64,000 nucleotides of DNA from Acidimicrobiia bacterium (GCA_965214265.1 CBDCBK010000010.1:678230-742229), one strand, 5' to 3'. Shown: positions 1 to 64,000, numbered from the stretch's first letter. Numbers and translations are program-made. Notes: generated by a model not told the origin, from the sequence alone.

Positions 1-9
1 CTGTACCTT

Positions 10-1605
10 TTGTCCGCCGCGGATAGGACGCGGGTGATCGTAGGGTCGGCCAACCTGTCCGAACGGGCATTCTCGGGAAACCAGTCCGAGACGTTGGTTG
101 TTTTCGACAACGACGAACCAGCATGGAGGCACTACAGTCGCATGTTCGATTCCATCCGGAGTGCCGGCTCTGACGAGATGCCACTTCCGAGTGAGCGAAT
201 CGTCCAAGCCGAGATCGAGGTAACGGATGCCCCGGTGCTGTCGGACAACTCAACCACCGTAATAATCGAAGCTCCCGATCCTGCTGATATCGAGGTGTCG
301 GCGCCGGTGCAGATCGAGCGAGTCGAGAGGGTGGTGGCCGTGTTGAAGCCTCGCCTCGCGGCAGCCATCCCAACGTTGCGGGCCGGAAAACAGAGGATCA
401 CCCCTGTCATCAAGAGGGAATTGAGCCGCATACGCCTGGTCAAGTCGAGCGACGAAGCAGACAGTCGTTACTTCTCTATAGACAGGAGCAACGGCAGGGC
501 GGTGCTGTCCGGAAAGGAGTTCCCTCTGAGCTGGGACGCCTCGGCCGCTCGCGCTGACGCCAAGCTCGTTCTGGATTTCTTCGGGAACTACGAGGGGGCG
601 TTTGAAGGGGATGTGCCCGCTCTCCAGCGTGACTATTTCACCCTGATGGCTTGGCTGTATTTCTCTCCGCTCATTTGTGACCTCCGTTCATTGGCCCATC
701 TGAGGGACAGCGATGTGGTTCGCTACCCCTCTTTCGCCATCATCTTCGGCAAGTCCAACTGCGGCAAGACCAGCCTGGTGGACACCTTGACGACTTCCAT
801 GTTCGGTCGTCCCCACACAGTCGACAAAAGGGGTTTCACAACCGCCCAACTGCGCGGCTTGCAACACGCCTACAGGCGTCACCCGGTGGTCTTCGACGAT
901 GTGGGACGGAGAGCCTTCAATCAACATGGCAAGGACATGATCAAGGACGAGTTGCCGCCATCTGTCGCCGAGTATCCGGGGTTCGTCTTGTCGATGAACA
1001 CCGAGCCTCACTCCTTCCCCGACGAGATCGCCAAACGCAGCATGATGATCTACACCACCACCGCCCTTCCTGCTCACAACGAAGGTTTGCGGCAGACCCT
1101 ACAAAGCGAGGTACAGCAAATCCGAGGAGGGCTGACCGGTCACCTCTACCGACGCTACCTGGCGGATGTCATGGCCCGACTGGAACTGGACCGTCTTTCC
1201 GAGGACTGGTTGGCGGTCTCATCGTCAGTGCTCGCCGCCGTTCTGGCGGAAGCGGCCGAGGGCGCTCCGCCGCACTGGTGCAGGGAAGTCACCTGGCTTG
1301 ACTACGCCGACAAACGCTACGACCGGGTCAGAGACCGGGTCGTAGCCCTGCTGAGGCCGTCGGTATACGCCAAGAGGGAGGGCGACAGTCCGACCGGCTG
1401 GACCATTGACGGGAACAACGTCATAGTTTGGGAACAGCGGGACGCCTTCGGCAGGCGCGCTTTCGCCTGGGATGACCTCCCCTCCACCCTCATCGACGAA
1501 GCCGCCAGTGGCGGCGACCGAACAGTCTTGCACAAAAAGAGCCTTGAGAGTTTCCTCAATCAGCTCCTCCGACCCAAGGGACGTTGGTGGAGGCGCAGGA
1601 ATTAG
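10..1605 (+). CDS. partial ORF (5' end outside window): C-terminal half of a PLD/HKD-family nuclease-like motif followed by a P-loop NTPase domain; hypothetical defense-islet protein
   Basis: ORF has no start and runs from the window edge. 'VIVGSANLSERAF' matches the GSxN part of an HKD (phospholipase D-like) motif. Downstream are Walker A 'AIIFGKSNCGKTSLV', Walker B 'HPVVFDDVG' and a sensor-like 'FVLSMNTEP'. Confidence 0.5.
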   Translation: MSAADRTRVIVGSANLSERAFSGNQSETLVVFDNDEPAWRHYSRMFDSIRSAGSDEMPLPSERIVQAEIEVTDAPVLSDNSTTVIIEAPDPADIEVSAPVQIERVERVVAVLKPRLAAAIPTLRAGKQRITPVIKRELSRIRLVKSSDEADSRYFSIDRSNGRAVLSGKEFPLSWDASAARADAKLVLDFFGNYEGAFEGDVPALQRDYFTLMAWLYFSPLICDLRSLAHLRDSDVVRYPSFAIIFGKSNCGKTSLVDTLTTSMFGRPHTVDKRGFTTAQLRGLQHAYRRHPVVFDDVGRRAFNQHGKDMIKDELPPSVAEYPGFVLSMNTEPHSFPDEIAKRSMMIYTTTALPAHNEGLRQTLQSEVQQIRGGLTGHLYRRYLADVMARLELDRLSEDWLAVSSSVLAAVLAEAAEGAPPHWCREVTWLDYADKRYDRVRDRVVALLRPSVYAKREGDSPTGWTIDGNNVIVWEQRDAFGRRAFAWDDLPSTLIDEAASGGDRTVLHKKSLESFLNQLLRPKGRWWRRRN

Positions 1606-2067
1606 GACCGGGTGCCCTCCAGCAGCGGGTTGTTGTACTACCGCCGGGGGAATCCACAGCGAGGCCGTGCACTTTACACAGAGGCGATTGAATTGGCACG
1701 GAGAGTTCGCGACAGGAGGGCAGTCGTGCTTGCATGGACATTCTTTGCCCATGAAGAACTCTTGACCCGGACTCCCAAAACAGCTCTCGTCCAGGAGGCG
1801 CTCCAAGCCGCAAGACACCGGGAGCCGTTACCAGAGCTTTCCGTTTGGCTAGAACGGTTACAGGTACATCAGGAACGAGGCAAGGCCTGGGTCCGGGGGT
1901 TGCCCCGGTCATGAAGACGGCATCTCCTCTCCTGCCGACAATGGCGGAACCAGAAGCCAGGCGTTGAGTCTGCAATAAGGACAGACATCGTACGTGAGAA
2001 GCCATTCACGCCAACCAGCCCCGGCAACGATACGCCAAATAGCACAAACACTTGCAGTCACAGGAAC

Positions 2068-3396
2068 TCAGAACCCAGGTTCTATGCGATGAATGGCATC
2101 GGTGGTGAGGACGTACATCTCTTCTGATCCGTCGCTGCCGAAAGAGACCACGGAGCCCAGTTCGGGCGTCCATTCCCGCAGGTCGGTGGCCAGGGTGCCG
2201 TCCCATCGGAAACTGCGGAGATAGCCACCGCAGTAGTCGGAATAGAAGTAGTGGCCCTGCAGGCCGGGCATGGCAGATCCTCGGTAGACGATGCCGCCGG
2301 TTACCGAACAGGTTCCGCCGTCGTCGTGGACGATCTCCAGCACCGGCAGCGTGAGGCTCTCCGAGTTGCATCCTTGGCGGGGTTCGTAGCAGTGTAGGCC
2401 TTCAGTGATCGGCCATCCGAAGTTGAGGTCCGGTTCTGAAAGCATCGCCACGTTGATCTCCTCGTAGGCGTCCTGGCCGACGTCGGCGATGTAGGTCAAG
2501 CCGGTGGGCCCGTCGATCCAGAACCGCCAGGGGTTGCGGAGGCCGTACCACCACACCTCTGAAGTCACCTGGTCGGGGTCGATGCGCACCAGCGCCGCCA
2601 AGGGAGTATCGGGTCGCTGGCCGTGACCGTAGTAGTCGCCGGCTCGGCCGCCGTCGCCCAGTCCCAGGTAGAGATAGCCGTCGGGCCCGAACTGGATCAT
2701 CCCGCCGTTGTGATTGGTGGCGGGTTGTTGGGCAAAGAAGATGATTCTCTCCGAGTCGGGATCGGCGGTCCGTCCGTTGTCGGAAAGGGAGAATTCCGAG
2801 AGAACGGTGTGACCCTGCCGGTTGCTGTAGTGCACGAAGAGGCGAGCGGGCTGTGTGGGGTGCAAGGCGATTCCCAGGAGTCCCTGCTCTCCTCGGAACG
2901 TCACCTTTTCGGTGATGTCCAACACCGGAGCACCGGCTATCTCGTCGTTGTGTAGATAGAGGATTCGTCCCCCCTGTTCGGCCAGGTAGGAGTGGGAGGC
3001 GCCTGGTGTTGCGGCCAGGAAGATGGGATTTCTCGCTCCCTTGGCGACTTCGACGAACCGGAGGGAGTCGGGAGGCAGCGCCACAGTGGTGGTAGTCGCT
3101 TGTTCGAGTTCGGCGGGAGGCGAGGTGGCAGTGGGGAGAGAGGTAGTACTCGTGGAGGTCGTGGGCGCATCATCGCGGCCGGTGACGGAGGTTTCATCGG
3201 GCCGGGGGTCCTCTTCACCGGAGGGGGCGGTAGTTGTGGCGGTGGTGACCGTAGAGGTGGTCATGTTCGAAGAGGACGACGCGGTGGTGGTCACCGATGT
3301 CTCTGGAGGGAGAACCTCCTCCTGGGGGGAGGAGCACGCTGCGATTGTCAGCACTACGACCAACCAGGCCAGTCTCCTGCTCATCCGCCTCGGCAT
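2068..3396 (-). CDS. PQQ-dependent sugar dehydrogenase (soluble glucose/sorbosone dehydrogenase family) lipoprotein with Thr/Ser-rich linker
   Basis: Lipobox 'LTIAAC'. Family motifs 'AEQGGRILY' and 'HNGGMIQFGPDGYLYLGLGDGG' are present. 442 aa. Confidence 0.75.
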   Translation of the reverse strand: MPRRMSRRLAWLVVVLTIAACSSPQEEVLPPETSVTTTASSSSNMTTSTVTTATTTAPSGEEDPRPDETSVTGRDDAPTTSTSTTSLPTATSPPAELEQATTTTVALPPDSLRFVEVAKGARNPIFLAATPGASHSYLAEQGGRILYLHNDEIAGAPVLDITEKVTFRGEQGLLGIALHPTQPARLFVHYSNRQGHTVLSEFSLSDNGRTADPDSERIIFFAQQPATNHNGGMIQFGPDGYLYLGLGDGGRAGDYYGHGQRPDTPLAALVRIDPDQVTSEVWWYGLRNPWRFWIDGPTGLTYIADVGQDAYEEINVAMLSEPDLNFGWPITEGLHCYEPRQGCNSESLTLPVLEIVHDDGGTCSVTGGIVYRGSAMPGLQGHYFYSDYCGGYLRSFRWDGTLATDLREWTPELGSVVSFGSDGSEEMYVLTTDAIHRIEPGF

Positions 3397-3526
3397 TCGG
3401 GCGACAGCCTCCTCTCGATACGTCCGAAACTTACTGGATCAGGGGATCGATAAACCCGTTGCCGAGGTCCATGCGACAAGAGGATTGCCAGGATACCGGT
3501 CCGGGCGTGACAGACCGGGGGATTGG

Positions 3527-3928
3527 TCACACCCCGATCACCGTCAAGCCGGCAGATCGTGCGGCCTGTCCCTGTCGTATGTCGAAAGTGAGGAAAGTGG
3601 TTGCATCGCCGACGCGCCGCGCCGCAGCGATGTGCAGCGCATCCAGAGATCGGCACAGGGTCTGCTCGGCGATGCGTGCCGCCTCATTGCAGGTGACGGT
3701 ATCGAGGTCTATGAGAGCGAAGCTGTTCAGGTCGGATCGCACCAGTTGCCGGGTGCGAAGCAAGTGGTCGCCGGCGAGCAGTCGGGTAAGGTTGCGGCGT
3801 AGCTCGACCTCGGTGAGGCGGGAGGTGACCAGCACCGGATCGGACCGAATCAACTGTTCGGCGAAGTCGGAGTCCGACTCGGCGATATACCGCTTCAGCA
3901 GAGCGCTAGTGTCCACATAGAGGGTCAC
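3527..3928 (-). CDS. vapC: type II toxin VapC (PIN-domain ribonuclease)
   Basis: PIN signature 'TLYVDTSALL ... TEVE ... DALHIAAA ... FDIRQ'. Likely GTG start at 3928, overlapping the upstream antitoxin stop (GTGA). The longer ORF to 4021 is a spurious N-terminal extension. Confidence 0.8.
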   Translation of the reverse strand: MTLYVDTSALLKRYIAESDSDFAEQLIRSDPVLVTSRLTEVELRRNLTRLLAGDHLLRTRQLVRSDLNSFALIDLDTVTCNEAARIAEQTLCRSLDALHIAAARRVGDATTFLTFDIRQGQAARSAGLTVIGV

Positions 3929-4179
3929 CCGCGATCCTCGTCCAGTGCATCGGCGGTGCTCCGGCCGGCCTTGCATCGGACGATGGGTTCCAACCCGGCG
4001 CCTGAGGGAGGAGTGATCCAACCCCCGGCTATTCCCCGGTCGACCGCCGACACGCCGCCGAGGCCTACCAGTCGGGCCACGGGTTTGCCCCGGTGGGTGA
4101 CGAGGATCGGTTCCCCCCTCCCGGCTCTTCTGACGTAGTCGGAGAGATGGGCTTTCAGTTCGCGTATACCCACATTCAT
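3925..4179 (-). CDS. Phd/YefM-family antitoxin
   Basis: 'MNVGIRELKAHLSDYVRRAGRGEPILVTHRGKPVARLV' is a typical Phd/YefM N-terminus. ATG at 4177-4179, and the stop overlaps the vapC start. Confidence 0.75.
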   Translation of the reverse strand: MNVGIRELKAHLSDYVRRAGRGEPILVTHRGKPVARLVGLGGVSAVDRGIAGGWITPPSGAGLEPIVRCKAGRSTADALDEDRG

Positions 4180-4256
4180 GTAGTCACCACCGATTAGTGT
4201 AGTAACTACAGCGATAAGACCTACGGTGGGTTCAGGCGAGGCGATCATCTTTATAG

Positions 4257-5322
4257 ATGAATGACATGGAGGATCGAGTGTCCCGGCAGCCGCGCCGCCC
4301 CACCAGCACCTCCGTTTTCGGGGCAGGTCGAAGAGAGAGCCACGACTCGTCGGCCTTCTACGCCCGTTTCCAGCCACCGATCATCGATGACGACGACCGG
4401 ATAGGCTCTAGTCCTGACCTCGACGGGCCGATCCTGGGGGACGCCCGGAGAATGGAGGAACTCCCCGACCGCTCCGTCGCTCTGGTGGTTACCTCACCTC
4501 CCTATTTCGTGGGGAAGGAATATGAGGACGCGGTGGTTCAGGCGGCTCGGTCGAATGACCTCGAAGCTGAGATACCCAAGAGCTACGGTGAGTACCTCCG
4601 GCTGCTCCATGATGTCTTCACTGAATGCGTCCGGGTGCTGGAGCCGGGAGGCCGCATCGCCGTCAATGTGGCCAATCTGGGCCGAAAGCCCTATCGCAGC
4701 CTGTCGGCTGACGTCATCGGGATCTTCGAGGCTCTCGGTCTGCTGCTCCGGGGCGAGATTATCTGGCGGAAGGCTTCCGCGGCTGGCGGGTCGTGTGCCT
4801 GGGGTTCTTTCCGGAGCCTGGCCAATCCGGTGCTCAGGGACGTAACCGAGCGGATCGTGATCGCCTCCAAGGGCCGGTTTGATCGGGCTCTTAGTGCGGC
4901 CCAGCGCCGATCCCAAGACCTTCCACACCGGTCCAGCGTGGCCAATGACGAGTTCGTGGAAGCCACCCTGGACGTGTGGGAGATTCCTGCCGAGAGCGCC
5001 CGTCGGGTGGGCCATCCGGTTCCTTTTCCTGTCGAGCTTCCCCTGAGGCTCATCGATCTTTACACCTACCTGGACGATCTGGTGCTCGATCCCTTCATGG
5101 GATGAAGGGACGACATTGGTGGCTGCTCATCGAGCCGGGCGGAGGGGAGTCGGCTACGACATCAACAGCGAATACGTGGACATCGCCTTGGAGAGGCTGG
5201 AGCTTGGGTACCGCCGTCCGTTTCTGGAGGAGGAGGCGGGGCGGGCGTTGTCAGCCAACGGTGTCGCCGATGTTTTGGTTTTGGACGGCAATTCCGGGGA
5301 GGATTCCAGGCGCGGGCGGTGA
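4257..5322 (+). pseudogene. beta-class N4-cytosine/N6-adenine DNA methyltransferase (motif IV 'SPPY' precedes motif I); single frameshift between 'DPFMG' and 'GTTLVAAHRAGRRGVGYDIN'
   Basis: 'VALVVTSPPYFVGKEYED' (motif IV) then 'LDPFMG*' at 5105. Motif I continues in the +1 frame as 'EGTTLVAAHRAGRRGVGYDINSEYV' (ORF 5116..5322). The frameshift is not in a homopolymer. Confidence 0.6.
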
Positions 5323-5788
5323 GGGAGGGGAAGAAGGCGCAACGCTTGGCGCGGGACGCCTTGGAGGATGCCGGGTTCGAAATCCTCAGGACGAACCCCA
5401 GGATTGGTGGGTTGGGCATCCAGTTCAGCTTTCTCGTCGAAAACCGGTGCGGCCAGAAGTGGTATGTGGATGTCTCGGGTGCTTCACCACCGTCCGGCCG
5501 GGACTCCGGCGCACCGACACCTTGTGGAAGACGCTGGGCCGTGCTCACGTTCACTGCATGGCTGGCGATGAGACGCCGCTTCTGGTTATGACCTCTAATC
5601 TCCCCAAGCAGGGAAGCGAGGGTCGCAAGGCGCTGGAAGCGGTCGGGCCGCAGAGCGTCTTCGACGCCTTCGAGATCTACCGGGAGCGGGACAGGATGCG
5701 GCTCCGTGATTACGGAACACAGGAGAACCCTGTCCCCTTGGAGGGGTTCTGGACGCAACAGGAGATCGACCAGGCCTTTTTTCAGTAG
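5319..5788 (+). pseudogene. small hypothetical protein translationally coupled (GTGA) to the methyltransferase, possibly a PD-(D/E)XK/Mrr-like restriction nuclease; internal frameshift near 5490
   Basis: The ORF at 5319 begins with GTG overlapping the MTase stop. 'GFEILRTNPRIGGLGIQFSFLVENRCGQKWYVDVSGA' continues in another frame as 'FTTVRPGLRRTDTLWKTLGRAHVHCMAGDETPLLVMTSNL...'. The nuclease assignment is weak. Confidence 0.3.
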
Positions 5789-5835
5789 GTGCCTATGAGT
5801 CCAAGGTTGACAGGGGCGCCACACCCGCCGTTCGG

Positions 5836-6180
5836 TTGGCCGACACTAGGGAAGATCCTGTGGGTGGGTATGAGCAGGCGGCTGGCCAAACCCCGGCTCA
5901 GCGCATGGCCCTCATAGCCCGGGACCGGGGTTGTGTGGGCTGTGGCGCTGATCCGGCCTGGTGTCAGGCGCATCACCTCATCCCCTTGGGAGGTCGGGGG
6001 ACCCACCGACATCGCCAATCTGTGCTTGTTGCCGCTGTCACCACCAAGTACACGACGACGGCTGGCAAATCCAACGAACGCCTGCGGGAAAACATGTTCT
6101 CCAACCGCCCCACCCCACAAACCCCTCCCCGCTGCCCATCAAGACTCCACCCCGCCGCCGAGGGCACCGTAAACCAACTA
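5836..6180 (+). pseudogene. fragment of 13E12-repeat/DUF222-type HNH endonuclease (C-terminal HNH motif only, frameshifted)
   Basis: 'CVGCGADPAWCQAHHLIP', then in shifted frames 'GGPTDIANLCLL' and 'CRCHHQVHDDGWQIQRTPAGKH'. This is the HNH core split over three frames. Confidence 0.6.
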
Positions 6181-6247
6181 CCAAACTGATATTGTGAAAA
6201 CAGTCTCCTGGGTTTAAAGGCCTCTATTGTCGGCGGCTGCCCGGGGA

Positions 6248-6712
6248 TCAGACCGCGCCCATGTAGCGATGGTGGGACCAGGCCTCGTAGACCACGATGG
6301 CCACCGAGTTGGCAATGTTGAGGCTGCGAACGCCCGGCAACATAGGGATGCGAGCGGTCTCATCCACCCAGGGGGAGGACATGACTTCCTGAGGTAGCCC
6401 GGTCGACTCGGGCCCGAACAGCAGGGCGTCGCCCGGCGCGTAGTCGAGCGAGGAATGCCAGTTGACGCCCAGGGGCGAAAAGGCGTATACCCGCTCGGGT
6501 TGTTCGGCCTCCAGCCAATCGTCGAGGCTTGCGTGGACCTGGGTGACCACCCTCTCCCGATAGTCCATCCCCGCTCGCTTGAGGCGGGTGTCGGACATCT
6601 CAAATCCCAACGGCTCGATGAGGTGGAGAAGGCATCCGGTATTGGCGGCGAGCCGCATGATATTGCCGGTGTTGGGGGGAATCTCGGGCTGGTAGAGAAC
6701 AATGGAGAACAA
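6248..6712 (-). CDS. trmL: tRNA (cytidine(34)-2'-O)-methyltransferase TrmL (SpoU family)
   Basis: Near full-length similarity to E. coli TrmL: 'IVLYQPEIPPNTGNIMRLAANTG ... IPMLPGVRSLNIANSVAIVVYEAW'. Confidence 0.85.
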   Translation of the reverse strand: MFSIVLYQPEIPPNTGNIMRLAANTGCLLHLIEPLGFEMSDTRLKRAGMDYRERVVTQVHASLDDWLEAEQPERVYAFSPLGVNWHSSLDYAPGDALLFGPESTGLPQEVMSSPWVDETARIPMLPGVRSLNIANSVAIVVYEAWSHHRYMGAV

Positions 6713-6733
6713 GTCGGCTCTTTGCCTGGGGAC

Positions 6734-7900
6734 TCAGACTCCCGGTCCGAACACCAGCACTGTGTTGTGGCCCCCGAAACCGAAAGAATTGGAGACCGCC
6801 AAACCGGGCTCCCAGTCCTGTCGTTCGGTCACGATCCGGTGGAGGGGTATCTCGGGGTCTTGTTCGCGCATTCCGATGTTGGGAGGGATCTGTCCACGGC
6901 TGATGGCCAGCACTGTGGCCACGGCCTCTATCCCCCCACTGGCCCCCAAGGCGTGGCCGGTGGTTCCCTTGATGGAAGAGACCAGCGGCTGGCGATCACC
7001 CCAGATCGCCGAGATCACCCGTCCCTCGCCCACATCGTTGAGGGGAGTGGAGGTGCCGTGAGCGTTGATGTAGCCCACCTGTTCGGAAGTGGCCCCAGCG
7101 TCGTCCAATGCCCACCGGAGGGCTCGCCGGGCGCCGTCGCCCTCGGGGTGGGGAGCGGTGATGTGATGCGCGTCGGAAGTAGTCCCCGCCCCCAGCAGCT
7201 CGGCCAGGATGTCGGCGCCCCGCTCCCGCGCCTTGTCCCACTCCTCTAAGACCATCATGGCGGCGCCCTCGCCCACCACGAATCCGTTGCGGTCAATGTC
7301 GAAAGGCCGCGACTCATCGGTGGGAGAAAGCGCCCGGGCAGAGCGGAATCCGGCGATGGTAGCCGGTCGGATGGCCGCTTCGGATCCACCCGCCACCATC
7401 AGATCGGCGTACCCCCATTGCACTTGGCGGAGAGCGTCGCTGATGGCCTGTGCGCCTGCCGCGCAAGCCAAGGTCTGGGTGGTCGCCGGACCGAGAAAAC
7501 CAAACGTGATGGATATGGCGGCAGCAGCGGCGTTGCCCATCATCATGGGAATAGCCACCGGGGATGGCCGCTGGTTGTCACTGTTGACAGCCTTCACCAG
7601 ACCCTCAAACGATCGCATCCCTCCGATGCCGGTTCCCACGCACGCCCCAGCCCGCACGGGGTCCGTCTCATGGTCTCCCGCCATGGCCAGCGCCTCGTGG
7701 GCGGCCACCCGCGCATATTGGGAGAACAGGTCCAGGCGTCGGACCTCGCGGCGAGGAATCCAGGACGAGGGATCCCAGCCGTCAACGGTGAAGGGACCTT
7801 TTCCCGGGTCCTTGGTAAGACCTTCCCAAAAGGCATCCACTCCTACGCCCGGGCCGGTGACCACCCCCACTCCGGTGACGGCGACCCTACGCCTCTTCAC
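6734..7900 (-). CDS. fabF: beta-ketoacyl-ACP synthase II (KAS II, FabF/KasA-like)
   Basis: 'RRVAVTGVGVVTGPG...' N-terminus, active-site region 'ACAAGAQAI', and C-terminal 'SNSFGFGGHNTVLVF'. Confidence 0.8.
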   Translation of the reverse strand: MKRRRVAVTGVGVVTGPGVGVDAFWEGLTKDPGKGPFTVDGWDPSSWIPRREVRRLDLFSQYARVAAHEALAMAGDHETDPVRAGACVGTGIGGMRSFEGLVKAVNSDNQRPSPVAIPMMMGNAAAAAISITFGFLGPATTQTLACAAGAQAISDALRQVQWGYADLMVAGGSEAAIRPATIAGFRSARALSPTDESRPFDIDRNGFVVGEGAAMMVLEEWDKARERGADILAELLGAGTTSDAHHITAPHPEGDGARRALRWALDDAGATSEQVGYINAHGTSTPLNDVGEGRVISAIWGDRQPLVSSIKGTTGHALGASGGIEAVATVLAISRGQIPPNIGMREQDPEIPLHRIVTERQDWEPGLAVSNSFGFGGHNTVLVFGPGV

Positions 7901-7939
7901 TCTTGCCTTTTGTCCGACGGATTCTTCACGTTTTCTTCC

Positions 7940-8320
7940 TTACTCGCTTTCGAATGAGTTCATGTCGGCGGCTTGATAGACGCCGAAGATTATCCCCTGG
8001 GGGTCGCGGCAATAGGCGACCTGGCCCACCTCGGGGATGTCCTGGATGGGCACCACCATCTCCCCGCCGGCTGCGGAGACCTTTTCCAGCGCCTCTGAGA
8101 TATCGATCACGTCCACAGTGATCACGGTGCGGGCCTCCTGGTCGGGGGAGGGCATCAGCGCGCCGTTGATGCCCGGCCGGTCTTCGGGGCCGGTGGTGGC
8201 CAGCCAATACGGAAAGTCCCCCCACTGGGAGAAGGTCCAGCCTAGCGCTTCGGCGAAAAATTCCCGGCTGGCGGCGGGATCCGGACTTTGATACTCGAAG
8301 TGAACCGGTCGCATTGGCAT
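7940..8320 (-). CDS. VOC/glyoxalase-family protein
   Basis: 126 aa. The motif 'VHFEYQSPDPAASREFFAEALGW...GIIFGVYQ' is typical of the glyoxalase/bleomycin-resistance fold. Confidence 0.6.
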   Translation of the reverse strand: MPMRPVHFEYQSPDPAASREFFAEALGWTFSQWGDFPYWLATTGPEDRPGINGALMPSPDQEARTVITVDVIDISEALEKVSAAGGEMVVPIQDIPEVGQVAYCRDPQGIIFGVYQAADMNSFESE

Positions 8321-8340
8321 TGTCGCTTTCTATTGGGTTA

Positions 8341-10149
8341 TCAGTGGGCGGCCATCTCGGGTCTGAAATCCAGCTCATACAAAAGCCCTGATCCGCCCGA
8401 CGCCGAGGCTTCCAGAGATCCGGCTTCGGGGAGGAGTTGCTCGCAGTAGAAGCGGGCAGTGGCGACCTTCTGACCCAGCCAGTCGTCCTTTCCGGCGGCG
8501 GCGCCGATTTGGCCGAGCGCGGCCTGGGCCGATCGGACCATGAGCCATCCGCCCATCACCGTTCCGAACATGGTTAGGTAGGGGTAGGCGCCCGCCAGGG
8601 CGTCCTGATAGGCGCCCTTGGCCAAGAGCGATCCCAGGGCGCGGCTTGATCGAGCGAGAATCTGGACCGACCGGGCCAACTCCTCACCGGCTCTTTGCAA
8701 CTCGTCCACCGAGGAGGCCTCCATGGCGGTGATCCCCACCTGCTCCAGCAGCTCTTTCACCGCTCCGCCCGATCGGATGGGGAGCTTTCTCATCACCAGG
8801 TCGATGGCCTGGATGCCGTTGGTGCCCTCATAGATGGGACTGATACGTGAGTCCCGGAAGAACTGGGCGGCGCCGGTCTCTTCCACAAATCCCATCCCAC
8901 CATGGATCTGGATGCCCAGCGACGCAATCTCCACCCCCAAGTCGCTGCACCAGGCCTTGGCGATGGGGGTCAGGAGCGACACAAGTTCCTCCGAGCGGGT
9001 ACGTTCCTCCTCGGATTCGGCATAGTACGAGCGGTCAACGGTGGCGACACAGTAGAACAACAAAGCTCTCATCGCCTCGATGCGGGCCTTCATCGTGGCC
9101 AGCATCCGGCGAACGTCGGGATGGTTCACGATCAGGGACTGCTCACCCGGCGGGGCGCCCACCGCTCTTCCCTGGCGGCGTTGCCAGGAGAACTCCAACG
9201 CCTTCTGATAGGCGCGCTCGGCGACCGCCAGCCCGCCTTGTCCCACCGCGATCCGGGCGGCGTTCATCATGGTGAACATCCGGGCCATTCCTCCGTGTTC
9301 GGGGCCCACCAGATAGCCGATTGCACCGCCGTTCTCGCCATATGAGAGCATGCAGGTGGGACTTCCGTGAATGCCCAGCTTGTGCTCGAGGGAGACGGTC
9401 CGGATGTCGTTCAGTTCGCCCGGTTTTCCATCCGGGCCCACCAGCCGCTTGGGCACCACGAACAGGGAGATCCCCTTGGTGCCGGGAGGTGCGTCGGGGG
9501 TCCGCGCCAGGACGGTGTGAATGATATTGTCCGACATCTCGTGATCGCCCCAGGTGATGAAGATCTTGGTTCCCGTGATCCGGTAGCTTCCGTCCGGCTG
9601 GGGTACGGCCTTGGTGGTGAGCGCTCCGACATCGGAGCCGGCGTGGGGCTCGGTGAGGTTCATGGTTCCCGACCACTCGCCACTGATCAGCTTCTCCAGA
9701 TAGAGGCCCTTTTGCTCGGGCGAGCCGTGCATGCTCAGCAGGTGGACGGTTCCCGCGGTGAGGGTGGAGCACAGCGAGAAGGCCAGACTTGAGGAGATCA
9801 TCAGCTCATCCACCGCGAAACCCACCACCTGGGGCATGCCTCCTCCGCCCCAGTCAGCGGGCAGGGAGATCCCCTGCCATCCCGCTTCGACTAGCAGCCG
9901 ATAGGCCTCGGCGAATCCGGTGGGGGTCTTTACCGTTCCCTCCGCGGTGAGGACCGATCCTTCGGCGTCGCCCACCGGGTTGAGAGGCGCTACCACCTCG
10001 GAGAAAAAGCGCCCGGCCTCCTCCAGAAGATCGCTTACCGTCCCCGGGTCGGCGTGCTGGAATCCGTTCAGCTTGGACAAGGACTCCAAATCCACGATGT
10101 GTTGCAGCACGAATCCGACATCCCGAAGCGGGGGCTGATAAACACTCAT
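8341..10149 (-). CDS. long-type acyl-CoA dehydrogenase (FadE-like, about 600 aa)
   Basis: ACAD N-terminal, middle and C-terminal domain signatures ('GFAVDELMISSSLAF', 'TEPHAGSDVGALTT', 'IYEGTNGIQAIDLVMRKL'). 602 aa. Confidence 0.8.
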   Translation of the reverse strand: MSVYQPPLRDVGFVLQHIVDLESLSKLNGFQHADPGTVSDLLEEAGRFFSEVVAPLNPVGDAEGSVLTAEGTVKTPTGFAEAYRLLVEAGWQGISLPADWGGGGMPQVVGFAVDELMISSSLAFSLCSTLTAGTVHLLSMHGSPEQKGLYLEKLISGEWSGTMNLTEPHAGSDVGALTTKAVPQPDGSYRITGTKIFITWGDHEMSDNIIHTVLARTPDAPPGTKGISLFVVPKRLVGPDGKPGELNDIRTVSLEHKLGIHGSPTCMLSYGENGGAIGYLVGPEHGGMARMFTMMNAARIAVGQGGLAVAERAYQKALEFSWQRRQGRAVGAPPGEQSLIVNHPDVRRMLATMKARIEAMRALLFYCVATVDRSYYAESEEERTRSEELVSLLTPIAKAWCSDLGVEIASLGIQIHGGMGFVEETGAAQFFRDSRISPIYEGTNGIQAIDLVMRKLPIRSGGAVKELLEQVGITAMEASSVDELQRAGEELARSVQILARSSRALGSLLAKGAYQDALAGAYPYLTMFGTVMGGWLMVRSAQAALGQIGAAAGKDDWLGQKVATARFYCEQLLPEAGSLEASASGGSGLLYELDFRPEMAAH

Positions 10150-10673
10150 ATGCGCTAATAGAGAATATCAAGATGCTGCCTTTAGGGATAAAAGGAACCC
10201 AGAGGATGCCTGGGGAGGGATGGTGGAGAGGGGTCGGCGGCGCGAGTTGTGAAAATCCGGGGCTATTCGCGAAAAAAGGGGCGATGAATCCCCGGAACAC
10301 ACTGGCAGAGTCACTAAACACCTCCGGTCCGTTCCGACGTCGTCCGGACCGCAGAATCCCAGAGGTTATATGCCGCGAAACACCCCTCACCGGGGCTCGG
10401 ATTTTCACGACTTCACAGATGACGGCGGTGGCGGGGAGAGGGCCTGAGGGGTGAAAAGTGGCCAGCCGATTTTCGTGATTTAGGGTTCCCTTTTCGCGAG
10501 TTTGGGGTACCGTTTCGGTGCTCGTTGCATAGGGTTCCCGCTCCCCATTAATAGGGGACAGGGCATTCTTCGAGTGGCGGGACGTACGAGCCGGCCCAAA
10601 CTCCTGTCCGATGAGATCCGGGCGGTCTATTCTTGACAGAGCTACCCCTCTTTCGCGAACTGCCTGCCCATCG

Positions 10674-12728
10674 ATGTCGATGACCACCTTAAATCAAATA
10701 TCACGCTTCTTCAACCGGGAGCTTTCCTGGCTGGACTTCAATAGCAGGGTGATTGCGCTGGCCGAGCAGGAGGAGACGCCGCTTTTGGAGAAAGTGCGGT
10801 TCCTCTCCATCTGGGCCTCCAATCTGGATGACTTCTTCCAGATCAGGGTGGCGGGGCTCAAGGAGCAGGTTGCCCACGGCGTGAGAAGAAGAAGCCCCGA
10901 CGGACGCACCCCTGGCCAACAGCTCTCCGCCATCCGCGCTGAGACCTCCGAGCAGTACCTGCGGGCCTCCAAAATATTCTGCGATCAGCTGGTTCTGGGT
11001 CTGGCCGAGGCAGGCCTAGGCCTCAAATCCTATGCTGAACTGGACGAAAAGGCCGCCACCTATCTTGACAAATACTTCCAGGACACCGTCTTCCCGGTGT
11101 TGACCCCCCTGGCGGTGGATCCCTCTCATCCCTTTCCCCACATCTCCAGTCTCTCTCTCAACCTGGCGGTACATGTGCAGGAGAGCCAAAGCGGGGCGGT
11201 CCGATTCGCCCGGGTCAAGATCCCACCCATCCTCCCCGCCTTCGTGCCCCTGTGGGACAGCGGATGGTTCGTCCCGCTCGACGATCTGATCGCAGCGCAT
11301 CTCGATGAGCTTTTCCCGGGGATGCGGATTTTGGGCTATCACCTCTTCCGTGTCACTCGCAACGCCGACTTCGAACTGGAGGAGGACGCGGGCGGCGATC
11401 TGTTGGCCGCCATCGAGTCGGAGTTGACCCGGAGAAGGTTCGGGCGGGCGGTCCGTCTGGAGGTGGCCGGGACGATGAGCAGTGAGGTGCTGGACATGCT
11501 CACCCGCGAACTGGAGATATCGGAATCCGACGTCTACGTCATGGACGGGGTGTTGAACATGGTCGACATCGGGTTCATGGCCGCTCTGCCCCGACCGGAG
11601 CTGCAATATCGGCCCTGGACATGGGTGCCCCACCCCCGGCTGGCGGGACGCATCAGTGAGAAACTGGACATGTTCGAGGTGATCAGGGAAGGGGACATCC
11701 TGGTGCATCACCCCTATGACTCGTTTGCCTCCTCGGTGGAGGAGTTCATAGTACAGGCGGCTTCGGATCCCAACGTGCTGGCCATCAAGCAGACCCTTTA
11801 TCGCACCGCCAGTGACAGCGTGATCATGAACGCCCTGATGGAAGCCGCCACCCGAGGCAAGCAGGTGGTGGCGCTAGTGGAGTTGAAGGCCCGCTTCGAT
11901 GAGGACCGCAACATCACCTGGGCGCAGAGGCTGGAAGACGTTGGTGTGCACGTCGTCTACGGAGTGGTGGGCCTGAAAACCCATACCAAGGTCGCCCTGG
12001 TGGTCCGGCGGGAAGGGGAAGAGATCCGACGCTACTCCCATATCGGCACCGGCAATTACAACGAGCACACCGCTCGCATCTATGAGGATCTGGGGCTGTT
12101 CACCTGTGATGAGGCGGTGGGCGCCGACCTGAGTTTCCTCTTTAACTATCTGACCGGATACAGCCGTCACCCCGCGTACCGCAAGCTCCTGGTCTCTCCC
12201 ATTTTCACCCGGCCTCGCATCCTCAAGCTCATCGAGTCACAGGCCAACCCGGGGGGCCGCATCACCATGAAGATGAACTCTCTGGTCGATTCGGTGATGA
12301 TCGAGGCTCTTTACGCTGCTTCTGTCGCCGGGGCGAAGATCGATCTGGTGGTCCGGGGCATTTGCACCCTGGTGCCGGGCGTGGAGGGGATGTCGGAGAA
12401 TATCAGGGTGCGATCCCTGGTGGGTAGGTACCTGGAGCACTCGAGGATCTACAGATTCGGTGGTCGGGAGAGTCGGGTCTACTACATGGGGTCGGCCGAT
12501 CTGATGACTCGCAATCTCGACAACCGGGTGGAGGCCATGGTGCCCATCGAGGATCCTGATCTGCAGTTCCGCATCGATGAGGTCTTCGAGGTGCTGATGG
12601 CCGACGACACTCTTGCCTGGGAACTGGAAGCGGACGGGAAATGGACCAAGGTGAAGGAGCGGCAGGGCCTCACCACCCATCTCGAGCTGCAGTACCTCGC
12701 CGAGGCGAGGTCCCAGGCCCGTTTCTGA
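10674..12728 (+). CDS. ppk: polyphosphate kinase 1
   Basis: Collinear with mycobacterial PPK1 ('NRELSWLDFNSRVIALAE', 'FRVTRNADFE', 'HTKVALVVRREG', 'RSLVGRYLEHSRIY'). The start is taken at ATG 10674 inside the longer ORF. Confidence 0.9.
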   Translation: MSMTTLNQISRFFNRELSWLDFNSRVIALAEQEETPLLEKVRFLSIWASNLDDFFQIRVAGLKEQVAHGVRRRSPDGRTPGQQLSAIRAETSEQYLRASKIFCDQLVLGLAEAGLGLKSYAELDEKAATYLDKYFQDTVFPVLTPLAVDPSHPFPHISSLSLNLAVHVQESQSGAVRFARVKIPPILPAFVPLWDSGWFVPLDDLIAAHLDELFPGMRILGYHLFRVTRNADFELEEDAGGDLLAAIESELTRRRFGRAVRLEVAGTMSSEVLDMLTRELEISESDVYVMDGVLNMVDIGFMAALPRPELQYRPWTWVPHPRLAGRISEKLDMFEVIREGDILVHHPYDSFASSVEEFIVQAASDPNVLAIKQTLYRTASDSVIMNALMEAATRGKQVVALVELKARFDEDRNITWAQRLEDVGVHVVYGVVGLKTHTKVALVVRREGEEIRRYSHIGTGNYNEHTARIYEDLGLFTCDEAVGADLSFLFNYLTGYSRHPAYRKLLVSPIFTRPRILKLIESQANPGGRITMKMNSLVDSVMIEALYAASVAGAKIDLVVRGICTLVPGVEGMSENIRVRSLVGRYLEHSRIYRFGGRESRVYYMGSADLMTRNLDNRVEAMVPIEDPDLQFRIDEVFEVLMADDTLAWELEADGKWTKVKERQGLTTHLELQYLAEARSQARF

Positions 12729-12899
12729 GGCCCGGCGGAAGTAACACCAAGAATTTACGTTCCGTTCACAAAAAACCTCGATCTGTGTTCATTTAGCTCT
12801 CTTAGCGTGGGCGCCATGAGATGGACCCGCGCCCGGAGGCTGTTTTTGCCTCTCAGCGGGTCACGAACGTGTCATCGAGTTCAGGAGTCTGGATATCAG

Positions 12900-13940
12900 A
12901 TGAACTTTGCCAACAAACGTCTTTTCCGCTTGGGAGCAGCCCTGGCAGCCTTGCTTTTGGCGGCGGCGGCCTGTGGAGGAGATGATGGCAGCGCGGCGCC
13001 CGTTACCACCGAGGCGTCCGAGCCCGGGGGATTGTCGGGTTCCATTGAGGTGTCGGGTTCTTCGACGGTGGAGCCGATTACGGCTTTGGTGGCGGAGGAG
13101 TTCAATGCTATGAACCCGGGTGTGGGGATTTCGGTTGAGGGTCCGGGGACGGGGGATGGTTTCCAGCGGTTCTGTGCTGGTGAGACCGATATTTCGGATG
13201 CTTCTCGGGCTATCAAGCAAAAGGAGATCGATGCTTGCGCTGAGGCGGGGATCGAGTGGGTTGAGTTGAAGGTCGCCTTTGATGGGATCAGTGTTTTGAC
13301 TTCGCCTGAGAACACGGCGGTCAATTGCTTGGATCCTGGTGATCTGTATGCGTTGGTTGGTCCGGAGTCGGAGGGTTTCTCTTCTTGGTCTGACGCCAAT
13401 GGTTTGGCTGGCGAGTTGGCGGCGGCTGGTTTGGGTGGTTCGGGTGCTCCGTATCCGGATGCCTCGTTGGTGGTTACCGCTCCGGGTGAGGAGTCGGGTA
13501 CTTTCGACGCTTTCGTGGAGTTGGCGTTGGAGGACATCATCGAGGAGCGTGGTCAGGAGGAGCCGACTCGTGCCGATTATCAGGCTTCGGCCAATGACAA
13601 TGTGATTGTGGACAACATCAGTTCCAACCCGACTTCGTTCGGTTGGGTGGGGTTTGCGTTCTTTGCGGAGAACAGTTCGGTGTTGAAGGCGATCGAGGTG
13701 GATGGTGGTGACGGTTGTGTTGCGCCTTCGGTCGAGTCGATCGCGGATGGGTCTTATCTGTTGTCTCGTGCGCTTTATATCTATGTGTCGCTGAACCGGT
13801 TGGCGGAGTACCCGGCTTTGGGTCCGTTCGTGGACTTTTACCTGGGTGAGGGCCTTTCGTCGGTTAGCGAAGCCGGCTATGTGGACCTTCCCGCCGACAT
13901 AATCGCAGACACCCAATCCGCCTGGGGGGCCATTGGGTAA
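12900..13940 (+). CDS. pstS: phosphate ABC transporter substrate-binding lipoprotein PstS
   Basis: Lipobox 'LLAAAACGG' and PstS motifs ('GSSTVEPI', 'GTGDGFQRFCAGETDISDASR'). Sits upstream of pstCAB. Confidence 0.85.
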   Translation: MNFANKRLFRLGAALAALLLAAAACGGDDGSAAPVTTEASEPGGLSGSIEVSGSSTVEPITALVAEEFNAMNPGVGISVEGPGTGDGFQRFCAGETDISDASRAIKQKEIDACAEAGIEWVELKVAFDGISVLTSPENTAVNCLDPGDLYALVGPESEGFSSWSDANGLAGELAAAGLGGSGAPYPDASLVVTAPGEESGTFDAFVELALEDIIEERGQEEPTRADYQASANDNVIVDNISSNPTSFGWVGFAFFAENSSVLKAIEVDGGDGCVAPSVESIADGSYLLSRALYIYVSLNRLAEYPALGPFVDFYLGEGLSSVSEAGYVDLPADIIADTQSAWGAIG

Positions 13941-13985
13941 ACATTTGGAACGAGACTGATCAAGCAAACAGGTAGAAAAAAGGAC

Positions 13986-14927
13986 ATGCTCAGCACTCCG
14001 GGTTCACTGGATCTCTCCGGTGATCCGCGGCGCTTGCGCCGCGAGCGCAACATGCGTTGGGTGTTCATGTCGGCCGCTGTCTTCACGATCCTGGTGAGCA
14101 TCGCCATCGTGTTCAGCCTGGTCGGGGAGGCGGTTGCCTTCCTGCAAAGCATCGCGTCGGAGACCGATGAAGGCCTGGGTTCGCTGATCGCCGACGGGTG
14201 GTTTCCTCGCCGGGACCGCTTCGATCTGCGAACCATCGTCTGGCACACTTTGATGGTGTCGGCCATCGCCATGGTGGTGGCCACTCCGCTGGGCCTGGGT
14301 GCGGCGGTCTACCTGAGCGAATACGCCAAACCGGGGGTGAGGAGGGTCCTGAAGCCCGCCCTGGAGGTCCTGGCAGGGATTCCCAGCGTGGTGCTGGGTT
14401 ACTTCGCGCTGCGTTTCATCACCCCTGACATACTCCGCTCCTTTTGGGACACCACCCAGCAATCCAACCTGATGGCGGCCGGGATCGGAGTGGGGATTTT
14501 GATCATTCCCCTGGTGTCGTCGGTCTCCGAGGACGCCATGGCGGCGGTGCCTCGCGCTCTCCGGGAAGCCTCATACGGACTGGGCGCCAAGAAGTGGCAC
14601 ACCTCGCTGCGGGTGGTCTTCCCGGCGGCCCTGTCGGGAATTGTCGCCGCACTGATCCTGGGGTTGTCGCGGGCGATGGGGGAGACCATGGTGGTGGCCA
14701 TCGCCGCCGGGGCGACCGGAGGGTCGCTCCTGCAGTTCAATCCCCTATACGGCGGCCAGACCATGACGGGCGCCATGGCTTCGCTCGCCATCGGCTCCGA
14801 TCAGGTGGCGGGAGGGGTTGCAGCCTTCCAGAGCCTCTTTTTCGTGGGGTTCCTGCTGTTTTTGATGACCCTGGTTCTCAACATCGGAAGCGAGCGGCTG
14901 GTGCGTCGTTTCCGACAGAAGTACTAG
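13986..14927 (+). CDS. pstC: phosphate ABC transporter permease PstC
   Basis: Multi-TM permease with the 'EAS...G' ABC signature loop. Position matches the pst operon order. Confidence 0.85.
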   Translation: MLSTPGSLDLSGDPRRLRRERNMRWVFMSAAVFTILVSIAIVFSLVGEAVAFLQSIASETDEGLGSLIADGWFPRRDRFDLRTIVWHTLMVSAIAMVVATPLGLGAAVYLSEYAKPGVRRVLKPALEVLAGIPSVVLGYFALRFITPDILRSFWDTTQQSNLMAAGIGVGILIIPLVSSVSEDAMAAVPRALREASYGLGAKKWHTSLRVVFPAALSGIVAALILGLSRAMGETMVVAIAAGATGGSLLQFNPLYGGQTMTGAMASLAIGSDQVAGGVAAFQSLFFVGFLLFLMTLVLNIGSERLVRRFRQKY

Positions 14928-14946
14928 GACTTCGGGAGGAAGACGA

Positions 14947-15909
14947 ATGGCCACGCGCACCATAGGTTCCGGCATCACCCAGGAGATGCTCCGCCGGGCT
15001 CTGGAAGGCCGCAAGGTCAACATCATCAACCCCCTGGTCGCCCTGATGCTATTGATCTCACTTCTGGCATCCCTGGCGATTCTGGTAGTGCTCTTGTGGG
15101 ATGTGGTGGCCAAGTCGCTTCCCGTCTGGGAGGAGCGGGGGTGGTCGGTGATCACCAGCGATCTCTCACCCCGACCCGCCGAAACGGGAATCATCCAGGG
15201 AATCTTCGGGTCGGTGATGCTGACCGCGGTGGTGGTGGTGCTCTCCTTCCCACTGGGAGTGGCGGCCGCCATATATCTGGAGGAATATGCCCGCGACACC
15301 AGGATCACCCGGATCATGGTGGCCAACATCCGCAACCTGGCCGGGGTTCCCTCCATCGTCTACGGACTGTTGGGCTTGAGCGTTTTCGTGAAGCTGATCC
15401 TCGAGGGACTGGTGGGCCAGGTCAGCGGTCGGACGCTGATCGCAGGAGGCCTTACCCTGTCGATGCTGGTGCTGTCGATTATGGTGATCACTACCCAGGA
15501 GGCGCTGCGCGCCGTTCCCCTTGCGATTCGCGAGGCCTCCTTCGGGGTGGGGGCCACCCGTTGGCAGACCATTCGCCACCATGTGCTGCCGGTGGCCAGC
15601 CCGGCCGTCTTCACCGGTTCGGTGCTGACCCTGGCCCGCGCTTTCGGGGAATCGGCGCCGCTGCTCCTGGCCGGTGCGGTGCTCTCCACCTTTTTCGCCG
15701 CTCCCGAGGGGACTCCGATCACCGGACTGGTCTTCGGAGAGAAATACACGGCTTTGCCTATCATCATCTACAACTGGTCACGCCAGCCCCAGCAGGAATA
15801 TGTTGCCTTGACGGCTGCCGCCATCGTGACGTTGCTGGTGGTGCTGCTGGTGGTGAATGCCGGGGCGATAATGGCTCGAGACGCGCTGGAGCGGCGCAAC
15901 AGGATGTGA
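14947..15909 (+). CDS. pstA: phosphate ABC transporter permease PstA
   Basis: Second permease of the pst operon; '[14 protein letters not shown]' loop. Confidence 0.85.
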
Positions 15910-15944
15910 AAGTCATCAGGCAATACTTTGGACAAGGAGAAAAC

Positions 15945-16811
15945 ATGTCGACCCTTGTGGAAACGGCGCCCGTTGTGGTAGAGGATGGGGTTTCGCCCGG
16001 CCCTGCGCCGCGTTCTTCCGCCGCGTCCCAAAGCAGGCCCGTTATCTTCGATATCAAGGACTTGAATGTCTATTACCGAGATTTTCATGCGGTGGCGGAC
16101 ACCTCTCTGAACATATATCAGAACGAGATAACCGCTTTGATCGGCCCTTCAGGATGCGGCAAATCCACCGTCCTGCGCTGCCTGAACAGGATGAACGATC
16201 TGATCGACGGAGCGCGCGTGGACGGCGAGGTTCTCTATCACGGGATCGATCTGTACGGAGCATCGGTCGATGCCGTCGAGGTTCGCCGTCGGATAGGGAT
16301 GGTGTTCCAAAAGCCCAATCCCTTTCCCAAGTCAATATACGAGAACGTCGTGTTCGGCCCGAAGGTGGCCGGATGGAAGGGCGACTTCGACGAGTTGGTG
16401 GAAGAGTCCCTGCGACGGGCCGCCCTGTGGGAGGAGGTCAAGGACAAGCTGGGAGACTCGGCCTTTGATCTCAGCGGCGGCCAGCAGCAGAGACTGTGCA
16501 TAGCCCGGGCCATCGCCACCAGCCCGGATGTGGTGCTGATGGACGAGCCGTGCTCGGCGCTCGACCCGATCGCCACCTACCGGATCGAGACTCTCATGAG
16601 GGAGTTGAAAGAGCAGTACACCATCGTGGTGGTCACCCACAACATGCAACAGGCCGCCCGGGTGAGCGACCGCACCGCCTTTTTCTCGGTGAACGTGGGA
16701 GAGAGCGGCCAGCGCACCGGCCGGCTGGTCGAATACGACTCCACCGATCAGGTCTTCACTGCCCCGACTTTGAAGGAGACCGAGGATTACATCACCGGGA
16801 GGTTTGGATGA
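15945..16811 (+). CDS. pstB: phosphate ABC transporter ATP-binding protein PstB
   Basis: '[11 protein letters not shown]', '[14 protein letters not shown]' and '[11 protein letters not shown]'. The true start is ATG 15945; the longer ORF from 15096 is an out-of-frame overlap with pstA. Confidence 0.9.
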
Positions 16812-17497
16812 CGACCGACCAGCGCCCTGATTTCCACGCCGCGCTGAACAGCCTCGAGGAGACCACTCTCAGCATGGCTGACCGGGTGGAGAGAATGGTG
16901 TCCATGGCGGTCAAGGCGTTGGTGACATCCGACGATGAGCTGGTCTCGGAGGTGATCGCCTCCGATGAGATCGTCGACGATCTCTACATGGACATCCGGG
17001 GCAGATGGATGCAGATCATGGCTCGCCAGCAGCCCGTGGGAAGAGACCTGCGGATGATGGCCGCCATTCTGGAGCTCAACAACACCTTGGAGCGCATGGG
17101 CGACCAGGCGGAGAACATCGCTCGCATAGTTCGGGCCACCGCCGGGCTGCCCCGTGAGGAGACCATCGTGGCCAAGCTGGCAGAAATGGGCGATTTACTG
17201 AAGCCGATGATCCGCACCGCCATCGACGCCTTCGCGCGCCGGGACGCCGATGAGTGCCTGCTGCTGCCGGCCATGGACGTTCCGGTGGATGTCCTCTACC
17301 GCGGCTTGTGGAAGCATGTGGTGGCATGCGGGCACGACCAGCCGCTTCTGGAATGGGCGACCCGAATGGTTCTGGTGTCGCGGGCCTTGGAGAGAGTCGG
17401 TGACCAGGCGGTCGACATCGGAGAGCAGGTTGCTTTCCTGAAGACCGGCGATCACCAGGAATTCACTCGCATACCCGAAGATGGCTCGGACCACTGA
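16808..17497 (+). CDS. phoU: phosphate signaling complex protein PhoU
   Basis: 230 aa with two PhoU repeats ('VSMAVKAL...DDELV', '[14 protein letters not shown]', '[14 protein letters not shown]'). ATGA overlap with the pstB stop. Confidence 0.85.
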
Positions 17498-18194
17498 GGT
17501 GGCCTACCGAGTTCTAGTGGTGGAGGATGAGCCCGCCATCTCCGAGTCCATCGCCTATGCGCTGGAGACGGAGGGGATGTCGGTGGAGGCGGCCTACACC
17601 GTCTCCGAGGCGCTTGCCCGGGTGAGGAATCGTCCTCCCTCTTTGGTTTTGTTGGATGTGATGCTCCCCGGCGGCTCGGGCTTGGATGTCTGCCGGGAGA
17701 TCAGGACCTTCTCCGATGTTCCCATCATCGTGCTGAGCGCCCGCGACTCGGAGGCCGACAAGGTGGCCGGTTTGGAACTGGGCGCCGACGACTATGTGAC
17801 CAAGCCGTTTTCCATGAGGGAGCTGATCGCCCGGGTCCGCTCTCACATTCGCCGGGCAGCGCGCTCGGGACTGATGTCGGAAACCAACGAGGTGCTGCGG
17901 GGCGGGCCGGTGGAGTTGGATGTGGACGCCCACGAGGTGAGGATCAAAGGAGAGGTGGTCCCTCTTCGACCCAAGGAATTCGATCTTCTGGAGACGCTGA
18001 TGCGCAGAAAGGACCGGCTGGTTACCCGGGAAACTCTGCTTGGCGAGGTGTGGGGCGCCTCTTTCTACGGAGACACCAGAACGCTGGATGTCCATGTCAA
18101 GCGGCTCCGCCACAAGATCGAGGAGGACTATTCGACGCCCCGCTACCTGGTTACGGTTCGGGGTCTCGGTTACAAGTTCGTCGATGCGCCCTAG
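17481..18194 (+). CDS. OmpR-family response regulator (PhoP/RegX3-like)
   Basis: Receiver domain 'VLVVEDEP...LLDVMLPGGSGLDVC' and winged-helix C-terminus 'RGLGYKFV'. An alternative GTG start at 17499 lies just after the phoU stop. Confidence 0.85.
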   Translation: MARTTEVAYRVLVVEDEPAISESIAYALETEGMSVEAAYTVSEALARVRNRPPSLVLLDVMLPGGSGLDVCREIRTFSDVPIIVLSARDSEADKVAGLELGADDYVTKPFSMRELIARVRSHIRRAARSGLMSETNEVLRGGPVELDVDAHEVRIKGEVVPLRPKEFDLLETLMRRKDRLVTRETLLGEVWGASFYGDTRTLDVHVKRLRHKIEEDYSTPRYLVTVRGLGYKFVDAP

Positions 18195-19539
18195 CAGACG
18201 TCGGGGACACCGCCTGATCCGACGTCTGGTTTTGACCCTGGTGGTCGTGGCGGGGGTCTCGGCGATCTTGTGGTCGGTGTTGAGCGCAGTGCTGGGAGTG
18301 CCCTTCTGGCTGGCCGGCTTGATCTCTGGGAGTTTGGGTCTCACGGTCTACGGTGTGGTGCTCTTGCGGTTGCGCAACGCCCTAGTGGGGTTGGGCGAGG
18401 CGGCGGCCGGCCTGTTGAAGGGGGACCCCCAACTCGCCCAGCACCCCCTGGGAATTGAAGAGGTGGACCGCCTGGCTGCCGCCCTTCGGGAAGCGGGGCG
18501 CCATTTCCAGAACACCGAGGACGCCCTCCGGAGGGAGCAGGGTCTTTTGGAGGTGGTGCTGGAGGCCCTGCCCGGGGGGGTCCTGTTGGTGGAGGCCGAT
18601 AGTCAGGTGGCCTATTCGAATTCGGCCTGTCGTCAGATGCTGGGGGTGGTGGGAGACCCTTCGGGCCGTCTGGCGTTGCGTCCGATCAGGAGGCTGGTGA
18701 AAAGGGCCCGGGAAAGTGATCAGGCCTATGAGGAGACCCTGACCCGCGGCTATCCCCAACGCACTCTGGGAGCCAGAGCCTTCACGATAGATGCCGAGGA
18801 CCGGGTGCTGGTCATTGTTCTGGACCTCACCGAAACTCGGCGGGTGGAGACCATGCGGCGGGATTTCGTGACTGACGCCTCTCACGAACTCAAGACTCCG
18901 GTGGCTTCTATTCTTGCCTCCGTCGAGGCCTTGGAGATGGCCTTGGAGCGCGATCCGGAGTCGAGCCGGCTGTTCGCCGAGCAGATCTCGTCCTCGGCTC
19001 TGCGCTTGGCCCGATTGATCTCCGATCTGTTGGATCTTTCCCGTCTGGAGGCACAGGAGCCGGCCCCGGATAACTTCGATCTGGAGAAGGTGGTGACCGC
19101 CGAGGTGAAGCCGTTTGTGCAGGCCGCCCGCCAAAAGCGCATCGAGTTTACGGTGCGTACCGTGCCGGCGGCGGTGAGAGGATCGTCTGCCGAACTCGGT
19201 CTGGCCATCCGGAACCTGTGCGACAATGCTCTCCGGTATACCGAGGAGGGCGGGAGGATCGAGGTGGCGCTCTACGAGGGCCATGGCGAGGCGGCCTTGA
19301 CGGTCACCGACACCGGAGTGGGGATCCCGGGCCGGGATCTGGGACGGATTTTTGAGAGGTTTTACCGGGTGGACGTGGCCCGCTCCCGGCGGACGGGCGG
19401 CACCGGCCTGGGTTTGGCGATCGTCAAGCATGTGGCTGAGCGGCACGGCGGCACGGTGATGGTGGAAAGCTTGCTGGGGGAGGGATCCACTTTTATCCTG
19501 CGGGTTCCCCTGGCGGAAAGGGGGACCGCTTCTCTCTGA
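18184..19539 (+). CDS. sensor histidine kinase (PhoR/SenX3-like)
   Basis: Two TM helices, a HAMP-like segment, the H-box 'DASHELKTPVASI' and the ATPase G-boxes 'DTGVGIP' and 'GGTGLGLAIV'. ATG 18184 overlaps the regulator stop. Confidence 0.85.
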   Translation: MRPSRRRGHRLIRRLVLTLVVVAGVSAILWSVLSAVLGVPFWLAGLISGSLGLTVYGVVLLRLRNALVGLGEAAAGLLKGDPQLAQHPLGIEEVDRLAAALREAGRHFQNTEDALRREQGLLEVVLEALPGGVLLVEADSQVAYSNSACRQMLGVVGDPSGRLALRPIRRLVKRARESDQAYEETLTRGYPQRTLGARAFTIDAEDRVLVIVLDLTETRRVETMRRDFVTDASHELKTPVASILASVEALEMALERDPESSRLFAEQISSSALRLARLISDLLDLSRLEAQEPAPDNFDLEKVVTAEVKPFVQAARQKRIEFTVRTVPAAVRGSSAELGLAIRNLCDNALRYTEEGGRIEVALYEGHGEAALTVTDTGVGIPGRDLGRIFERFYRVDVARSRRTGGTGLGLAIVKHVAERHGGTVMVESLLGEGSTFILRVPLAERGTASL

Positions 19540-19602
19540 GGGAGGCTGTCCCGGGGACGGGATCAGGCGGTAGGGAGGGTTTGGCTATCGTGAAAAGCGG
19601 GT

Positions 19603-21021
19603 ATGTCCTATGACGCGGTAGTGATCGGAGCGGGACCGAACGGCTTGGCGGCCGCGGTCGTCCTGGCAGAGGCGGGGTGTTCGACGCTGGTTGTGGAAGC
19701 CGCCGAGACCATCGGTGGCGGATGCCGGACTTCGGAGTTGACTCTTCGGGGGTTTCGTCATGATGTCTGTGCGACTGCTCACCCTCTCGGGCGGGGTTCT
19801 CCCATCTTTCGGCGCCTTCCCCTGGCAGAGCACGGGTTGCGCTGGATTCATCCGCCGGTCGCTCTCGCCCATCCGCTCGACGACGGCGAGGTGGTGGTGC
19901 TGAAGCGTTCCATCGAGGAGACCGCGGAGGGACTGGGAGTCGACGCCGGGCGCTATCGAAGGAAGGTCGAGGGCATCGACCGGATGTGGCCTCGGATAGA
20001 GGGCCGGCTCATGGGACCGGTGCTCAAGTGGAGGCCTGACCCCTGGGCGGGGCTGAGGCTGGCGCCCCTGTCCTGGCCGGCCTCCTGGGATATCCGGAAG
20101 TTCAAGAGTCCGGCGGCCCGCTCCCTTCTGGCCGGCTGCGCCGCGCATGTGGTGATGCCGCCCCAAAAGGTGTTCACTGCCGGGGTGGGATGGCTCCTGT
20201 TGGTGGGAGGCCATCGGTACGGTTGGCCTTTCGTCGCCGGAGGCTCCCAGGCGTTGGTGGATGCCCTGGCCTCCTGCTTTCGGGCGATGGGCGGCGAAAT
20301 CGAGACCGGGCGGCGGGTAGCGGCCTTGGCGGAGCTTCCTCCTTCCCGGGTGGTGCTGGCCGATGTGGCGCCCTCAGCGCTGGTCGGGATGCTCGGGGCG
20401 GAGGGGCCGGGTCGGGCGGCGCGGGTTAGGAGGGGCTTCCAGCACGGGCCGGGGGTGTTCAAGCTGGATTGGGCTCTGTCCCGACCGGTGCCTTGGAGAG
20501 ATGTCCGGATGGCGACAGCCGGGGTTCTCCATCTGGGAGGCGACTATCGACAGATCGCCTCGTCGGAACGGATGGTGTGGCGGGGCGAAACCCCCGATCG
20601 ACCTTTTGTGGTGGCCGCACAGCCCTCCCGGTTCGACCCGTCCCGCGCCCCGGAGGGAAAGCACACACTGTGGGCCTACGCCCATGTCCCCTCTGGCAGC
20701 ACGGTAGACATGCGGACGGCGGTCGAGGCCGAGATCGAGCGGCACGCTCCGGGCTTTCGGGACACCATCCTGGCCTGTCATAGCATGGCGGCCTCTCAAT
20801 GGGAGAGCTACAACCCCAACTACGTGAGGGGCGATATCGGCGGCGGGGTGTTTGGAGTGAGGCGAGCGCTGTGGGGGCCTTTCGGAGGGTGGTCACCGTA
20901 TGCGACGGGAATCGACGGGGTCTACTTGTGCTCTTCCTCTACTCCTCCCGGGGGAGGCGTGCACGGCATGTGCGGCTACCACGCCGCCCAAGTCGCGTTG
21001 CGTAGGATCAAATCTGTTTGA
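19603..21021 (+). CDS. NAD(P)/FAD-dependent oxidoreductase (phytoene desaturase/CrtI-like family)
   Basis: Dinucleotide-binding motif 'YDAVVIGAGPNGLAAAVVLAEAG'. 472 aa. Confidence 0.7.
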   Translation: MSYDAVVIGAGPNGLAAAVVLAEAGCSTLVVEAAETIGGGCRTSELTLRGFRHDVCATAHPLGRGSPIFRRLPLAEHGLRWIHPPVALAHPLDDGEVVVLKRSIEETAEGLGVDAGRYRRKVEGIDRMWPRIEGRLMGPVLKWRPDPWAGLRLAPLSWPASWDIRKFKSPAARSLLAGCAAHVVMPPQKVFTAGVGWLLLVGGHRYGWPFVAGGSQALVDALASCFRAMGGEIETGRRVAALAELPPSRVVLADVAPSALVGMLGAEGPGRAARVRRGFQHGPGVFKLDWALSRPVPWRDVRMATAGVLHLGGDYRQIASSERMVWRGETPDRPFVVAAQPSRFDPSRAPEGKHTLWAYAHVPSGSTVDMRTAVEAEIERHAPGFRDTILACHSMAASQWESYNPNYVRGDIGGGVFGVRRALWGPFGGWSPYATGIDGVYLCSSSTPPGGGVHGMCGYHAAQVALRRIKSV

Positions 21022-21393
21022 GCTTCCGGCAGGTCCTTGGCGCCGGGTTGGGCTGGTTGGACCATGAACGACGCAGCAAACGGGCACTTGTCGCGAAAAT
21101 CAATAACAACACGCGAATTCTGCAAAACCGGGTTTTCTCCGTTGGGCCCGTCCCCCACCACCACCTAACCGTTGTAGGGCGCGAGAATCCGCGGCCCGGC
21201 TAAGGGTTCGGTTTCGCTTGACCTCTGGATTGTCTCAGCTGGGAGAGCTCTGGTCCGGCTGGAGGGTTTTGTGCAGCAATGGACAGTGTGTGATTGAGCA
21301 TTTGGGAAAGTCAACCTCCGGATCAGTGGTTTTTTCCCACTCTCGCTGATTGGCGGGGCGCTTGAGGTAGCTACTACTCCTTATGAAAGAGTC

Positions 21394-22164
21394 CTACTCG
21401 TGGGGCTCGAAGATGGTGAACGTTCCTTTTTGGTCGTCGTTGACCACCGCGAAACGCCCCACCGAGATCTCGGTCACCGGCACACAGACATCGCCTCCCA
21501 GGCTCGTCACCTTGGCGGCCGCGGCATCGGCGTCCTCGACCTGGATGTTGACCATCCAATGAGGAGGCATCTCGCCCCAGTTCTCATCCATGACCATCAC
21601 TCCGGCAACCTGGAATTCTCCCAGGTTTGCCAGGTGGTAGTCCCCGCCCTGGGGTATGGGCATGCTGCTCCACTCCCAGTCGAACAGGGCACTGTAAAAG
21701 CTCTGGGTGGCTTCCAGATCCCTGGTGTAGAGATCGTTCCAAGCCAAGGAGCCGGGAGCGCGCATTATCTCCGCTCCACCGAACTCGAGGGCCTGCCAGA
21801 GAAAGAACCCGGCGCCGGCCGGGTCCTGCAATAGGGCCACCCGCCCGTTCCCTGCGTCGGCGGGTCCCATGAGGAAGGTCGCTCCCAAAGCTCTCGCCCG
21901 TTCGGCGGTGGCGTCCAGGTCATCAGTGGCGATGTAGGAAAACCAGCAGGGCGGCACCCCTTCGGGGAACATCCCCGGCATCTGCGGTCCGAGAGCTCCC
22001 ACGCTCTTTCCGTCCAGGTTGAACATGGTGTATGACATCCCCGAACCGCCCATGGGAACATCGGTCCAGTCCCAACCAAACAGGGCACCGTAGAAAGCTT
22101 TGCCTCGTCCCGGGTCGGGCAGGTAGATGTCCATCCAACAGAAAGTGCCGTGGGGATGTTTCAT
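21394..22164 (-). CDS. tandem two-domain VOC/glyoxalase-family protein
   Basis: Start 'MKHPHGTFCWMDIY' at 22164. There are two glyoxalase-like repeats (256 aa). The upstream part of the long ORF is an extension with no support. Confidence 0.65.
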   Translation of the reverse strand: MKHPHGTFCWMDIYLPDPGRGKAFYGALFGWDWTDVPMGGSGMSYTMFNLDGKSVGALGPQMPGMFPEGVPPCWFSYIATDDLDATAERARALGATFLMGPADAGNGRVALLQDPAGAGFFLWQALEFGGAEIMRAPGSLAWNDLYTRDLEATQSFYSALFDWEWSSMPIPQGGDYHLANLGEFQVAGVMVMDENWGEMPPHWMVNIQVEDADAAAAKVTSLGGDVCVPVTEISVGRFAVVNDDQKGTFTIFEPHE

Positions 22165-22985
22165 TGTTGCTCCTTTGGGTGCTGGGGCGAGATTAGCCCC
22201 TCCTGGGGTAACGTCCACGGAAGGGTAGACACGTGCTGGATCCGCCTGGCGCGTGGCAGCGGCAGCCGGGATTGGGCTATGACCCGGGCCGCCTCCCGAA
22301 GTTGTTCGGGGCTCGGCACGATGCGGGAGAGAGGAGCCGGGCGCCGCAGCACGACGTCGTCGCGTTCCACCAAGGCCTCGGGCGGAACCTCGATCAGAAC
22401 GGGGCGGGGACAGCCGGTACGCATCTGTCTGAACGCTTCTGAAACGGCGCCCGGGATTTCCCGGGGGGTGAGCACCTGCCGTCGCCACTTGGTCACGGGG
22501 CGCACGACCTCGCACTGGTTCGAGATTTCATGAACACCCCCGAGGTTCTTCCCGATCTGGCCGCGGGGGATTTGGCTGGCGATGACGAGGACGGGTGAGC
22601 ATCGGGCGTATGCAGTGGCCAAGCTGGCGGCTGCGTTGTAGAGACCTACGCCCGGAACCACCATGGCCACTCCCGGTTTTCCCGATGCGCGTGCATAGCC
22701 GTCGGCCATGTAGGTCGTGGCCTGTTCATGCCGGGTTGTGATCATGCGGATGCCCGGCTCATCCCGCAGCGCGGCGACCATCCCGTCCATCTATATGCCC
22801 GGAGGCCCGAATATGACCTCGGCGCCCTCGCTGATCAGCGATTTCACCAGAGCTTCGCCGCCGCTCATTTTCACCATTGTTGGCCTATCCAGGCAGGTCG
22901 TTTCCCCACAGACCTCATTCAGGATAACTGTCCCAGGCTTGCCAAGCACGGGGTGCGTCAGGGGCACTCCTCGCTCCGAGAGCAC
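22161..22985 (-). pseudogene. N-terminal remnant of a thiamine-diphosphate-dependent enzyme (acetolactate-synthase-like Pyr domain) with an in-frame TAG and 3' truncation
   Basis: 'MVKMSGGEALVKSLISEGAEVIFGPPGI*MDGMVAALRDEPGIRMITTRHEQATTYMADGYARASGKPGVAMV'. TAG at 22791-22793. The gene ends after about 250 aa, where the VOC gene starts. Confidence 0.6.
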
Positions 22986-23084
22986 TTCATTTCAGTCTCG
23001 GATGCGTGTCGGCTTGGCGAATACCGAGACTCCCCGTCGGGCTGCTTCCTCCGGTTCCTGGTGTTGTCAAGCGATGAGATTCGG

Positions 23085-23159
23085 CACGCCCGGAGGGACT
23101 CGAACCCCCAACCTTCTGATCCGTAGTCAGACGCTCTGTCCAAATTGAGCTACGGGCGC
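23085..23159 (-). tRNA. tRNA-Arg (anticodon ACG)
   Basis: Reverse complement folds as a cloverleaf: acceptor GCGCCCG, anticodon stem TCTGA/TCAGA with loop CTACGGA, T-arm GGGGG-TTCGAGT-CCCTC. Confidence 0.85.
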
Positions 23160-23548
23160 AAGGGCTTTTACAGCAAAGCATAAGCTTAGCCGGAAACGGG
23201 ACCATCGGACGAAGAATTCGGCCAATCAAGTCGTGATGCGGGCTGGGAAGGAGACCGCCACCACGGAGTTCGCTAAAAACCTGTCCTGATTCGCCGCTAC
23301 GGACGCCAACTGGGCCAGATTCTATTTGAGATAGGTGAGGGTTTTGCGAATAGCTGACCACAACTGGTACACCTATCGGGTAACGGGTATCCGGACTGAC
23401 TGGCGGTATCTCCTTCGGCCCGGTGTATCTTCATGCATAATGAGTAGGCACAAGAGCATTCTTCCGCGGCGGCCTCGGACTGATCGTGCGCACGGCGGGG
23501 CGGCCGGTGCATGGTCCGTTCCGATACCCCTGGCGTTACAGCTGATCG

Positions 23549-25666
23549 ATGACGGACCGGGAGCGGGCAGGTGGTGAGATGACCGCCGGAACCGCCGTGG
23601 CCGGGCACGGACCCCCACAGGACGCTGCGGCCGTCCGTCCGAATCTGCTCGACATTGAGAACCTGGTGGTGCGCTTTGAGTTGCCTGCCGAGACAGTCCG
23701 TGCGGTCAGCGGTGTGAGCCTCACCGTGGCTCCGAGCGAGACGTTCGCCCTGGTGGGTGAGTCCGGATCCGGCAAAAGCGTGTCAATGCTGTCCGTCATG
23801 GGTCTCCTTCCTTCACCGCCCGCGGTGGTATCGGGGTCCATCCGGCTGGAGGGCCGGGAAGTCCTGGGAATGTCCGGACGCCGACTGAAAAGGTTCCGTG
23901 GTCGGGACGTGGCCATGGTCTTCCAAGAGCCGATGTCGTCATTGAACCCTGTCTACCGCGTCGGTCGGCAGATCGGCGAGAGCCTCCGCATCCATCGCGG
24001 TGCTACCCGGGCCGAGGCACGGCGCCACGCCATCCGCCTCCTGGACCGCGTTGGGATACCGTCGGCGAAGACCAGGGTTGACGACTACCCGCACGAATTC
24101 TCGGGGGGTATGCGCCAGCGCGCCATGATTGCTATGGCGTTGGCGTGCGAGCCGAAACTGCTGATCGCCGATGAACCGACCACGGCCCTCGATGTGACCG
24201 TCCAGGCCCAGATCGTGGATCTGGTCCGTGAACTGCAAGCCGAATACCGCTTGGCGGTGGTCTGGATTACCCATGACCTCGGGGTGGTGGCCGAGATAGC
24301 CGATCGGGTGGCGGTCATGTACGCAGGGAGAATACTCGAGACGGGCCAGGCATCCGACGTCTACCGGGCCACCCGCCACCCCTACACATCCGGATTGCTC
24401 CGCTCCATACCCCGACTGGACCGCCCTGTCACCACCAGCCTGGCAGAGATACCGGGTGCACCCTTCCGGGTCGTTAAGGAGTTGGAGGCGTGTCCTTTCG
24501 ACGACCGTTGTCCGCTAGCTGGAGAGGGCTGCCAGGATGCTCTCCCGGAGTTGGACACGGTTGGGCCTGGCGGGCACCAGTCGGCGTGTATTCACCACCA
24601 CCAGATGGGACCCGCCTCCGCGCTCTGGCCGGAAGGAGCAGCATCCGGTTTCCACACGCCCGCCGATCAAACCGGCGATGTTGTCATCTCGGTCCGGGAC
24701 CTGCAGGTCCATTTCCCGGTCATCCGAGGCCTAAGCCAGTCGCGCAAGGGGGCTATTCGGGCCGTGGACGGTGTCTCCCTCGACGTGACCCGGGGACAGA
24801 CCTTGGGGATTGTCGGCGAGAGCGGCTGTGGGAAGACCACGCTGGGTCGGGCTCTGGTAGCGCTGGTACGGCCCACCGGAGGAACGATCGAGATCAACGG
24901 GGCGCCGATCGACCACCGTAGCGGAAGGCATCGGCGGGTGGTGCAAATAATCTTCCAGGATCCCTTCTCGGCCATGAACCCCGGGATGCGGGTAGAGGAT
25001 GTCGTCGCCGAGCCCCTCCGCATCCACCGACTCGCGGACGCCGCAGCCGTCCGCGACCGCGTGGCCCAACTCCTGACCCAGGTGGGTCTACCTCCTGACT
25101 CGGGTGAACGCTATCCGCACGAGTTCAGCGGAGGGCAGAGGCAGCGGATCGCCGTCGCCCGCGCCCTAGCGGCCGACCCTGAGGTCGTGGTGTGCGACGA
25201 ACCCGTATCGTCCCTGGATGTATCGGTGCAGGCTCAGGTAGTAAACTTGCTGGCCGATCTGCAGACACGAACCGGCATGGCGATGGTTTTCATAGCGCAT
25301 GACCTGGCAGTGGTGCGCCACGTCTCCCACGAAGTGGCGGTGATGTATCTCGGAGAGATCGTGGAGAAAGCGCCGCGCGACCAGCTTTACGAGGCTCCCC
25401 TTCACCCGTACACCAAGGCGCTTCTGGAAGCGGTGCCGGTGCCCGAGCCCGACAACGACACAGCCAGGCGGACCAGGCTGGTAGGGGATGTACCGAGCCC
25501 GGCCGATCCCCCGTCCGGCTGTCGTTTCCATACCCGTTGCCCGGTGGCTGTTGAAGGGCTGTGCTCGACTGTCAAGCCGCTGCTGCAAGAGGTGGCCCCG
25601 AGCCGATGGGTCTCGTGCCATCTCGTCAGTCCACCCGCTGGGCTCAGCAAGTCCCGCGGGGCCTAG
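23549..25666 (+). CDS. fused double ABC ATPase of a peptide/oligopeptide transporter (DppD/OppD-like + DppF/OppF-like)
   Basis: Two complete ABC cassettes ('GESGSGKSV...LSGGMRQRAMIA', 'GESGCGKTT...FSGGQRQRIAVA') and the C-terminal oligopeptide-ABC domain 'HPYTKALLEAVP'. Confidence 0.85.
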   Translation: MTDRERAGGEMTAGTAVAGHGPPQDAAAVRPNLLDIENLVVRFELPAETVRAVSGVSLTVAPSETFALVGESGSGKSVSMLSVMGLLPSPPAVVSGSIRLEGREVLGMSGRRLKRFRGRDVAMVFQEPMSSLNPVYRVGRQIGESLRIHRGATRAEARRHAIRLLDRVGIPSAKTRVDDYPHEFSGGMRQRAMIAMALACEPKLLIADEPTTALDVTVQAQIVDLVRELQAEYRLAVVWITHDLGVVAEIADRVAVMYAGRILETGQASDVYRATRHPYTSGLLRSIPRLDRPVTTSLAEIPGAPFRVVKELEACPFDDRCPLAGEGCQDALPELDTVGPGGHQSACIHHHQMGPASALWPEGAASGFHTPADQTGDVVISVRDLQVHFPVIRGLSQSRKGAIRAVDGVSLDVTRGQTLGIVGESGCGKTTLGRALVALVRPTGGTIEINGAPIDHRSGRHRRVVQIIFQDPFSAMNPGMRVEDVVAEPLRIHRLADAAAVRDRVAQLLTQVGLPPDSGERYPHEFSGGQRQRIAVARALAADPEVVVCDEPVSSLDVSVQAQVVNLLADLQTRTGMAMVFIAHDLAVVRHVSHEVAVMYLGEIVEKAPRDQLYEAPLHPYTKALLEAVPVPEPDNDTARRTRLVGDVPSPADPPSGCRFHTRCPVAVEGLCSTVKPLLQEVAPSRWVSCHLVSPPAGLSKSRGA

Positions 25667-25877
25667 GAGCAAACGCCCGGACTCTCGGCGGCGGTGGTTC
25701 TTTTGACAAGGACAGCCGCAGTCGAGTGGTTTCGAGGCCCAGAGGCTCAGGATGTTGCGGCCTCTAGCAGACGCCATGCCGTTGCTTTGGCTAGGATGAT
25801 GTCAGTTGAGGGACAAGTCCCTCGCAAATCGTGATTTCCGCTACCTGTTGGCGGGGAAGAGAAAAGAGGAACAAACA

Positions 25878-27638
25878 ATGCAACGCTTGACGAAGTTCAA
25901 GATAACTCTCCTTCTGGTCGTTCTCGCGCTGGCAGCCGTTGGCTGTGGCGACGACGATGCCGAACCAGACGAACCCACGACCACTGTGGCCGCACCGGCG
26001 CCGACTACCACAGAAGCGCCGGCGCCGTCCGACACGGACGAGGCGCCCGAACCCGCGCCCGAGACCACAACTACCACTGCGGCGCCGGCCCCCCCACCGG
26101 AACCAGTCACGGTTCGGGCTGCGGTCACAGGGGATGAAGGAACCCTTACCCCCTACACGTACATCAGCGGCTTCCCCGGGTGGAATATCATGATGCTCCA
26201 GTACGACTCTCTGATGCAGCTTGACTCGGCCGGAATTCCCCAGCCCTGGCTGGCCTCGAGCGTCACCGTCAGCGACGACCTCACCGAGTGGTCGGTAACT
26301 CTGGTCGAGGGCGTAACTTTCCATGACGGGGAGCCTTTGACCTCCGATGACGTGTCCTTCAGTGTTGACTACTACGTGAACAACCCTGAGGCGAGCCGTT
26401 TCGCACGCGACTTCAGCGGCGTGGCGGACGTAGTGGTACACGATGACTACAATGTCACCTTCGTTCTCAACGGTCCCAGCGCCGGATTCGACGTGGGAGC
26501 GCTGGCCGATGCACCCATTATCCCGCGCCACATCTGGGAGTCGGTGGAACTTCCGTCGGAGCACCAGTTCGAGGGCGGTACCAACATCGGGTCGGGTCCG
26601 TACAAGTTGGTCCAATACGTCGAAGGCCAGAGTTACCGATTCGAGGCCAACCCCGACTTCTTCCGGGGCGCCCCGGCGGTTGACGAACTGGTAGTCATCG
26701 TCTTTGCCGACGACGCAGGCACTCAAGCCGCCATCCGTACCGGGGAAGTCGACGTGATCTTCGAACGGATACCCCCCGAGCAGATCGATCTGCTGGACTC
26801 CCAGGACCCGCTGGACATCGCCTTGGGACCCGAGTTCACCACCCAGATGATTAACTACGACGCTTCGAAGCGCCCGTTCGACGACGTTGCAGTCCGTCAG
26901 GCCATCAACTTGGCTATGGACCGCCAGGACTTCGTCGACACCGTGTACCTGGGGGCAGCCACAGTGGGGAGTCCCGGCTGGATCCATCCCGGGCATTCGT
27001 CTTATAACCCCGCCATCGTCCCCGTGTACGACGTGGCCGCGGCCAACGCGCTATTGGACGGCGCCGGCTATGCCGACACCGACGGCGATGGCGTCCGAGA
27101 GTTCGACGGGCAGCCGATGTCTTTCGAGATCATCACCAACTCTTCCGACTCGCTACGTCTGCGGATCGCCGAGTTGACTACGGAGATGCTGGCTGTGATC
27201 GGCATCGAAACCGAGATCGTACCCGTCGACACCGGAGTCTGGGAGCAGGCCGTGTGGCCGAGCTTCGATGTCAACAATGGTCGCAACTACGAGATCGCCA
27301 TGTGGGGATGGTCGGCGCCCGTTCAGGCCGACCCGCTACGGCTTCCCTGGTTGGTCCACAGCTCAACGGATTCAGGATTCCTCAACCTGACCGGCTACGG
27401 CAACGCCGAGATGGATACCCTTTCCGAGGCCCTGTCTGTCGAGCCTGATCCGGCGGAGCGCAACGCTATCTTGGGTCGAATGCAGGAGATAATCGCCGAG
27501 GACCTGCCGTTCGTGCTATTGCTGTATCCGGATGGCGCCTATGTGTACGACTCGAGCGTCTACTCGGATTGGGAGTTCATCGCCGGCCAGGGCATCGTCA
27601 GCAAGCTGTCGCTGCTCCCGCCTTCCGCCCGCCCGTAG
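25878..27638 (+). CDS. ABC transporter substrate-binding lipoprotein, family 5 (peptide/nickel type)
   Basis: Lipobox 'LALAAVGCGDDD', a Thr/Pro/Glu-rich linker, then the family-5 SBP fold. Start ATG at 25878. Confidence 0.8.
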   Translation: MQRLTKFKITLLLVVLALAAVGCGDDDAEPDEPTTTVAAPAPTTTEAPAPSDTDEAPEPAPETTTTTAAPAPPPEPVTVRAAVTGDEGTLTPYTYISGFPGWNIMMLQYDSLMQLDSAGIPQPWLASSVTVSDDLTEWSVTLVEGVTFHDGEPLTSDDVSFSVDYYVNNPEASRFARDFSGVADVVVHDDYNVTFVLNGPSAGFDVGALADAPIIPRHIWESVELPSEHQFEGGTNIGSGPYKLVQYVEGQSYRFEANPDFFRGAPAVDELVVIVFADDAGTQAAIRTGEVDVIFERIPPEQIDLLDSQDPLDIALGPEFTTQMINYDASKRPFDDVAVRQAINLAMDRQDFVDTVYLGAATVGSPGWIHPGHSSYNPAIVPVYDVAAANALLDGAGYADTDGDGVREFDGQPMSFEIITNSSDSLRLRIAELTTEMLAVIGIETEIVPVDTGVWEQAVWPSFDVNNGRNYEIAMWGWSAPVQADPLRLPWLVHSSTDSGFLNLTGYGNAEMDTLSEALSVEPDPAERNAILGRMQEIIAEDLPFVLLLYPDGAYVYDSSVYSDWEFIAGQGIVSKLSLLPPSARP

Positions 27639-27775
27639 GAGAAAAACCGAATAATGACGGCTAGTGGCGGCCTGCCGCTCGCTCGGGCATAGCGTGTTTG
27701 AGTTGCTGCCCGGTAGGGACAGTTCAGCACGCTCCGAGAATCGCGGCAGGCCGCGGGCTAGGTCGAGTTGATGGC

Positions 27776-28750
27776 TTGACAAGGCGCATCGACCTCCGTC
27801 GGGTGGTCCAGTACGGGGTAGTGGTAGTGGTGGCGGTGACGCTCAACTTCCTGCTACCCCGGCTGATGCCGGGAAATCCGCTGGCGCTGATCGCTGGAGT
27901 GGATGTCGGGCTCCTGGACCCGGCGCAACGGGCTGAGATCGTCGCCCGGGTCGGTCTTGACGCGCCTTTATGGAAGCAATATCTACGGTATTGGGGCGGT
28001 ATTCTCACCGGCGATTTCGGGTACTCGTTCCGGGCTAGCCGTCCCATCGTCGAGATGATCTGGGACCGGCTCCCTTGGACTCTCTTAATCACAGGCCTTT
28101 CGCTGATGGTATCGGCAATCTCAGGTGTGTTGCTGGGCGCCCTCTCGGCTTGGCGGAGAGGCACGAAGGGCGACTTGAGTCTGCTTTCGGGGATGATCTC
28201 GATCGAGTCGTTGCCCTCTTTCTGGTTGGGTATGGTCCTGATCTCGGTCTTCGCCGTCCAATGGGGGTTGCTGCCCTCGTTCGGCGCGGTGACCCCCGCG
28301 TCCGATCTGGAGGGTTGGGCCGTTACCTGGGACATCATCCGCCACGCCATAATGCCGGTGGCCGCCCTGTCCATTGTCGGGACGCCGGGCGTTTACATGA
28401 CCATGCGCTATTCGATGCTCGAAACGTTGGGAGAGGACTACATCCGAACCGCCAGAGCCAAAGGCGCCGGCGAGCGCAGGGTGCTGTTCGGGCATGTTGC
28501 CCGCAACGCCATCGCTCCGGTGATAACAGTGCTAGCCCTACGTCTGGGGTTCGCGTTCGGGGGCACGGTCATCATCGAGACGGTGTTCTCCTATCCAGGG
28601 CTCGGTCGTCTGGTCTTCGAAGCGGTCTCAGGGCGTGACTATCCCGTGATGCAGGCGGCCTTCCTGGTCTTCACGGGGGCGGTGTTGGTGGCGAACCTGG
28701 CGGCCGACCTCTTGTATCCGCTGATAGACCCCAGGACCAGAGCATCGTGA
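27776..28750 (+). CDS. ABC transporter permease (DppB/OppB-like)
   Basis: Six TM helices with the 'EDYIRTARAKG' EAA-like loop. The start is uncertain (TTG 27776 proposed). Confidence 0.75.
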   Translation: MTRRIDLRRVVQYGVVVVVAVTLNFLLPRLMPGNPLALIAGVDVGLLDPAQRAEIVARVGLDAPLWKQYLRYWGGILTGDFGYSFRASRPIVEMIWDRLPWTLLITGLSLMVSAISGVLLGALSAWRRGTKGDLSLLSGMISIESLPSFWLGMVLISVFAVQWGLLPSFGAVTPASDLEGWAVTWDIIRHAIMPVAALSIVGTPGVYMTMRYSMLETLGEDYIRTARAKGAGERRVLFGHVARNAIAPVITVLALRLGFAFGGTVIIETVFSYPGLGRLVFEAVSGRDYPVMQAAFLVFTGAVLVANLAADLLYPLIDPRTRAS

Positions 28751-29613
28751 CGGGGACCAGCGGCGAAGACAGGAAGGTGAGACGGGCCTTACGGCGACGC
28801 TCCCGGCTCCCCACCATCCTCGGGCTGGCGGGGGTGGCGATCGTTGGGGCTCTGCTGTTCACGGCTGTGTTCGCCTCGTGGGTGGCGCCGTACGACCCCA
28901 CCGAGCGGGTATCCAGACCCTTCCTGCCGCCCAGCGCCGAACATCTGTTGGGTACCAACGATGTCGGCCATGATCTCCTCTCGGAGATCATCTTCGGATC
29001 GCGGGTGTCTTTGTTGGTGGGGCTCGTCGCGGCAACGGTGGCGCTGCTGATCGGTACGACTGTGGGGGTGGTGGCCGGCTATTACCCCAGACGGCTGGGG
29101 TCGACTCTGATGCGCGGGGTTGACGTGATCTTGATCCTGCCGTTCCTCCCGCTGCTCATAGTGCTGGCTGCCTACTTGGGCAGGAGCCTTCTGAACACGA
29201 TCCTGGTCATCGGGGTGCTGATCTGGGCGGAGCCGGCCCGGATCATCCGATCACAGGTCCTATCCCTCCGCTCGCGAGAATACGTGCTGGCAGCCCGTTC
29301 GATGGGCGCACCTGACCGTTGGACGATCCTGCGGCACATCGTTCCCCGCACAGCCCTGCTCGCTACGGGCTCGTTCGTCCGGGCGGTGTCCGGGGCGATT
29401 CTGCTGGAGGCTGCGCTCAGCTTCCTGGGTCTGGGCGACCCGATCCAAAAGAGCTGGGGCTCGACGCTGTACTGGGCCCAGACTCGGGGGGCCTTCCTGA
29501 CCCCGGCATGGAAATGGTGGGTGCTGCCGCCCGGCCTGCTGATCATGCTGGCGTCCCTCGGATTCGCTCTCATCGCCTTCTCGCTCGAGGAACGAATCAA
29601 TCCCCGGTTGTAG
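28747..29613 (+). CDS. ABC transporter permease (DppC/OppC-like)
   Basis: 'REYVLAARSMGA' EAA loop. Stop/start overlap with the upstream permease. Confidence 0.8.
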   Translation: MTGTSGEDRKVRRALRRRSRLPTILGLAGVAIVGALLFTAVFASWVAPYDPTERVSRPFLPPSAEHLLGTNDVGHDLLSEIIFGSRVSLLVGLVAATVALLIGTTVGVVAGYYPRRLGSTLMRGVDVILILPFLPLLIVLAAYLGRSLLNTILVIGVLIWAEPARIIRSQVLSLRSREYVLAARSMGAPDRWTILRHIVPRTALLATGSFVRAVSGAILLEAALSFLGLGDPIQKSWGSTLYWAQTRGAFLTPAWKWWVLPPGLLIMLASLGFALIAFSLEERINPRL

Positions 29614-29747
29614 CCGGTGGCTCCAAGTCCGGGCGGCTCCCTGGATACGGGAATCAAGAGATGGAGACAGACTGAATGCTCAGAGCTTTGAACAGACGCA
29701 TCAAAGAGACTCTGGACGGTTCACGCCAGAGTTAACGATGCAGAACC

Positions 29748-30692
29748 TCATCCACCGGTGATGATCCCGATCTCGACCAGTTCGCGGTCGGTCAGGTGCC
29801 AGTCGGCTCCCTTCGAGTTAGTGAGAACCTGCTCGGGTGAGCTTGCGCCGGGGATAACTGTCGAGACATCTGGTTGTGCAGCCAGCCAGCTAATAGCCAG
29901 TTCGATTAGGGTCCGGCCGTGGTCGGCCGCGTACTCTTGGAGTTTCTCCACGATGTCGAGGTTCCGATCGCTCAAGAAGCCCCGGTCGGTTGTCGCCGGA
30001 TCGTTCCGGACCCATTCCATCCGCGAACCCTTGGGGGGTTCCTTCCCTCGTCGGTACTTTCCAGTCAGCACGCCGTTGGCGAGTGGGCAGTACGGCATCA
30101 CAGAAAGACTGTTGCGTGTGCAAGCGGGAATAACGTCTCGTTCTACCGTACGGGCGAAGAGACTGTAGTGATTCTGGGCGCTGACGAAGCGAGGGATTCC
30201 GCGGTGCATGCTCACCGCGGTTGCTTGGTCGATTTGGGCGCCAGTGAAGTTCGAGCATCCGATCTCGCGAACTTTGCCTTGTTCGACCAGGCGATGCAAC
30301 GCATCCAGCGTTTCCTCGATCGGAACCGAGGGATCTGGCGTATGCATTTGGTATAGATCGATGTAATCGGTCCCGAGACGCTGGAGACTGTCCTCGACGG
30401 CCAAGGCGACCCATCGGGCGCTGCCGCCCGCCTGGGCGTCGTTCAGCATTTTCATCCCGAACTTGGTGCCCACAATCGCTTGGTGGCGTCTGCCTCGTAG
30501 CGCTGCGCTCAGATACTCCTCGGATAGTCCTTTGCCCCCGTAGATGTCGGCCGTGTCGAAATAGGTAATTCCTTGTTCGAGCGCGGTCAAGACAACTGTC
30601 TCGGTCTGCTTTTTATCGAGTCGGGCACCGAAGTTGTTGCAGCCCAAACCGACCTTCGAAACCCGTAGGCTTCCTATGAGAGCAGTGCGCAT
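29748..30692 (-). CDS. aldo/keto reductase
   Basis: 'MRTALIGSLRVSKVGLGCNNFG...GITYFDTADIYG'. Start ATG at 30692. Confidence 0.8.
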   Translation of the reverse strand: MRTALIGSLRVSKVGLGCNNFGARLDKKQTETVVLTALEQGITYFDTADIYGGKGLSEEYLSAALRGRRHQAIVGTKFGMKMLNDAQAGGSARWVALAVEDSLQRLGTDYIDLYQMHTPDPSVPIEETLDALHRLVEQGKVREIGCSNFTGAQIDQATAVSMHRGIPRFVSAQNHYSLFARTVERDVIPACTRNSLSVMPYCPLANGVLTGKYRRGKEPPKGSRMEWVRNDPATTDRGFLSDRNLDIVEKLQEYAADHGRTLIELAISWLAAQPDVSTVIPGASSPEQVLTNSKGADWHLTDRELVEIGIITGG

Positions 30693-30848
30693 CGTCGCCT
30701 CATTTCTCTCCAGACATCCCGGTGTGTAGCTCAAACCGGACTTCCCTTGTCCCGTTACTCAAGAGGAGCATACGCCGACGCCGGTCGCTATGGCCAGGGG
30801 ACAGGCTTGATGGTCAGACCGACCAAGGTCGACGAGCGGATGTCCAGT

Positions 30849-31298
30849 TCATGGGCGCCAGTCGGACTCGATCGGTGGGCAGGTCTGAATCAGGTGGGGA
30901 TAGCCGCGGAGGCCGTCTTCCAAGGAGTGATCAGCCCCCGCTCTGATTACTTGATCATCGCAGGCGGGGATGACCCCGGCGCCCAGCAGGTCGATGTTCT
31001 CCATCCAGCGGTCGAAGGAGAGCCGCAGGTCGAAGACCAGGTGGTCGACGCCCACTTCCGGGAACTTGGCGGTTGCGGTCACCACCTCGTCGGGGTTTCT
31101 GGCGATCAGTGAACCCTCGATGTCCTCGGCGGTCTCGAAGCGACCCGACAGAGGCTTCACCCACCACTTGCCGCGCGTGTTCGCCCAGGCCAGGAGGCCC
31201 TCGATGGATGTACCGGCGATGGCCTCCTCGGTGGTCTCGGCGATGCTGGTAGGAGGTATGCAGGCCACGGTCGGCATCGGGCGGCCGTTCTCCCGCAA
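30849..31298 (-). pseudogene. possible C-terminal fragment of an LLM-class flavin-dependent oxidoreductase
   Basis: 'NPDEVVTATAKFPEVGVDHLVFDL ... DLLGAGVIPA' resembles LLM C-termini. No N-terminal TIM-barrel portion lies upstream. Confidence 0.3.
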
Positions 31299-31475
31299 GA
31301 GTCACCCCGGGTTTAGCGGAGAGTGTGATGGTCTCCCGCAGCGGGTTAACCTCACCAGAGCCAAGCGACCTCAGAGCACCGACAACTCCTAGAAGATCAG
31401 TGGCTCGTCGATGCTCCTAGGGGGGTCTCCTCATGGGCAAGCCGTCCGCGGTCGCCAACCGTAGTATCGACCGGT

Positions 31476-32357
31476 ATGGGCCGTTTCACACAGCCGCAGC
31501 GCCGCAGTTCAGGACGTCAGGTTGTACGGTTCGCAGAGGAGCTTCGCCTCGACTGGTCAAGGGCTCGGGTGGGTGGGCTGTCGGCTGAGATCGCTTTCTT
31601 CGCGCTCCTCGGGCTGTTCCCGGCTGTGGTGGTATTCGCTGCCGCGCTTGGTTCGCTTGACGTGGTGATGGGCGAAGACGCGGCTGCCGACACCGAGCAA
31701 TGGCTACTCAATCAGGTGCATGAGATCTTCGGCTCCGACAACACGCTGCGCTCTACCATCGCGGAGCTCTTCGAACGGTCGAATGCGGGACTGATCACGG
31801 TTGGCATCGTTTTGACGATGTACGCCTCGTCGCGGGGCTTCGTCGCCGTGGTACGCGCTCTGGACGTGGCATATGGCCACGATCAGCGCAGAAGCTGGCT
31901 GTCGACCCGGGTTCTGGGTTTGGGCCTGACGGCTTCCACGATTCTGGTTGCCGCGCTGGTTGCCGCGATGGTGGTGGTCGGTCCCTTGCTGGGCGGCGGG
32001 GAGGAGGTGGCCGAGCGTCTGGGGGCCGGCTCCGCGTTTACCACGGCTTGGGGGTGGTTGCGCTGGCCTGTGGTGTTTGCAGTTGTGGTCTTGTGGGCCA
32101 CCTCCGTCTACCACATAGCGTCCCGCAGGCGGGCGCCATGGCGACGGGAGTTGCCAGGAGCGGTGGTGGGAACCGTGTGGTGGCTGGTCGTGTCGGCAGG
32201 TTTCCGCGCCTACCTCGAGTTGGCCTCCAGCGGTGTGAACGCGGTGTTCGGGTTGCTGGGTGGGGCTCTGAGCCTGCTGCTGTGGTTGTATCTTCTGGCG
32301 ATGGGCCTGCTCGCCGGGGCTGGGTTGAACATGGTGCTGGCTCGCCGCCGGCGGTGA
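31476..32357 (+). CDS. YihY/BrkB-family membrane protein
   Basis: 293 aa with six TM segments and family motifs 'YASSRGFVAVVRALDVAYG' and 'LLWLYL'. Confidence 0.75.
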   Translation: MGRFTQPQRRSSGRQVVRFAEELRLDWSRARVGGLSAEIAFFALLGLFPAVVVFAAALGSLDVVMGEDAAADTEQWLLNQVHEIFGSDNTLRSTIAELFERSNAGLITVGIVLTMYASSRGFVAVVRALDVAYGHDQRRSWLSTRVLGLGLTASTILVAALVAAMVVVGPLLGGGEEVAERLGAGSAFTTAWGWLRWPVVFAVVVLWATSVYHIASRRRAPWRRELPGAVVGTVWWLVVSAGFRAYLELASSGVNAVFGLLGGALSLLLWLYLLAMGLLAGAGLNMVLARRRR

Positions 32358-32867
32358 TCCGGCAGGGCACCGGCCCTATTGGATGCTCTCCGCATCGGGT
32401 CGAACTGGCTGCAGATGTCTGGTCGGGCACACCAAGCCCACCGTCGGGTCTCAGCCTTCCGGACCTGGCTGGGAACGATTCCGAGCATCGCTGGTTCGGC
32501 GCACCTTGGCGCGTCGTCGAGGACCTACCGGTAGGTGCTGGTGGCTAACCGGGATTCCGTCCGGGGAGGTCGATAGCACCAGGTCCGGTTCTTTCGTAGC
32601 CCCAGTCCCCCAAGATCTTGAGCGGAAGTCCCGGCCACTAGTTTGAGGGGGTGTTGCCGATCACTGAACCTTCCCATCTCAATTGACCGAACTGGACCGA
32701 AGAATTGCATGCCTTCTCCGACCGCTGGGAATCTCTCCTCAGTTATTATGCTCCGGGCCAGCGAACGGCGCGTTGGACGTCCTGTAATAGCAAGCAGACA
32801 TCGTTCGCAGTCAATAAGAGAACTCTCGACTCCCCGGTAACCAGACTCAAGAGATGACGAAAGACCC

Positions 32868-33737
32868 TCAGTATCCTCGGCCTGATTGTTGTGTATACCA
32901 CTCCCATCGCGACTTCATGCCTTCTGGATCCGACGTGACCTTTTCAGGAGCGAAGTCGAACTCCCATCCTTCGGTTGCTATGGTATCTACTATCTTTCCC
33001 GCATTAAAGCAGAGTCCAGTGAATCTGTTTGGAGGCTGGCTTGCCAGCCAGACAAAGGCCTGACCCAGTTCGGTAGGATCCGTCCAGGTTGATTTCACGT
33101 CTTCGGGCACCAGCTCTGCCTCTGCAACAGTTACCCCCGATGGCTTGATTCGCTTTCCAGGCCCCACAGCGTTGATAGCTATGTTGTGAGGCACTGCCTC
33201 TATGGACAGGGATTTGGCAAACCCTTCTTGGCCGTGTTTTCCGACACCATATGCAACCTCATTGGCAAAACCGTGAAAGCTGGAGAGGCTGGCCACAGAC
33301 ATGATATGGCCACCACCTTGCGCCTTCATTACCTCCCACACCGCTTTTGTGCCATTAAACAGACCACCCAAATTAATGAAGACCTCATGCCACCAAGCCG
33401 CATGAGATGTTTTCTCAAAACTGATCACCGGCATTATCACAGCAGCATGAACCAACACATCTAACCTGCCCCATTCATCAACCACTTTGTGGACGACGTT
33501 GTCGAACATTTCAGGGTTGGTTACATCCAAAGGCAGATTGAGCAGTTGGGTTCCACTCATCTTCATCCCCTTGAAAGAAGCTTCCATCTCCGCTTCATCC
33601 ACATCGGTCGCGCACACCTTCACACCGGCTCGTCCGAAGGCCTTGGCAATTCCGCTGCCGAGACCTCTGCCAGCGCCTGTCACCAGTGCAACGTTCCCCT
33701 CCAGTCCGGGTATGACTGGGTTGCCTTTGAGGATCAT
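32868..33737 (-). CDS. SDR-family oxidoreductase with long C-terminal extension; markedly lower GC than surrounding DNA
   Basis: 'VALVTGAGRGLGSGIAKAF' Rossmann motif and catalytic 'YGVGKHG'. Local GC is visibly lower (about 50%) than the flanks. Start ATG 33737 ('MILKGNPV'). Confidence 0.7.
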   Translation of the reverse strand: MILKGNPVIPGLEGNVALVTGAGRGLGSGIAKAFGRAGVKVCATDVDEAEMEASFKGMKMSGTQLLNLPLDVTNPEMFDNVVHKVVDEWGRLDVLVHAAVIMPVISFEKTSHAAWWHEVFINLGGLFNGTKAVWEVMKAQGGGHIMSVASLSSFHGFANEVAYGVGKHGQEGFAKSLSIEAVPHNIAINAVGPGKRIKPSGVTVAEAELVPEDVKSTWTDPTELGQAFVWLASQPPNRFTGLCFNAGKIVDTIATEGWEFDFAPEKVTSDPEGMKSRWEWYTQQSGRGY

Positions 33738-34198
33738 GACGAACCTAGCCGGTTGGAGAACCCAGTGCAGTCGCCACCGGTTGCACCGCATCCATGACGA
33801 ACTCGACATGCTCTTTGTCTCGGCAAAGGAACCACGAACCTATCTTCTCACGCCTCGAACTGCTGTGCGCGGCCGCTGCATTTGGGGAGCAACCCCGAAG
33901 GACTACCCGCGTCGTCACTCATCTAACTCTACCAGACGGCTGCAACAGCGCCACCTGCCGCTGGCAACAGCAACCCAACGACCGCAAGCCACGGAAATCG
34001 CCCGCTACTAGTGGTTTGACCAATCGTCTACCCAATGGCTTTGGACACGGCAAGTCCGAAAAATTCCCGGGTCGGTTCACCACACCTCAAAGCAGGTCGA
34101 TGGGACTGATATCTGCTGAGTACCCGTCATACGGATCGTTTTCGTTATCTCAGGTCTTGGGTTGGTGGGGGTTGCCGACCTTCGTTCGTAGTCGCCGG

Positions 34199-37140
34199 TT
34201 ACTGGCATTGTGCCGGGGTACTGTCCTCTTGGGACACCGCGAGGACGTATGTGCCCTTGAAGCCGCCTTGGGAGTCGATCTTGACGTAGTGCGAACCGGT
34301 GCCTGCTGCGGTGAACTCCAACCTCGCGTCATTTCCCGGGCCGCTGTCTAAGTCGTAGGAATCTTCTATCCGGCCTCCGCCCTTGGAATGGAGACGGCCG
34401 GCGGTCTCGTAGGCGCCGTGCAGCGCCGTGTCATCAGGGTCGACGTAGATGCCGAGCAGCTCCGGATCCGGCAACGTTGCAGTGCCGGAGCTGAGCCCGC
34501 GTACTTCGAGCACATACGTCTCCCCGGCGATGAGTTCGACGCGTATCCAGTCGATGTCCCACGACGGGTCGATTCTCGCTTGCGTCGGGTCGCCGAAGCA
34601 ACTGCCGACTTCCACCGACGCGGAGGTGCTGAAATCGGGAACCGGGTCGTTTGCCTGCGGTGACGTGCTTGCCATCAAGAACATCGACTTCAACGAATGG
34701 GTGCCGGGTGACTGAACTCGTACGTAGTAGATGCCTGAGGGGACCACGGCATTCACGTATTCTTCGGTGTTCGACTCATTTGTGCTCGAGGCGAGAACCG
34801 CCAGCGTCGAGTCGGACTGTGGCTGCTCGAGGAACACATCTGCATCACGGGAGATGTCCAACAAGACGGCCGCGACGAATCGTTCTCGTGTCAACGTAAA
34901 CTTGAAATAGTTCGATCCAGAACTCAGCCAGTCATGCCACACGAGGCTCAGAGCGCCCTGCGTGGTCATATCTCCAAGGTCAAGCGCGCCGACGGGTCCC
35001 GCAGCATCGTCATCGGCCACCGTTGCCGACACTTGCGCCGACAGCCCGGCATAGTTCGCGTCAGCCGATGTCGCGGTCGCTGTCACCGACACCGTCTCGA
35101 AAGCATCGTCGTTGTCGTCGACACCGGCAACCGTGACGGTCTGGGCCGTGTCCCATGTCGCCGGGGTGAAGACCAGCAGCGCCCCGCTGCTCACCTTCAA
35201 CGCCCCGTTGTCACCCGAGGACACCACAACGACGACATCCGCCGACGGGGCAGTGGCGAGTCTCACCGAGAACTCCCCGGTGCCTGCCTCGCCCACGCGC
35301 ATCTGCGTGGGGTCCACTACCAACCCGGAATGATCGTCGTCTTCGACATTGACCTCCAACTCCACGCGTGTCTCGTCGTAGGCAGCATCGGTGGACGAAG
35401 CCACCGCGGTGACGGTCACGTTGTCATCGTCAGCGTCGTTGTCGTCGACACCGGCAACCGTGACGGTCTGGGCCGTGGCCCATGTCGCCGGGGTGAAGAC
35501 CAGCAGCGCCCCGCTGCTCACCTTCAACGCCCCGTTGTCACCCGAGGACACCACAACGAGGACATCCGCCGACGGGGCGATGGCGAGTCTCAGCGAGAAC
35601 TCCCCGGTGCCTGCCTCGCCCACGCGCATCTGCGTGGGGTCCACTACCAACCCGGAATGATCGTCGTCTTCGACATTGACCTCCAACTCCACGCGTGTCT
35701 CGTCGTAGGCAGCATCGGTGGACGAAGCCACCGCGGTGACGGTCACGTTGTCATCGTCAGCGTCGTTGTCGTCGACACCGGCAACCGTGACGGTCTGGGC
35801 CGTGGCCCATGTCGCCGGGGTGAAGACCAGCAGCGCCCCGTCGCTCACCTTCAACGCCCCGTTGTCACCCGAGGACACCACAACGAGGACATCCGCCGAC
35901 GGGGCAGTGGCGAGTCTCAGCGAGAACTCCCCGGTGCCTGCCTCGCCCACGCGCATCTGCGTGGGGTCCACTACCAACCCGGAATGATCGTCGTCTTCGA
36001 CATTGACCTCCAACTCCACGCGTGTCTCGTCGTAGGCAGCATCGGTGGACGAAGCCACCGCGGTGACGGTCACGTTGTCATCGTCAGCGTCGTTGTCGTC
36101 GACACCGGCAACCGTGACGGTCTGGGCCGTGGCCCATGTCGCCGGGGTGAAGACCAGCAGCGCCCCGCTGCTCACCTTCAACGCCCCGTTGTCACCCGAG
36201 GACACCACAACGAGGACATCCGCCGACGGGGCGATGGAGAGTCTCAGCGTGAGCTCTGCCGTGCCTGCCTCGCCCACGTTCAGGCCGGTAGGCACGGCAA
36301 GGAGTCCCCGCTGCTGCCTCCACCGCTGCTGCCTCCACCGCTGCTGCCTCCACCGCTGCTGCCTCCACCGCTGCTGCCTCCACCGCTGCCGCCTCCACCA
36401 CCACTGAAGCCCCCGCCGTCTCCGTCGTCTTCTTGCTCCCCGCTGGCGCTGGGAAGTTCTGGCGAGTGTGCCAAGGCGCGTGCGAGGAACGTGGCCATCT
36501 CTGCCCTGGTCACAGGCTGGTCCGGGCAGAACATGGTGTCTTCGCATCCTTTGGTGATGCCCGAAGCGGCGAGCTTGGCGACACTTGCCGCGTACCAAGC
36601 GTCGGAAGGCACGTCGCTGAAACCAGGGTCGGGTCCTTCATCCAGCCCGAACGCTCGGGACAGGAAGGCAGCCATCTCGGCGCGGGTCGTAGTCCGATCG
36701 GGGCAGAAGACACTGCCGTCCCCGCATCCCTTGGTGACGCCAAGTGCCGCCAGGCGCTCAATGAAAGCTACGTGAGGATGCGCCGCGTCCACGTCCCCAA
36801 AGCGCCTTGACGCAGCCGGCCAGGGGTCCGCTCCGTCCAGGACGCGAACAGTCCACACCGCCACCGTCGCGCGATCTATGTCATCCCCGGGGCAGAACCC
36901 CTCATCGCACTCAGTGCCCACAAACACCCCGGCGGCGGCAAGAGTGCTGACCGGCTCCGCGTAGTAGGCGTCGGAGGGAACATCCGAATACGGCGCACCC
37001 TGTTGCGCCACGGCCGCCGACGTTGCTGCCCCCAGTACCGCAGCCACCATGGCCACAAAAGCCAACCCCCAAACCACCCCAACACGAACGCCACTCAACC
37101 ACAACCGCACTAAAACGAACCCCCACCGAGGCCGACACAA
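34199..37140 (-). CDS. large surface protein: signal peptide, 3 SLH domains, (GGGSS)n linker, 4 near-identical ~109-aa Calx-beta/cadherin-like repeats, 2 PPC (pre-peptidase C-terminal) domains. Currently split by a -1 frameshift in a C4 run near 36306
   Basis: SLH motifs ('FSDVPSDAWYAASVAKLAASGITKGC...VTRAEMATFLARAL' x3) in ORF 36280..37140. The repeats 'GEAGTGEFSLRLATAPSADVLVVVSSGDNGALKVS.GALLVFTPATWATAQTVTVAGVDDNDADDDNVTVTAVASSTDAAYDETRVELEVNVEDDD' occur x4, followed by the PPC-like region, in ORF 34199..36598. The two ORFs overlap and join if one C is added at 36306-36309. A likely ATG start is at 37050. Confidence 0.7.
34977..36285 (-). repeat. four tandem 327-bp coding repeats, nearly identical at DNA level
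   Basis: Identical spurious antisense ORFs start at 35391, 35718 and 36045 (period 327). The protein repeats are about 95-100% identical. Confidence 0.85.
36311..36400 (-). repeat. 15-nt microsatellite (ctgctgcctccaccg)x5 encoding (GGGSS)n linker
   Basis: Direct reading. Confidence 0.9.
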
Positions 37141-37280
37141 TTACTACAGATACAACTCATTTACAGAGCAGAAGTTAGCACTATATACCGGCACTCGCAT
37201 TGTTACCTCACAATCGCCTCATAAATGTACCACAGCGGGGCAGCGTCCCATTGATGTGGTGGGAATGATCCTTACCGCAG

Positions 37281-39010
37281 TGAACGCGTTTCGTCTTCGA
37301 CAATGGGACTGCGCGCTGGGAAGGAGTCCCGTTGAGAGGGAAACGACCGAGAAGAGAGTGCTCGGAGGAGTTCAAATGTGACGCGGTGGAGATCGTGGGC
37401 AGTTCTGGCAAGCCAATACACCAGGTCGCTAACGAGTTGGGGATCTATGACTCGACGTTGGGGAACTGGGTACGTCAGGATGAGATCAACCGGGGAGATC
37501 GGGAAGGGCTGAGTACCGATGAGAGGGAACGGCTCCGCGAACTCGAGCTGGGCTTCCCCCCGTATCGTGGAGGCTTGCTCTTTGAGGAGGAGCTTATGTC
37601 TGAGATACGTAGAAGGTATGACCCGGAGTTCAAGTCTGGGGCGGTACGGATTGTTCTGGAGACTGGGAAACCGATTGCCCGGGTGGCCCGGGATTTGGGT
37701 CTTCAATGCGGGTACGTTGGGGAACTGGGTGAAGCAGCAGCGTGTTTCCCAGGAGGGCAACGGGCCGTTGGGCGAGGACGGCTTGGCTGAGCTTGTTCGG
37801 CTGCGGAAAGAGGTGGCGGAGTTGCGGACGGGGGCGTGATGTGCTCAAACGATCTGTGGTCCTGTGGGTCAAGGAGGCGACACGATGAGCGTGGTATCCC
37901 ATATCGCCGCCCAGAGGACCAACCACGGTGTTCCCCACGCGGTTTCCTGTCGGCTTCTGGGGGTGAGCGAGTCCTGGTTCTACAAGTGGCGCAGCCGCCG
38001 CCCGACCGCCACCGAACAACGCCGGGCGGAGTTGGATGTGAGGGTAAGGATCGTGTTTGAGACATCTGCAAGGACCTACGGTTCTCCCCGGGTTTGTGCT
38101 CAGCTGCGCTCCGATGGTGAACGGGTCTTTAGAAAAGACCGTGGCCCGGTCTATGCGCACCCAAGGGCTCGTTGGCACGGCAGAAACGGCGCCGGCGAGG
38201 GCTGACCCGCCCCGACAAAGCCGCTCCTGTGGCGCCTGATCTGATCCGCCGCGATTTCACCGCCCAAAGACCTAACGAGAAATGGTGCGGCGATTTCAAA
38301 CAGATCAACACCCAGGAGGGTCCCGTCTACCTGGGAACGGTCGAGGACCTGTACTCCCGGCGGATGCTGGGGTTCGCTCTCAGTTACACCTATCCCACCG
38401 CCGAGCTGGCCAAAGCCGCGGTGAACATGGCCATCGCCACCCGAGGCGGAACCGTCGAGGGAGTGATTTTCCACACCGACCGAGGCTCTCAAATACAACG
38501 CCGAAGCGTTCACCAAAGCCTGCGCGCGGCTGGGGATCGTCCAGTCCATGGGAAGAGTAGGCTCCGCCTTGGACAACGCCGCTGCCGAGTCGTTTTTCTC
38601 CACCCTCCAACAGGAACGGATCAACAACCGACGGTACGCCACCAGAACCCAAGCCAGACAAGACATCGCTAACTGGATCCACACCTGGTACAACCAACAC
38701 CGACTACATTCCACCCTCGACATGACCAGCCCCATCAACTACGAAAAAACCCACGAAACAACCTAACCAACTCTCCACGATTTGGGGGGAACCTCAAGCG
38801 GGGAGAACGCTCGGCTGCGGATGGAGCGTGAACTCTTGAAACGAGCTGTGGCCTTCTGGGTGAGGGAGTAGAACGAGTGATGCTGTATCGCTTCGTCGAT
38901 GCCCAGAGAGCCGAAGGGTTCCCCGTCAGGATGGTGTGTTCGGTCGTGGGGGTTTCCCCCTCGGCCTACTACGGGTATGGGAAGCGGGTCCGGCTCAGCT
39001 GGCCGAGGCC
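37281..39010 (+). mobile_element. IS3-family element 'B' (IRL near 37281 starting TGAACG; orfA N-terminus at 37332..37548; orfA C-terminus and orfB N-terminus at about 38797..39010), interrupted by nested IS 'A' and 3'-truncated
   Basis: orfA-B N-terminus 'RGKRPRRECSEEFKCDAVEIV...DERERLRELE' resumes after element A as 'ENARLRMERELLKRAVAFWVRE*' followed by orfB 'LYRFVDAQRAEGFPVRMVCSVVGVSPSAYY'. No right inverted repeat was found before integrase homology begins. Confidence 0.6.
37549..38796 (+). mobile_element. IS3-family element 'A' (~1.25 kb) nested inside element B; 3-bp AGC target-site duplication; orfA (HTH) and orfB (DDE) with several frameshifts
   Basis: Inverted repeats TGGGCTTCCCCCCGTATCGTGGAGGCTTG (left) and TGAGGTTCCCCCCAAATCGTGGAGAGTTG (right, reverse complement), flanked by AGC on both sides. 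orfA reads 'MSEIRRRYDPEFKSGAVRIVLETGKPIARVARDLG...ELVRLRKEVAELR' then (+1 in a G5 run at 37830) 'RDVLKRSVVLWVKEA'. orfB reads 'VSHIAAQRTNHGVPHAVSCRLLGVSESWFYKW' ... 'HTDRGSQ' ... 'GRVGSALDNAAAESFFSTLQQE', spread over three frames. Confidence 0.7.
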
Positions 39011-39019
39011 AACGTCAGA

Positions 39020-39934
39020 GCCGTCGCACAAGGCCGAGACCCCCGAAGCCACCGGGACATCACCTTCAAGACAATCGCCATGGAATACATCGACTGGTGC
39101 GCTTTGGGGGGCACATGGAGTCCCGGAGGTCGGCGCCGCCAGTCCTGGACAAACAGTCTCACCACCTATGCCTTCGCAGTCATAGGCGCAATGCACCCCC
39201 GGGATATAACCAGCCTCCATATCTTTGAGATCCTAAAACTCATCTGGATCACCAAACACAAGGCCGCCGTGGACCTCGGAGGCCGGATCAGCAAGATAAT
39301 GAAATACGCCATAGCCCTGGGTCACTGCGACACCGATCCCGCCCAGAGAGCCCTGGACGGTATGCCTCCCGTTCACATAGAAACCAAACACCGCAGATAC
39401 ATCCATTACAAGCATCTCGGAGAAGCCCTCAGGATCGTGGCAGCGTCCGACGCCGACCCCATCGCTGTCAACGCTCTTATCTTCGCGGCCCTCACCGGTG
39501 TCCGCAGCGGCGAACTCCGGAAAGCCACCCGGGACCAGTTCCACATCGAGGAGCGCAGGTGGCACATACCTGCGGCGAATGTCAAGAACCGCCGCTAGCA
39601 TTTCGTGCCACTATGCGACATCGCCATAGCGGTGCTGGAGGACACCTTCGAACGCACAGGCCCCGACAGCGAGTGGGTGTTCCCCGCGCCTCGGGGAGGG
39701 ATGATGCACTCCGACAACCTCAAGAAACCCCTCCGGGATTGTGGACTCGACACAGACGTCCACGGGTTCAGATCATCTTTCCGCACCTGGGCGGCCGAAA
39801 ACAACATCGACGAGAAAGCCGCGGAAGCCGTCCTCGCCCACAAAGAACCCAGCCCTCGGTCGAAACTGACACCTGGAATGACACAGCAACCAAATGGATC
39901 CCCGAATTATGCCTCTGACCAGGCCAAACACTGA
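39020..39934 (+). pseudogene. P4-type tyrosine recombinase/integrase remnant: 5' end replaced by IS3 sequence, in-frame TAG at 39596-39598, degenerate catalytic-Tyr region
   Basis: 'ALTGVRSGELRKATRDQ' (catalytic Arg box), 'KNRR*HFVPL' (K...H.VPL box split by TAG), 'HGFRSSFRTW' (H..R box). Ends 11 nt from the 3' end of tRNA-Ser. Confidence 0.65.
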
Positions 39935-39943
39935 TGGGGTCTC

Positions 39944-40034
<91 letters not shown>

Positions 40035-40074
40035 TTTGGGCCAGCGTCGGACGAAAAGACTCTCCCGACGCTGG

Positions 40075-40166
40075 CGGAGGGAGTGGGATTTGAACCCACG
40101 AGGGAGCTACAAACCCCCAACGGCATTTCCAGTGCCGCGCACTAGACCAGACTATGCGATCCCTCC
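40075..40166 (-). tRNA. tRNA-Ser (anticodon GGA)
   Basis: Reverse complement: acceptor GGAGGGA, anticodon stem CGGCA/TGCCG with loop CTGGAAA, long variable arm, T-arm GTGGG-TTCAAAT-CCCAC. Confidence 0.85.
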
Positions 40167-40251
40167 ATTACCCAATAACTGGTATAGGTTAAGAAAGCGC
40201 TCAGTTCGCCTAAGACATTAGCAAACCGCTCAACGGAGATAAACAAAGAAT

Positions 40252-40728
40252 ATGCTCGACTCAACGGATCACGACCGATTCATGGAACTGGCTCTGCGCG
40301 AGGCGGCCAACGCCCCGGCTCATGGGGATGTGCCGGTGGGGGCGGTGATCGTCGACTCCGCCGGGAGACTGGTGGCCGCCAACCACAACCGTCGGGAGGA
40401 AAGGGGGGATCCCACTGCACATGCTGAGGTGCTGGTTTTGGCCGAGGCCGCCCACCGGGCGGGGTCCTGGCGTTTGCTGGGGCACACTCTGTATGTGACT
40501 CTGGAGCCATGCTCGATGTGTGCCGGGGCCGCGGTCTCCGGCCGAATCGCCCGGATCGTGTACGGCGCCGCCGACCCCAAAGCCGGAGCGGTGTTGAGCC
40601 TCTACAACATTCCCGGCGATCGGCGTCTCAACCACCAGTGCGAGATAGTGGCAGGGGTGGGTGCCGACCAGAGCGCCGAACTGCTCAGGTCGTTTTTCAG
40701 CAGCAAAAGGGGTCGCGACAGCGAGTGA
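40252..40728 (+). CDS. tadA: tRNA adenosine(34) deaminase TadA
   Basis: Zn-binding 'HAEVLVL' and 'PCSMCAGA' motifs of the CDA fold. 158 aa. Confidence 0.85.
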   Translation: MLDSTDHDRFMELALREAANAPAHGDVPVGAVIVDSAGRLVAANHNRREERGDPTAHAEVLVLAEAAHRAGSWRLLGHTLYVTLEPCSMCAGAAVSGRIARIVYGAADPKAGAVLSLYNIPGDRRLNHQCEIVAGVGADQSAELLRSFFSSKRGRDSE

Positions 40729-40877
40729 TCCCGTCCTTTCGTCATCTCGGATCGTGCTAAGGTCGGGATGCGTGCTAAGTGGGGCGCTAGGGGTTCCCTG
40801 AACCCGAAATCCTCTACATGCGGGGCCGAATTCCCCGCCTGAGGATGCCGAGCCCCGGGCAGGCGGCAAGAGCGCAG

Positions 40878-40982
40878 TGATGACGGCCGGGTCCCGTGAG
40901 TCGGGGTGGTCGTGAACCGGGTCAGATCCGGAAGGAAGCAGCCCTAAGCGGGTGTCCCGGTGCCACGGGGGCGCCTGGTCTG
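40878..40982 (+). ncRNA. ffs: signal recognition particle RNA (small bacterial 4.5S-type)
   Basis: The conserved domain IV motif 'GGTCAGATCCGGAAGGAAGCAGCC' (40919-40943) sits inside an extended hairpin (cccgtg...cacggg). Overlapping ORFs 40896..41402 (+) and 40922..41227 (-) are rejected. Ends are approximate. Confidence 0.7.
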
Positions 40983-41069
40983 AGCAAGCGGCTTGTCAGC
41001 CGACCGGAGGTGTCGAGTCCGAAGGCGGGGTGCACGCTTGGGCGGAAGGCGGCATGGCCCGCGGCGCCG

Positions 41070-41708
41070 TTAGGACTTGAGCAGGGCCGCTCCGTAAACG
41101 CTTCCCCATATCCCCATTCGCCACAGCTTGCCGACTTCGAACGGACCGTCTCGAAACATCTCTTCAGGATGAGGGAGCTTGTCCATCGAACGATGGAAAT
41201 ACCAGTATTCCCGCACCGCACCGGCAAGCATTCCCACCACTGGGGTCACCATCGCGGTTCCCGTGCGGTGAATCGGTGCGGCCAGCCGGTTGAGGGGTCG
41301 TCCCGCGTCCACTACCACCATCACGCCTCCCGGGCGGAGCACCCTGGCTGCCTCGACCAGGGTTTCTTCCACCGACTGAAGATTGCGAAACACGAAGGCT
41401 GACCATATTCCGTCAAAAGTGTTATCAGCAAAAGGGAGACGCTCGCCTTTCCCAACTACCCGTTGGGGAGCGGGATTGATGGAGAGCATCGGCCAGACCG
41501 GATCGAGCGCCACCACCTGCTGGCGTTCGTTGAAGAGCGGCATGGCCACGCCGGTCCCCGCTCCCAGATCCAGGATGAGACCGTCGGGAAGACAGGAGAT
41601 ACCCTGTCTTCTCCAAGCCTGGTCCTGACCCAGGGAGAGGACCCGGTTGAGTCGGTCATACCGCTGGTATATCCGCGAGAAAATGTGTTCGGGTGAAGGT
41701 GCGGTCAC
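41070..41708 (-). CDS. class I SAM-dependent methyltransferase (UbiE/MenG demethylmenaquinone methyltransferase family)
   Basis: 'ILDLGAGTGV' motif I and 'LRPGGVMVVVD'. 212 aa. Confidence 0.7.
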   Translation of the reverse strand: MTAPSPEHIFSRIYQRYDRLNRVLSLGQDQAWRRQGISCLPDGLILDLGAGTGVAMPLFNERQQVVALDPVWPMLSINPAPQRVVGKGERLPFADNTFDGIWSAFVFRNLQSVEETLVEAARVLRPGGVMVVVDAGRPLNRLAAPIHRTGTAMVTPVVGMLAGAVREYWYFHRSMDKLPHPEEMFRDGPFEVGKLWRMGIWGSVYGAALLKS

Positions 41709-41713
41709 TGTCT

Positions 41714-42973
41714 CTACGGTGGGTCGATACGATCAAAGCTCAGATAAGGCCGGAGCGCTTCGGGCATCACCACCGAACCGTCGCTTTGCTGATGGTTCTC
41801 CAACAGGGCAATGATCACTCTGCCTACCGCTACCGCCGTTCCGTTTACCGTGTGTACCAATCGGTTGCCTCTCGGCGCCTTCATGCGGATCTTGAGTCGT
41901 CGGGCCTGGTAGTCAGTGGTGTTGGAGCAGGAAGTTATCTCCCGGTAGGTGTTCCAAGAGGGAAACCAAGCCTCGATGTCGTACTTCTTGGCGGCGGAGG
42001 CGCCTAGGTCGCCGGCGGCCACGTTGACCACCCGGTAGGGAATTTCCAACTCCCTGGTCAGCTTCTCCTCCAGCTCCAGAATCCGCTCGTGCTCCTCGGA
42101 CGAGTCTTCGGGACGGGTGAAGGAGAACATCTCCACCTTGTCGAACTGGTGAACCCTGAAAATCCCTCTGGTGTCCTTGCCGTGGGTTCCGGCTTCGCGA
42201 CGGAAGCAACTGGAAAAGCCAGCATAGCGGATGGGAAGCTGGTCGGGGTCCAGGATCTCGTCGGCGTGGTAGGCGGCCAGGCTGATCTCGGATGTGGCGG
42301 CGAGGAACAGTTCGTCGGCGGGAATTTCGTAGACCTGCTGGCGGTCCCCGGGGAAGAATCCGGTGCCGAACAGCGCCATCTCCCGGACCAGCACCGGGGT
42401 GACCATAGGGACCAGACCGGCCTTCACGAGGTGATCCATGGACCAGTTGATCAGACCGAATTCCAGCAAGGCCGCCTTGCCCTTCAGGTATCCAAAGCGC
42501 GACCCCGCGATCTTGGCCGCCCGCTTGGTGTCAATGACATCCAGCCGTGCTCCCAGGGTTTCGTGATCGGCGGGCCTGAAGCCGAAGAGGGGGATCTCCC
42601 CCACCCGCCTGACCTCCTGTGCGTCATCCTCGGTGAGCCCGTCGGCGGCGGTGGGATCGACCAGGTTGGGCAGTGTGTTCCACTCCTCATAGAATCGGTC
42701 GGAAGAGGCCTCGGCCTGGGAGTTCAACTCCTTGATCCGGCCGGCCAGCGAAGCGGCCCGCTCGATGGCTTGCCGCTTTTCATCTCCTTCCAACTCGGCT
42801 ATCTCCCTCCCCAGGGATCGTTGGGCGGCTCGCATTTGCTCGGCCTCGTGGCGCAGTCTCCGGATCCGGGCCTCGGTCTCCACCAGGCCTTCGATCGGGA
42901 TATCCAGGCCCCGACGAGCCAGGGATTGGCGGATCGTCTCCGGGGAGGAGCGGAGTATGGCGAGGTCGAGCAT
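41714..42973 (-). CDS. serS: seryl-tRNA synthetase
   Basis: N-terminal coiled-coil 'MLDLAILRSSPETIRQSLARRG', class II motifs ('FRREAG', 'GTGFFPGDRQQ') and 419 aa. Confidence 0.9.
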   Translation of the reverse strand: MLDLAILRSSPETIRQSLARRGLDIPIEGLVETEARIRRLRHEAEQMRAAQRSLGREIAELEGDEKRQAIERAASLAGRIKELNSQAEASSDRFYEEWNTLPNLVDPTAADGLTEDDAQEVRRVGEIPLFGFRPADHETLGARLDVIDTKRAAKIAGSRFGYLKGKAALLEFGLINWSMDHLVKAGLVPMVTPVLVREMALFGTGFFPGDRQQVYEIPADELFLAATSEISLAAYHADEILDPDQLPIRYAGFSSCFRREAGTHGKDTRGIFRVHQFDKVEMFSFTRPEDSSEEHERILELEEKLTRELEIPYRVVNVAAGDLGASAAKKYDIEAWFPSWNTYREITSCSNTTDYQARRLKIRMKAPRGNRLVHTVNGTAVAVGRVIIALLENHQQSDGSVVMPEALRPYLSFDRIDPP

Positions 42974-43037
42974 TAGGCTCCTATGCTAAAACAAGGCTAC
43001 TGGTGGGGAAGCGATCACACTGTGGGGTGAAGAATCC

Positions 43038-44024
43038 CTATTCACCGACCCGCAAGGTGAAGTTGTAGCTGTTGTCATCCAGGTATTGCTCCTCTTTGGC
43101 AAAACCCAGGCGTACCTCCACCTGATAGGAGGTGTCGGGGGTCACTGCCAACTCATAGAAGGCAACGGTGGTCTTTTCTCCCGGCGCCAAGGGCGGCACT
43201 ACCAGCACCCGGGATTGAATGACCTCTCCCGGTGGCCAGATGCTCAACTGCAGGGAAGTTTCTTCGACCACCTCCACGTTGCCTCGGTTGGCCACCACCA
43301 CCAAGAGATCGAAGCTGTCGGTGGGAATTATCACCGGATGCCCATCCAGGTCGGAGACCCACTCGGGATAGGAGGTAACCTGTTCTATCCCCAGGTTGGC
43401 GGTGAGTTCCAGCGTCGGCCGGGACAGCCGGGCGAAAGTGGCCAGGAACTGGGCGGTGTCCACCACCGGGTACTCGGGAGGCAGGAAGACCGCTGTTCGG
43501 AAGTCGGAGAAGGACTGGATATCGGGATCAGTGACGGTTTTCTCCAAAAAGACTTGATACATTCGGTCACCGCTCCGGACGCTGACCAACGCCGTGGTTA
43601 GCTGTTCCTCCACTACGTAGTTGAACGGGTCGTCCACCGCGGACAGGAAGGCGTTCTCGAAGCGCTCCAGGCCCTCGTCCCACAGGTCGAGGGAGGTATC
43701 CAACAGAATGGCCAGGCTGTTATCGGGCTCGGCCGACTCGTCCAGAGCTGCAGAGACTGCGCCGATCGACTCTCGGGATTGGGTGATGATCGATGCCAAC
43801 TCGGATCGGTCCACCCTGTCGATCTGTTCGATCAGCCTGACGAAGGAGCGGGCTGCCCGGTCCAAGGTGATGGTGTGGCTGCGGAGTTCCTCGGCGAGGG
43901 TGGTCTCGGTGCGCGAGGTATTGACGAGTGAGTTGAATGCCCACCCCAGACCCAGCGCCAAGGCGAGCGCCAGCAGCCACCACTTTCCGCGGGATGGGCG
44001 GGGTCGGAAGTGATAAGAAGCCAT
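43038..44024 (-). CDS. hypothetical membrane-anchored protein with C-terminal CARDB-like domain
   Basis: N-terminal TM 'WWLLALALALGLGWAF'. The C-terminus 'VANRGNVEVVEETSLQLS...VEVRLGFAKEEQYLDDNSYNFTLRV' resembles CARDB. Confidence 0.5.
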   Translation of the reverse strand: MASYHFRPRPSRGKWWLLALALALGLGWAFNSLVNTSRTETTLAEELRSHTITLDRAARSFVRLIEQIDRVDRSELASIITQSRESIGAVSAALDESAEPDNSLAILLDTSLDLWDEGLERFENAFLSAVDDPFNYVVEEQLTTALVSVRSGDRMYQVFLEKTVTDPDIQSFSDFRTAVFLPPEYPVVDTAQFLATFARLSRPTLELTANLGIEQVTSYPEWVSDLDGHPVIIPTDSFDLLVVVANRGNVEVVEETSLQLSIWPPGEVIQSRVLVVPPLAPGEKTTVAFYELAVTPDTSYQVEVRLGFAKEEQYLDDNSYNFTLRVGE

Positions 44025-44186
44025 GCGCTCTGTTCGTAGGTTAAGGTGTCACGGATGTTTATTGACATTCTCGATCGGTCCTTATCGGCTCACAACCTTG
44101 TTCGGCGCCTGCAAACTTTGATCTTCCCGGCAGCGGGCGGGACCTGACTGCGGGCACGCTCCGTGCGTTAGCATCCTGGGGCGAAA

Positions 44187-44873
44187 ATGACGGAAGCGCA
44201 CTTTACTCCGCACCTCTTTGAGTTTCTCCTCGACTTGGCAGCCAATAACAACCGTGAATGGTTTCAGATCAACAAAGATCGATACGAACAACGCGTTAAG
44301 GAACCACTGCTCCGGTTCATAGAAGACTTCGGACCGAGGCTGGGCTCGATCAGCGCGCATTTCGTTGCCGACGCGCGGCCCCACGGCGGGTCGATGTTCC
44401 GCATTTATCGGGATGTCCGGTTTTCAAAAGACAAGAGTCCCTACAAGACCCAGGCCGCTGCGCACTTTCGTCATGAAGCCGGGAAGACAGCCCATGCTCC
44501 GGGCTTCTACCTTCATCTGGCGCCCGGAGAAGTTGGGGCGGGGGTGGGAATCTGGCGGCCCAACACGCCTGCATTAACCAAGATTCGCAACGCCATCGTT
44601 TCGGACCAGGGCGGATGGGAGAAAGCCGCAAAGGACCCCAGTTTTCTGGGTGAATTCTCGATCGGTGGGGACTCACTGAAACGCCCGCCCAAGGGTTTCA
44701 ATGCGGATCACCCCCATCTCGAAGACCTCAAACGCAAGGACCACATCGCATGGTTCGAATTGGACGAGGATGACGCGGTCTCGCCGGGTTTCCTGGACGA
44801 CTTTGCTGACATCTGCCACCGATCCGTGCCTTTTGTGAGGTTTCTGACCACCGCGGTGGGCCTGCCTTTTTAG
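44187..44873 (+). CDS. TIGR02453/DUF2461-family protein
   Basis: 'FTPHLFEFLLDLAANNNREWFQINKDRYEQRVKEPL' family N-terminus. 228 aa. Confidence 0.7.
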   Translation: MTEAHFTPHLFEFLLDLAANNNREWFQINKDRYEQRVKEPLLRFIEDFGPRLGSISAHFVADARPHGGSMFRIYRDVRFSKDKSPYKTQAAAHFRHEAGKTAHAPGFYLHLAPGEVGAGVGIWRPNTPALTKIRNAIVSDQGGWEKAAKDPSFLGEFSIGGDSLKRPPKGFNADHPHLEDLKRKDHIAWFELDEDDAVSPGFLDDFADICHRSVPFVRFLTTAVGLPF

Positions 44874-45084
44874 GAGCCCCGAACAGAAACCTTCGGTTCT
44901 CGGCCATGGGGCACGGCAAGGCTGGGCTACCCAGCCTCTGAAATCCCGTCATTCACCTGGGGTTTGAATCCCATCTATCCCTCTTGGGTAACCAGCTGCA
45001 GTTCTAGGGGCGACTTACGCTTATCGGTTACGAAATGGGTAGAAGACTGGTGGTGTTCCCGCCGATGGCGATCACACCGGTGGC

Positions 45085-45863
45085 GCTCGCCACGAACACT
45101 ATTTGGCGCACGTCCTCGGGCTGAGACCCGGGATGGTCGTGGCTGACCTCGGTTGCGGCGTTGGCGGACCGCTAATTGAGATTGCTCGATTGTCCGGCGC
45201 CAGGATCGTGGGAATTAACAACAATGCTTACCAAATCGAACGCGCCCGAAAACACACCGAAGAAGAGGGCCTGACTCATCTGGCTGAGTACATGCAATGC
45301 GACTTCCAGGACGTCGATGCTCTGGACAACTCGTTCGACGCGGTCTACGCCATCGAGTCAAGCTGCCATGCGCCGGACAAACTCAGCGTATATGGCGAGG
45401 TGTTCGCTTGCTGAATCCGGGCGCGTGCTTTGCTAATTACGAGCGGTGCCTGACGGATCGCTTCGACGCGAGTAATCCCCACCACCTCAAGATCAAGGCT
45501 GACATCGAGCTAGGAGGCGGCCTGCTAGACATTGACTACCGTCATGCTGTTGATGACGCACTTCGAACGGTGGGATCCGAGGTGTTGGAAATACGAGATC
45601 TTGCGGAACAGTCAGGTCCGTCCATCCCTTGGTATCAACCGCTGATCGGTTCAGGTCTATCCCTGGCCAGCTTTCGCAGTTCATTGATCGGACGCTTTGT
45701 CACCCACATCTCACTGCGAGCGCTTGAGGCGTTTCACGTTGTGCCGCAAGGAACGGTTCGCGTATCGAAGACTTTGAATCTCTGCGCGGCTGCGATGGTC
45801 GAGGCGGGCCGGCTGGGTATCTTCACGCCAATGTACTTTTTGCACGCTCGCAAGCCGGCGTAG
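45085..45863 (+). pseudogene. sterol 24-C-methyltransferase (Erg6/SMT)-like SAM-dependent methyltransferase remnant: 5'-truncated and frameshifted near 45400
   Basis: Homology begins at 'ARHEHYLAHVLGLRPGMVVADLGCGVGGP...GINNNAYQIERARK...AIESSCHAPDKLSVYGEVF', then in the next frame 'LLNPGACFANYERCLTDRFDASNPHHLKIKADIELGGGL...IPWYQPL...LGIFTPMYFLHARKP'. It is collinear with Erg6 (ARHEHYLA..., EIELGDGIP, LFTPMMLFVARKP). Confidence 0.65.
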
Positions 45864-45993
45864 CGCGGTCCGAACTTGGCGTTCGAGTCCCTCAGCCAGA
45901 ATTTCAGGCGCCGACAGCACCCCCTACTGTCGCTTTCACCGCGTCCGGAAACCTCCGCTTCTCCCAGAGCGCTGTTGAACCACCCCCCACATT

Positions 45994-46110
45994 TAGGTCA
46001 AAAGCCATCCGAAAACACCCCACTGACGGCCTGACGCCCCCAACGCCGGCAACCCCGGTGGACATGGGGCTTCGCTAACTAACAGGCCCGTAAATCGCCG
46101 ATCTGAGGGG
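45994..46110 (+). repeat. DR0: degenerate copy of the tRNA-Leu 3'-flank repeat ('aaaacaccc..aacggcctga.gcccc')
   Basis: Alignment by eye with DR1/DR2. Confidence 0.4.
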
Positions 46111-46261
46111 TCCCTGGGGAGTGCGGGGAATGGCTGAAATGCCCTTGATCCCGCTGGCCCCGGCTGTGTCGGCAGCCGTCTTTGATGCCGTGGGGGTATG
46201 GTTCGACGAGTTGCCCCTCACTCCGGAGCGAATCTCCGCTTGCAATCCAAGCAACACGGCC

Positions 46262-46382
46262 CCCGACCAGCCAAAAACACCCTCCGCAACGGCCTGAAAC
46301 CCCCAAAACAGGAATAATCAGCGCGTCCGACGCTAAATCGCTAATACACAGCGTCCTAAATCGCTAATACTTCATGGTGGGC
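46262..46382 (+). repeat. DR1: ~115-bp direct repeat of the sequence that flanks tRNA-Leu(CAG), ending in the tRNA 3'-terminal 8 nt (tggtgggc)
   Basis: 'gaccagccaaaaacaccctccgcaacggcctgaaacccccaaaacagg...gcgcgtccgacgctaa...catggtgggc' versus 51803..51908 'gaccagcctaaaacaccctccaaaacggtcgcgaacccctaaaaccagg...gcgcgtctgccgctaa...gatggtgggc'. Confidence 0.7.
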
Positions 46383-46465
46383 TGTTAGCGACCACCCCTG
46401 ACCTGCACCCTAGCTGAGGGTTCCGAGAGAGCTCCACATTTCAAAGGGGTCGTGCTCCACATTGC
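46375..46465 (+). repeat. R1: ~90-nt repeat-family element (GGCTGTTAGCGACCACC...TGACCTGCACC...GGTTCC...GCTCCACATTT...GGGGT.G.GCTCCACATT)
   Basis: One of three copies (R1-R3) plus a short R-like sequence at 45968-45998. Contains an internal direct 11-mer GCTCCACATTT x2 spaced about 25 nt apart. Confidence 0.7.
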
Positions 46466-46573
46466 GGGAGCATTGATGACGGGTCACTCCTGAAAGCGGC
46501 CGACCTCCCCCGTCGACGCTAGATGGCCACCAGGCAAGGAAGGTGGGGAGAGGCCGCTGGAGGCGCGGTTGTC

Positions 46574-46972
46574 TTAACGAATGATCCAGTCGATATCGAA
46601 GTCGAACTTGCCACCCTCGTCCCTGGCGAATGGACTTAGATCGCAAACCTGATTTCCTTTTGTATTCCAGGAAATCTCTCCGCCGTCGATCTCGCAGGCC
46701 ACCTCCTTTGCCCTTTGATGCTCAAGGGACTCGTTCTGGTTTTCGATCATCGCTCCTTGGTTTTCAACGATCACCTTCTGGTTTTCGATCATCACATAGA
46801 GGATGCCGGCCAGGACGAGAAGTATTCCTGTCAAGAGAACGGCTATGAACCGAAAGGGTCCTGATCGGGAATCTGACAATCTCTGAACATCCGCGCCCGC
46901 CGGGGTGGACCCTTGGTTAGGGCTGCTTTCACTCATTGGAGAATCCATCTTTTCTGGTCTGCCCAGATACAA
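46574..46972 (-). CDS. hypothetical single-pass membrane protein (lower GC; internal short repeat MIENQ...)
   Basis: TM 'FRFIAVLLTGILLVLAGILYVMI'. Flanked by the R1 and R2 repeats. No recognisable domain. Confidence 0.4.
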   Translation of the reverse strand: MYLGRPEKMDSPMSESSPNQGSTPAGADVQRLSDSRSGPFRFIAVLLTGILLVLAGILYVMIENQKVIVENQGAMIENQNESLEHQRAKEVACEIDGGEISWNTKGNQVCDLSPFARDEGGKFDFDIDWIIR

Positions 46973-46997
46973 ACGCCTGAGTCATGTGGTTAGGGTA

Positions 46998-47090
46998 GGC
47001 TGTTAGCGACCACCGTTGACCTGCACCTTGGGAGTGGTTCCCTGAGGTGCTCCACATTTCGGAGGGGTGGGGCTCCACATTTGGGAACTC
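46998..47090 (+). repeat. R2: second copy of the ~90-nt repeat-family element
   Basis: 'ggctgttagcgaccaccgttgacctgcacc...ggttccctgaggtgctccacatttcggaggggtggggctccacattt'. Confidence 0.7.
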
Positions 47091-47275
47091 CGATTTATGC
47101 CGAAGGGTGGCATCGAGGTGGTTATGGACTTACACCAGCACCGAAGTTAACCCTTCCCGATGGTTCCCCCCACCGGGACTAGCTGATAGCACGCCGGTTG
47201 ATGGGCCGAAACGCAGATGGGGTCAATGAAGCAACTGGCCTGTGCTGCCCCTCCATGGGTTTGGCTGTGCAGTTA

Positions 47276-47788
47276 CTATTCGATTGAGGAGTACAGTTTT
47301 CGATGCGTCACCGAAGGCGATTCATATCCGTCGTCTATTTGAAGATCCTGCCCACGGGCAGCTTGGACCGCTAGCTGATCACACCGCTCGTTTTCTGGGT
47401 CGCCAGCGTGTCCGCGTACCCACCGAAACTCCACCTCGTGCTTCTCGCATAGGTCAAGGAGCCTCCCCCAGAGGTCTGGGTTCACAGCCCGTTCCCGCTT
47501 ATTGCGCATCCAACCGTTCTCCCGCCAACGTTTAGCCCAACCCTCCTGAATGCCTCCCACTACATATTGTGAGTCGCTGTGCAGGATCACCTGGCAGCTC
47601 TGGTTGAGGACTTCGAGACCTTTTATCGGTCCCATCAACTCCATGCGGTTGTTGGTTGTGCGTCGGTAGCTCCCGCGAAGCTCACGGCGGTGAGCCCTGT
47701 GTGACAGCACCACTCCATAGCCGCCTGGACCGGGATTGCCGACGCATGCGCCATCCGTGTAGATGATGACTTGCTTTTTGGGTGCCAT
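47276..47788 (-). CDS. rnhA: ribonuclease HI
   Basis: 'IYTDGACVGNPGPGGYGVVL', 'TNNRMEL' and 'HSDSQYVV...WVRGHAGDPENERCDQLA' (DEDD catalytic residues). 170 aa. GC is lower than in core genes. Confidence 0.85.
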   Translation of the reverse strand: MAPKKQVIIYTDGACVGNPGPGGYGVVLSHRAHRRELRGSYRRTTNNRMELMGPIKGLEVLNQSCQVILHSDSQYVVGGIQEGWAKRWRENGWMRNKRERAVNPDLWGRLLDLCEKHEVEFRWVRGHAGDPENERCDQLAVQAARGQDLQIDDGYESPSVTHRKLYSSIE

Positions 47789-48138
47789 CAGCCTGATACC
47801 TTGGCTATAGAACCGGGATCGAGTTCGAATCCGGCCTCCCCAAGCCGCTGGCAGAGCTTTGCCGCTGCCTCTTTGACATGGTTGTTGAAGGGCAGGTAAA
47901 TGATGCCGCTGGCATCTGAGGGAACGTCGACATGGCCTTTCTTCAATATGGCAACTCGAGGTCTTCCGAACGCCGCTATCAACATTCCCATTTCCATAAC
48001 AACATTCTGTCTGGCGCGAGGTGCAGCGTTTGCTGGATTATCCCCCTGCTCGTATCCCATGTCATCAGGGGTGAGCAACACGATCCCGAATCGCATCCCC
48101 TTTGATGGAGATACGATTTCGCGTTCCAATGCATCCAA
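47788..48138 (-). CDS. TIR-like nucleotide-binding domain protein (COG4271/PF10137-like), N-terminally short/truncated; stop overlaps rnhA start (TGATG)
   Basis: 'FGIVLLTPDDMG...APRARQNVVMEMGMLIAAFGRPRVAILKKG' matches the conserved core of the TIR-like (MTH538-type) domain. It begins with TTG and there is a stop two codons upstream. The usual N-terminal 'VFIvHG' strand is absent. Confidence 0.5.
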   Translation of the reverse strand: MDALEREIVSPSKGMRFGIVLLTPDDMGYEQGDNPANAAPRARQNVVMEMGMLIAAFGRPRVAILKKGHVDVPSDASGIIYLPFNNHVKEAAAKLCQRLGEAGFELDPGSIAKVSG

Positions 48139-48589
48139 TCCTGCTCAACTGGATTTTGCTGCTCATCTGTGTCGTTGCGCACCTCGGGGATCATCTTCAT
48201 TTAGCCACTCCAATTCGGACCTTCGCCGCTTACTCAATGATATACCTTGATGCTTAGCCTGTCGTGCTCTAGGGTCACCAACGGCCAATCGCCAATTCCG
48301 GATGTGCTTCCCGGCCCGATGTCAGCGACCAAGAGAGAACCAGATGCCGTTCCCTCCGATTTGGTGCAACGGGAACTAGACGATACCAGGACCAGTTTCG
48401 CTGATAAGTGCCCACTCATTAAAGAAACGCTCCTGCCTTGCGGGAGTGGGAACGGTTGTCGCCGGAGCAGCAGAACCGTTGCCGCGTGGCGCTGGCGCGA
48501 CCGACCGCACCGCCCCCCGATGCGCTCGTGAACCAGAATGACAATCCCCGTGTTTCTGCTACTGTTACTATCCGCCCTAAGCACGGGGA

Positions 48590-49294
48590 ATGGTGGTCAC
48601 AGCTACGAATATCTCAATCCTTGAACGCCCAACCTACGGGATTTCAGAAGCCGCCAAGCACTTGGGCATCCGCCGTGACCGTGTTCGCGCTTGGCTTGAT
48701 GGCTACATACGGCGGGGCAAGGCATATCCGCCGGTAATCCGCCCACAGGCCACAGGCGAAGACACGGTGACTTGGGGAGAGTTCGTCGAACTCGGTTATC
48801 TCCGCGAGTACCGTCGCAAAGGAGTGTCGCTCCAGTATCTGCGTCCGGTCATAGACGAGTTGCGTAACGTGTTCGAACTGCCCTATCCGCTGGCGACAAA
48901 GAACCTGTACCTCAATGGCCACGAGATAGTTTGGAAGCTGCAGGTTGAAAACAATCTGCCTTCCGCTCTTGCCATGGTGGTGCGGTCGGGACAAATGATG
49001 ATGCTGGCTGACGAGGCTAGCAGTTTCTTCAACAAAATTGAGTTTGATCCCAATGGCGATGCCTTAGGCGAGGCTTGCCGCATATACCCGGGAGGCGTGG
49101 ATGCGTATGTGAGCATCGACCCACTGGTGTGCTTTGGCCGCCCGGCCATTGGAGGCGTGGCCACTGAGCGACTTTGGGAACTACGAGTAGCTGGAGAAGA
49201 GGTGAGCGGGATCGCAGCAGACTATGAAATGCAGGAGTACCTGGTGAGGGCAGGCGTTGCCTTCGAGGAGATGCAAAGGGTCTTAGCGGCATAG
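48590..49294 (+). CDS. DUF433-domain protein with N-terminal HTH-like extension (antitoxin-like partner of DUF5615)
   Basis: The C-terminal 'CFGRPAIGGVATERLWELRVAGEEVSGIAADYEMQEYLVRAGVAFEE' fits DUF433. Confidence 0.55.
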   Translation: MVVTATNISILERPTYGISEAAKHLGIRRDRVRAWLDGYIRRGKAYPPVIRPQATGEDTVTWGEFVELGYLREYRRKGVSLQYLRPVIDELRNVFELPYPLATKNLYLNGHEIVWKLQVENNLPSALAMVVRSGQMMMLADEASSFFNKIEFDPNGDALGEACRIYPGGVDAYVSIDPLVCFGRPAIGGVATERLWELRVAGEEVSGIAADYEMQEYLVRAGVAFEEMQRVLAA

Positions 49295-49303
49295 CCAGCG
49301 CCT

Positions 49304-49708
49304 ATGCCACACCGGTACTTCGCAGACGAGACAGACTTAGGACTCGGTAAGCGACTGGACGACTTCCTGCCGGGAGAGGTTGTTTATCCCGGTCATCCTG
49401 ACCTTCCAGAGATTCCTCGAGGGTGCCCGGACGACAGATGGTTAGAATTCGTAAGCCGTCGTCGACTTGTTGTGATCACTCGTGACAAACGTATACGAAC
49501 GCGGCCTGTACAAAAAGCAAAGTGGATCTCTTACAAGACGCGGGGCTTCGTATTGACCGGGAGAAAGAACCAAACAAGCACCGCAAGTCTCCTAACCCTC
49601 AAGAAGCACTGGACATCGATCCTCGAGCAGATACAAAACGAGCCTGATGGTCCATGGATGTTCGCAGTGACCGAGGCAGGCGGACTCCGAAGAGTGCCCT
49701 TGGAATAA
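49304..49708 (+). CDS. DUF5615 (Mut7-C/PIN-like RNase) family protein, toxin-like partner
   Basis: 'RYFADETDLGLGKRL...RRRLVVITRDKRI' fits DUF5615. It lies 10 nt downstream of the DUF433 gene. Confidence 0.55.
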   Translation: MPHRYFADETDLGLGKRLDDFLPGEVVYPGHPDLPEIPRGCPDDRWLEFVSRRRLVVITRDKRIRTRPVQKAKWISYKTRGFVLTGRKNQTSTASLLTLKKHWTSILEQIQNEPDGPWMFAVTEAGGLRRVPLE

Positions 49709-49956
49709 GGACGGGGATTCTGAGGTGGATTGTCAGTAGGCACTTCCCACTTGCATTGTTAGTCGCTTGGCCACTGCCTGTGTTTCCTGTCGGCCCCCAA
49801 CTCCAAACCTTCGTCCCCGCTTCTCCCGTCTTCCAGAAAAAAAAATGGGCTTCTCCCGAAGCTTCCCTACACAATTGACGTCCCAAGAACTCCAGGTTCC
49901 CGCGGCGCGCGCAATGCTGGGACTCGTGCATCCTGCCCCGGCCCGGGTCGGTGTGG

Positions 49957-50052
49957 TGGTGGGGTGGGCTGTTAGCTACCACCTCTGACCTGCGCCTTAG
50001 AAAAGGGCTCGCAGAGGGTTCCACATTTGAAGGGGGTGGGGCTCCACATTTC
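49957..50052 (+). repeat. R3: third copy of the ~90-nt repeat-family element
   Basis: 'ggtgggctgttagctaccacctctgacctgcgcc...gggttccacatttgaagggggtggggctccacattt'. Confidence 0.7.
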
Positions 50053-50316
50053 AGCAGAGTAGGTGTGGTTGGGTTTCCCGACGGGGGGGTGAAGTCGTCG
50101 ATGCAGGAAAATCCGAAGGTCTCGGCAAAGAAACCTTCCTCCTGGAGTTCTAGCACTAAGAGGCGGGTGCGACAGACTATCTCTTGTAGTGATTCTTCAA
50201 GAGTGGCCTGCGTTGCCATGCGGCGTTGGGAATAGTAGACGCGTGGGGGCGGATCCTGGGGCACTGTCGGGGCGGCATCGGCGAGTTCGGCGAGCCACTC
50301 CAAGGAGTATGTCAAA

Positions 50317-51588
50317 ATGGATCCTCATATCGGGCGTAGGTGCTGGTATCTGGCGGATTCTTCACGCTACGAACGAAGTCCTCCGCTGGTACCCCTGACT
50401 GAACGCCTGACGCGCCGAGCCGGTTGTTCGGCGGTTCGTAGATGGCCGGGCTCCCAGCATAGGCTAGAGGCACTAATGACCTGTCAGGGCTCTTCCGTAT
50501 CCGTTGCGCGCCAACCGGGGCGGTACGCGCCGGTGAGGTGGCAACTAGGCGCGGTGTTGTTGGCCTCCCTGTTCCCCATATTCGTTGAGGTCATGCCCCA
50601 TGAGGACGCTTTTCTGTTGTCGGGAATGATTTTCGTGGGCAACTCCGCGGGTGTCGCGTTGAATCTGGCCCTTTTCCACAAGAACCTGGTGGCCGACAGG
50701 ACCGTTCTGCGGTTGCTGCTCCGCAGGGCCGCCCCTTGGCGGATCGGACGGGGCGAGGGCACGGCCGACCGGGAACGCCAGATGTTGCTGTCCCGCTTGA
50801 GCTTGGTGTGTATCTGCGCTCAGATCAGCATGATCCCTTATGTGTTGTCCACCAACTATGTGGATACTGCCGTCACCGCCATACTGAATGCCGCTGCGCC
50901 GATTCTCTTTGTGGTGCTGTTGTCAAGACAGGATCGTACCGTGGGCAGATACCGCAAACTGACCGCGGGTACCTTTGGGGTGCTGTTGCTTGCTTTCGCG
51001 GGTCTGACGTTGGTCGTGCTGGGAACGACCGACCTGGCCTCCTCTACTCGGCCTGCACCTCTCGGAGGTTTGGTTATCGGATTGCTCCTGGCGTTGCTGG
51101 CCCCCGTGTTGATATCGTTCAGTGCCAGGGCATTCCGATGGGGATCCGAGATGGCCTCCGATCTGTGCACCATGGGCCATGCATCAGCCACTGACCGGCA
51201 GCGAACCGAGTCGGCGTGCGTGCTGTTGGCGATTGGGGTGGGCAGCCTCGGCGCGTCGGTGCCCACACTCGTGATCGCTCTCGGCACGGGAGAGCGCATG
51301 GGCATTCTGCCTCTTGCCGCCGCATTTGCTTACGGGCTGATAGTGCAATGTGGCACCGCCGTATGTCACCGCACTGCGATGCTCCGCACCAGATCGCTGT
51401 CCATCAGCGCCCTCTCCTATGCCACTCCCCTTTTCGGCCTGCTGTGGTTGTGGGTGTTCTCGGACATACAAGTGGCGAACATCGACTATGTGCTGATAGG
51501 TGCCGTGGGGATTGTCACGGCGAACCTGTTGCTGGCCAGAGTCATTCCCTCCAGGAGTTCCCCAAGGGCATGTTCCTCCTCCCGATAG
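50317..51588 (+). CDS. DMT-superfamily (EamA-like) membrane transporter; start uncertain
   Basis: About 10 TM helices. The C-terminal 'LSYATPLFGLLWLWVF' is an EamA-like signature. A plausible internal start lies near 50472. Confidence 0.5.
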   Translation: MDPHIGRRCWYLADSSRYERSPPLVPLTERLTRRAGCSAVRRWPGSQHRLEALMTCQGSSVSVARQPGRYAPVRWQLGAVLLASLFPIFVEVMPHEDAFLLSGMIFVGNSAGVALNLALFHKNLVADRTVLRLLLRRAAPWRIGRGEGTADRERQMLLSRLSLVCICAQISMIPYVLSTNYVDTAVTAILNAAAPILFVVLLSRQDRTVGRYRKLTAGTFGVLLLAFAGLTLVVLGTTDLASSTRPAPLGGLVIGLLLALLAPVLISFSARAFRWGSEMASDLCTMGHASATDRQRTESACVLLAIGVGSLGASVPTLVIALGTGERMGILPLAAAFAYGLIVQCGTAVCHRTAMLRTRSLSISALSYATPLFGLLWLWVFSDIQVANIDYVLIGAVGIVTANLLLARVIPSRSSPRACSSSR

Positions 51589-51800
51589 TAGGTCCCCATG
51601 AAGGTTGGTTCGGAACTCGCCACCCCCGGGTCATTGGTCCGGCCCCGGCCGACTGCGCTACCCAGACGACGTTCTCAACCGGCGATGATCCTCTAGCCTG
51701 TACCATCCCCACCGCTCCCCTGAACCGACAGTAACCCCTACTGTCGGCCACGCCGGTCCGAGAAAGCAGGCCCTTCCCCCAAGCCGCCGGATCACGGCTG

Positions 51801-51908
51801 CTGACCAGCCTAAAACACCCTCCAAAACGGTCGCGAACCCCTAAAACCAGGGAAATCCAAGGAGAATCGGCGCGTCTGCCGCTAAGTGGCTAACAGTCGA
51901 TGGTGGGC
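51801..51908 (+). repeat. DR2: native copy of the flank repeat immediately adjoining the tRNA-Leu 3' end
   Basis: See DR1. Confidence 0.7.
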
Positions 51909-51989
51909 GAGGGGGGACTTGAACCCCCACGGGTGTTAAAGCCCACAGGATCCTGAATCCTGCGCGTCTGCCAATTTCGCCACTCGCCC
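51901..51989 (-). tRNA. tRNA-Leu (anticodon CAG), CCA encoded
   Basis: Reverse complement: acceptor GGGCGAG, anticodon stem CAGGA/TCCTG with loop TTCAGGA, long variable arm, T-arm GGGGG-TTCAAGT-CCCCC, then ACCA. Confidence 0.85.
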
Positions 51990-52124
51990 CCGGGGGGTGC
52001 CCATTGTACCTCATCGCAAACGGGGCTGGAGAAAAATAATGGGAAATAGTGTGGGCGCTAGAGGCCGGGGCCGACATACACTAAACAACATGTATGGTGG
52101 AGACCCGTCGGGGAGGGTCCATCC

Positions 52125-52538
52125 GTGACCGATTTTGTGTTTACGGCGCTTCGGTTGATTTTTCTGGCATTGATCTACCTGTTCGTATGGTATGTCGCCA
52201 AGGGTCTCACCGATCACTTGGGGCTGGGGTTTTCTCTCCGTGCTTCTCGGCGCGGGTCCAGGCTGGTGTTCATCCGCTCGGAGTCTCAAGCCGGTATGCA
52301 TTTCACCGTAGCCGACTCGGTGGTGTTGGGAAAGAGCCCCGAGGCCGATATCCCGATAGACGACCCTTATGCATCGGAGTTTCATCTTCGTATAAGCCGT
52401 CGTCAGGGAAAGTTGTCAGCCAGCGACCTGGGAAGCGACAACGGTACCTATCTCAATGGCCGTAGGCTGCGGACCCCGGTCGACCTGGCTCGCGGAGATG
52501 CTTTGCAGGTGGGTCGAACGGTCCTGGAGGTTCGATGA
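52125..52538 (+). CDS. fhaB: FHA-domain membrane protein FhaB/FipA-like
   Basis: N-terminal TM then FHA core 'VVLGKSPEADIPIDDPYASEFHLRI...SDNGTYLNGRRL'. Confidence 0.8.
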   Translation: MTDFVFTALRLIFLALIYLFVWYVAKGLTDHLGLGFSLRASRRGSRLVFIRSESQAGMHFTVADSVVLGKSPEADIPIDDPYASEFHLRISRRQGKLSASDLGSDNGTYLNGRRLRTPVDLARGDALQVGRTVLEVR

Positions 52539-53236
52539 TTTGTACATGGGCAGCCGCCACCCATTTGGGATTCGGCCCCGAAATCAATCAGGATCGCATG
52601 CATCCCGCCGGATCGGGCAGATCTTCGGAGCCGGCGGTGATCATGGTGGCGGACGGATTGGGAGGAGAAAAATTCGGGCATGTCTCCGCGGAGTTGGCGG
52701 TTACCACCGCCCGGGCCGCGACCGGATCGCCCGCCGATCGGGTAAGGGCCGCAAATGAGGCCATTTTGGAGTTGGTTAGGCACGAGCCCCGTTGGGAAGG
52801 CACCTACACCACGCTCACCTTGGTGGAGTTCACCGGTGGGATGGCCCGGGTGGCGCATGTTGGGGATACCCGGGCCTATTTGTACCGGCAGGGTCGGATC
52901 ATGGAGTTAACCAACGACCACACCGTTGCCTGGCAGTGGGTACAGAGGGGAATGGATCCGATCAGAGCTCAGAATCTCCCCAGCTCGGGGAGCCTGGTGA
53001 GGGTACTCGGTTTTGACACCGGGCTGGAGGTGGAAGAGACGAAGATGTCTCTCAAGGACGGCGACCGGTGGGTGGTCTGTTCCGACGGGCTGTACAGGAT
53101 GCTGTCGGACCAAGATTTGAGGAGAGTGCTGGAGAGCGGTGACGCCGAGGAGTGTGTATGGGGTTTGGTGGAGATCGCACTGGGCAGAGGCGCCTCGGAC
53201 AACGTCACGGTAGTGCTGACTGACATCTCGTCATGA
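52535..53236 (+). CDS. pstP: PP2C-family Ser/Thr phosphatase (PstP catalytic domain only, 233 aa)
   Basis: 'VADGLGG', 'VGDTRAYL' and 'CSDGLY...ASDNVTVVL' metal-binding motifs. Confidence 0.8.
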   Translation: MICTWAAATHLGFGPEINQDRMHPAGSGRSSEPAVIMVADGLGGEKFGHVSAELAVTTARAATGSPADRVRAANEAILELVRHEPRWEGTYTTLTLVEFTGGMARVAHVGDTRAYLYRQGRIMELTNDHTVAWQWVQRGMDPIRAQNLPSSGSLVRVLGFDTGLEVEETKMSLKDGDRWVVCSDGLYRMLSDQDLRRVLESGDAEECVWGLVEIALGRGASDNVTVVLTDISS

Positions 53237-54504
53237 GACGGATCAGCGAAGCGGCCCTGTTGGCCGGTTCGGCAGCGGTCGCCGGCTTGGGTGCGGCGTT
53301 GGTCGACTTCGGAAAGACCGGGCAAATAAGTTGGGCGGCCGCGGTGGTTTTCCTGGTTTTTGGGTGTTGTCTGGCCGCGCTGGTGGTAGCGGTGCGCCGT
53401 TGGGCACCGGGCGCCACCTCGTTTCTGGTCTCGCCCGCCGCCTTGCTCATTGCCCTGGGACTGGTGGAGATCTATCGCATTGATCCCATCGGAGCGCCCA
53501 TCCAACTGTGGTGGGTTGTGGCGGGCGTCGTGGCCGCCATCGGCGTCCTGGTGGTGTTCCGCTCGGGGATGGGAAGGCTGATGTCGGTTGGCTACTGGCT
53601 TGCCGTCGGCGGGTTGTGTCTGATCGTCTTGCCTTTCCTGCCTCGGCTGCTGGGCGGCGGTTCTGAGGCCCGGGCCGGGCTCTGGTTGACCATCGGGTGG
53701 GGGCGCGTCTCTTTTTTGGCCCAGCCTTTTGGATTGGGTGCGGTGCTGTTGGCGGTTGGTCTGGCCGGCATCCACTCGCGGTGGGCTTTGAATCCGCCCT
53801 CTGCGGGGGCCGACACCCGGTTGGCCTCCGTCAGGAATCTCTTGTTGATGGCGGCGGTGTGGGTGGCTACGTTGCCGCTGCTCTGGGCGACGGGCGACCT
53901 CACCGCCTGGGCGATGCTGGTGGTTCTCTCGGCGAGCATCGCCTACATGGCGACCGGCGCGGGTCGGGTTATCTGGACGGGTTTGGCGCTCTTGGGAGTC
54001 GGCGTCGCTTTGGGGTTGACTTCTTCCCGGGTTCGGGAGACCCTGGGGATTTGGCTGGATCCGTTCGGCGCTGGTGAAGCGGGCGCCGGGTTGAAAGAGA
54101 GTCTGCTGGCGTTGGGAAGCGGACATTTGTCAGGTTCCGGATTGGGGATGGGTGATCCCGAGTTGGTTCCTCACGCCACCAGCGACTGGATCCTGGCCGC
54201 CTTGGGTGAGGAACTGGGATTGGCGGGAACGGTGGCGGTGATAGTGCTCTACGCATTGGTGGCTGCGACGGGAATAGGAGTGGCGATCGGTTCCCGTGAT
54301 CTCTTCTGCAAACTGGCCGCCGCGGCGCTCTCGGTTCTGTTGGGCCTGATGTTTTTGGCCAGCGCCGGGGGATTGGAGCGTCTGCTGCCGCCCACCGGGA
54401 TGGGTTTGCCGTTCCTGGCCTACGGGGGCATCCCCCTCGTGGCGGGCTGGTTGGCGACGGCGCTGTTGCTGAGGGTCAGCCATGAGGAGCGTGGGTCGCT
54501 GTGA
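53233..54504 (+). CDS. rodA: FtsW/RodA/SpoVE-family peptidoglycan glycosyltransferase (RodA-like)
   Basis: 423 aa polytopic protein in the conserved position between pstP and pbpA. Confidence 0.8.
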   Translation: MRRISEAALLAGSAAVAGLGAALVDFGKTGQISWAAAVVFLVFGCCLAALVVAVRRWAPGATSFLVSPAALLIALGLVEIYRIDPIGAPIQLWWVVAGVVAAIGVLVVFRSGMGRLMSVGYWLAVGGLCLIVLPFLPRLLGGGSEARAGLWLTIGWGRVSFLAQPFGLGAVLLAVGLAGIHSRWALNPPSAGADTRLASVRNLLLMAAVWVATLPLLWATGDLTAWAMLVVLSASIAYMATGAGRVIWTGLALLGVGVALGLTSSRVRETLGIWLDPFGAGEAGAGLKESLLALGSGHLSGSGLGMGDPELVPHATSDWILAALGEELGLAGTVAVIVLYALVAATGIGVAIGSRDLFCKLAAAALSVLLGLMFLASAGGLERLLPPTGMGLPFLAYGGIPLVAGWLATALLLRVSHEERGSL

Positions 54505-55871
54505 ATCGCCCTATCCGCCGGGTTGCCCTGTTTCTGATGGTCGGGATGCTCGTGTTGGTGGTGGGGGCGACCTGGCACCAAATGGTGGCCGCTGATCGCT
54601 ACCGGGACCATCCCGACAATCGACGGATTGCCCTTCTTCAGGCTGGAAAAGAACGAGGGATGATCAGCACTGTGGGGGGCACGGTTTTGGCTTTTTCCTC
54701 CCAGGATCCCGATAGCTTCCGTTCCTATAACAGGAAGTATCCGGCGGGGGAGGCCTTTAGCTCAGTGGTGGGAACGGAAGCCTCGCCGGGTGGATTGGAG
54801 GAGATATATGCCGACGAGTTGCGTTCCCGTCGTGATCTCAGTGTCTCGGACCTGATGGCGGCCCTGTTCGGTGAGGATCTTCGTCCGCGGGGACTGCAGA
54901 TAACCATAGACGCCGACCTCCAGCAAAGGGCTTATGAAATTCTGGCCCGCCGTCGGGGTGCGGTGGCGGCTGTTCGTCCCGACACCGGCGAGGTGCTGGC
55001 GCTGGTTTCCTCATCGGGGTCTCCGGTGACGGAGAGGGCTGCCGACGCCCTCTATCCATTGGGTTCGGTGTTCAAGATCGTCAGCGCCGCAGCCGGGATC
55101 GATACGGAGACCGCCGGCATCGAGAGCTTGTTCGAGGACCGCGCCGTATGGCAGATCCCGGAGGTCTCTTTGACCGTCGCTAACCCCGGGAATGTTCCCT
55201 GTGGGGAATCGTCGCAGGTCAGCTTGCTCACCTCATTCGTGCTGTCTTGTGACTTGGCCTTCGCCGAACTGGCTTTGGAAATGGGTTCGGAGATCCTCGA
55301 GTCCTATGCTGCCGCTTTCGGATTCGGGGCGGCGATGGAGTTTCCCCTGCAGACTCCGATCCCGGTCTTCGGAGCGGAGAGATCCTCCGATCCCGGTCTG
55401 CTGGCTTCCGCCGGAACAGGCCGACTGGCTTTTTCTTCCCCCCTCCACATGGCTTCGCTAGCTGCGGTGGTAGCCAACGGCGGGCGGATGGCCCCACCGC
55501 ATCTGGTGGCGAGTTGGACAGACGCAGACGGTGAGGTCATCGAGAGGGTGGTTGCTCCTCCGGAGAGGCGGGTGGTCGCCGCGGAGACCGCGGCCGAGCT
55601 GGCCCGCATGATGGAACGGGTGATCACCGAAGGCACGGGTCAGGAAGCCACGGTGGCGGGGTACCGGGTGGCCGGCAAGACCGGCACCGGACGGGATTCG
55701 GATGGGCGAAATCACGCCTGGTTCGTGGGATTCGCCCCGGTGGATTCTCCCACCATCGCCTTGGCGGTGATGATCGAGCCGGGCGGGGAGTTCGGAGAGT
55801 CGGTGACCGGAGGCACCGCCGCGGCGCCGGTCGCCTCGGAGTTGCTTTCCTATTGGCTGCAGCGAAACTAG
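54501..55871 (+). CDS. pbpA: penicillin-binding protein (class B transpeptidase, PbpA-like)
   Basis: Transpeptidase motifs 'SVFK', 'SCD' and 'KTGTG'. Confidence 0.8.
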   Translation: MNRPIRRVALFLMVGMLVLVVGATWHQMVAADRYRDHPDNRRIALLQAGKERGMISTVGGTVLAFSSQDPDSFRSYNRKYPAGEAFSSVVGTEASPGGLEEIYADELRSRRDLSVSDLMAALFGEDLRPRGLQITIDADLQQRAYEILARRRGAVAAVRPDTGEVLALVSSSGSPVTERAADALYPLGSVFKIVSAAAGIDTETAGIESLFEDRAVWQIPEVSLTVANPGNVPCGESSQVSLLTSFVLSCDLAFAELALEMGSEILESYAAAFGFGAAMEFPLQTPIPVFGAERSSDPGLLASAGTGRLAFSSPLHMASLAAVVANGGRMAPPHLVASWTDADGEVIERVVAPPERRVVAAETAAELARMMERVITEGTGQEATVAGYRVAGKTGTGRDSDGRNHAWFVGFAPVDSPTIALAVMIEPGGEFGESVTGGTAAAPVASELLSYWLQRN

Positions 55872-55939
55872 CCCAGAAGCCTCGGAACGGGCGAAACGAC
55901 GCCTGTTAAGCCTGACTGGTTTCTATTATCGGCTAGGAG

Positions 55940-58204
55940 ATGGAACTCCCCTACACCATGGCCGATCGTTACCGATTGGTGAGTCATTTGGCCAAAGGGG
56001 GCATGTCGGATGTCTACCTGGCGGTGGATGTTGCCCTGGGGAGACGGGTGGCTGTCAAACTTCTTCCCAAATCGCACAGCGAAGACGAATCTTTCGTGCG
56101 ACGATTTCGCCGCGAAGCTCAATCCGCCGCCAATCTGAACCATCCCAACATCGTGGGCATTTACGACTGGGGAGAGGCGGAAGGGTCGTACTACATGGTG
56201 ATGGAACTGGTGGAGGGGGACAGTCTGAGTGATCTCATCCGCGAGGGAAGACCTATTTCTCCCCGGCGGGCGGTGGAGATAGCCCGCCAAGTGGTCCTGG
56301 CCCTGGCCACAGCGCACCGTTTGGGGGTGATCCACCGGGATGTGAAGCCGGGAAACATCATGCTCACCACCGACGGGACGGTGAAGGTCGCCGATTTCGG
56401 GATCGCCCGGGCATGGAATCACTCCACCGACTTGACTCAAACCGGCTCGATCATCGGGACCGCCACCTACTTCAGTCCTGAACAGGCTCAAGGTCGCTCT
56501 GCCGATCGACGCTCCGACATCTACTCGTTGGGGGTGGTTCTTTACGAGATGTTGGTGGGCCGACCTCCTTTTCAGGGCGAGACTCCCATGGCCGTCGCCT
56601 ATCAGCATGTCTCCACAACAGTCCCTCCTCCTTCCTCCCGGAACCGTGAGATCCCTCCCGAGCTAGACACCATCGTGCTGCGGGCCCTCGCCAAAGACCC
56701 CGATAGCCGCTACCAGGATACCGAGCTGTTCCTCGGGGATTTGGAGGCATGGCTGAGGGGAGAGAGGATTCCCACGGGCGCGCCCTCTCAACCATCGGTG
56801 ACTCCGAAGCAGGAGCAGGTGATGGTGCGCCAGCCCATTGCCGTGTCTCGAGTGGGCGGGCGCGGGGCTCCCAGGGGAGGGAGGGTAATTCCCCAGAGCT
56901 ATTACCCGCACATGCAGGAGCGCCGTTCGGTGCCCCTGCCCTTCGTGGTGGGGGTATTGGTGCTTCTGGCCGCCTTGGCCGGTTTGAGTTGGGTGGTCTG
57001 GTCCCTGCTCCAGGCGCCGGAGCCGACGCCCGACGCGGTGGTTGTCGCCATCCCCGATGTGGTGGGAAGATGGGAGACCGACGCCTTTTCCTCCATACAG
57101 GAATCGGGGCTTATCGTTCGGGTCGTCCGCCAGAATAGCCAGGAGATGCCCGAAGGAAGGGTGATCGCCACCAACCCCGCGGCGGGGGAGCGGGTGGAGT
57201 CTCGCACCGAGGTGGAAGTGGTCGTCTCCAGCGGCCTGGAGAAGTTTGCCGTTCCCTTGGTGATCGGCCAAACCCAGGGCACGGCTGAAAACCTCATCCT
57301 GGCACAGGGATTAGCGGTGGGTCAGATCGAATTCGTCGAGGACAGCGGTTTCCAGGTGGGGACGGTCATCGACCAGGATCCCCTGCCGGGGCCGCTTTTG
57401 CCATCAGGAACTCCGATCGACCTGGTGGTGGCGACTGGCCCCGGATTGCTGGTGGTCCCCGATGTGGCGGGGCTGCCCGGCAGTGAGGCTCTCTCGGTTC
57501 TGGCGCAGTCGGGTCTCAGGTGGGCCGAGACAACTGAGATTTCCGATACGGTGGCGGTGGGCGATGTGATCAGGACCGAACCGGGCGCAGGTGGGGGTAT
57601 TACCGCTATCGAGCAGGTGGTGGTGGTGATCTCCGAGGGCCCGGAACTGCTGGTGATTCCTGACGTGGTGGGGCTGTCAAGTAGTGAGGCTCTCTCGGTT
57701 CTGGCGCAGTCGGGTCTGAGGTGGGCCGAGACAACTGAGATTTCCGATACGGTGGCGGTGGGCGATGTGATCAGGACCGAACCGGGCGCAGGTGGGGGTA
57801 TTACCGCTATCGAGCAGGTGGTGGTGGTGATCTCGAGTGGCGTCGCGTTGCCGGTCGTGCCGGATGTGGTGGGGTTGCCCAGCAGTGAGGCGCTCTCGGT
57901 CTTGGCGGATCTGGGCTTGGATTGGGTGGAGGTGGTCGAGGCTTCCGATACGGTCGTGGTGGGTGGGGTGATCAGGACCGAGCCGGGGGCGGGTGAGCAA
58001 GTGGAGGAGGGCAGCCAGGTGGTCGTGGTGATCTCCGAAGGCCCCGAGATCACCACGACAATCGAGACCACCACGACAATCGAGACCACCACGACAATCG
58101 AGACCACCACGACAATCGAGACCACCGCTCCGGAGGGAACAGGGACCACCGTTCCGGAAGAGACGGAGACGCCCGACGACACCACGACAACCACGGCAGG
58201 TTGA
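55940..58204 (+). CDS. pknB: Ser/Thr protein kinase PknB with five PASTA domains and C-terminal (TTTTIE)n tail
   Basis: Kinase subdomains ('GGMSDVYLAVD', 'HRDVKPGNIM', 'DFGIA', 'GTATYFSPEQ') and a TM near aa 335-360. Five PASTA repeats follow; the third and fourth are identical. Confidence 0.9.
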   Translation: MELPYTMADRYRLVSHLAKGGMSDVYLAVDVALGRRVAVKLLPKSHSEDESFVRRFRREAQSAANLNHPNIVGIYDWGEAEGSYYMVMELVEGDSLSDLIREGRPISPRRAVEIARQVVLALATAHRLGVIHRDVKPGNIMLTTDGTVKVADFGIARAWNHSTDLTQTGSIIGTATYFSPEQAQGRSADRRSDIYSLGVVLYEMLVGRPPFQGETPMAVAYQHVSTTVPPPSSRNREIPPELDTIVLRALAKDPDSRYQDTELFLGDLEAWLRGERIPTGAPSQPSVTPKQEQVMVRQPIAVSRVGGRGAPRGGRVIPQSYYPHMQERRSVPLPFVVGVLVLLAALAGLSWVVWSLLQAPEPTPDAVVVAIPDVVGRWETDAFSSIQESGLIVRVVRQNSQEMPEGRVIATNPAAGERVESRTEVEVVVSSGLEKFAVPLVIGQTQGTAENLILAQGLAVGQIEFVEDSGFQVGTVIDQDPLPGPLLPSGTPIDLVVATGPGLLVVPDVAGLPGSEALSVLAQSGLRWAETTEISDTVAVGDVIRTEPGAGGGITAIEQVVVVISEGPELLVIPDVVGLSSSEALSVLAQSGLRWAETTEISDTVAVGDVIRTEPGAGGGITAIEQVVVVISSGVALPVVPDVVGLPSSEALSVLADLGLDWVEVVEASDTVVVGGVIRTEPGAGEQVEEGSQVVVVISEGPEITTTIETTTTIETTTTIETTTTIETTAPEGTGTTVPEETETPDDTTTTTAG
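57483..57835 (+). repeat. exact tandem duplication of a 201-bp PASTA-domain unit within pknB
   Basis: 152-nt blocks at 57483-57634 and 57684-57835 differ by 1 nt. Confidence 0.85.
58049..58131 (+). repeat. 18-nt tandem repeat x4 (accaccacgacaatcgag) encoding TTTTIE
   Basis: Direct reading. Confidence 0.9.
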
Positions 58205-58415
58205 CGAAAGCGTCGGGGAACCAAGCGGTTATCCGAGCAGCCGTTTCGTTATCTCGGACGGCCCTCGGAGTCTTATCTCGGCATGGTCTTTCGTCACGAC
58301 GGGTTCTCTGGGTTCAGGATCCCAGGGGGATGGAACCCTCGAAGTTGCCCGGAGTTGGCCGTGACCACCGTCATGTTGGTGTGCCATGACCGCGGCGGTG
58401 ATGCCCCGGAGAGCG

Positions 58416-59837
58416 TCAATAGCCTTGGTAAACGTCGGGTGGGGCGGGACCGGCATGGTTGCGGAAGAGTGTGTACTCCTTCGAGAAGGTGGTGAGCACT
58501 TTCCCGGTGGGCCCGGAGCGGTGCTTGGCGATGAGAACCTCGGCGAGGTTTTGGGCCGCCTTGTTGTTCTCGTTGTAGTATTCGTCCCGGTACAGAAACA
58601 GCACGATGTCGGCGTCTTGTTCGATGGCGCCCGATTCCCGCAGATCCGAAAGCATGGGACGCTTGTCCTTGCGAAGTTCCACCGCCCGGTTGAGCTGGGA
58701 GATCCCGATCACGGGGATTTCCAACTCCCTGGCCAGGCCTTTCAGGGAGCGCGATACCTCGGCGATCTCCTGTTGGCGGTTCTCGAAGTTGCGTGACGAG
58801 GAGCCTCCCGTGGAGGGCATCAACTGCAGATAGTCGACGATCACCAAGTCGAGTCCCTCTTCATACCGCAGTCTGCGGCATTTTGCCCGGATCTCCGTTA
58901 CGGTCGGCTCCGGGGAGTCATCCAGATATAGCTTCCAGTCGTGGATTTTACCTCCCGCCTCCAATAGCCGGTCCCACAGTTGCTGGTTGTTGGCCACTCC
59001 CGAGCGGATGCGAGCCGAGTTCACCTCGCCCACCATGGAAAGCAGGCGGGTCAGCACTTCATCCTTCGACATTTCCAAGGAGAACAGGGCGACCACCCCG
59101 CCGTCCTGGGCCGTGTTCGAGGCGAGGGTCTGGGCGAACGCCGATTTGCCCATGGACGGTCGTCCCGCCACCACCACAAAAGTTCCCGGCTTGAGGCCCA
59201 TCAGCTTTTCATCGAGATCAGTGAGCCCGGTGGGGAGGCCGGGGAGCTGGTCGCCCTGGCGCTCGATGCCCTCGAAAACGCTTCTCATCAGGTCTCTGAC
59301 GGGCTGAAGTCCTTCCTCGACCGCATCGTCGTTGACTTCCAGCATCATCCGCTCGGCCTGATCGACCACCACCTCCGTTGTTGTGTCGAGATTCATGGCC
59401 AGATCGGTGACCCGCTGGCTCACCGCGATCAGTCGTCTCCGCTGGGAATGCTCCGCCACGATGGCGGCATAGCGGTCAGCGTGAGAGATGTTGGGGACGC
59501 TCTGGCTCAGGTCTGCCAGCCGCTCATGTCCGCCGATCCGCTCGAGGGAGTCGCTGCGTCGCAGCTCCTCGGCCAGGGTGAGCACGTCGATGGCCCGGCT
59601 CTCGTTGAAAAGCCGGCGGGCCGCCTCGAACATCAACCCGTGGATCGGCTCGTAGAAGTCCTCCACCTCCAGCATCTCCATCATTCTGTTGGTGGCGTCC
59701 CTGCTCAAGAGGATGGCGCCCAGCACCGACTCTTCCGCTTCCCGGGAGTGGGGGGGTATCCGCCCCACGCGACCTTTACGTGGTTCCGAGGGAGGCTGGT
59801 CTAGATATTCGTCTTCCTCATAGCGGTCATACGCCAT
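58416..59837 (-). CDS. dnaB: replicative DNA helicase DnaB (no intein)
   Basis: 'REAEESVLGAILL', Walker A 'GRPSMGKSAF' and 'IVDYLQLM'. 473 aa. Confidence 0.9.
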   Translation of the reverse strand: MAYDRYEEDEYLDQPPSEPRKGRVGRIPPHSREAEESVLGAILLSRDATNRMMEMLEVEDFYEPIHGLMFEAARRLFNESRAIDVLTLAEELRRSDSLERIGGHERLADLSQSVPNISHADRYAAIVAEHSQRRRLIAVSQRVTDLAMNLDTTTEVVVDQAERMMLEVNDDAVEEGLQPVRDLMRSVFEGIERQGDQLPGLPTGLTDLDEKLMGLKPGTFVVVAGRPSMGKSAFAQTLASNTAQDGGVVALFSLEMSKDEVLTRLLSMVGEVNSARIRSGVANNQQLWDRLLEAGGKIHDWKLYLDDSPEPTVTEIRAKCRRLRYEEGLDLVIVDYLQLMPSTGGSSSRNFENRQQEIAEVSRSLKGLARELEIPVIGISQLNRAVELRKDKRPMLSDLRESGAIEQDADIVLFLYRDEYYNENNKAAQNLAEVLIAKHRSGPTGKVLTTFSKEYTLFRNHAGPAPPDVYQGY

Positions 59838-60140
59838 ATGGGAGGGGCCTTCTGGTTGGGGGGTACGTCTGGTGAAAGCCGTTGTCTTCTACGGTAAATA
59901 ATCGGGGCCTCGGGGTCACAAGTGGGTTCAGTCCTTCTGTTGTTCCTGATAGACAGGGAGTTGTCTCCCTCTGTCCGTCTCGGGGTCACCGGTTGGTTTT
60001 TTCGCGAGCCAGAAAGTCTTTTCACACACTCCAGCGTAAAGCAGGGGTGTGACAAATACGCGGCCCGACAAGCCTTGACCGATCCTTATTAACCCGAGCG
60101 GCTGCTGAGGGTCGTCGGCGGGGGAGGCGGTGCTGCGGGG

Positions 60141-60520
60141 ATGGTCCAGTCGGAAGCGTCGGTCCGTTCCGTGTCGGCCCAGGGCGAAGCCCGTCACATA
60201 CTCACCCACCACCGGCCCGTGCTTGTAGAGATATGTCCCGATCCCCCTGTCACCAGCACTATGTTCTCGTGGTCGGGGCCGACGAGGAGCGCTTGGTATG
60301 GATGGCAGCCGGGGATCATGCTCGGTTCATCAGGACGATGCCCGATTACCTGCCTCATGAACCCGAGGCGGGGTTCGGTCATTACCTGGCCACGGTGGCC
60401 TCGGTAGGAGGGGATCGATGCCGGGCGCCAGGCTCCCAATTCTCAGACTACGAGAACGCCACCGGCACCAGCCAGGTACACGTCTGGTTCGACCGCCCCT
60501 CTGGAGGCTGGACAGGGTAG
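60141..60520 (+). CDS. hypothetical small protein, split by a frameshift in a C5 run (~60243-60247)
   Basis: ORF 60141..60407 ('...HILTHHRPVLVEICPDPP') and ORF 60233..60520 ('CHQHYVLVVGADEERLVW...') join in frame if one C is added. No family was recognised. Confidence 0.3.
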
Positions 60521-60522
60521 TC

Positions 60523-61517
60523 CTAGCCGTTATCCGGTACCCGTCCCAGCACCCTGTAAAGTTTTCTTTCGGACGCTCGCACTTCATGGGCCATGTTCAG
60601 CGCCCTCACCCGGTTGAACTCCGGGAATCCAGCCTGCTGTTCCGCTGTCCACTCCCGGGCGAAAGAACCGTCTTGGATATGGGAGATGATCGCTCTCAGC
60701 CTAGCCCCCTCGGTTTCCTCCTCCTCGGGAGAGAGCCGGCTGGTCACTTCCTGCCCGTACTGGCTGGTACGGGAATGTAGCGTGATCTGTTCCCAGAGCC
60801 CGATGTCACGATATGCTTTGGCGGTCTCGATGCCTTCACCCGAGGCATAGAATTCCAGCATGGCCGCCTCGGGGCTGCAACCGGCCTCCACCAGGACTTC
60901 GCAATAACGACGCACCGCGTAGAGATAACCCACCTGCTCGGCGAATAGATCCACTGTTGTCTCCTCGAGGAAACTGGATTCGATCACCCCCATCCTTGTG
61001 GATCCTATCCCTTCGCAAAGGGCCAGCATCCGCCCGAATGCCGTTTCGGTGGCGGAGTGGTGAACGGCGATGGACTGGGGAAGCCCTCACCGCTCAAGAA
61101 GGTGTCCCTGACTCCTGCGCCGATCATTCGAGGAGCGATCAAAACCACGTCTATGTCGGAGGGAGCCTTGATCAGACCGAAGGTGATGTTGTAGCCGCTG
61201 GCGAAAACCAACATGTTGCCCGATGCCAGGTGCGGGGCGATATCCTGCTCGAAAACCTGGGGCATCACCTCGTCGGGGACCAGAAGAAAGATGATATCGG
61301 AACGCGCTACCGCTTCATCAACTCCGAACACCGCGAAGCCATCCTGTAGGGCCGTCTGGTAGGACGCATCCCGACGGCTCCCTACAATTACACTAAGCCC
61401 GCTGTCCCGCATGTTGAGGGCCTGAGAGCGACCCTGGTTGCCATACCCAACGATGCAGATGGTCTGCCCGGCCAGATACGTTAGGTCGGAATCCTCCTCG
61501 AAGTACATACGGGCCAT
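60523..61517 (-). CDS. ilvC: ketol-acid reductoisomerase IlvC, interrupted by a 1-nt deletion in a C/G4 homopolymer at 61077-61080 (likely sequencing error, otherwise pseudogene)
   Basis: N-terminal 'TICIVGYGNQGRSQALNMRDSG...VRDTFLSGEGFP' (ORF 61005..61517) continues as 'QSIAVHHSATETAFGRMLALCEGIGSTRMGVIESSF...' (ORF 60523..61029) after the +1 shift. Confidence 0.8.
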
Positions 61518-62103
61518 CAGATGCTCCTTCTGTTGGTATCGGCCACCTCGATCATGACCTTAACAGCTCCAAATGTACCGTTTCAGAGCGATATCCATAG
61601 CTTCAGCGGTGGCGCCCAAAGGAAGGATGGGTGATGAGCCCAATGCACCACCACTGGCGAGTCGGTATCGCAGCGGGGAAGGTAAAGGCATCTGAGGCGT
61701 AGTGTTCCGGATGCGAAGTCGCGCGTAAAGCACAGTTCGGTTTAAGACCGACCTCGCTGGTTTGACCGTAGGATTCTGCGGCCTGGTGAGTTCGGACGAG
61801 GCCGAAGGTTGTTGTGCTGCCATCCCAGCATGAAGCGAACGAGAGGGTAGGAGTCAACCCTGTTCGAGGGGTTTTAACGAACTTACCGACCTTTAGGGGA
61901 AGGTCAAGTGTCACTCCGGGACGGGTTTGCTAGCGGTCTGGAGTGGATCGGCTTACTCTGCCTTATTCGGGTTGGGAGAATATCCCTATCAAACGAAGTG
62001 CCATTCAAGCTCCACTAATCCCCGCAGCAGGGTAGCTTTGCCATAAGAGGGTAGCTTTGCCATAAGTAGGAGAATGTACAGGAACTTGAGGAAGGAGACT
62101 GCG

Positions 62104-64000
62104 ATGAGAACGAGACGATTGCTTTGTTTGTTCGCGGCGTTGGCTTTGGTAGTCGCGGCGTGCGGGGACGATGAGGGGGCTTCTCAGACCACTGCCGCCC
62201 CGGCGCCGGAAACCACCGCCGCGGCGGCCCCTGAAACGACTTCGGCTCCTGACGCCATGGACGAGGAAGAAGAGCCTGCTATGGATGAGGAGGAGGAGCC
62301 TGCTATGGATGAGGAGGAGGAGCCTGCCATGGATGAGGAGATGCCGATGGGCGCCACCTACCGGCTGGGTATCTTTTCCGCTCCCACTACCGACAACCCC
62401 TGGGCGGCGCTTGACACCGAAGCCGATATCTGGAACTCCTACGTGATTCCCGGCCAGATTTCGCTTTACACCTATCAGGGACCGACCTACACGGTGGTCC
62501 CGGCGCTGGCCTCCGATCCCAGTCCCCCTCAAGTGGAGGCTGATGGGGACGGTTACTCCGTCACCGTGAACCTGCGTTCGCGCGTCACCTGGTCGGACGG
62601 CTCTCCCATAACGGCCCATGATGCGGTGTTCACCTTCAACACCATCGCCAAGTACGACGGTCTGGGTGGTAATTTCCCCAGCATCTGGCCTTTGGCCCGG
62701 GACGATGACCCTGCCACCGAAGATGACGAGTCATCCCAGGGTGTCTCTTCTGTGGAGGCCTTGGATGATCTGACTGTCAAGATCAGCTTCAACTTCGAGC
62801 CGGGGCTGGCCATCTGGCCGCTGTCAGTGGGTCTGGCTTCCATCTTCCAGCAGGCCTTCTGGGGACCGATCGTTGACGGTTCCGACGATCCCGAGACTCT
62901 CTACGCCGCCTCCGGTCTGGGCGCTCCCAACGCATCCGGTTTCAACTCCGCTGAATGGGAACCAGGTGCTTTCTGGCGCAACGTGGCTTTAGGGGATTAC
63001 TGGGACGCTGGCAGCCAGTACACGGTCTACAGTTCCGGAGCGGTGGAGTACACCAGTGACGGCGCCACCGAGAACTGGGGTGGTGAGCCTGGCGGCGATG
63101 TTCTGGCTGACTACACCGAAGGCCCGTTCGTCTCCGAGAGTATCTATTCCATCTACACGGACCAGAACGCAGCGGTGCTGGCGTTGACCGAAGGGGATGT
63201 GGACTTCCTGCTTAACCCGCTCGGTTTGCAATCCGGATTGCGCAACGAGATTTTGGCGGCGCCCAATCTAGAAGTGGCGGTCAACGAGCAGAACGGTTTC
63301 CGGTACCTGGCCTACAACACCCGTAAGTTCCCGATGAGCGAGACCGCCTTCCGGCAAGCGCTGGCCTGCCTGATCGACAAGGACTTCATGGCCAACACGG
63401 TGCTGGGTGGCACGGCCATCTCGATCAACTCGCTGGTGCCGCCGGGCAACGCCTACTGGTACAATCCCAACCTGACCGCCCCCTGTGCCGGGCAGAGCAC
63501 CCAGGAAAGGGTGGCGTCGGCGGTGCAGATGCTGAAGGACGCGGGCTGGACCTGGGATGTGGAGCCGGTCTGGGACGAGGGCAACCGTGACGTGATTCCC
63601 AAGGGAGAAGGCTTGCGCGGCCCCGGCGGGGAGAGCATAGATCCGCTCACCCTGCTCGCTCCCGGACCCGGTTACGATCCGATGCGGGCCACCTACTCGC
63701 TGTTCATCGAGGAGTGGGCCACCGATCTGGGCATCCCGCTCTCTGCTGATCCCACCGGGTTCTCGGTGATCGTGGATAAGGTGTTCCCACCGGCTGACCC
63801 ACTCGGGTTCGACATGTACATCCTGGGGTGGGGACTCACTCCGTTCCCGGACCACGTGTTCGACTTCTTCCGGTCCTCCGCCGACTCGGCGTTAGGAGGG
63901 TTCAACACCCCTGGGTATTCCAATCCCGCCTTCGACGAACTGGCCGATCAGTTCGACAGGGCCAAGACGCTGGCAGAGGCGCGTGATCTGATACATCAGG
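62104..64000 (+). CDS. ABC transporter substrate-binding lipoprotein, family 5 (peptide/nickel type); 3'-partial, runs to window edge; acidic (MDEEEEPA)x3 repeat after lipobox
   Basis: Hand translation from ATG 62104: 'MRTRRLLCLFAALALVVAACGDDEG...' with no stop to position 64000. SBP-5 fold features ('FNTRKFPMSETAFRQALA', 'YILGWGL'). 24-nt repeat at 62257-62340. Confidence 0.75.
   Translation, partial: MRTRRLLCLFAALALVVAACGDDEGASQTTAAPAPETTAAAAPETTSAPDAMDEEEEPAMDEEEEPAMDEEEEPAMDEEMPMGATYRLGIFSAPTTDNPWAALDTEADIWNSYVIPGQISLYTYQGPTYTVVPALASDPSPPQVEADGDGYSVTVNLRSRVTWSDGSPITAHDAVFTFNTIAKYDGLGGNFPSIWPLARDDDPATEDDESSQGVSSVEALDDLTVKISFNFEPGLAIWPLSVGLASIFQQAFWGPIVDGSDDPETLYAASGLGAPNASGFNSAEWEPGAFWRNVALGDYWDAGSQYTVYSSGAVEYTSDGATENWGGEPGGDVLADYTEGPFVSESIYSIYTDQNAAVLALTEGDVDFLLNPLGLQSGLRNEILAAPNLEVAVNEQNGFRYLAYNTRKFPMSETAFRQALACLIDKDFMANTVLGGTAISINSLVPPGNAYWYNPNLTAPCAGQSTQERVASAVQMLKDAGWTWDVEPVWDEGNRDVIPKGEGLRGPGGESIDPLTLLAPGPGYDPMRATYSLFIEEWATDLGIPLSADPTGFSVIVDKVFPPADPLGFDMYILGWGLTPFPDHVFDFFRSSADSALGGFNTPGYSNPAFDELADQFDRAKTLAEARDLIHQ

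What the first reader, a model, noticed from the sequence alone, without database searches (positions are those of the whole stretch)
47276..48138. RNase HI translationally coupled (TGATG) to a TIR-like (COG4271) domain fragment
A TIR-like (MTH538-type) nucleotide-binding domain is best known from conflict systems, so its stop codon overlapping the start of an RNase HI gene is an unusual pairing. It could be a two-gene nucleic-acid-targeting/NAD-signalling module carried on the islet. The TIR-like ORF lacks the usual N-terminal strand and starts at TTG, so it may be a decayed copy. The RNase H could also simply be the cell's housekeeping rnhA, because no second rnhA is seen in the window.
Basis: partly seen in the sequence, partly recalled or inferred. 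Interest (0 to 1): 0.55.

Follow-up and report, generated by a model that had tools for sequence, protein, structure and literature searches.

The report
Decayed TIR–RNase HI defence-like gene pair
The window holds a broken copy of a two-gene cassette, a TIR "suicide-enzyme" protein followed by its own RNase HI, that recurs intact in many unrelated bacteria; it looks like an undescribed immune-type module built around RNA:DNA hybrids.

Summary
An intact RNase HI gene (47276-47788, minus strand) starts inside the stop codon (TGATG) of a 116-codon ORF (47788-48138) that matches only the C-terminal 60% of a Cap12/PycTIR-type TIR domain.

The pairing is not chance.
- About 30 loci from Chloroflexota, Acidobacteriota and Verrucomicrobiota have a full-length (~263 aa) homologue directly upstream of an RNase HI. 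Most share the same T(G/A)ATG overlap.
- These loci lie in at least 12 unrelated neighbourhoods, and the pair usually has lower GC than its flanks.
- Two different RNase HI lineages were recruited.

The intact partner matches PADLOC candidate PDC-S35. It has a ~72-aa N-terminal domain, a disordered linker and a TIR domain with the catalytic Glu. The N-domain's best structural match is the RNA/DNA-hybrid-binding domain of RNase HIII, followed by the RNase HI-binding NRD of the RnlA toxin.

In the window, codons 1-147 of the TIR gene were replaced by 338 unrelated bases, so it is a pseudogene. A sister Acidimicrobiia genome kept the 5' half but deleted the rest, including the RNase HI. The RNase HI is therefore accessory, not the housekeeping rnhA.

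Function (hybrid-sensing NADase defence) is inferred, not shown.

The parts
47276..47788 (-). Intact RNase HI gene (170 aa), the second gene of the module
   Evidence: PF00075 E=4e-44. NF001236 at 197.6 bits, above the 160 cutoff. 51% identical to E. coli RnhA with catalytic D/E/D/H/D aligned. 62-82% identical to the RNase HI downstream of TIR genes in the Chloroflexota and Vicinamibacterales loci.
47788..48138 (-). Remnant of the first gene: the C-terminal 116 codons of a ~263-aa TBP-like-domain/TIR protein (PDC-S35 family). It is a pseudogene that lacks the N-domain, the linker and the first ~40 residues of the TIR domain.
   Evidence: PF10137 positions 45-118 of 119. PADLOC PDLC05003 positions 132-244 of 245, E=1.7e-52. 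tblastn with P0256 aligns only residues 148-262. In-frame stops lie upstream. The motif RARQNVVMEMG, with the Glu aligned to the Cap12/PycTIR NVVFEFG Glu, is retained.
47786..47790 (-). TGATG stop/start overlap (translational coupling junction)
   Evidence: Read directly from the sequence. The same T(G/A)ATG overlap occurs in more than 20 other loci.
48136..48472 (.). 338-nt segment unrelated to the module. It replaces the 5' part of the TIR gene and its upstream region.
   Evidence: Alignment with sister genome L047: homology holds on both sides (window 49761-48473 and 48135-48064, 97%), but this segment does not align with the 212 nt that in L047 encode ..KKVFVVYGHDD... Apart from the same locus in two metagenome contigs (L001, L002), one of them the near-identical L001, the only other match in the window or fetched loci is a 39-nt stretch (90%) in L047 at the upstream junction.

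Best explanation
The window carries a dead copy of a conserved, horizontally mobile two-gene module.

Intact module (shown):
- Gene 1 encodes a ~263-aa protein. It has a ~72-aa N-terminal alpha-beta4-alpha domain, a ~35-aa disordered Pro/Ser/Ala linker and a Cap12/PycTIR-type TIR domain with the conserved Glu. It matches PADLOC candidate PDC-S35.
- Gene 2 is a canonical RNase HI with intact catalytic residues. Its ATG overlaps the stop of gene 1.

State in the window (shown): gene 1 lost codons 1-147 when they were replaced by unrelated DNA. Only the RNase HI is still intact.

Proposed mechanism (inferred):
1. The N-domain is a TBP-like module of the kind that binds RNA/DNA hybrids in RNase HIII and docks RNase HI in the RnlA toxin.
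2. It couples the TIR effector to RNA:DNA hybrids, to the co-encoded RNase HI, or to both.
3. In uninfected cells the dedicated RNase HI keeps hybrid levels low, or holds the TIR protein in check.
4. Phage or plasmid replication, or reverse transcription, produces excess hybrids or titrates or inhibits RNase HI. The TIR domains then assemble and hydrolyse NAD+, which aborts the infection.

In this genome the system cannot work. The RNase HI survives as a spare, dispensable RNase H.
For: Conserved pairing:
- 3 of 3 first contexts had RNase HI downstream.
- About 30 of 45 genome loci have RNase HI immediately downstream, most with a T(G/A)ATG overlap. L054 and L055 add two more.
- Only the two genes are shared across at least 12 unrelated flank sets.
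- Pairwise distances of the two proteins correlate: Mantel r=0.88, 0 of 2000 permutations reached it.
- RNase HI-linked TIR genes form one large clade plus a separate Verrucomicrobia clade.
- The Verrucomicrobia RNase HI belongs to a different, E. coli-like lineage: 57-60% identity to EcRnhA against 45% to the window protein. This points to two recruitments.

Mobile and accessory character:
- Module GC is 1-11 points (mostly 4-11) below the flanks in 14 of 15 loci.
- Integrase, relaxase, IS and toxin-antitoxin genes are neighbours.
- The window host is an Acidimicrobiia (L047 flanks are 94-99% identical), yet the pair is about 75-78% nucleotide-identical to Chloroflexota copies.
- L047 has deleted the TIR 3' half and the RNase HI.

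Defence flavour:
- PDC-S35 match, E=1e-72 to 1e-80.
- Standalone homologues sit between hsdR and hsdM in three alphaproteobacteria, on a plasmid beside IS5, VapC and an integrase, and on E. coli phages.
- The TIR part matches Cap12 TIR-STING and PycTIR by sequence and fold, and the Glu is invariant.

N-domain:
- AlphaFold2 pLDDT 85.8.
- hhalign places the motif TGtLQvQG on RnlA NRD TGKLQIQG (P=0.011) and on Bst RNase HIII SGKVLFQG (P=0.083).
- The domain also occurs fused to a deaminase.

Literature:
- The RNase H3 N-domain binds only RNA/DNA hybrids (PMC4132731).
- RNase HI binds the RnlA NRD and controls that anti-phage toxin (PMC5308261).
- RnlA-family HEPN toxins are fused to RNase H or to TBP-like domains (PMC3710099).
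Against: - No experiment shows defence, NADase activity, hybrid binding or a TIR-RNase HI contact.
- No TIR-RNase HI fusion protein was found.
- The RNase HI looks like an ordinary housekeeping enzyme. Some loci sit among housekeeping genes, for example L005 and L017 next to recA.
- An intact TIR gene persists where the RNase HI is deleted (L022) or split by an IS (L053). The RNase HI is therefore not strictly needed to tolerate the TIR protein.
- Whether host genomes carry another RNase H could not be checked.
Confidence: 0.6

Rival explanations
1. The RNase HI is the cell's housekeeping rnhA. The TIR-like fragment is an unrelated chance neighbour.
For: The protein passes the NCBIfam ribonuclease HI equivalog cutoff. 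It is 51% identical to E. coli RnhA. No other RNase H is seen in the 64-kb window.
Against: The adjacency and overlap recur in about 30 loci in unrelated contexts. The gene is deleted in the sister genome L047. The sequence is Chloroflexota-like in an Acidimicrobiia host and lies in a low-GC islet. A related strain carries a second RNase H nearby (L002).
Confidence: 0.05
2. The pair is a selfish toxin-antitoxin-like addiction module with no immune role. The TIR protein is the toxin. The RNase HI counteracts it enzymatically by removing the activating hybrids, or by binding.
For: Tight translational coupling. Frequent pseudogenisation of one or the other gene. Mobile-element and toxin-antitoxin neighbourhoods. 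RNase HI is required to neutralise RnlA through RnlB (PMC5308261).
Against: An intact TIR gene survives without its RNase HI in L022 and L053. Many family members are standalone. The gene order is toxin first, and the 'antitoxin' would be a stable enzyme, both atypical for type II systems (general knowledge).
Confidence: 0.15
3. The pair is a nucleic-acid maintenance operon rather than a conflict system. The TBP-like/TIR-like protein would be an accessory factor that recruits or regulates RNase HI on R-loops or primers. The TIR-like fold would act as a nucleotide-binding or N-glycosidase domain, not an NADase.
For: The N-domain resembles the substrate-binding domain of RNase HIII, and this RNase HI lacks a hybrid-binding domain of its own. 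Some loci are among housekeeping genes such as recA, folD and coaBC.
Against: The family is a PADLOC defence candidate. Members sit inside type I restriction-modification operons, on phages and on plasmids. The module has low GC, a patchy distribution, frequent decay and mobile-element contexts. The TIR domain is closest to NADase effectors and keeps their Glu.
Confidence: 0.15
4. The 116-aa ORF in the window is a functional short TIR-like protein, not a pseudogene.
For: The ORF is open and keeps the conserved C-terminal motifs and the TGATG coupling. A 102-aa version is annotated in public data (P0001).
Against: It lacks Pfam positions 1-44, which include the first strand and the GHD motif, as well as the whole N-domain. 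Its 5' end coincides exactly with a rearrangement breakpoint. Only a TTG follows in-frame stops. Full-length relatives are 258-265 aa.
Confidence: 0.05

Closest known systems
PADLOC candidate system PDC-S35 (single-gene, Cap12/PycTIR-type TIR protein)
   Same: Gene 1 matches the PDC-S35 models very strongly: PDLC05003 E=1e-72 to 1e-80 for full-length relatives and 1.7e-52 for the window fragment. Standalone members occur in defence-type contexts.
   Different: PDC-S35 is defined as a single gene, and I found no paper describing it. In this clade the gene is translationally coupled to a dedicated RNase HI, which has no PADLOC model. The window copy is truncated.
RnlA-RnlB / LsoA-LsoB (RNase LS) anti-phage toxin-antitoxin systems with host RNase HI as cofactor
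   Different: The effector here is a TIR domain, not a HEPN RNase. There is no RnlB-like antitoxin gene. The RNase HI is encoded in the operon rather than borrowed from the host. Physical interaction was not tested.
RNase HIII (type 3 RNase H) N-terminal TBP-like substrate-binding domain
   Different: No RNase HII-like catalytic domain is attached. The catalytic RNase H is a separate type 1 enzyme. Homology is not confirmed by Foldseek or Pfam.
TIR NADase effectors of CBASS (Cap12, TIR-STING), Pycsar (PycTIR) and SPARTA (TIR-APAZ plus short pAgo)
   Same: Same TIR family, PF10137. The R.NVV.E.G motif and its Glu align. The fold matches TIR-STING, SPARTA TIR and TcpB. As in SPARTA, a TIR effector is paired with an RNase H-fold protein that deals with RNA:DNA duplexes (analogy, from general knowledge).
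   Different: No cyclase, SAVED, STING or cNMP-binding sensor, no APAZ and no Argonaute is present in the conserved neighbourhood. The partner is a catalytically intact canonical RNase HI, not an inactive PIWI.

Membership tests
Ribonuclease HI (PF00075 / NCBIfam NF001236) | Full-length match above the curated cutoffs | tested here: met
   PF00075 150.5 bits against 25.8, covering positions 2-140 of 141. NF001236 197.6 bits against 160.
Ribonuclease HI (PF00075 / NCBIfam NF001236) | Catalytic carboxylates and His (E. coli D10, E48, D70, H124, D134) | tested here: met
The same residues are conserved in 22 module RNase HIs.
Ribonuclease HI (PF00075 / NCBIfam NF001236) | [quoted passage not shown] | not testable with these tools
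   Needs an enzyme assay.
Cap12/PycTIR TIR domain (PF10137) | Match above the Pfam gathering score | tested here: met
   76.6 bits against 24.7 for the window ORF. 105-109 bits for full-length relatives.
Cap12/PycTIR TIR domain (PF10137) | Complete domain, including the first strand and the GHD motif | tested here: not met
   The window ORF covers profile positions 45-118 only. Residues 1-147 of the 263-aa protein are absent. The feature is met in relatives, for example P0256 with positions 1-118.
Cap12/PycTIR TIR domain (PF10137) | Conserved Glu in the R.NVV.E.G motif (assigned as catalytic from my own knowledge of TIR-STING) | tested here: met
   Invariant E196 (P0256 numbering) aligns with the Glu of NVVFEFG in 9lmq/7un8 and of NVHLEFG in PycTIR 8jsj. 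It is present in the window remnant.
Cap12/PycTIR TIR domain (PF10137) | NAD+ hydrolase activity | not testable with these tools
   Needs biochemistry.
PADLOC PDC-S35 | Match to the PDC-S35 HMMs | tested here: met
   PDLC05003 E=1.7e-52 for the window fragment (positions 132-244 of 245). E=1e-72 to 1e-80 for relatives.
PADLOC PDC-S35 | Single-gene system | tested here: not met
   In this clade the gene is coupled to an RNase HI in about 30 loci. Other clades are standalone.
PADLOC PDC-S35 | Demonstrated anti-phage activity | not tested
   No paper found. Needs phage challenge.
CBASS / Pycsar | Adjacent CD-NTase or pyrimidine cyclase, and a nucleotide-sensing domain (SAVED, STING or cNMP-binding) on the TIR effector | tested here: not met
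   No such genes are in the conserved neighbourhood. The N-domain is a TBP-like fold. Cap12 equivalog scores are about 30 bits against a cutoff of 450.
Thoeris | ThsB-type TIR plus a signal-responsive effector (ThsA and others) | tested here: not met
   The TIR is PF10137 and no ThsB-type TIR family (PF08937) was detected. The only conserved partner is RNase HI. The 2025 survey of TIR systems lists no RNase H effector.
SPARTA (short pAgo / TIR-APAZ) | APAZ domain on the TIR protein and a MID-PIWI Argonaute partner | tested here: not met
   Pfam finds only PF10137 and PF00075. There is only fold-level TIR similarity to 8isy.
RnlA/LsoA (RNase LS) toxin family | HEPN (Dmd-binding) RNase domain and an RnlB-type antitoxin | tested here: not met
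   No HEPN or RnlA Pfam hit apart from one insignificant RnlA_toxin match, E=0.22. Only the TBP-like domain resembles the NRD.
RNase HIII | TBP-like N-domain fused to an RNase HII-type catalytic domain | tested here: not met
   N-domain similarity only. The C-terminal domain is TIR, and the partner nuclease is type 1.
TBP-like (RNase HIII-N / RnlA-NRD) domain superfamily | alpha-beta-meander-alpha fold with significant structural or profile similarity | tested here: inconclusive

The most novel reading that the evidence does not exclude
The intact module is a previously undescribed class of TIR-based immune system. It would sense RNA:DNA hybrids (phage or plasmid replication primers, R-loops, reverse-transcription products) through an RNase HIII-type TBP-like domain. 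A dedicated RNase HI would serve as co-sensor or safety catch. The N-domain would be a portable 'hybrid / RNase HI' adaptor, also attached to other effectors such as deaminases, and evolutionarily linked to the RnlA-RNase HI axis.
Probability: 0.3. Interest if true: 0.8.

Novelty: new variant of a known kind. Interest (0 to 1): 0.62.

Why it matters
TIR NADase effectors are known to be triggered by cyclic nucleotides (CBASS, Pycsar), by guide-target duplexes on Argonautes (SPARTA) or by phage proteins.

A TIR effector wired to a canonical RNase HI and to an RNase HIII-like hybrid-binding domain would add RNA:DNA hybrids as a danger signal. It would also extend the so far isolated RnlA-RNase HI observation into a general design principle.

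The hypothesis is directly testable. It needs two small genes, clear point mutants, and simple NADase, EMSA and phage assays.

For annotation, 'ribonuclease HI' genes preceded by a PF10137 gene should not be assumed to be the housekeeping rnhA. For this window specifically, the locus is a decayed relic in a variable islet. It documents how such modules erode: reciprocal deletions in sister strains.

Tried and rejected
- **Fusion proteins.** A concatenated TIR+RNase HI query found no PF10137+PF00075 fusion. The top hits were tandem RNase HI duplications.
- **Viral contigs.** 25 IMG/VR loci carry homologues, none with an adjacent RNase H. Phage and plasmid records hold only standalone homologues.
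- **Retron or other ncRNA link.** Rfam finds only tRNAs and SRP RNA in the window.
- **Third conserved gene.** All-against-all comparison of flank ORFs found none. Apparent extra clusters are shadow ORFs on other frames of the two genes.
- **Foldseek with the N-domain against PDB.** No significant hits.
- **Pfam and PDB sequence profiles of the N-domain.** Nothing significant.
- **Contexts of N-domain proteins with other C-terminal domains (P0491, P0415).** The contigs were too short, and no RNase HI was seen.
- **Promoter/terminator scan.** Uninformative.
- **Literature.** No paper on PDC-S35 or on a TIR+RNase HI operon. The 2025 TIR-system survey has no RNase H effector.
- **CBASS, Pycsar, Thoeris and SPARTA membership.** Considered and rejected because the defining partners are missing.
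- **Remnants of the missing 5' part.** I considered that the out-of-frame 73-aa ORF (47979-48200) or the upstream in-frame sequence might be decayed remnants. The DNA alignment with L047 shows unrelated sequence instead.

Full report
**1. Observation**

- The RNase HI ORF is 47276-47788 (-), ATG start, 170 aa. The TIR-like ORF is 47788-48138 (-), TTG start, 116 aa.
- The minus strand reads TGATG at 47790-47786, so the upstream stop and the downstream start share one base.
- The downstream protein is a canonical RNase HI. It hits PF00075 with E=4e-44 over the whole domain. It passes the NCBIfam rnhA equivalog at 197.6 bits against a cutoff of 160. It is 51% identical to E. coli RnhA with the catalytic D/E/D/H/D positions conserved.
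- The upstream ORF matches PF10137 (Cap12/PycTIR TIR) with E=2e-21, but only profile positions 45-118 of 119. In-frame stops lie just upstream.
- The observation, including the missing N-terminal strand, is confirmed.

**2. The pairing is conserved**

- Close homologues of the TIR fragment were looked up in their contigs. In three unrelated neighbourhoods an RNase HI gene followed immediately.
- A scan of one genome per species returned 45 loci. About 30 have RNase HI directly downstream.
- These loci come from Dehalococcoidia/SAR202 and other Chloroflexota, a Vicinamibacterales (Acidobacteriota), two Verrucomicrobiota and an Akkermansia.
- In more than 20 of them the junction is the same one-base overlap, TGATG or TAATG. 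The remainder have gaps of 0 to about 30 nt.
- An all-against-all comparison of flank ORFs shows at least 12 unrelated contexts. Only the two genes are shared.
- Pairwise distances of the two proteins are strongly correlated: Mantel r=0.88, and 0 of 2000 permutations reached it.
- The module's GC is 1-11 points (mostly 4-11) below its flanks in 14 of 15 loci, and also in the window: 55.7% against 61.9%.
- On a TIR tree the RNase HI-linked genes form one large clade and a separate Verrucomicrobia clade.
- The Verrucomicrobia RNase HI belongs to a different lineage. It is 57-60% identical to E. coli RnhA but only 45% identical to the window protein. This indicates at least two independent recruitments of an RNase HI behind this kind of TIR gene.

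**3. What the intact partner looks like**

- Full-length relatives are 258-265 aa. They have three parts: a conserved ~72-aa N-terminal domain, a ~35-aa Pro/Ser/Ala-rich linker and the TIR domain.
- AlphaFold2 models the N-domain as alpha-beta4-alpha, the linker as disordered and the C-terminus as a flavodoxin-like TIR fold.
- The TIR part matches TIR-STING (9lmq), SPARTA TIR and TcpB by Foldseek. By sequence profile it matches Cap12 TIR-STING and PycTIR.
- The invariant Glu of RARQNVVMEMG aligns with the Glu of NVVFEFG. From my own knowledge, that is the catalytic Glu of TIR-STING.
- PADLOC assigns the protein to candidate system PDC-S35, E=1e-72 to 1e-80. The RNase HI has no PADLOC match.
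- Modelled alone, the N-domain reaches pLDDT 85.8.
- Profile-sequence alignment puts the nearly invariant motif NWW.STGTLQ.QG on RnlA NRD ..TTGKLQIQG (P=0.011). It also puts it on Bst RNase HIII ..AYRSGKVLFQG at the equivalent place (P=0.083).
- I therefore treat 'TBP-like, RNase HIII-N/RnlA-NRD-like' as probable, not proven.
- A profile search finds 833 representatives of the N-domain. Most are joined to PF10137, but one is joined to a cytidine-deaminase-type domain. This is the behaviour expected of a portable sensor or adaptor head.

**4. What happened in the window**

- The window comes from an Acidimicrobiia. Locus L047 (OZ253443.1, a 2.79-Mb chromosome) is 94-99% identical on both sides of the locus.
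- L047 keeps the part of the TIR gene just upstream of the window remnant..KKVFVVYGHDDVACEQLELLL..RFGIVLLTPD. It does not have the N-domain. It then jumps to sequence that lies about 1.95 kb further on in the window. L047 has therefore deleted the TIR 3' half, the RNase HI and the following ORF.
- The window (and L001 and L002) keeps the 3' half and the RNase HI. The 212 nt that encode the 5' part in L047 are replaced by 338 unrelated nucleotides (48136-48472). The breakpoint falls exactly at the TTG 'start'.
- Only residues 148-263 of the ~263-aa protein remain. The TIR ORF is a pseudogene, and the two strains carry reciprocal wrecks of one ancestral module.
- Other loci show similar erosion:
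  - frameshifted TIR genes in L004, L005, L033, L035, L043, L045 and L048;
  - tiny TIR fragments in L049 and L050;
  - an interrupted RNase HI in L010;
  - an RNase HI split by an IS in L053;
  - an RNase HI deleted down to its first ~9 codons in L022.

**5. Housekeeping or accessory?**

Four observations argue that this RNase HI is an accessory, horizontally acquired gene.
- It is Chloroflexota-like in an actinobacterial host.
- It sits in a low-GC islet next to a DUF433/PIN_10 pair and dispersed repeats.
- It is lost in the sister strain.
- The pair occurs next to integrases, a relaxase and IS elements elsewhere.

Whether the genome has another RNase H could not be tested. A related strain does carry a second, 151-aa RNase H nearby (L002).

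**6. Likely function**

Evidence for a conflict or defence role of the family:
- the PDC-S35 assignment;
- standalone homologues inserted between hsdR and hsdM of type I restriction-modification systems in three alphaproteobacteria;
- a homologue on a Paludisphaera plasmid beside IS5, VapC and an integrase;
- homologues on E. coli phages;
- an NADase-type TIR domain.

Published precedents for a link to RNA:DNA hybrids and RNase HI:
- The RNase H3 N-domain binds RNA/DNA hybrids specifically (PMC4132731).
- E. coli RNase HI binds the NRD of the anti-phage toxin RnlA. It both stimulates the toxin and is required for its control by RnlB (PMC5308261).
- RnlA-family HEPN toxins occur fused to RNase H modules or to RNase HIII-like TBP domains. 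This was interpreted as targeting DNA-RNA duplexes of invading elements (PMC3710099).

My best model is that the N-domain ties the TIR effector to RNA:DNA hybrids and/or to its co-translated RNase HI. The RNase HI would set the threshold. Excess hybrids, or loss of RNase HI activity during infection, would unleash NAD+ depletion.

Every step after 'conserved operon of these two proteins' is inference.

**7. Rivals**

- A housekeeping rnhA with a chance neighbour is essentially excluded.
- A purely selfish toxin-antitoxin-like pair remains possible.
- A nucleic-acid maintenance operon, in which the TBP-like protein acts as an RNase HI accessory factor, also remains possible.
- A functional short TIR protein in the window is unlikely.

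**8. Novelty**

- I found no description of a TIR+RNase HI operon, nor of PDC-S35 itself, in the searchable literature.
- A 2025 systematic survey of TIR systems does not list an RNase H partner.
- The module is best called a new variant of known kinds: a PDC-S35/TIR effector, with an RnlA-like dependence on RNase HI.
- The copy in this window is a relic. The interest lies in the family it points to.

Noticed in passing
window 46985-47091, 46376-46463, 49952-50051: A ~90-100-nt dispersed repeat (78-82% identity between copies) lies inside the islet. Further copies are in L001, L002 and L047, some at rearrangement junctions between the window and L047. It may be a MITE/REP-like element that mediates the deletions.
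   Followed up: partly
window 45103-45414 and 45297-45863: A frameshifted sterol/cyclopropane-fatty-acid-type methyltransferase is split into a 103-aa and a 188-aa ORF. In L001 the pieces carry PF02353/Methyltransf and PF08498 Sterol_MT_C. The region is absent from the sister genome L047.
   Followed up: partly
window 48590-49294 (+) and 49304-49708 (+): An HTH/DUF433 gene is followed by a PIN_10 gene. This looks like a putative toxin-antitoxin pair, divergent from and directly upstream of the TIR remnant. It is conserved in L047. Neither gene has a PADLOC match.
   Followed up: partly
L002:1647-2102 and L002:2413-4403: A related strain carries different islet cargo: MJECL32/MJECL33-family genes and a second, 151-aa RNase H that is only 33% identical to the module RNase HI.
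   Followed up: no
P0241, P0242, P0243, P0312, P0316: These are tandem-duplicated RNase HI proteins of 314-358 aa. In P0241-P0243 the second copy has lost the catalytic Asp motifs (for example YVYGSA and RNSNGY). They may be a pseudo-enzyme partner domain.
   Followed up: no
L040, L041, L046 (about 1400-7050): In three alphaproteobacteria the standalone TIR homologue sits between hsdR (EcoEI_R_C/ResIII) and hsdM (N6_Mtase) of a type I restriction-modification system.
   Followed up: partly
P0491 / L083:3956-5809: The same N-terminal domain is fused to a cytidine/dCMP-deaminase (MafB19-like) domain in a 617-aa protein. It lies downstream of a DEAD/ResIII helicase with an MZB domain. The contig ends before the next gene can be read.
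   Followed up: partly
L007:6107-7516 (also L006, L008, L013, L025): In one Dehalococcoidia sub-lineage a Schlafen AlbA_2 / HATPase_c_4 / Fic-like_C protein gene starts right after the RNase HI stop. A Replic_Relax/MarR-like gene lies upstream.
   Followed up: no
window 40770-41037 (+); 51901-51989 (-): SRP RNA is present, and a tRNA-Leu(CAG) lies at the right edge of the low-GC islet (about 44100-51900). The tRNA may be the integration site of the islet.
   Followed up: no
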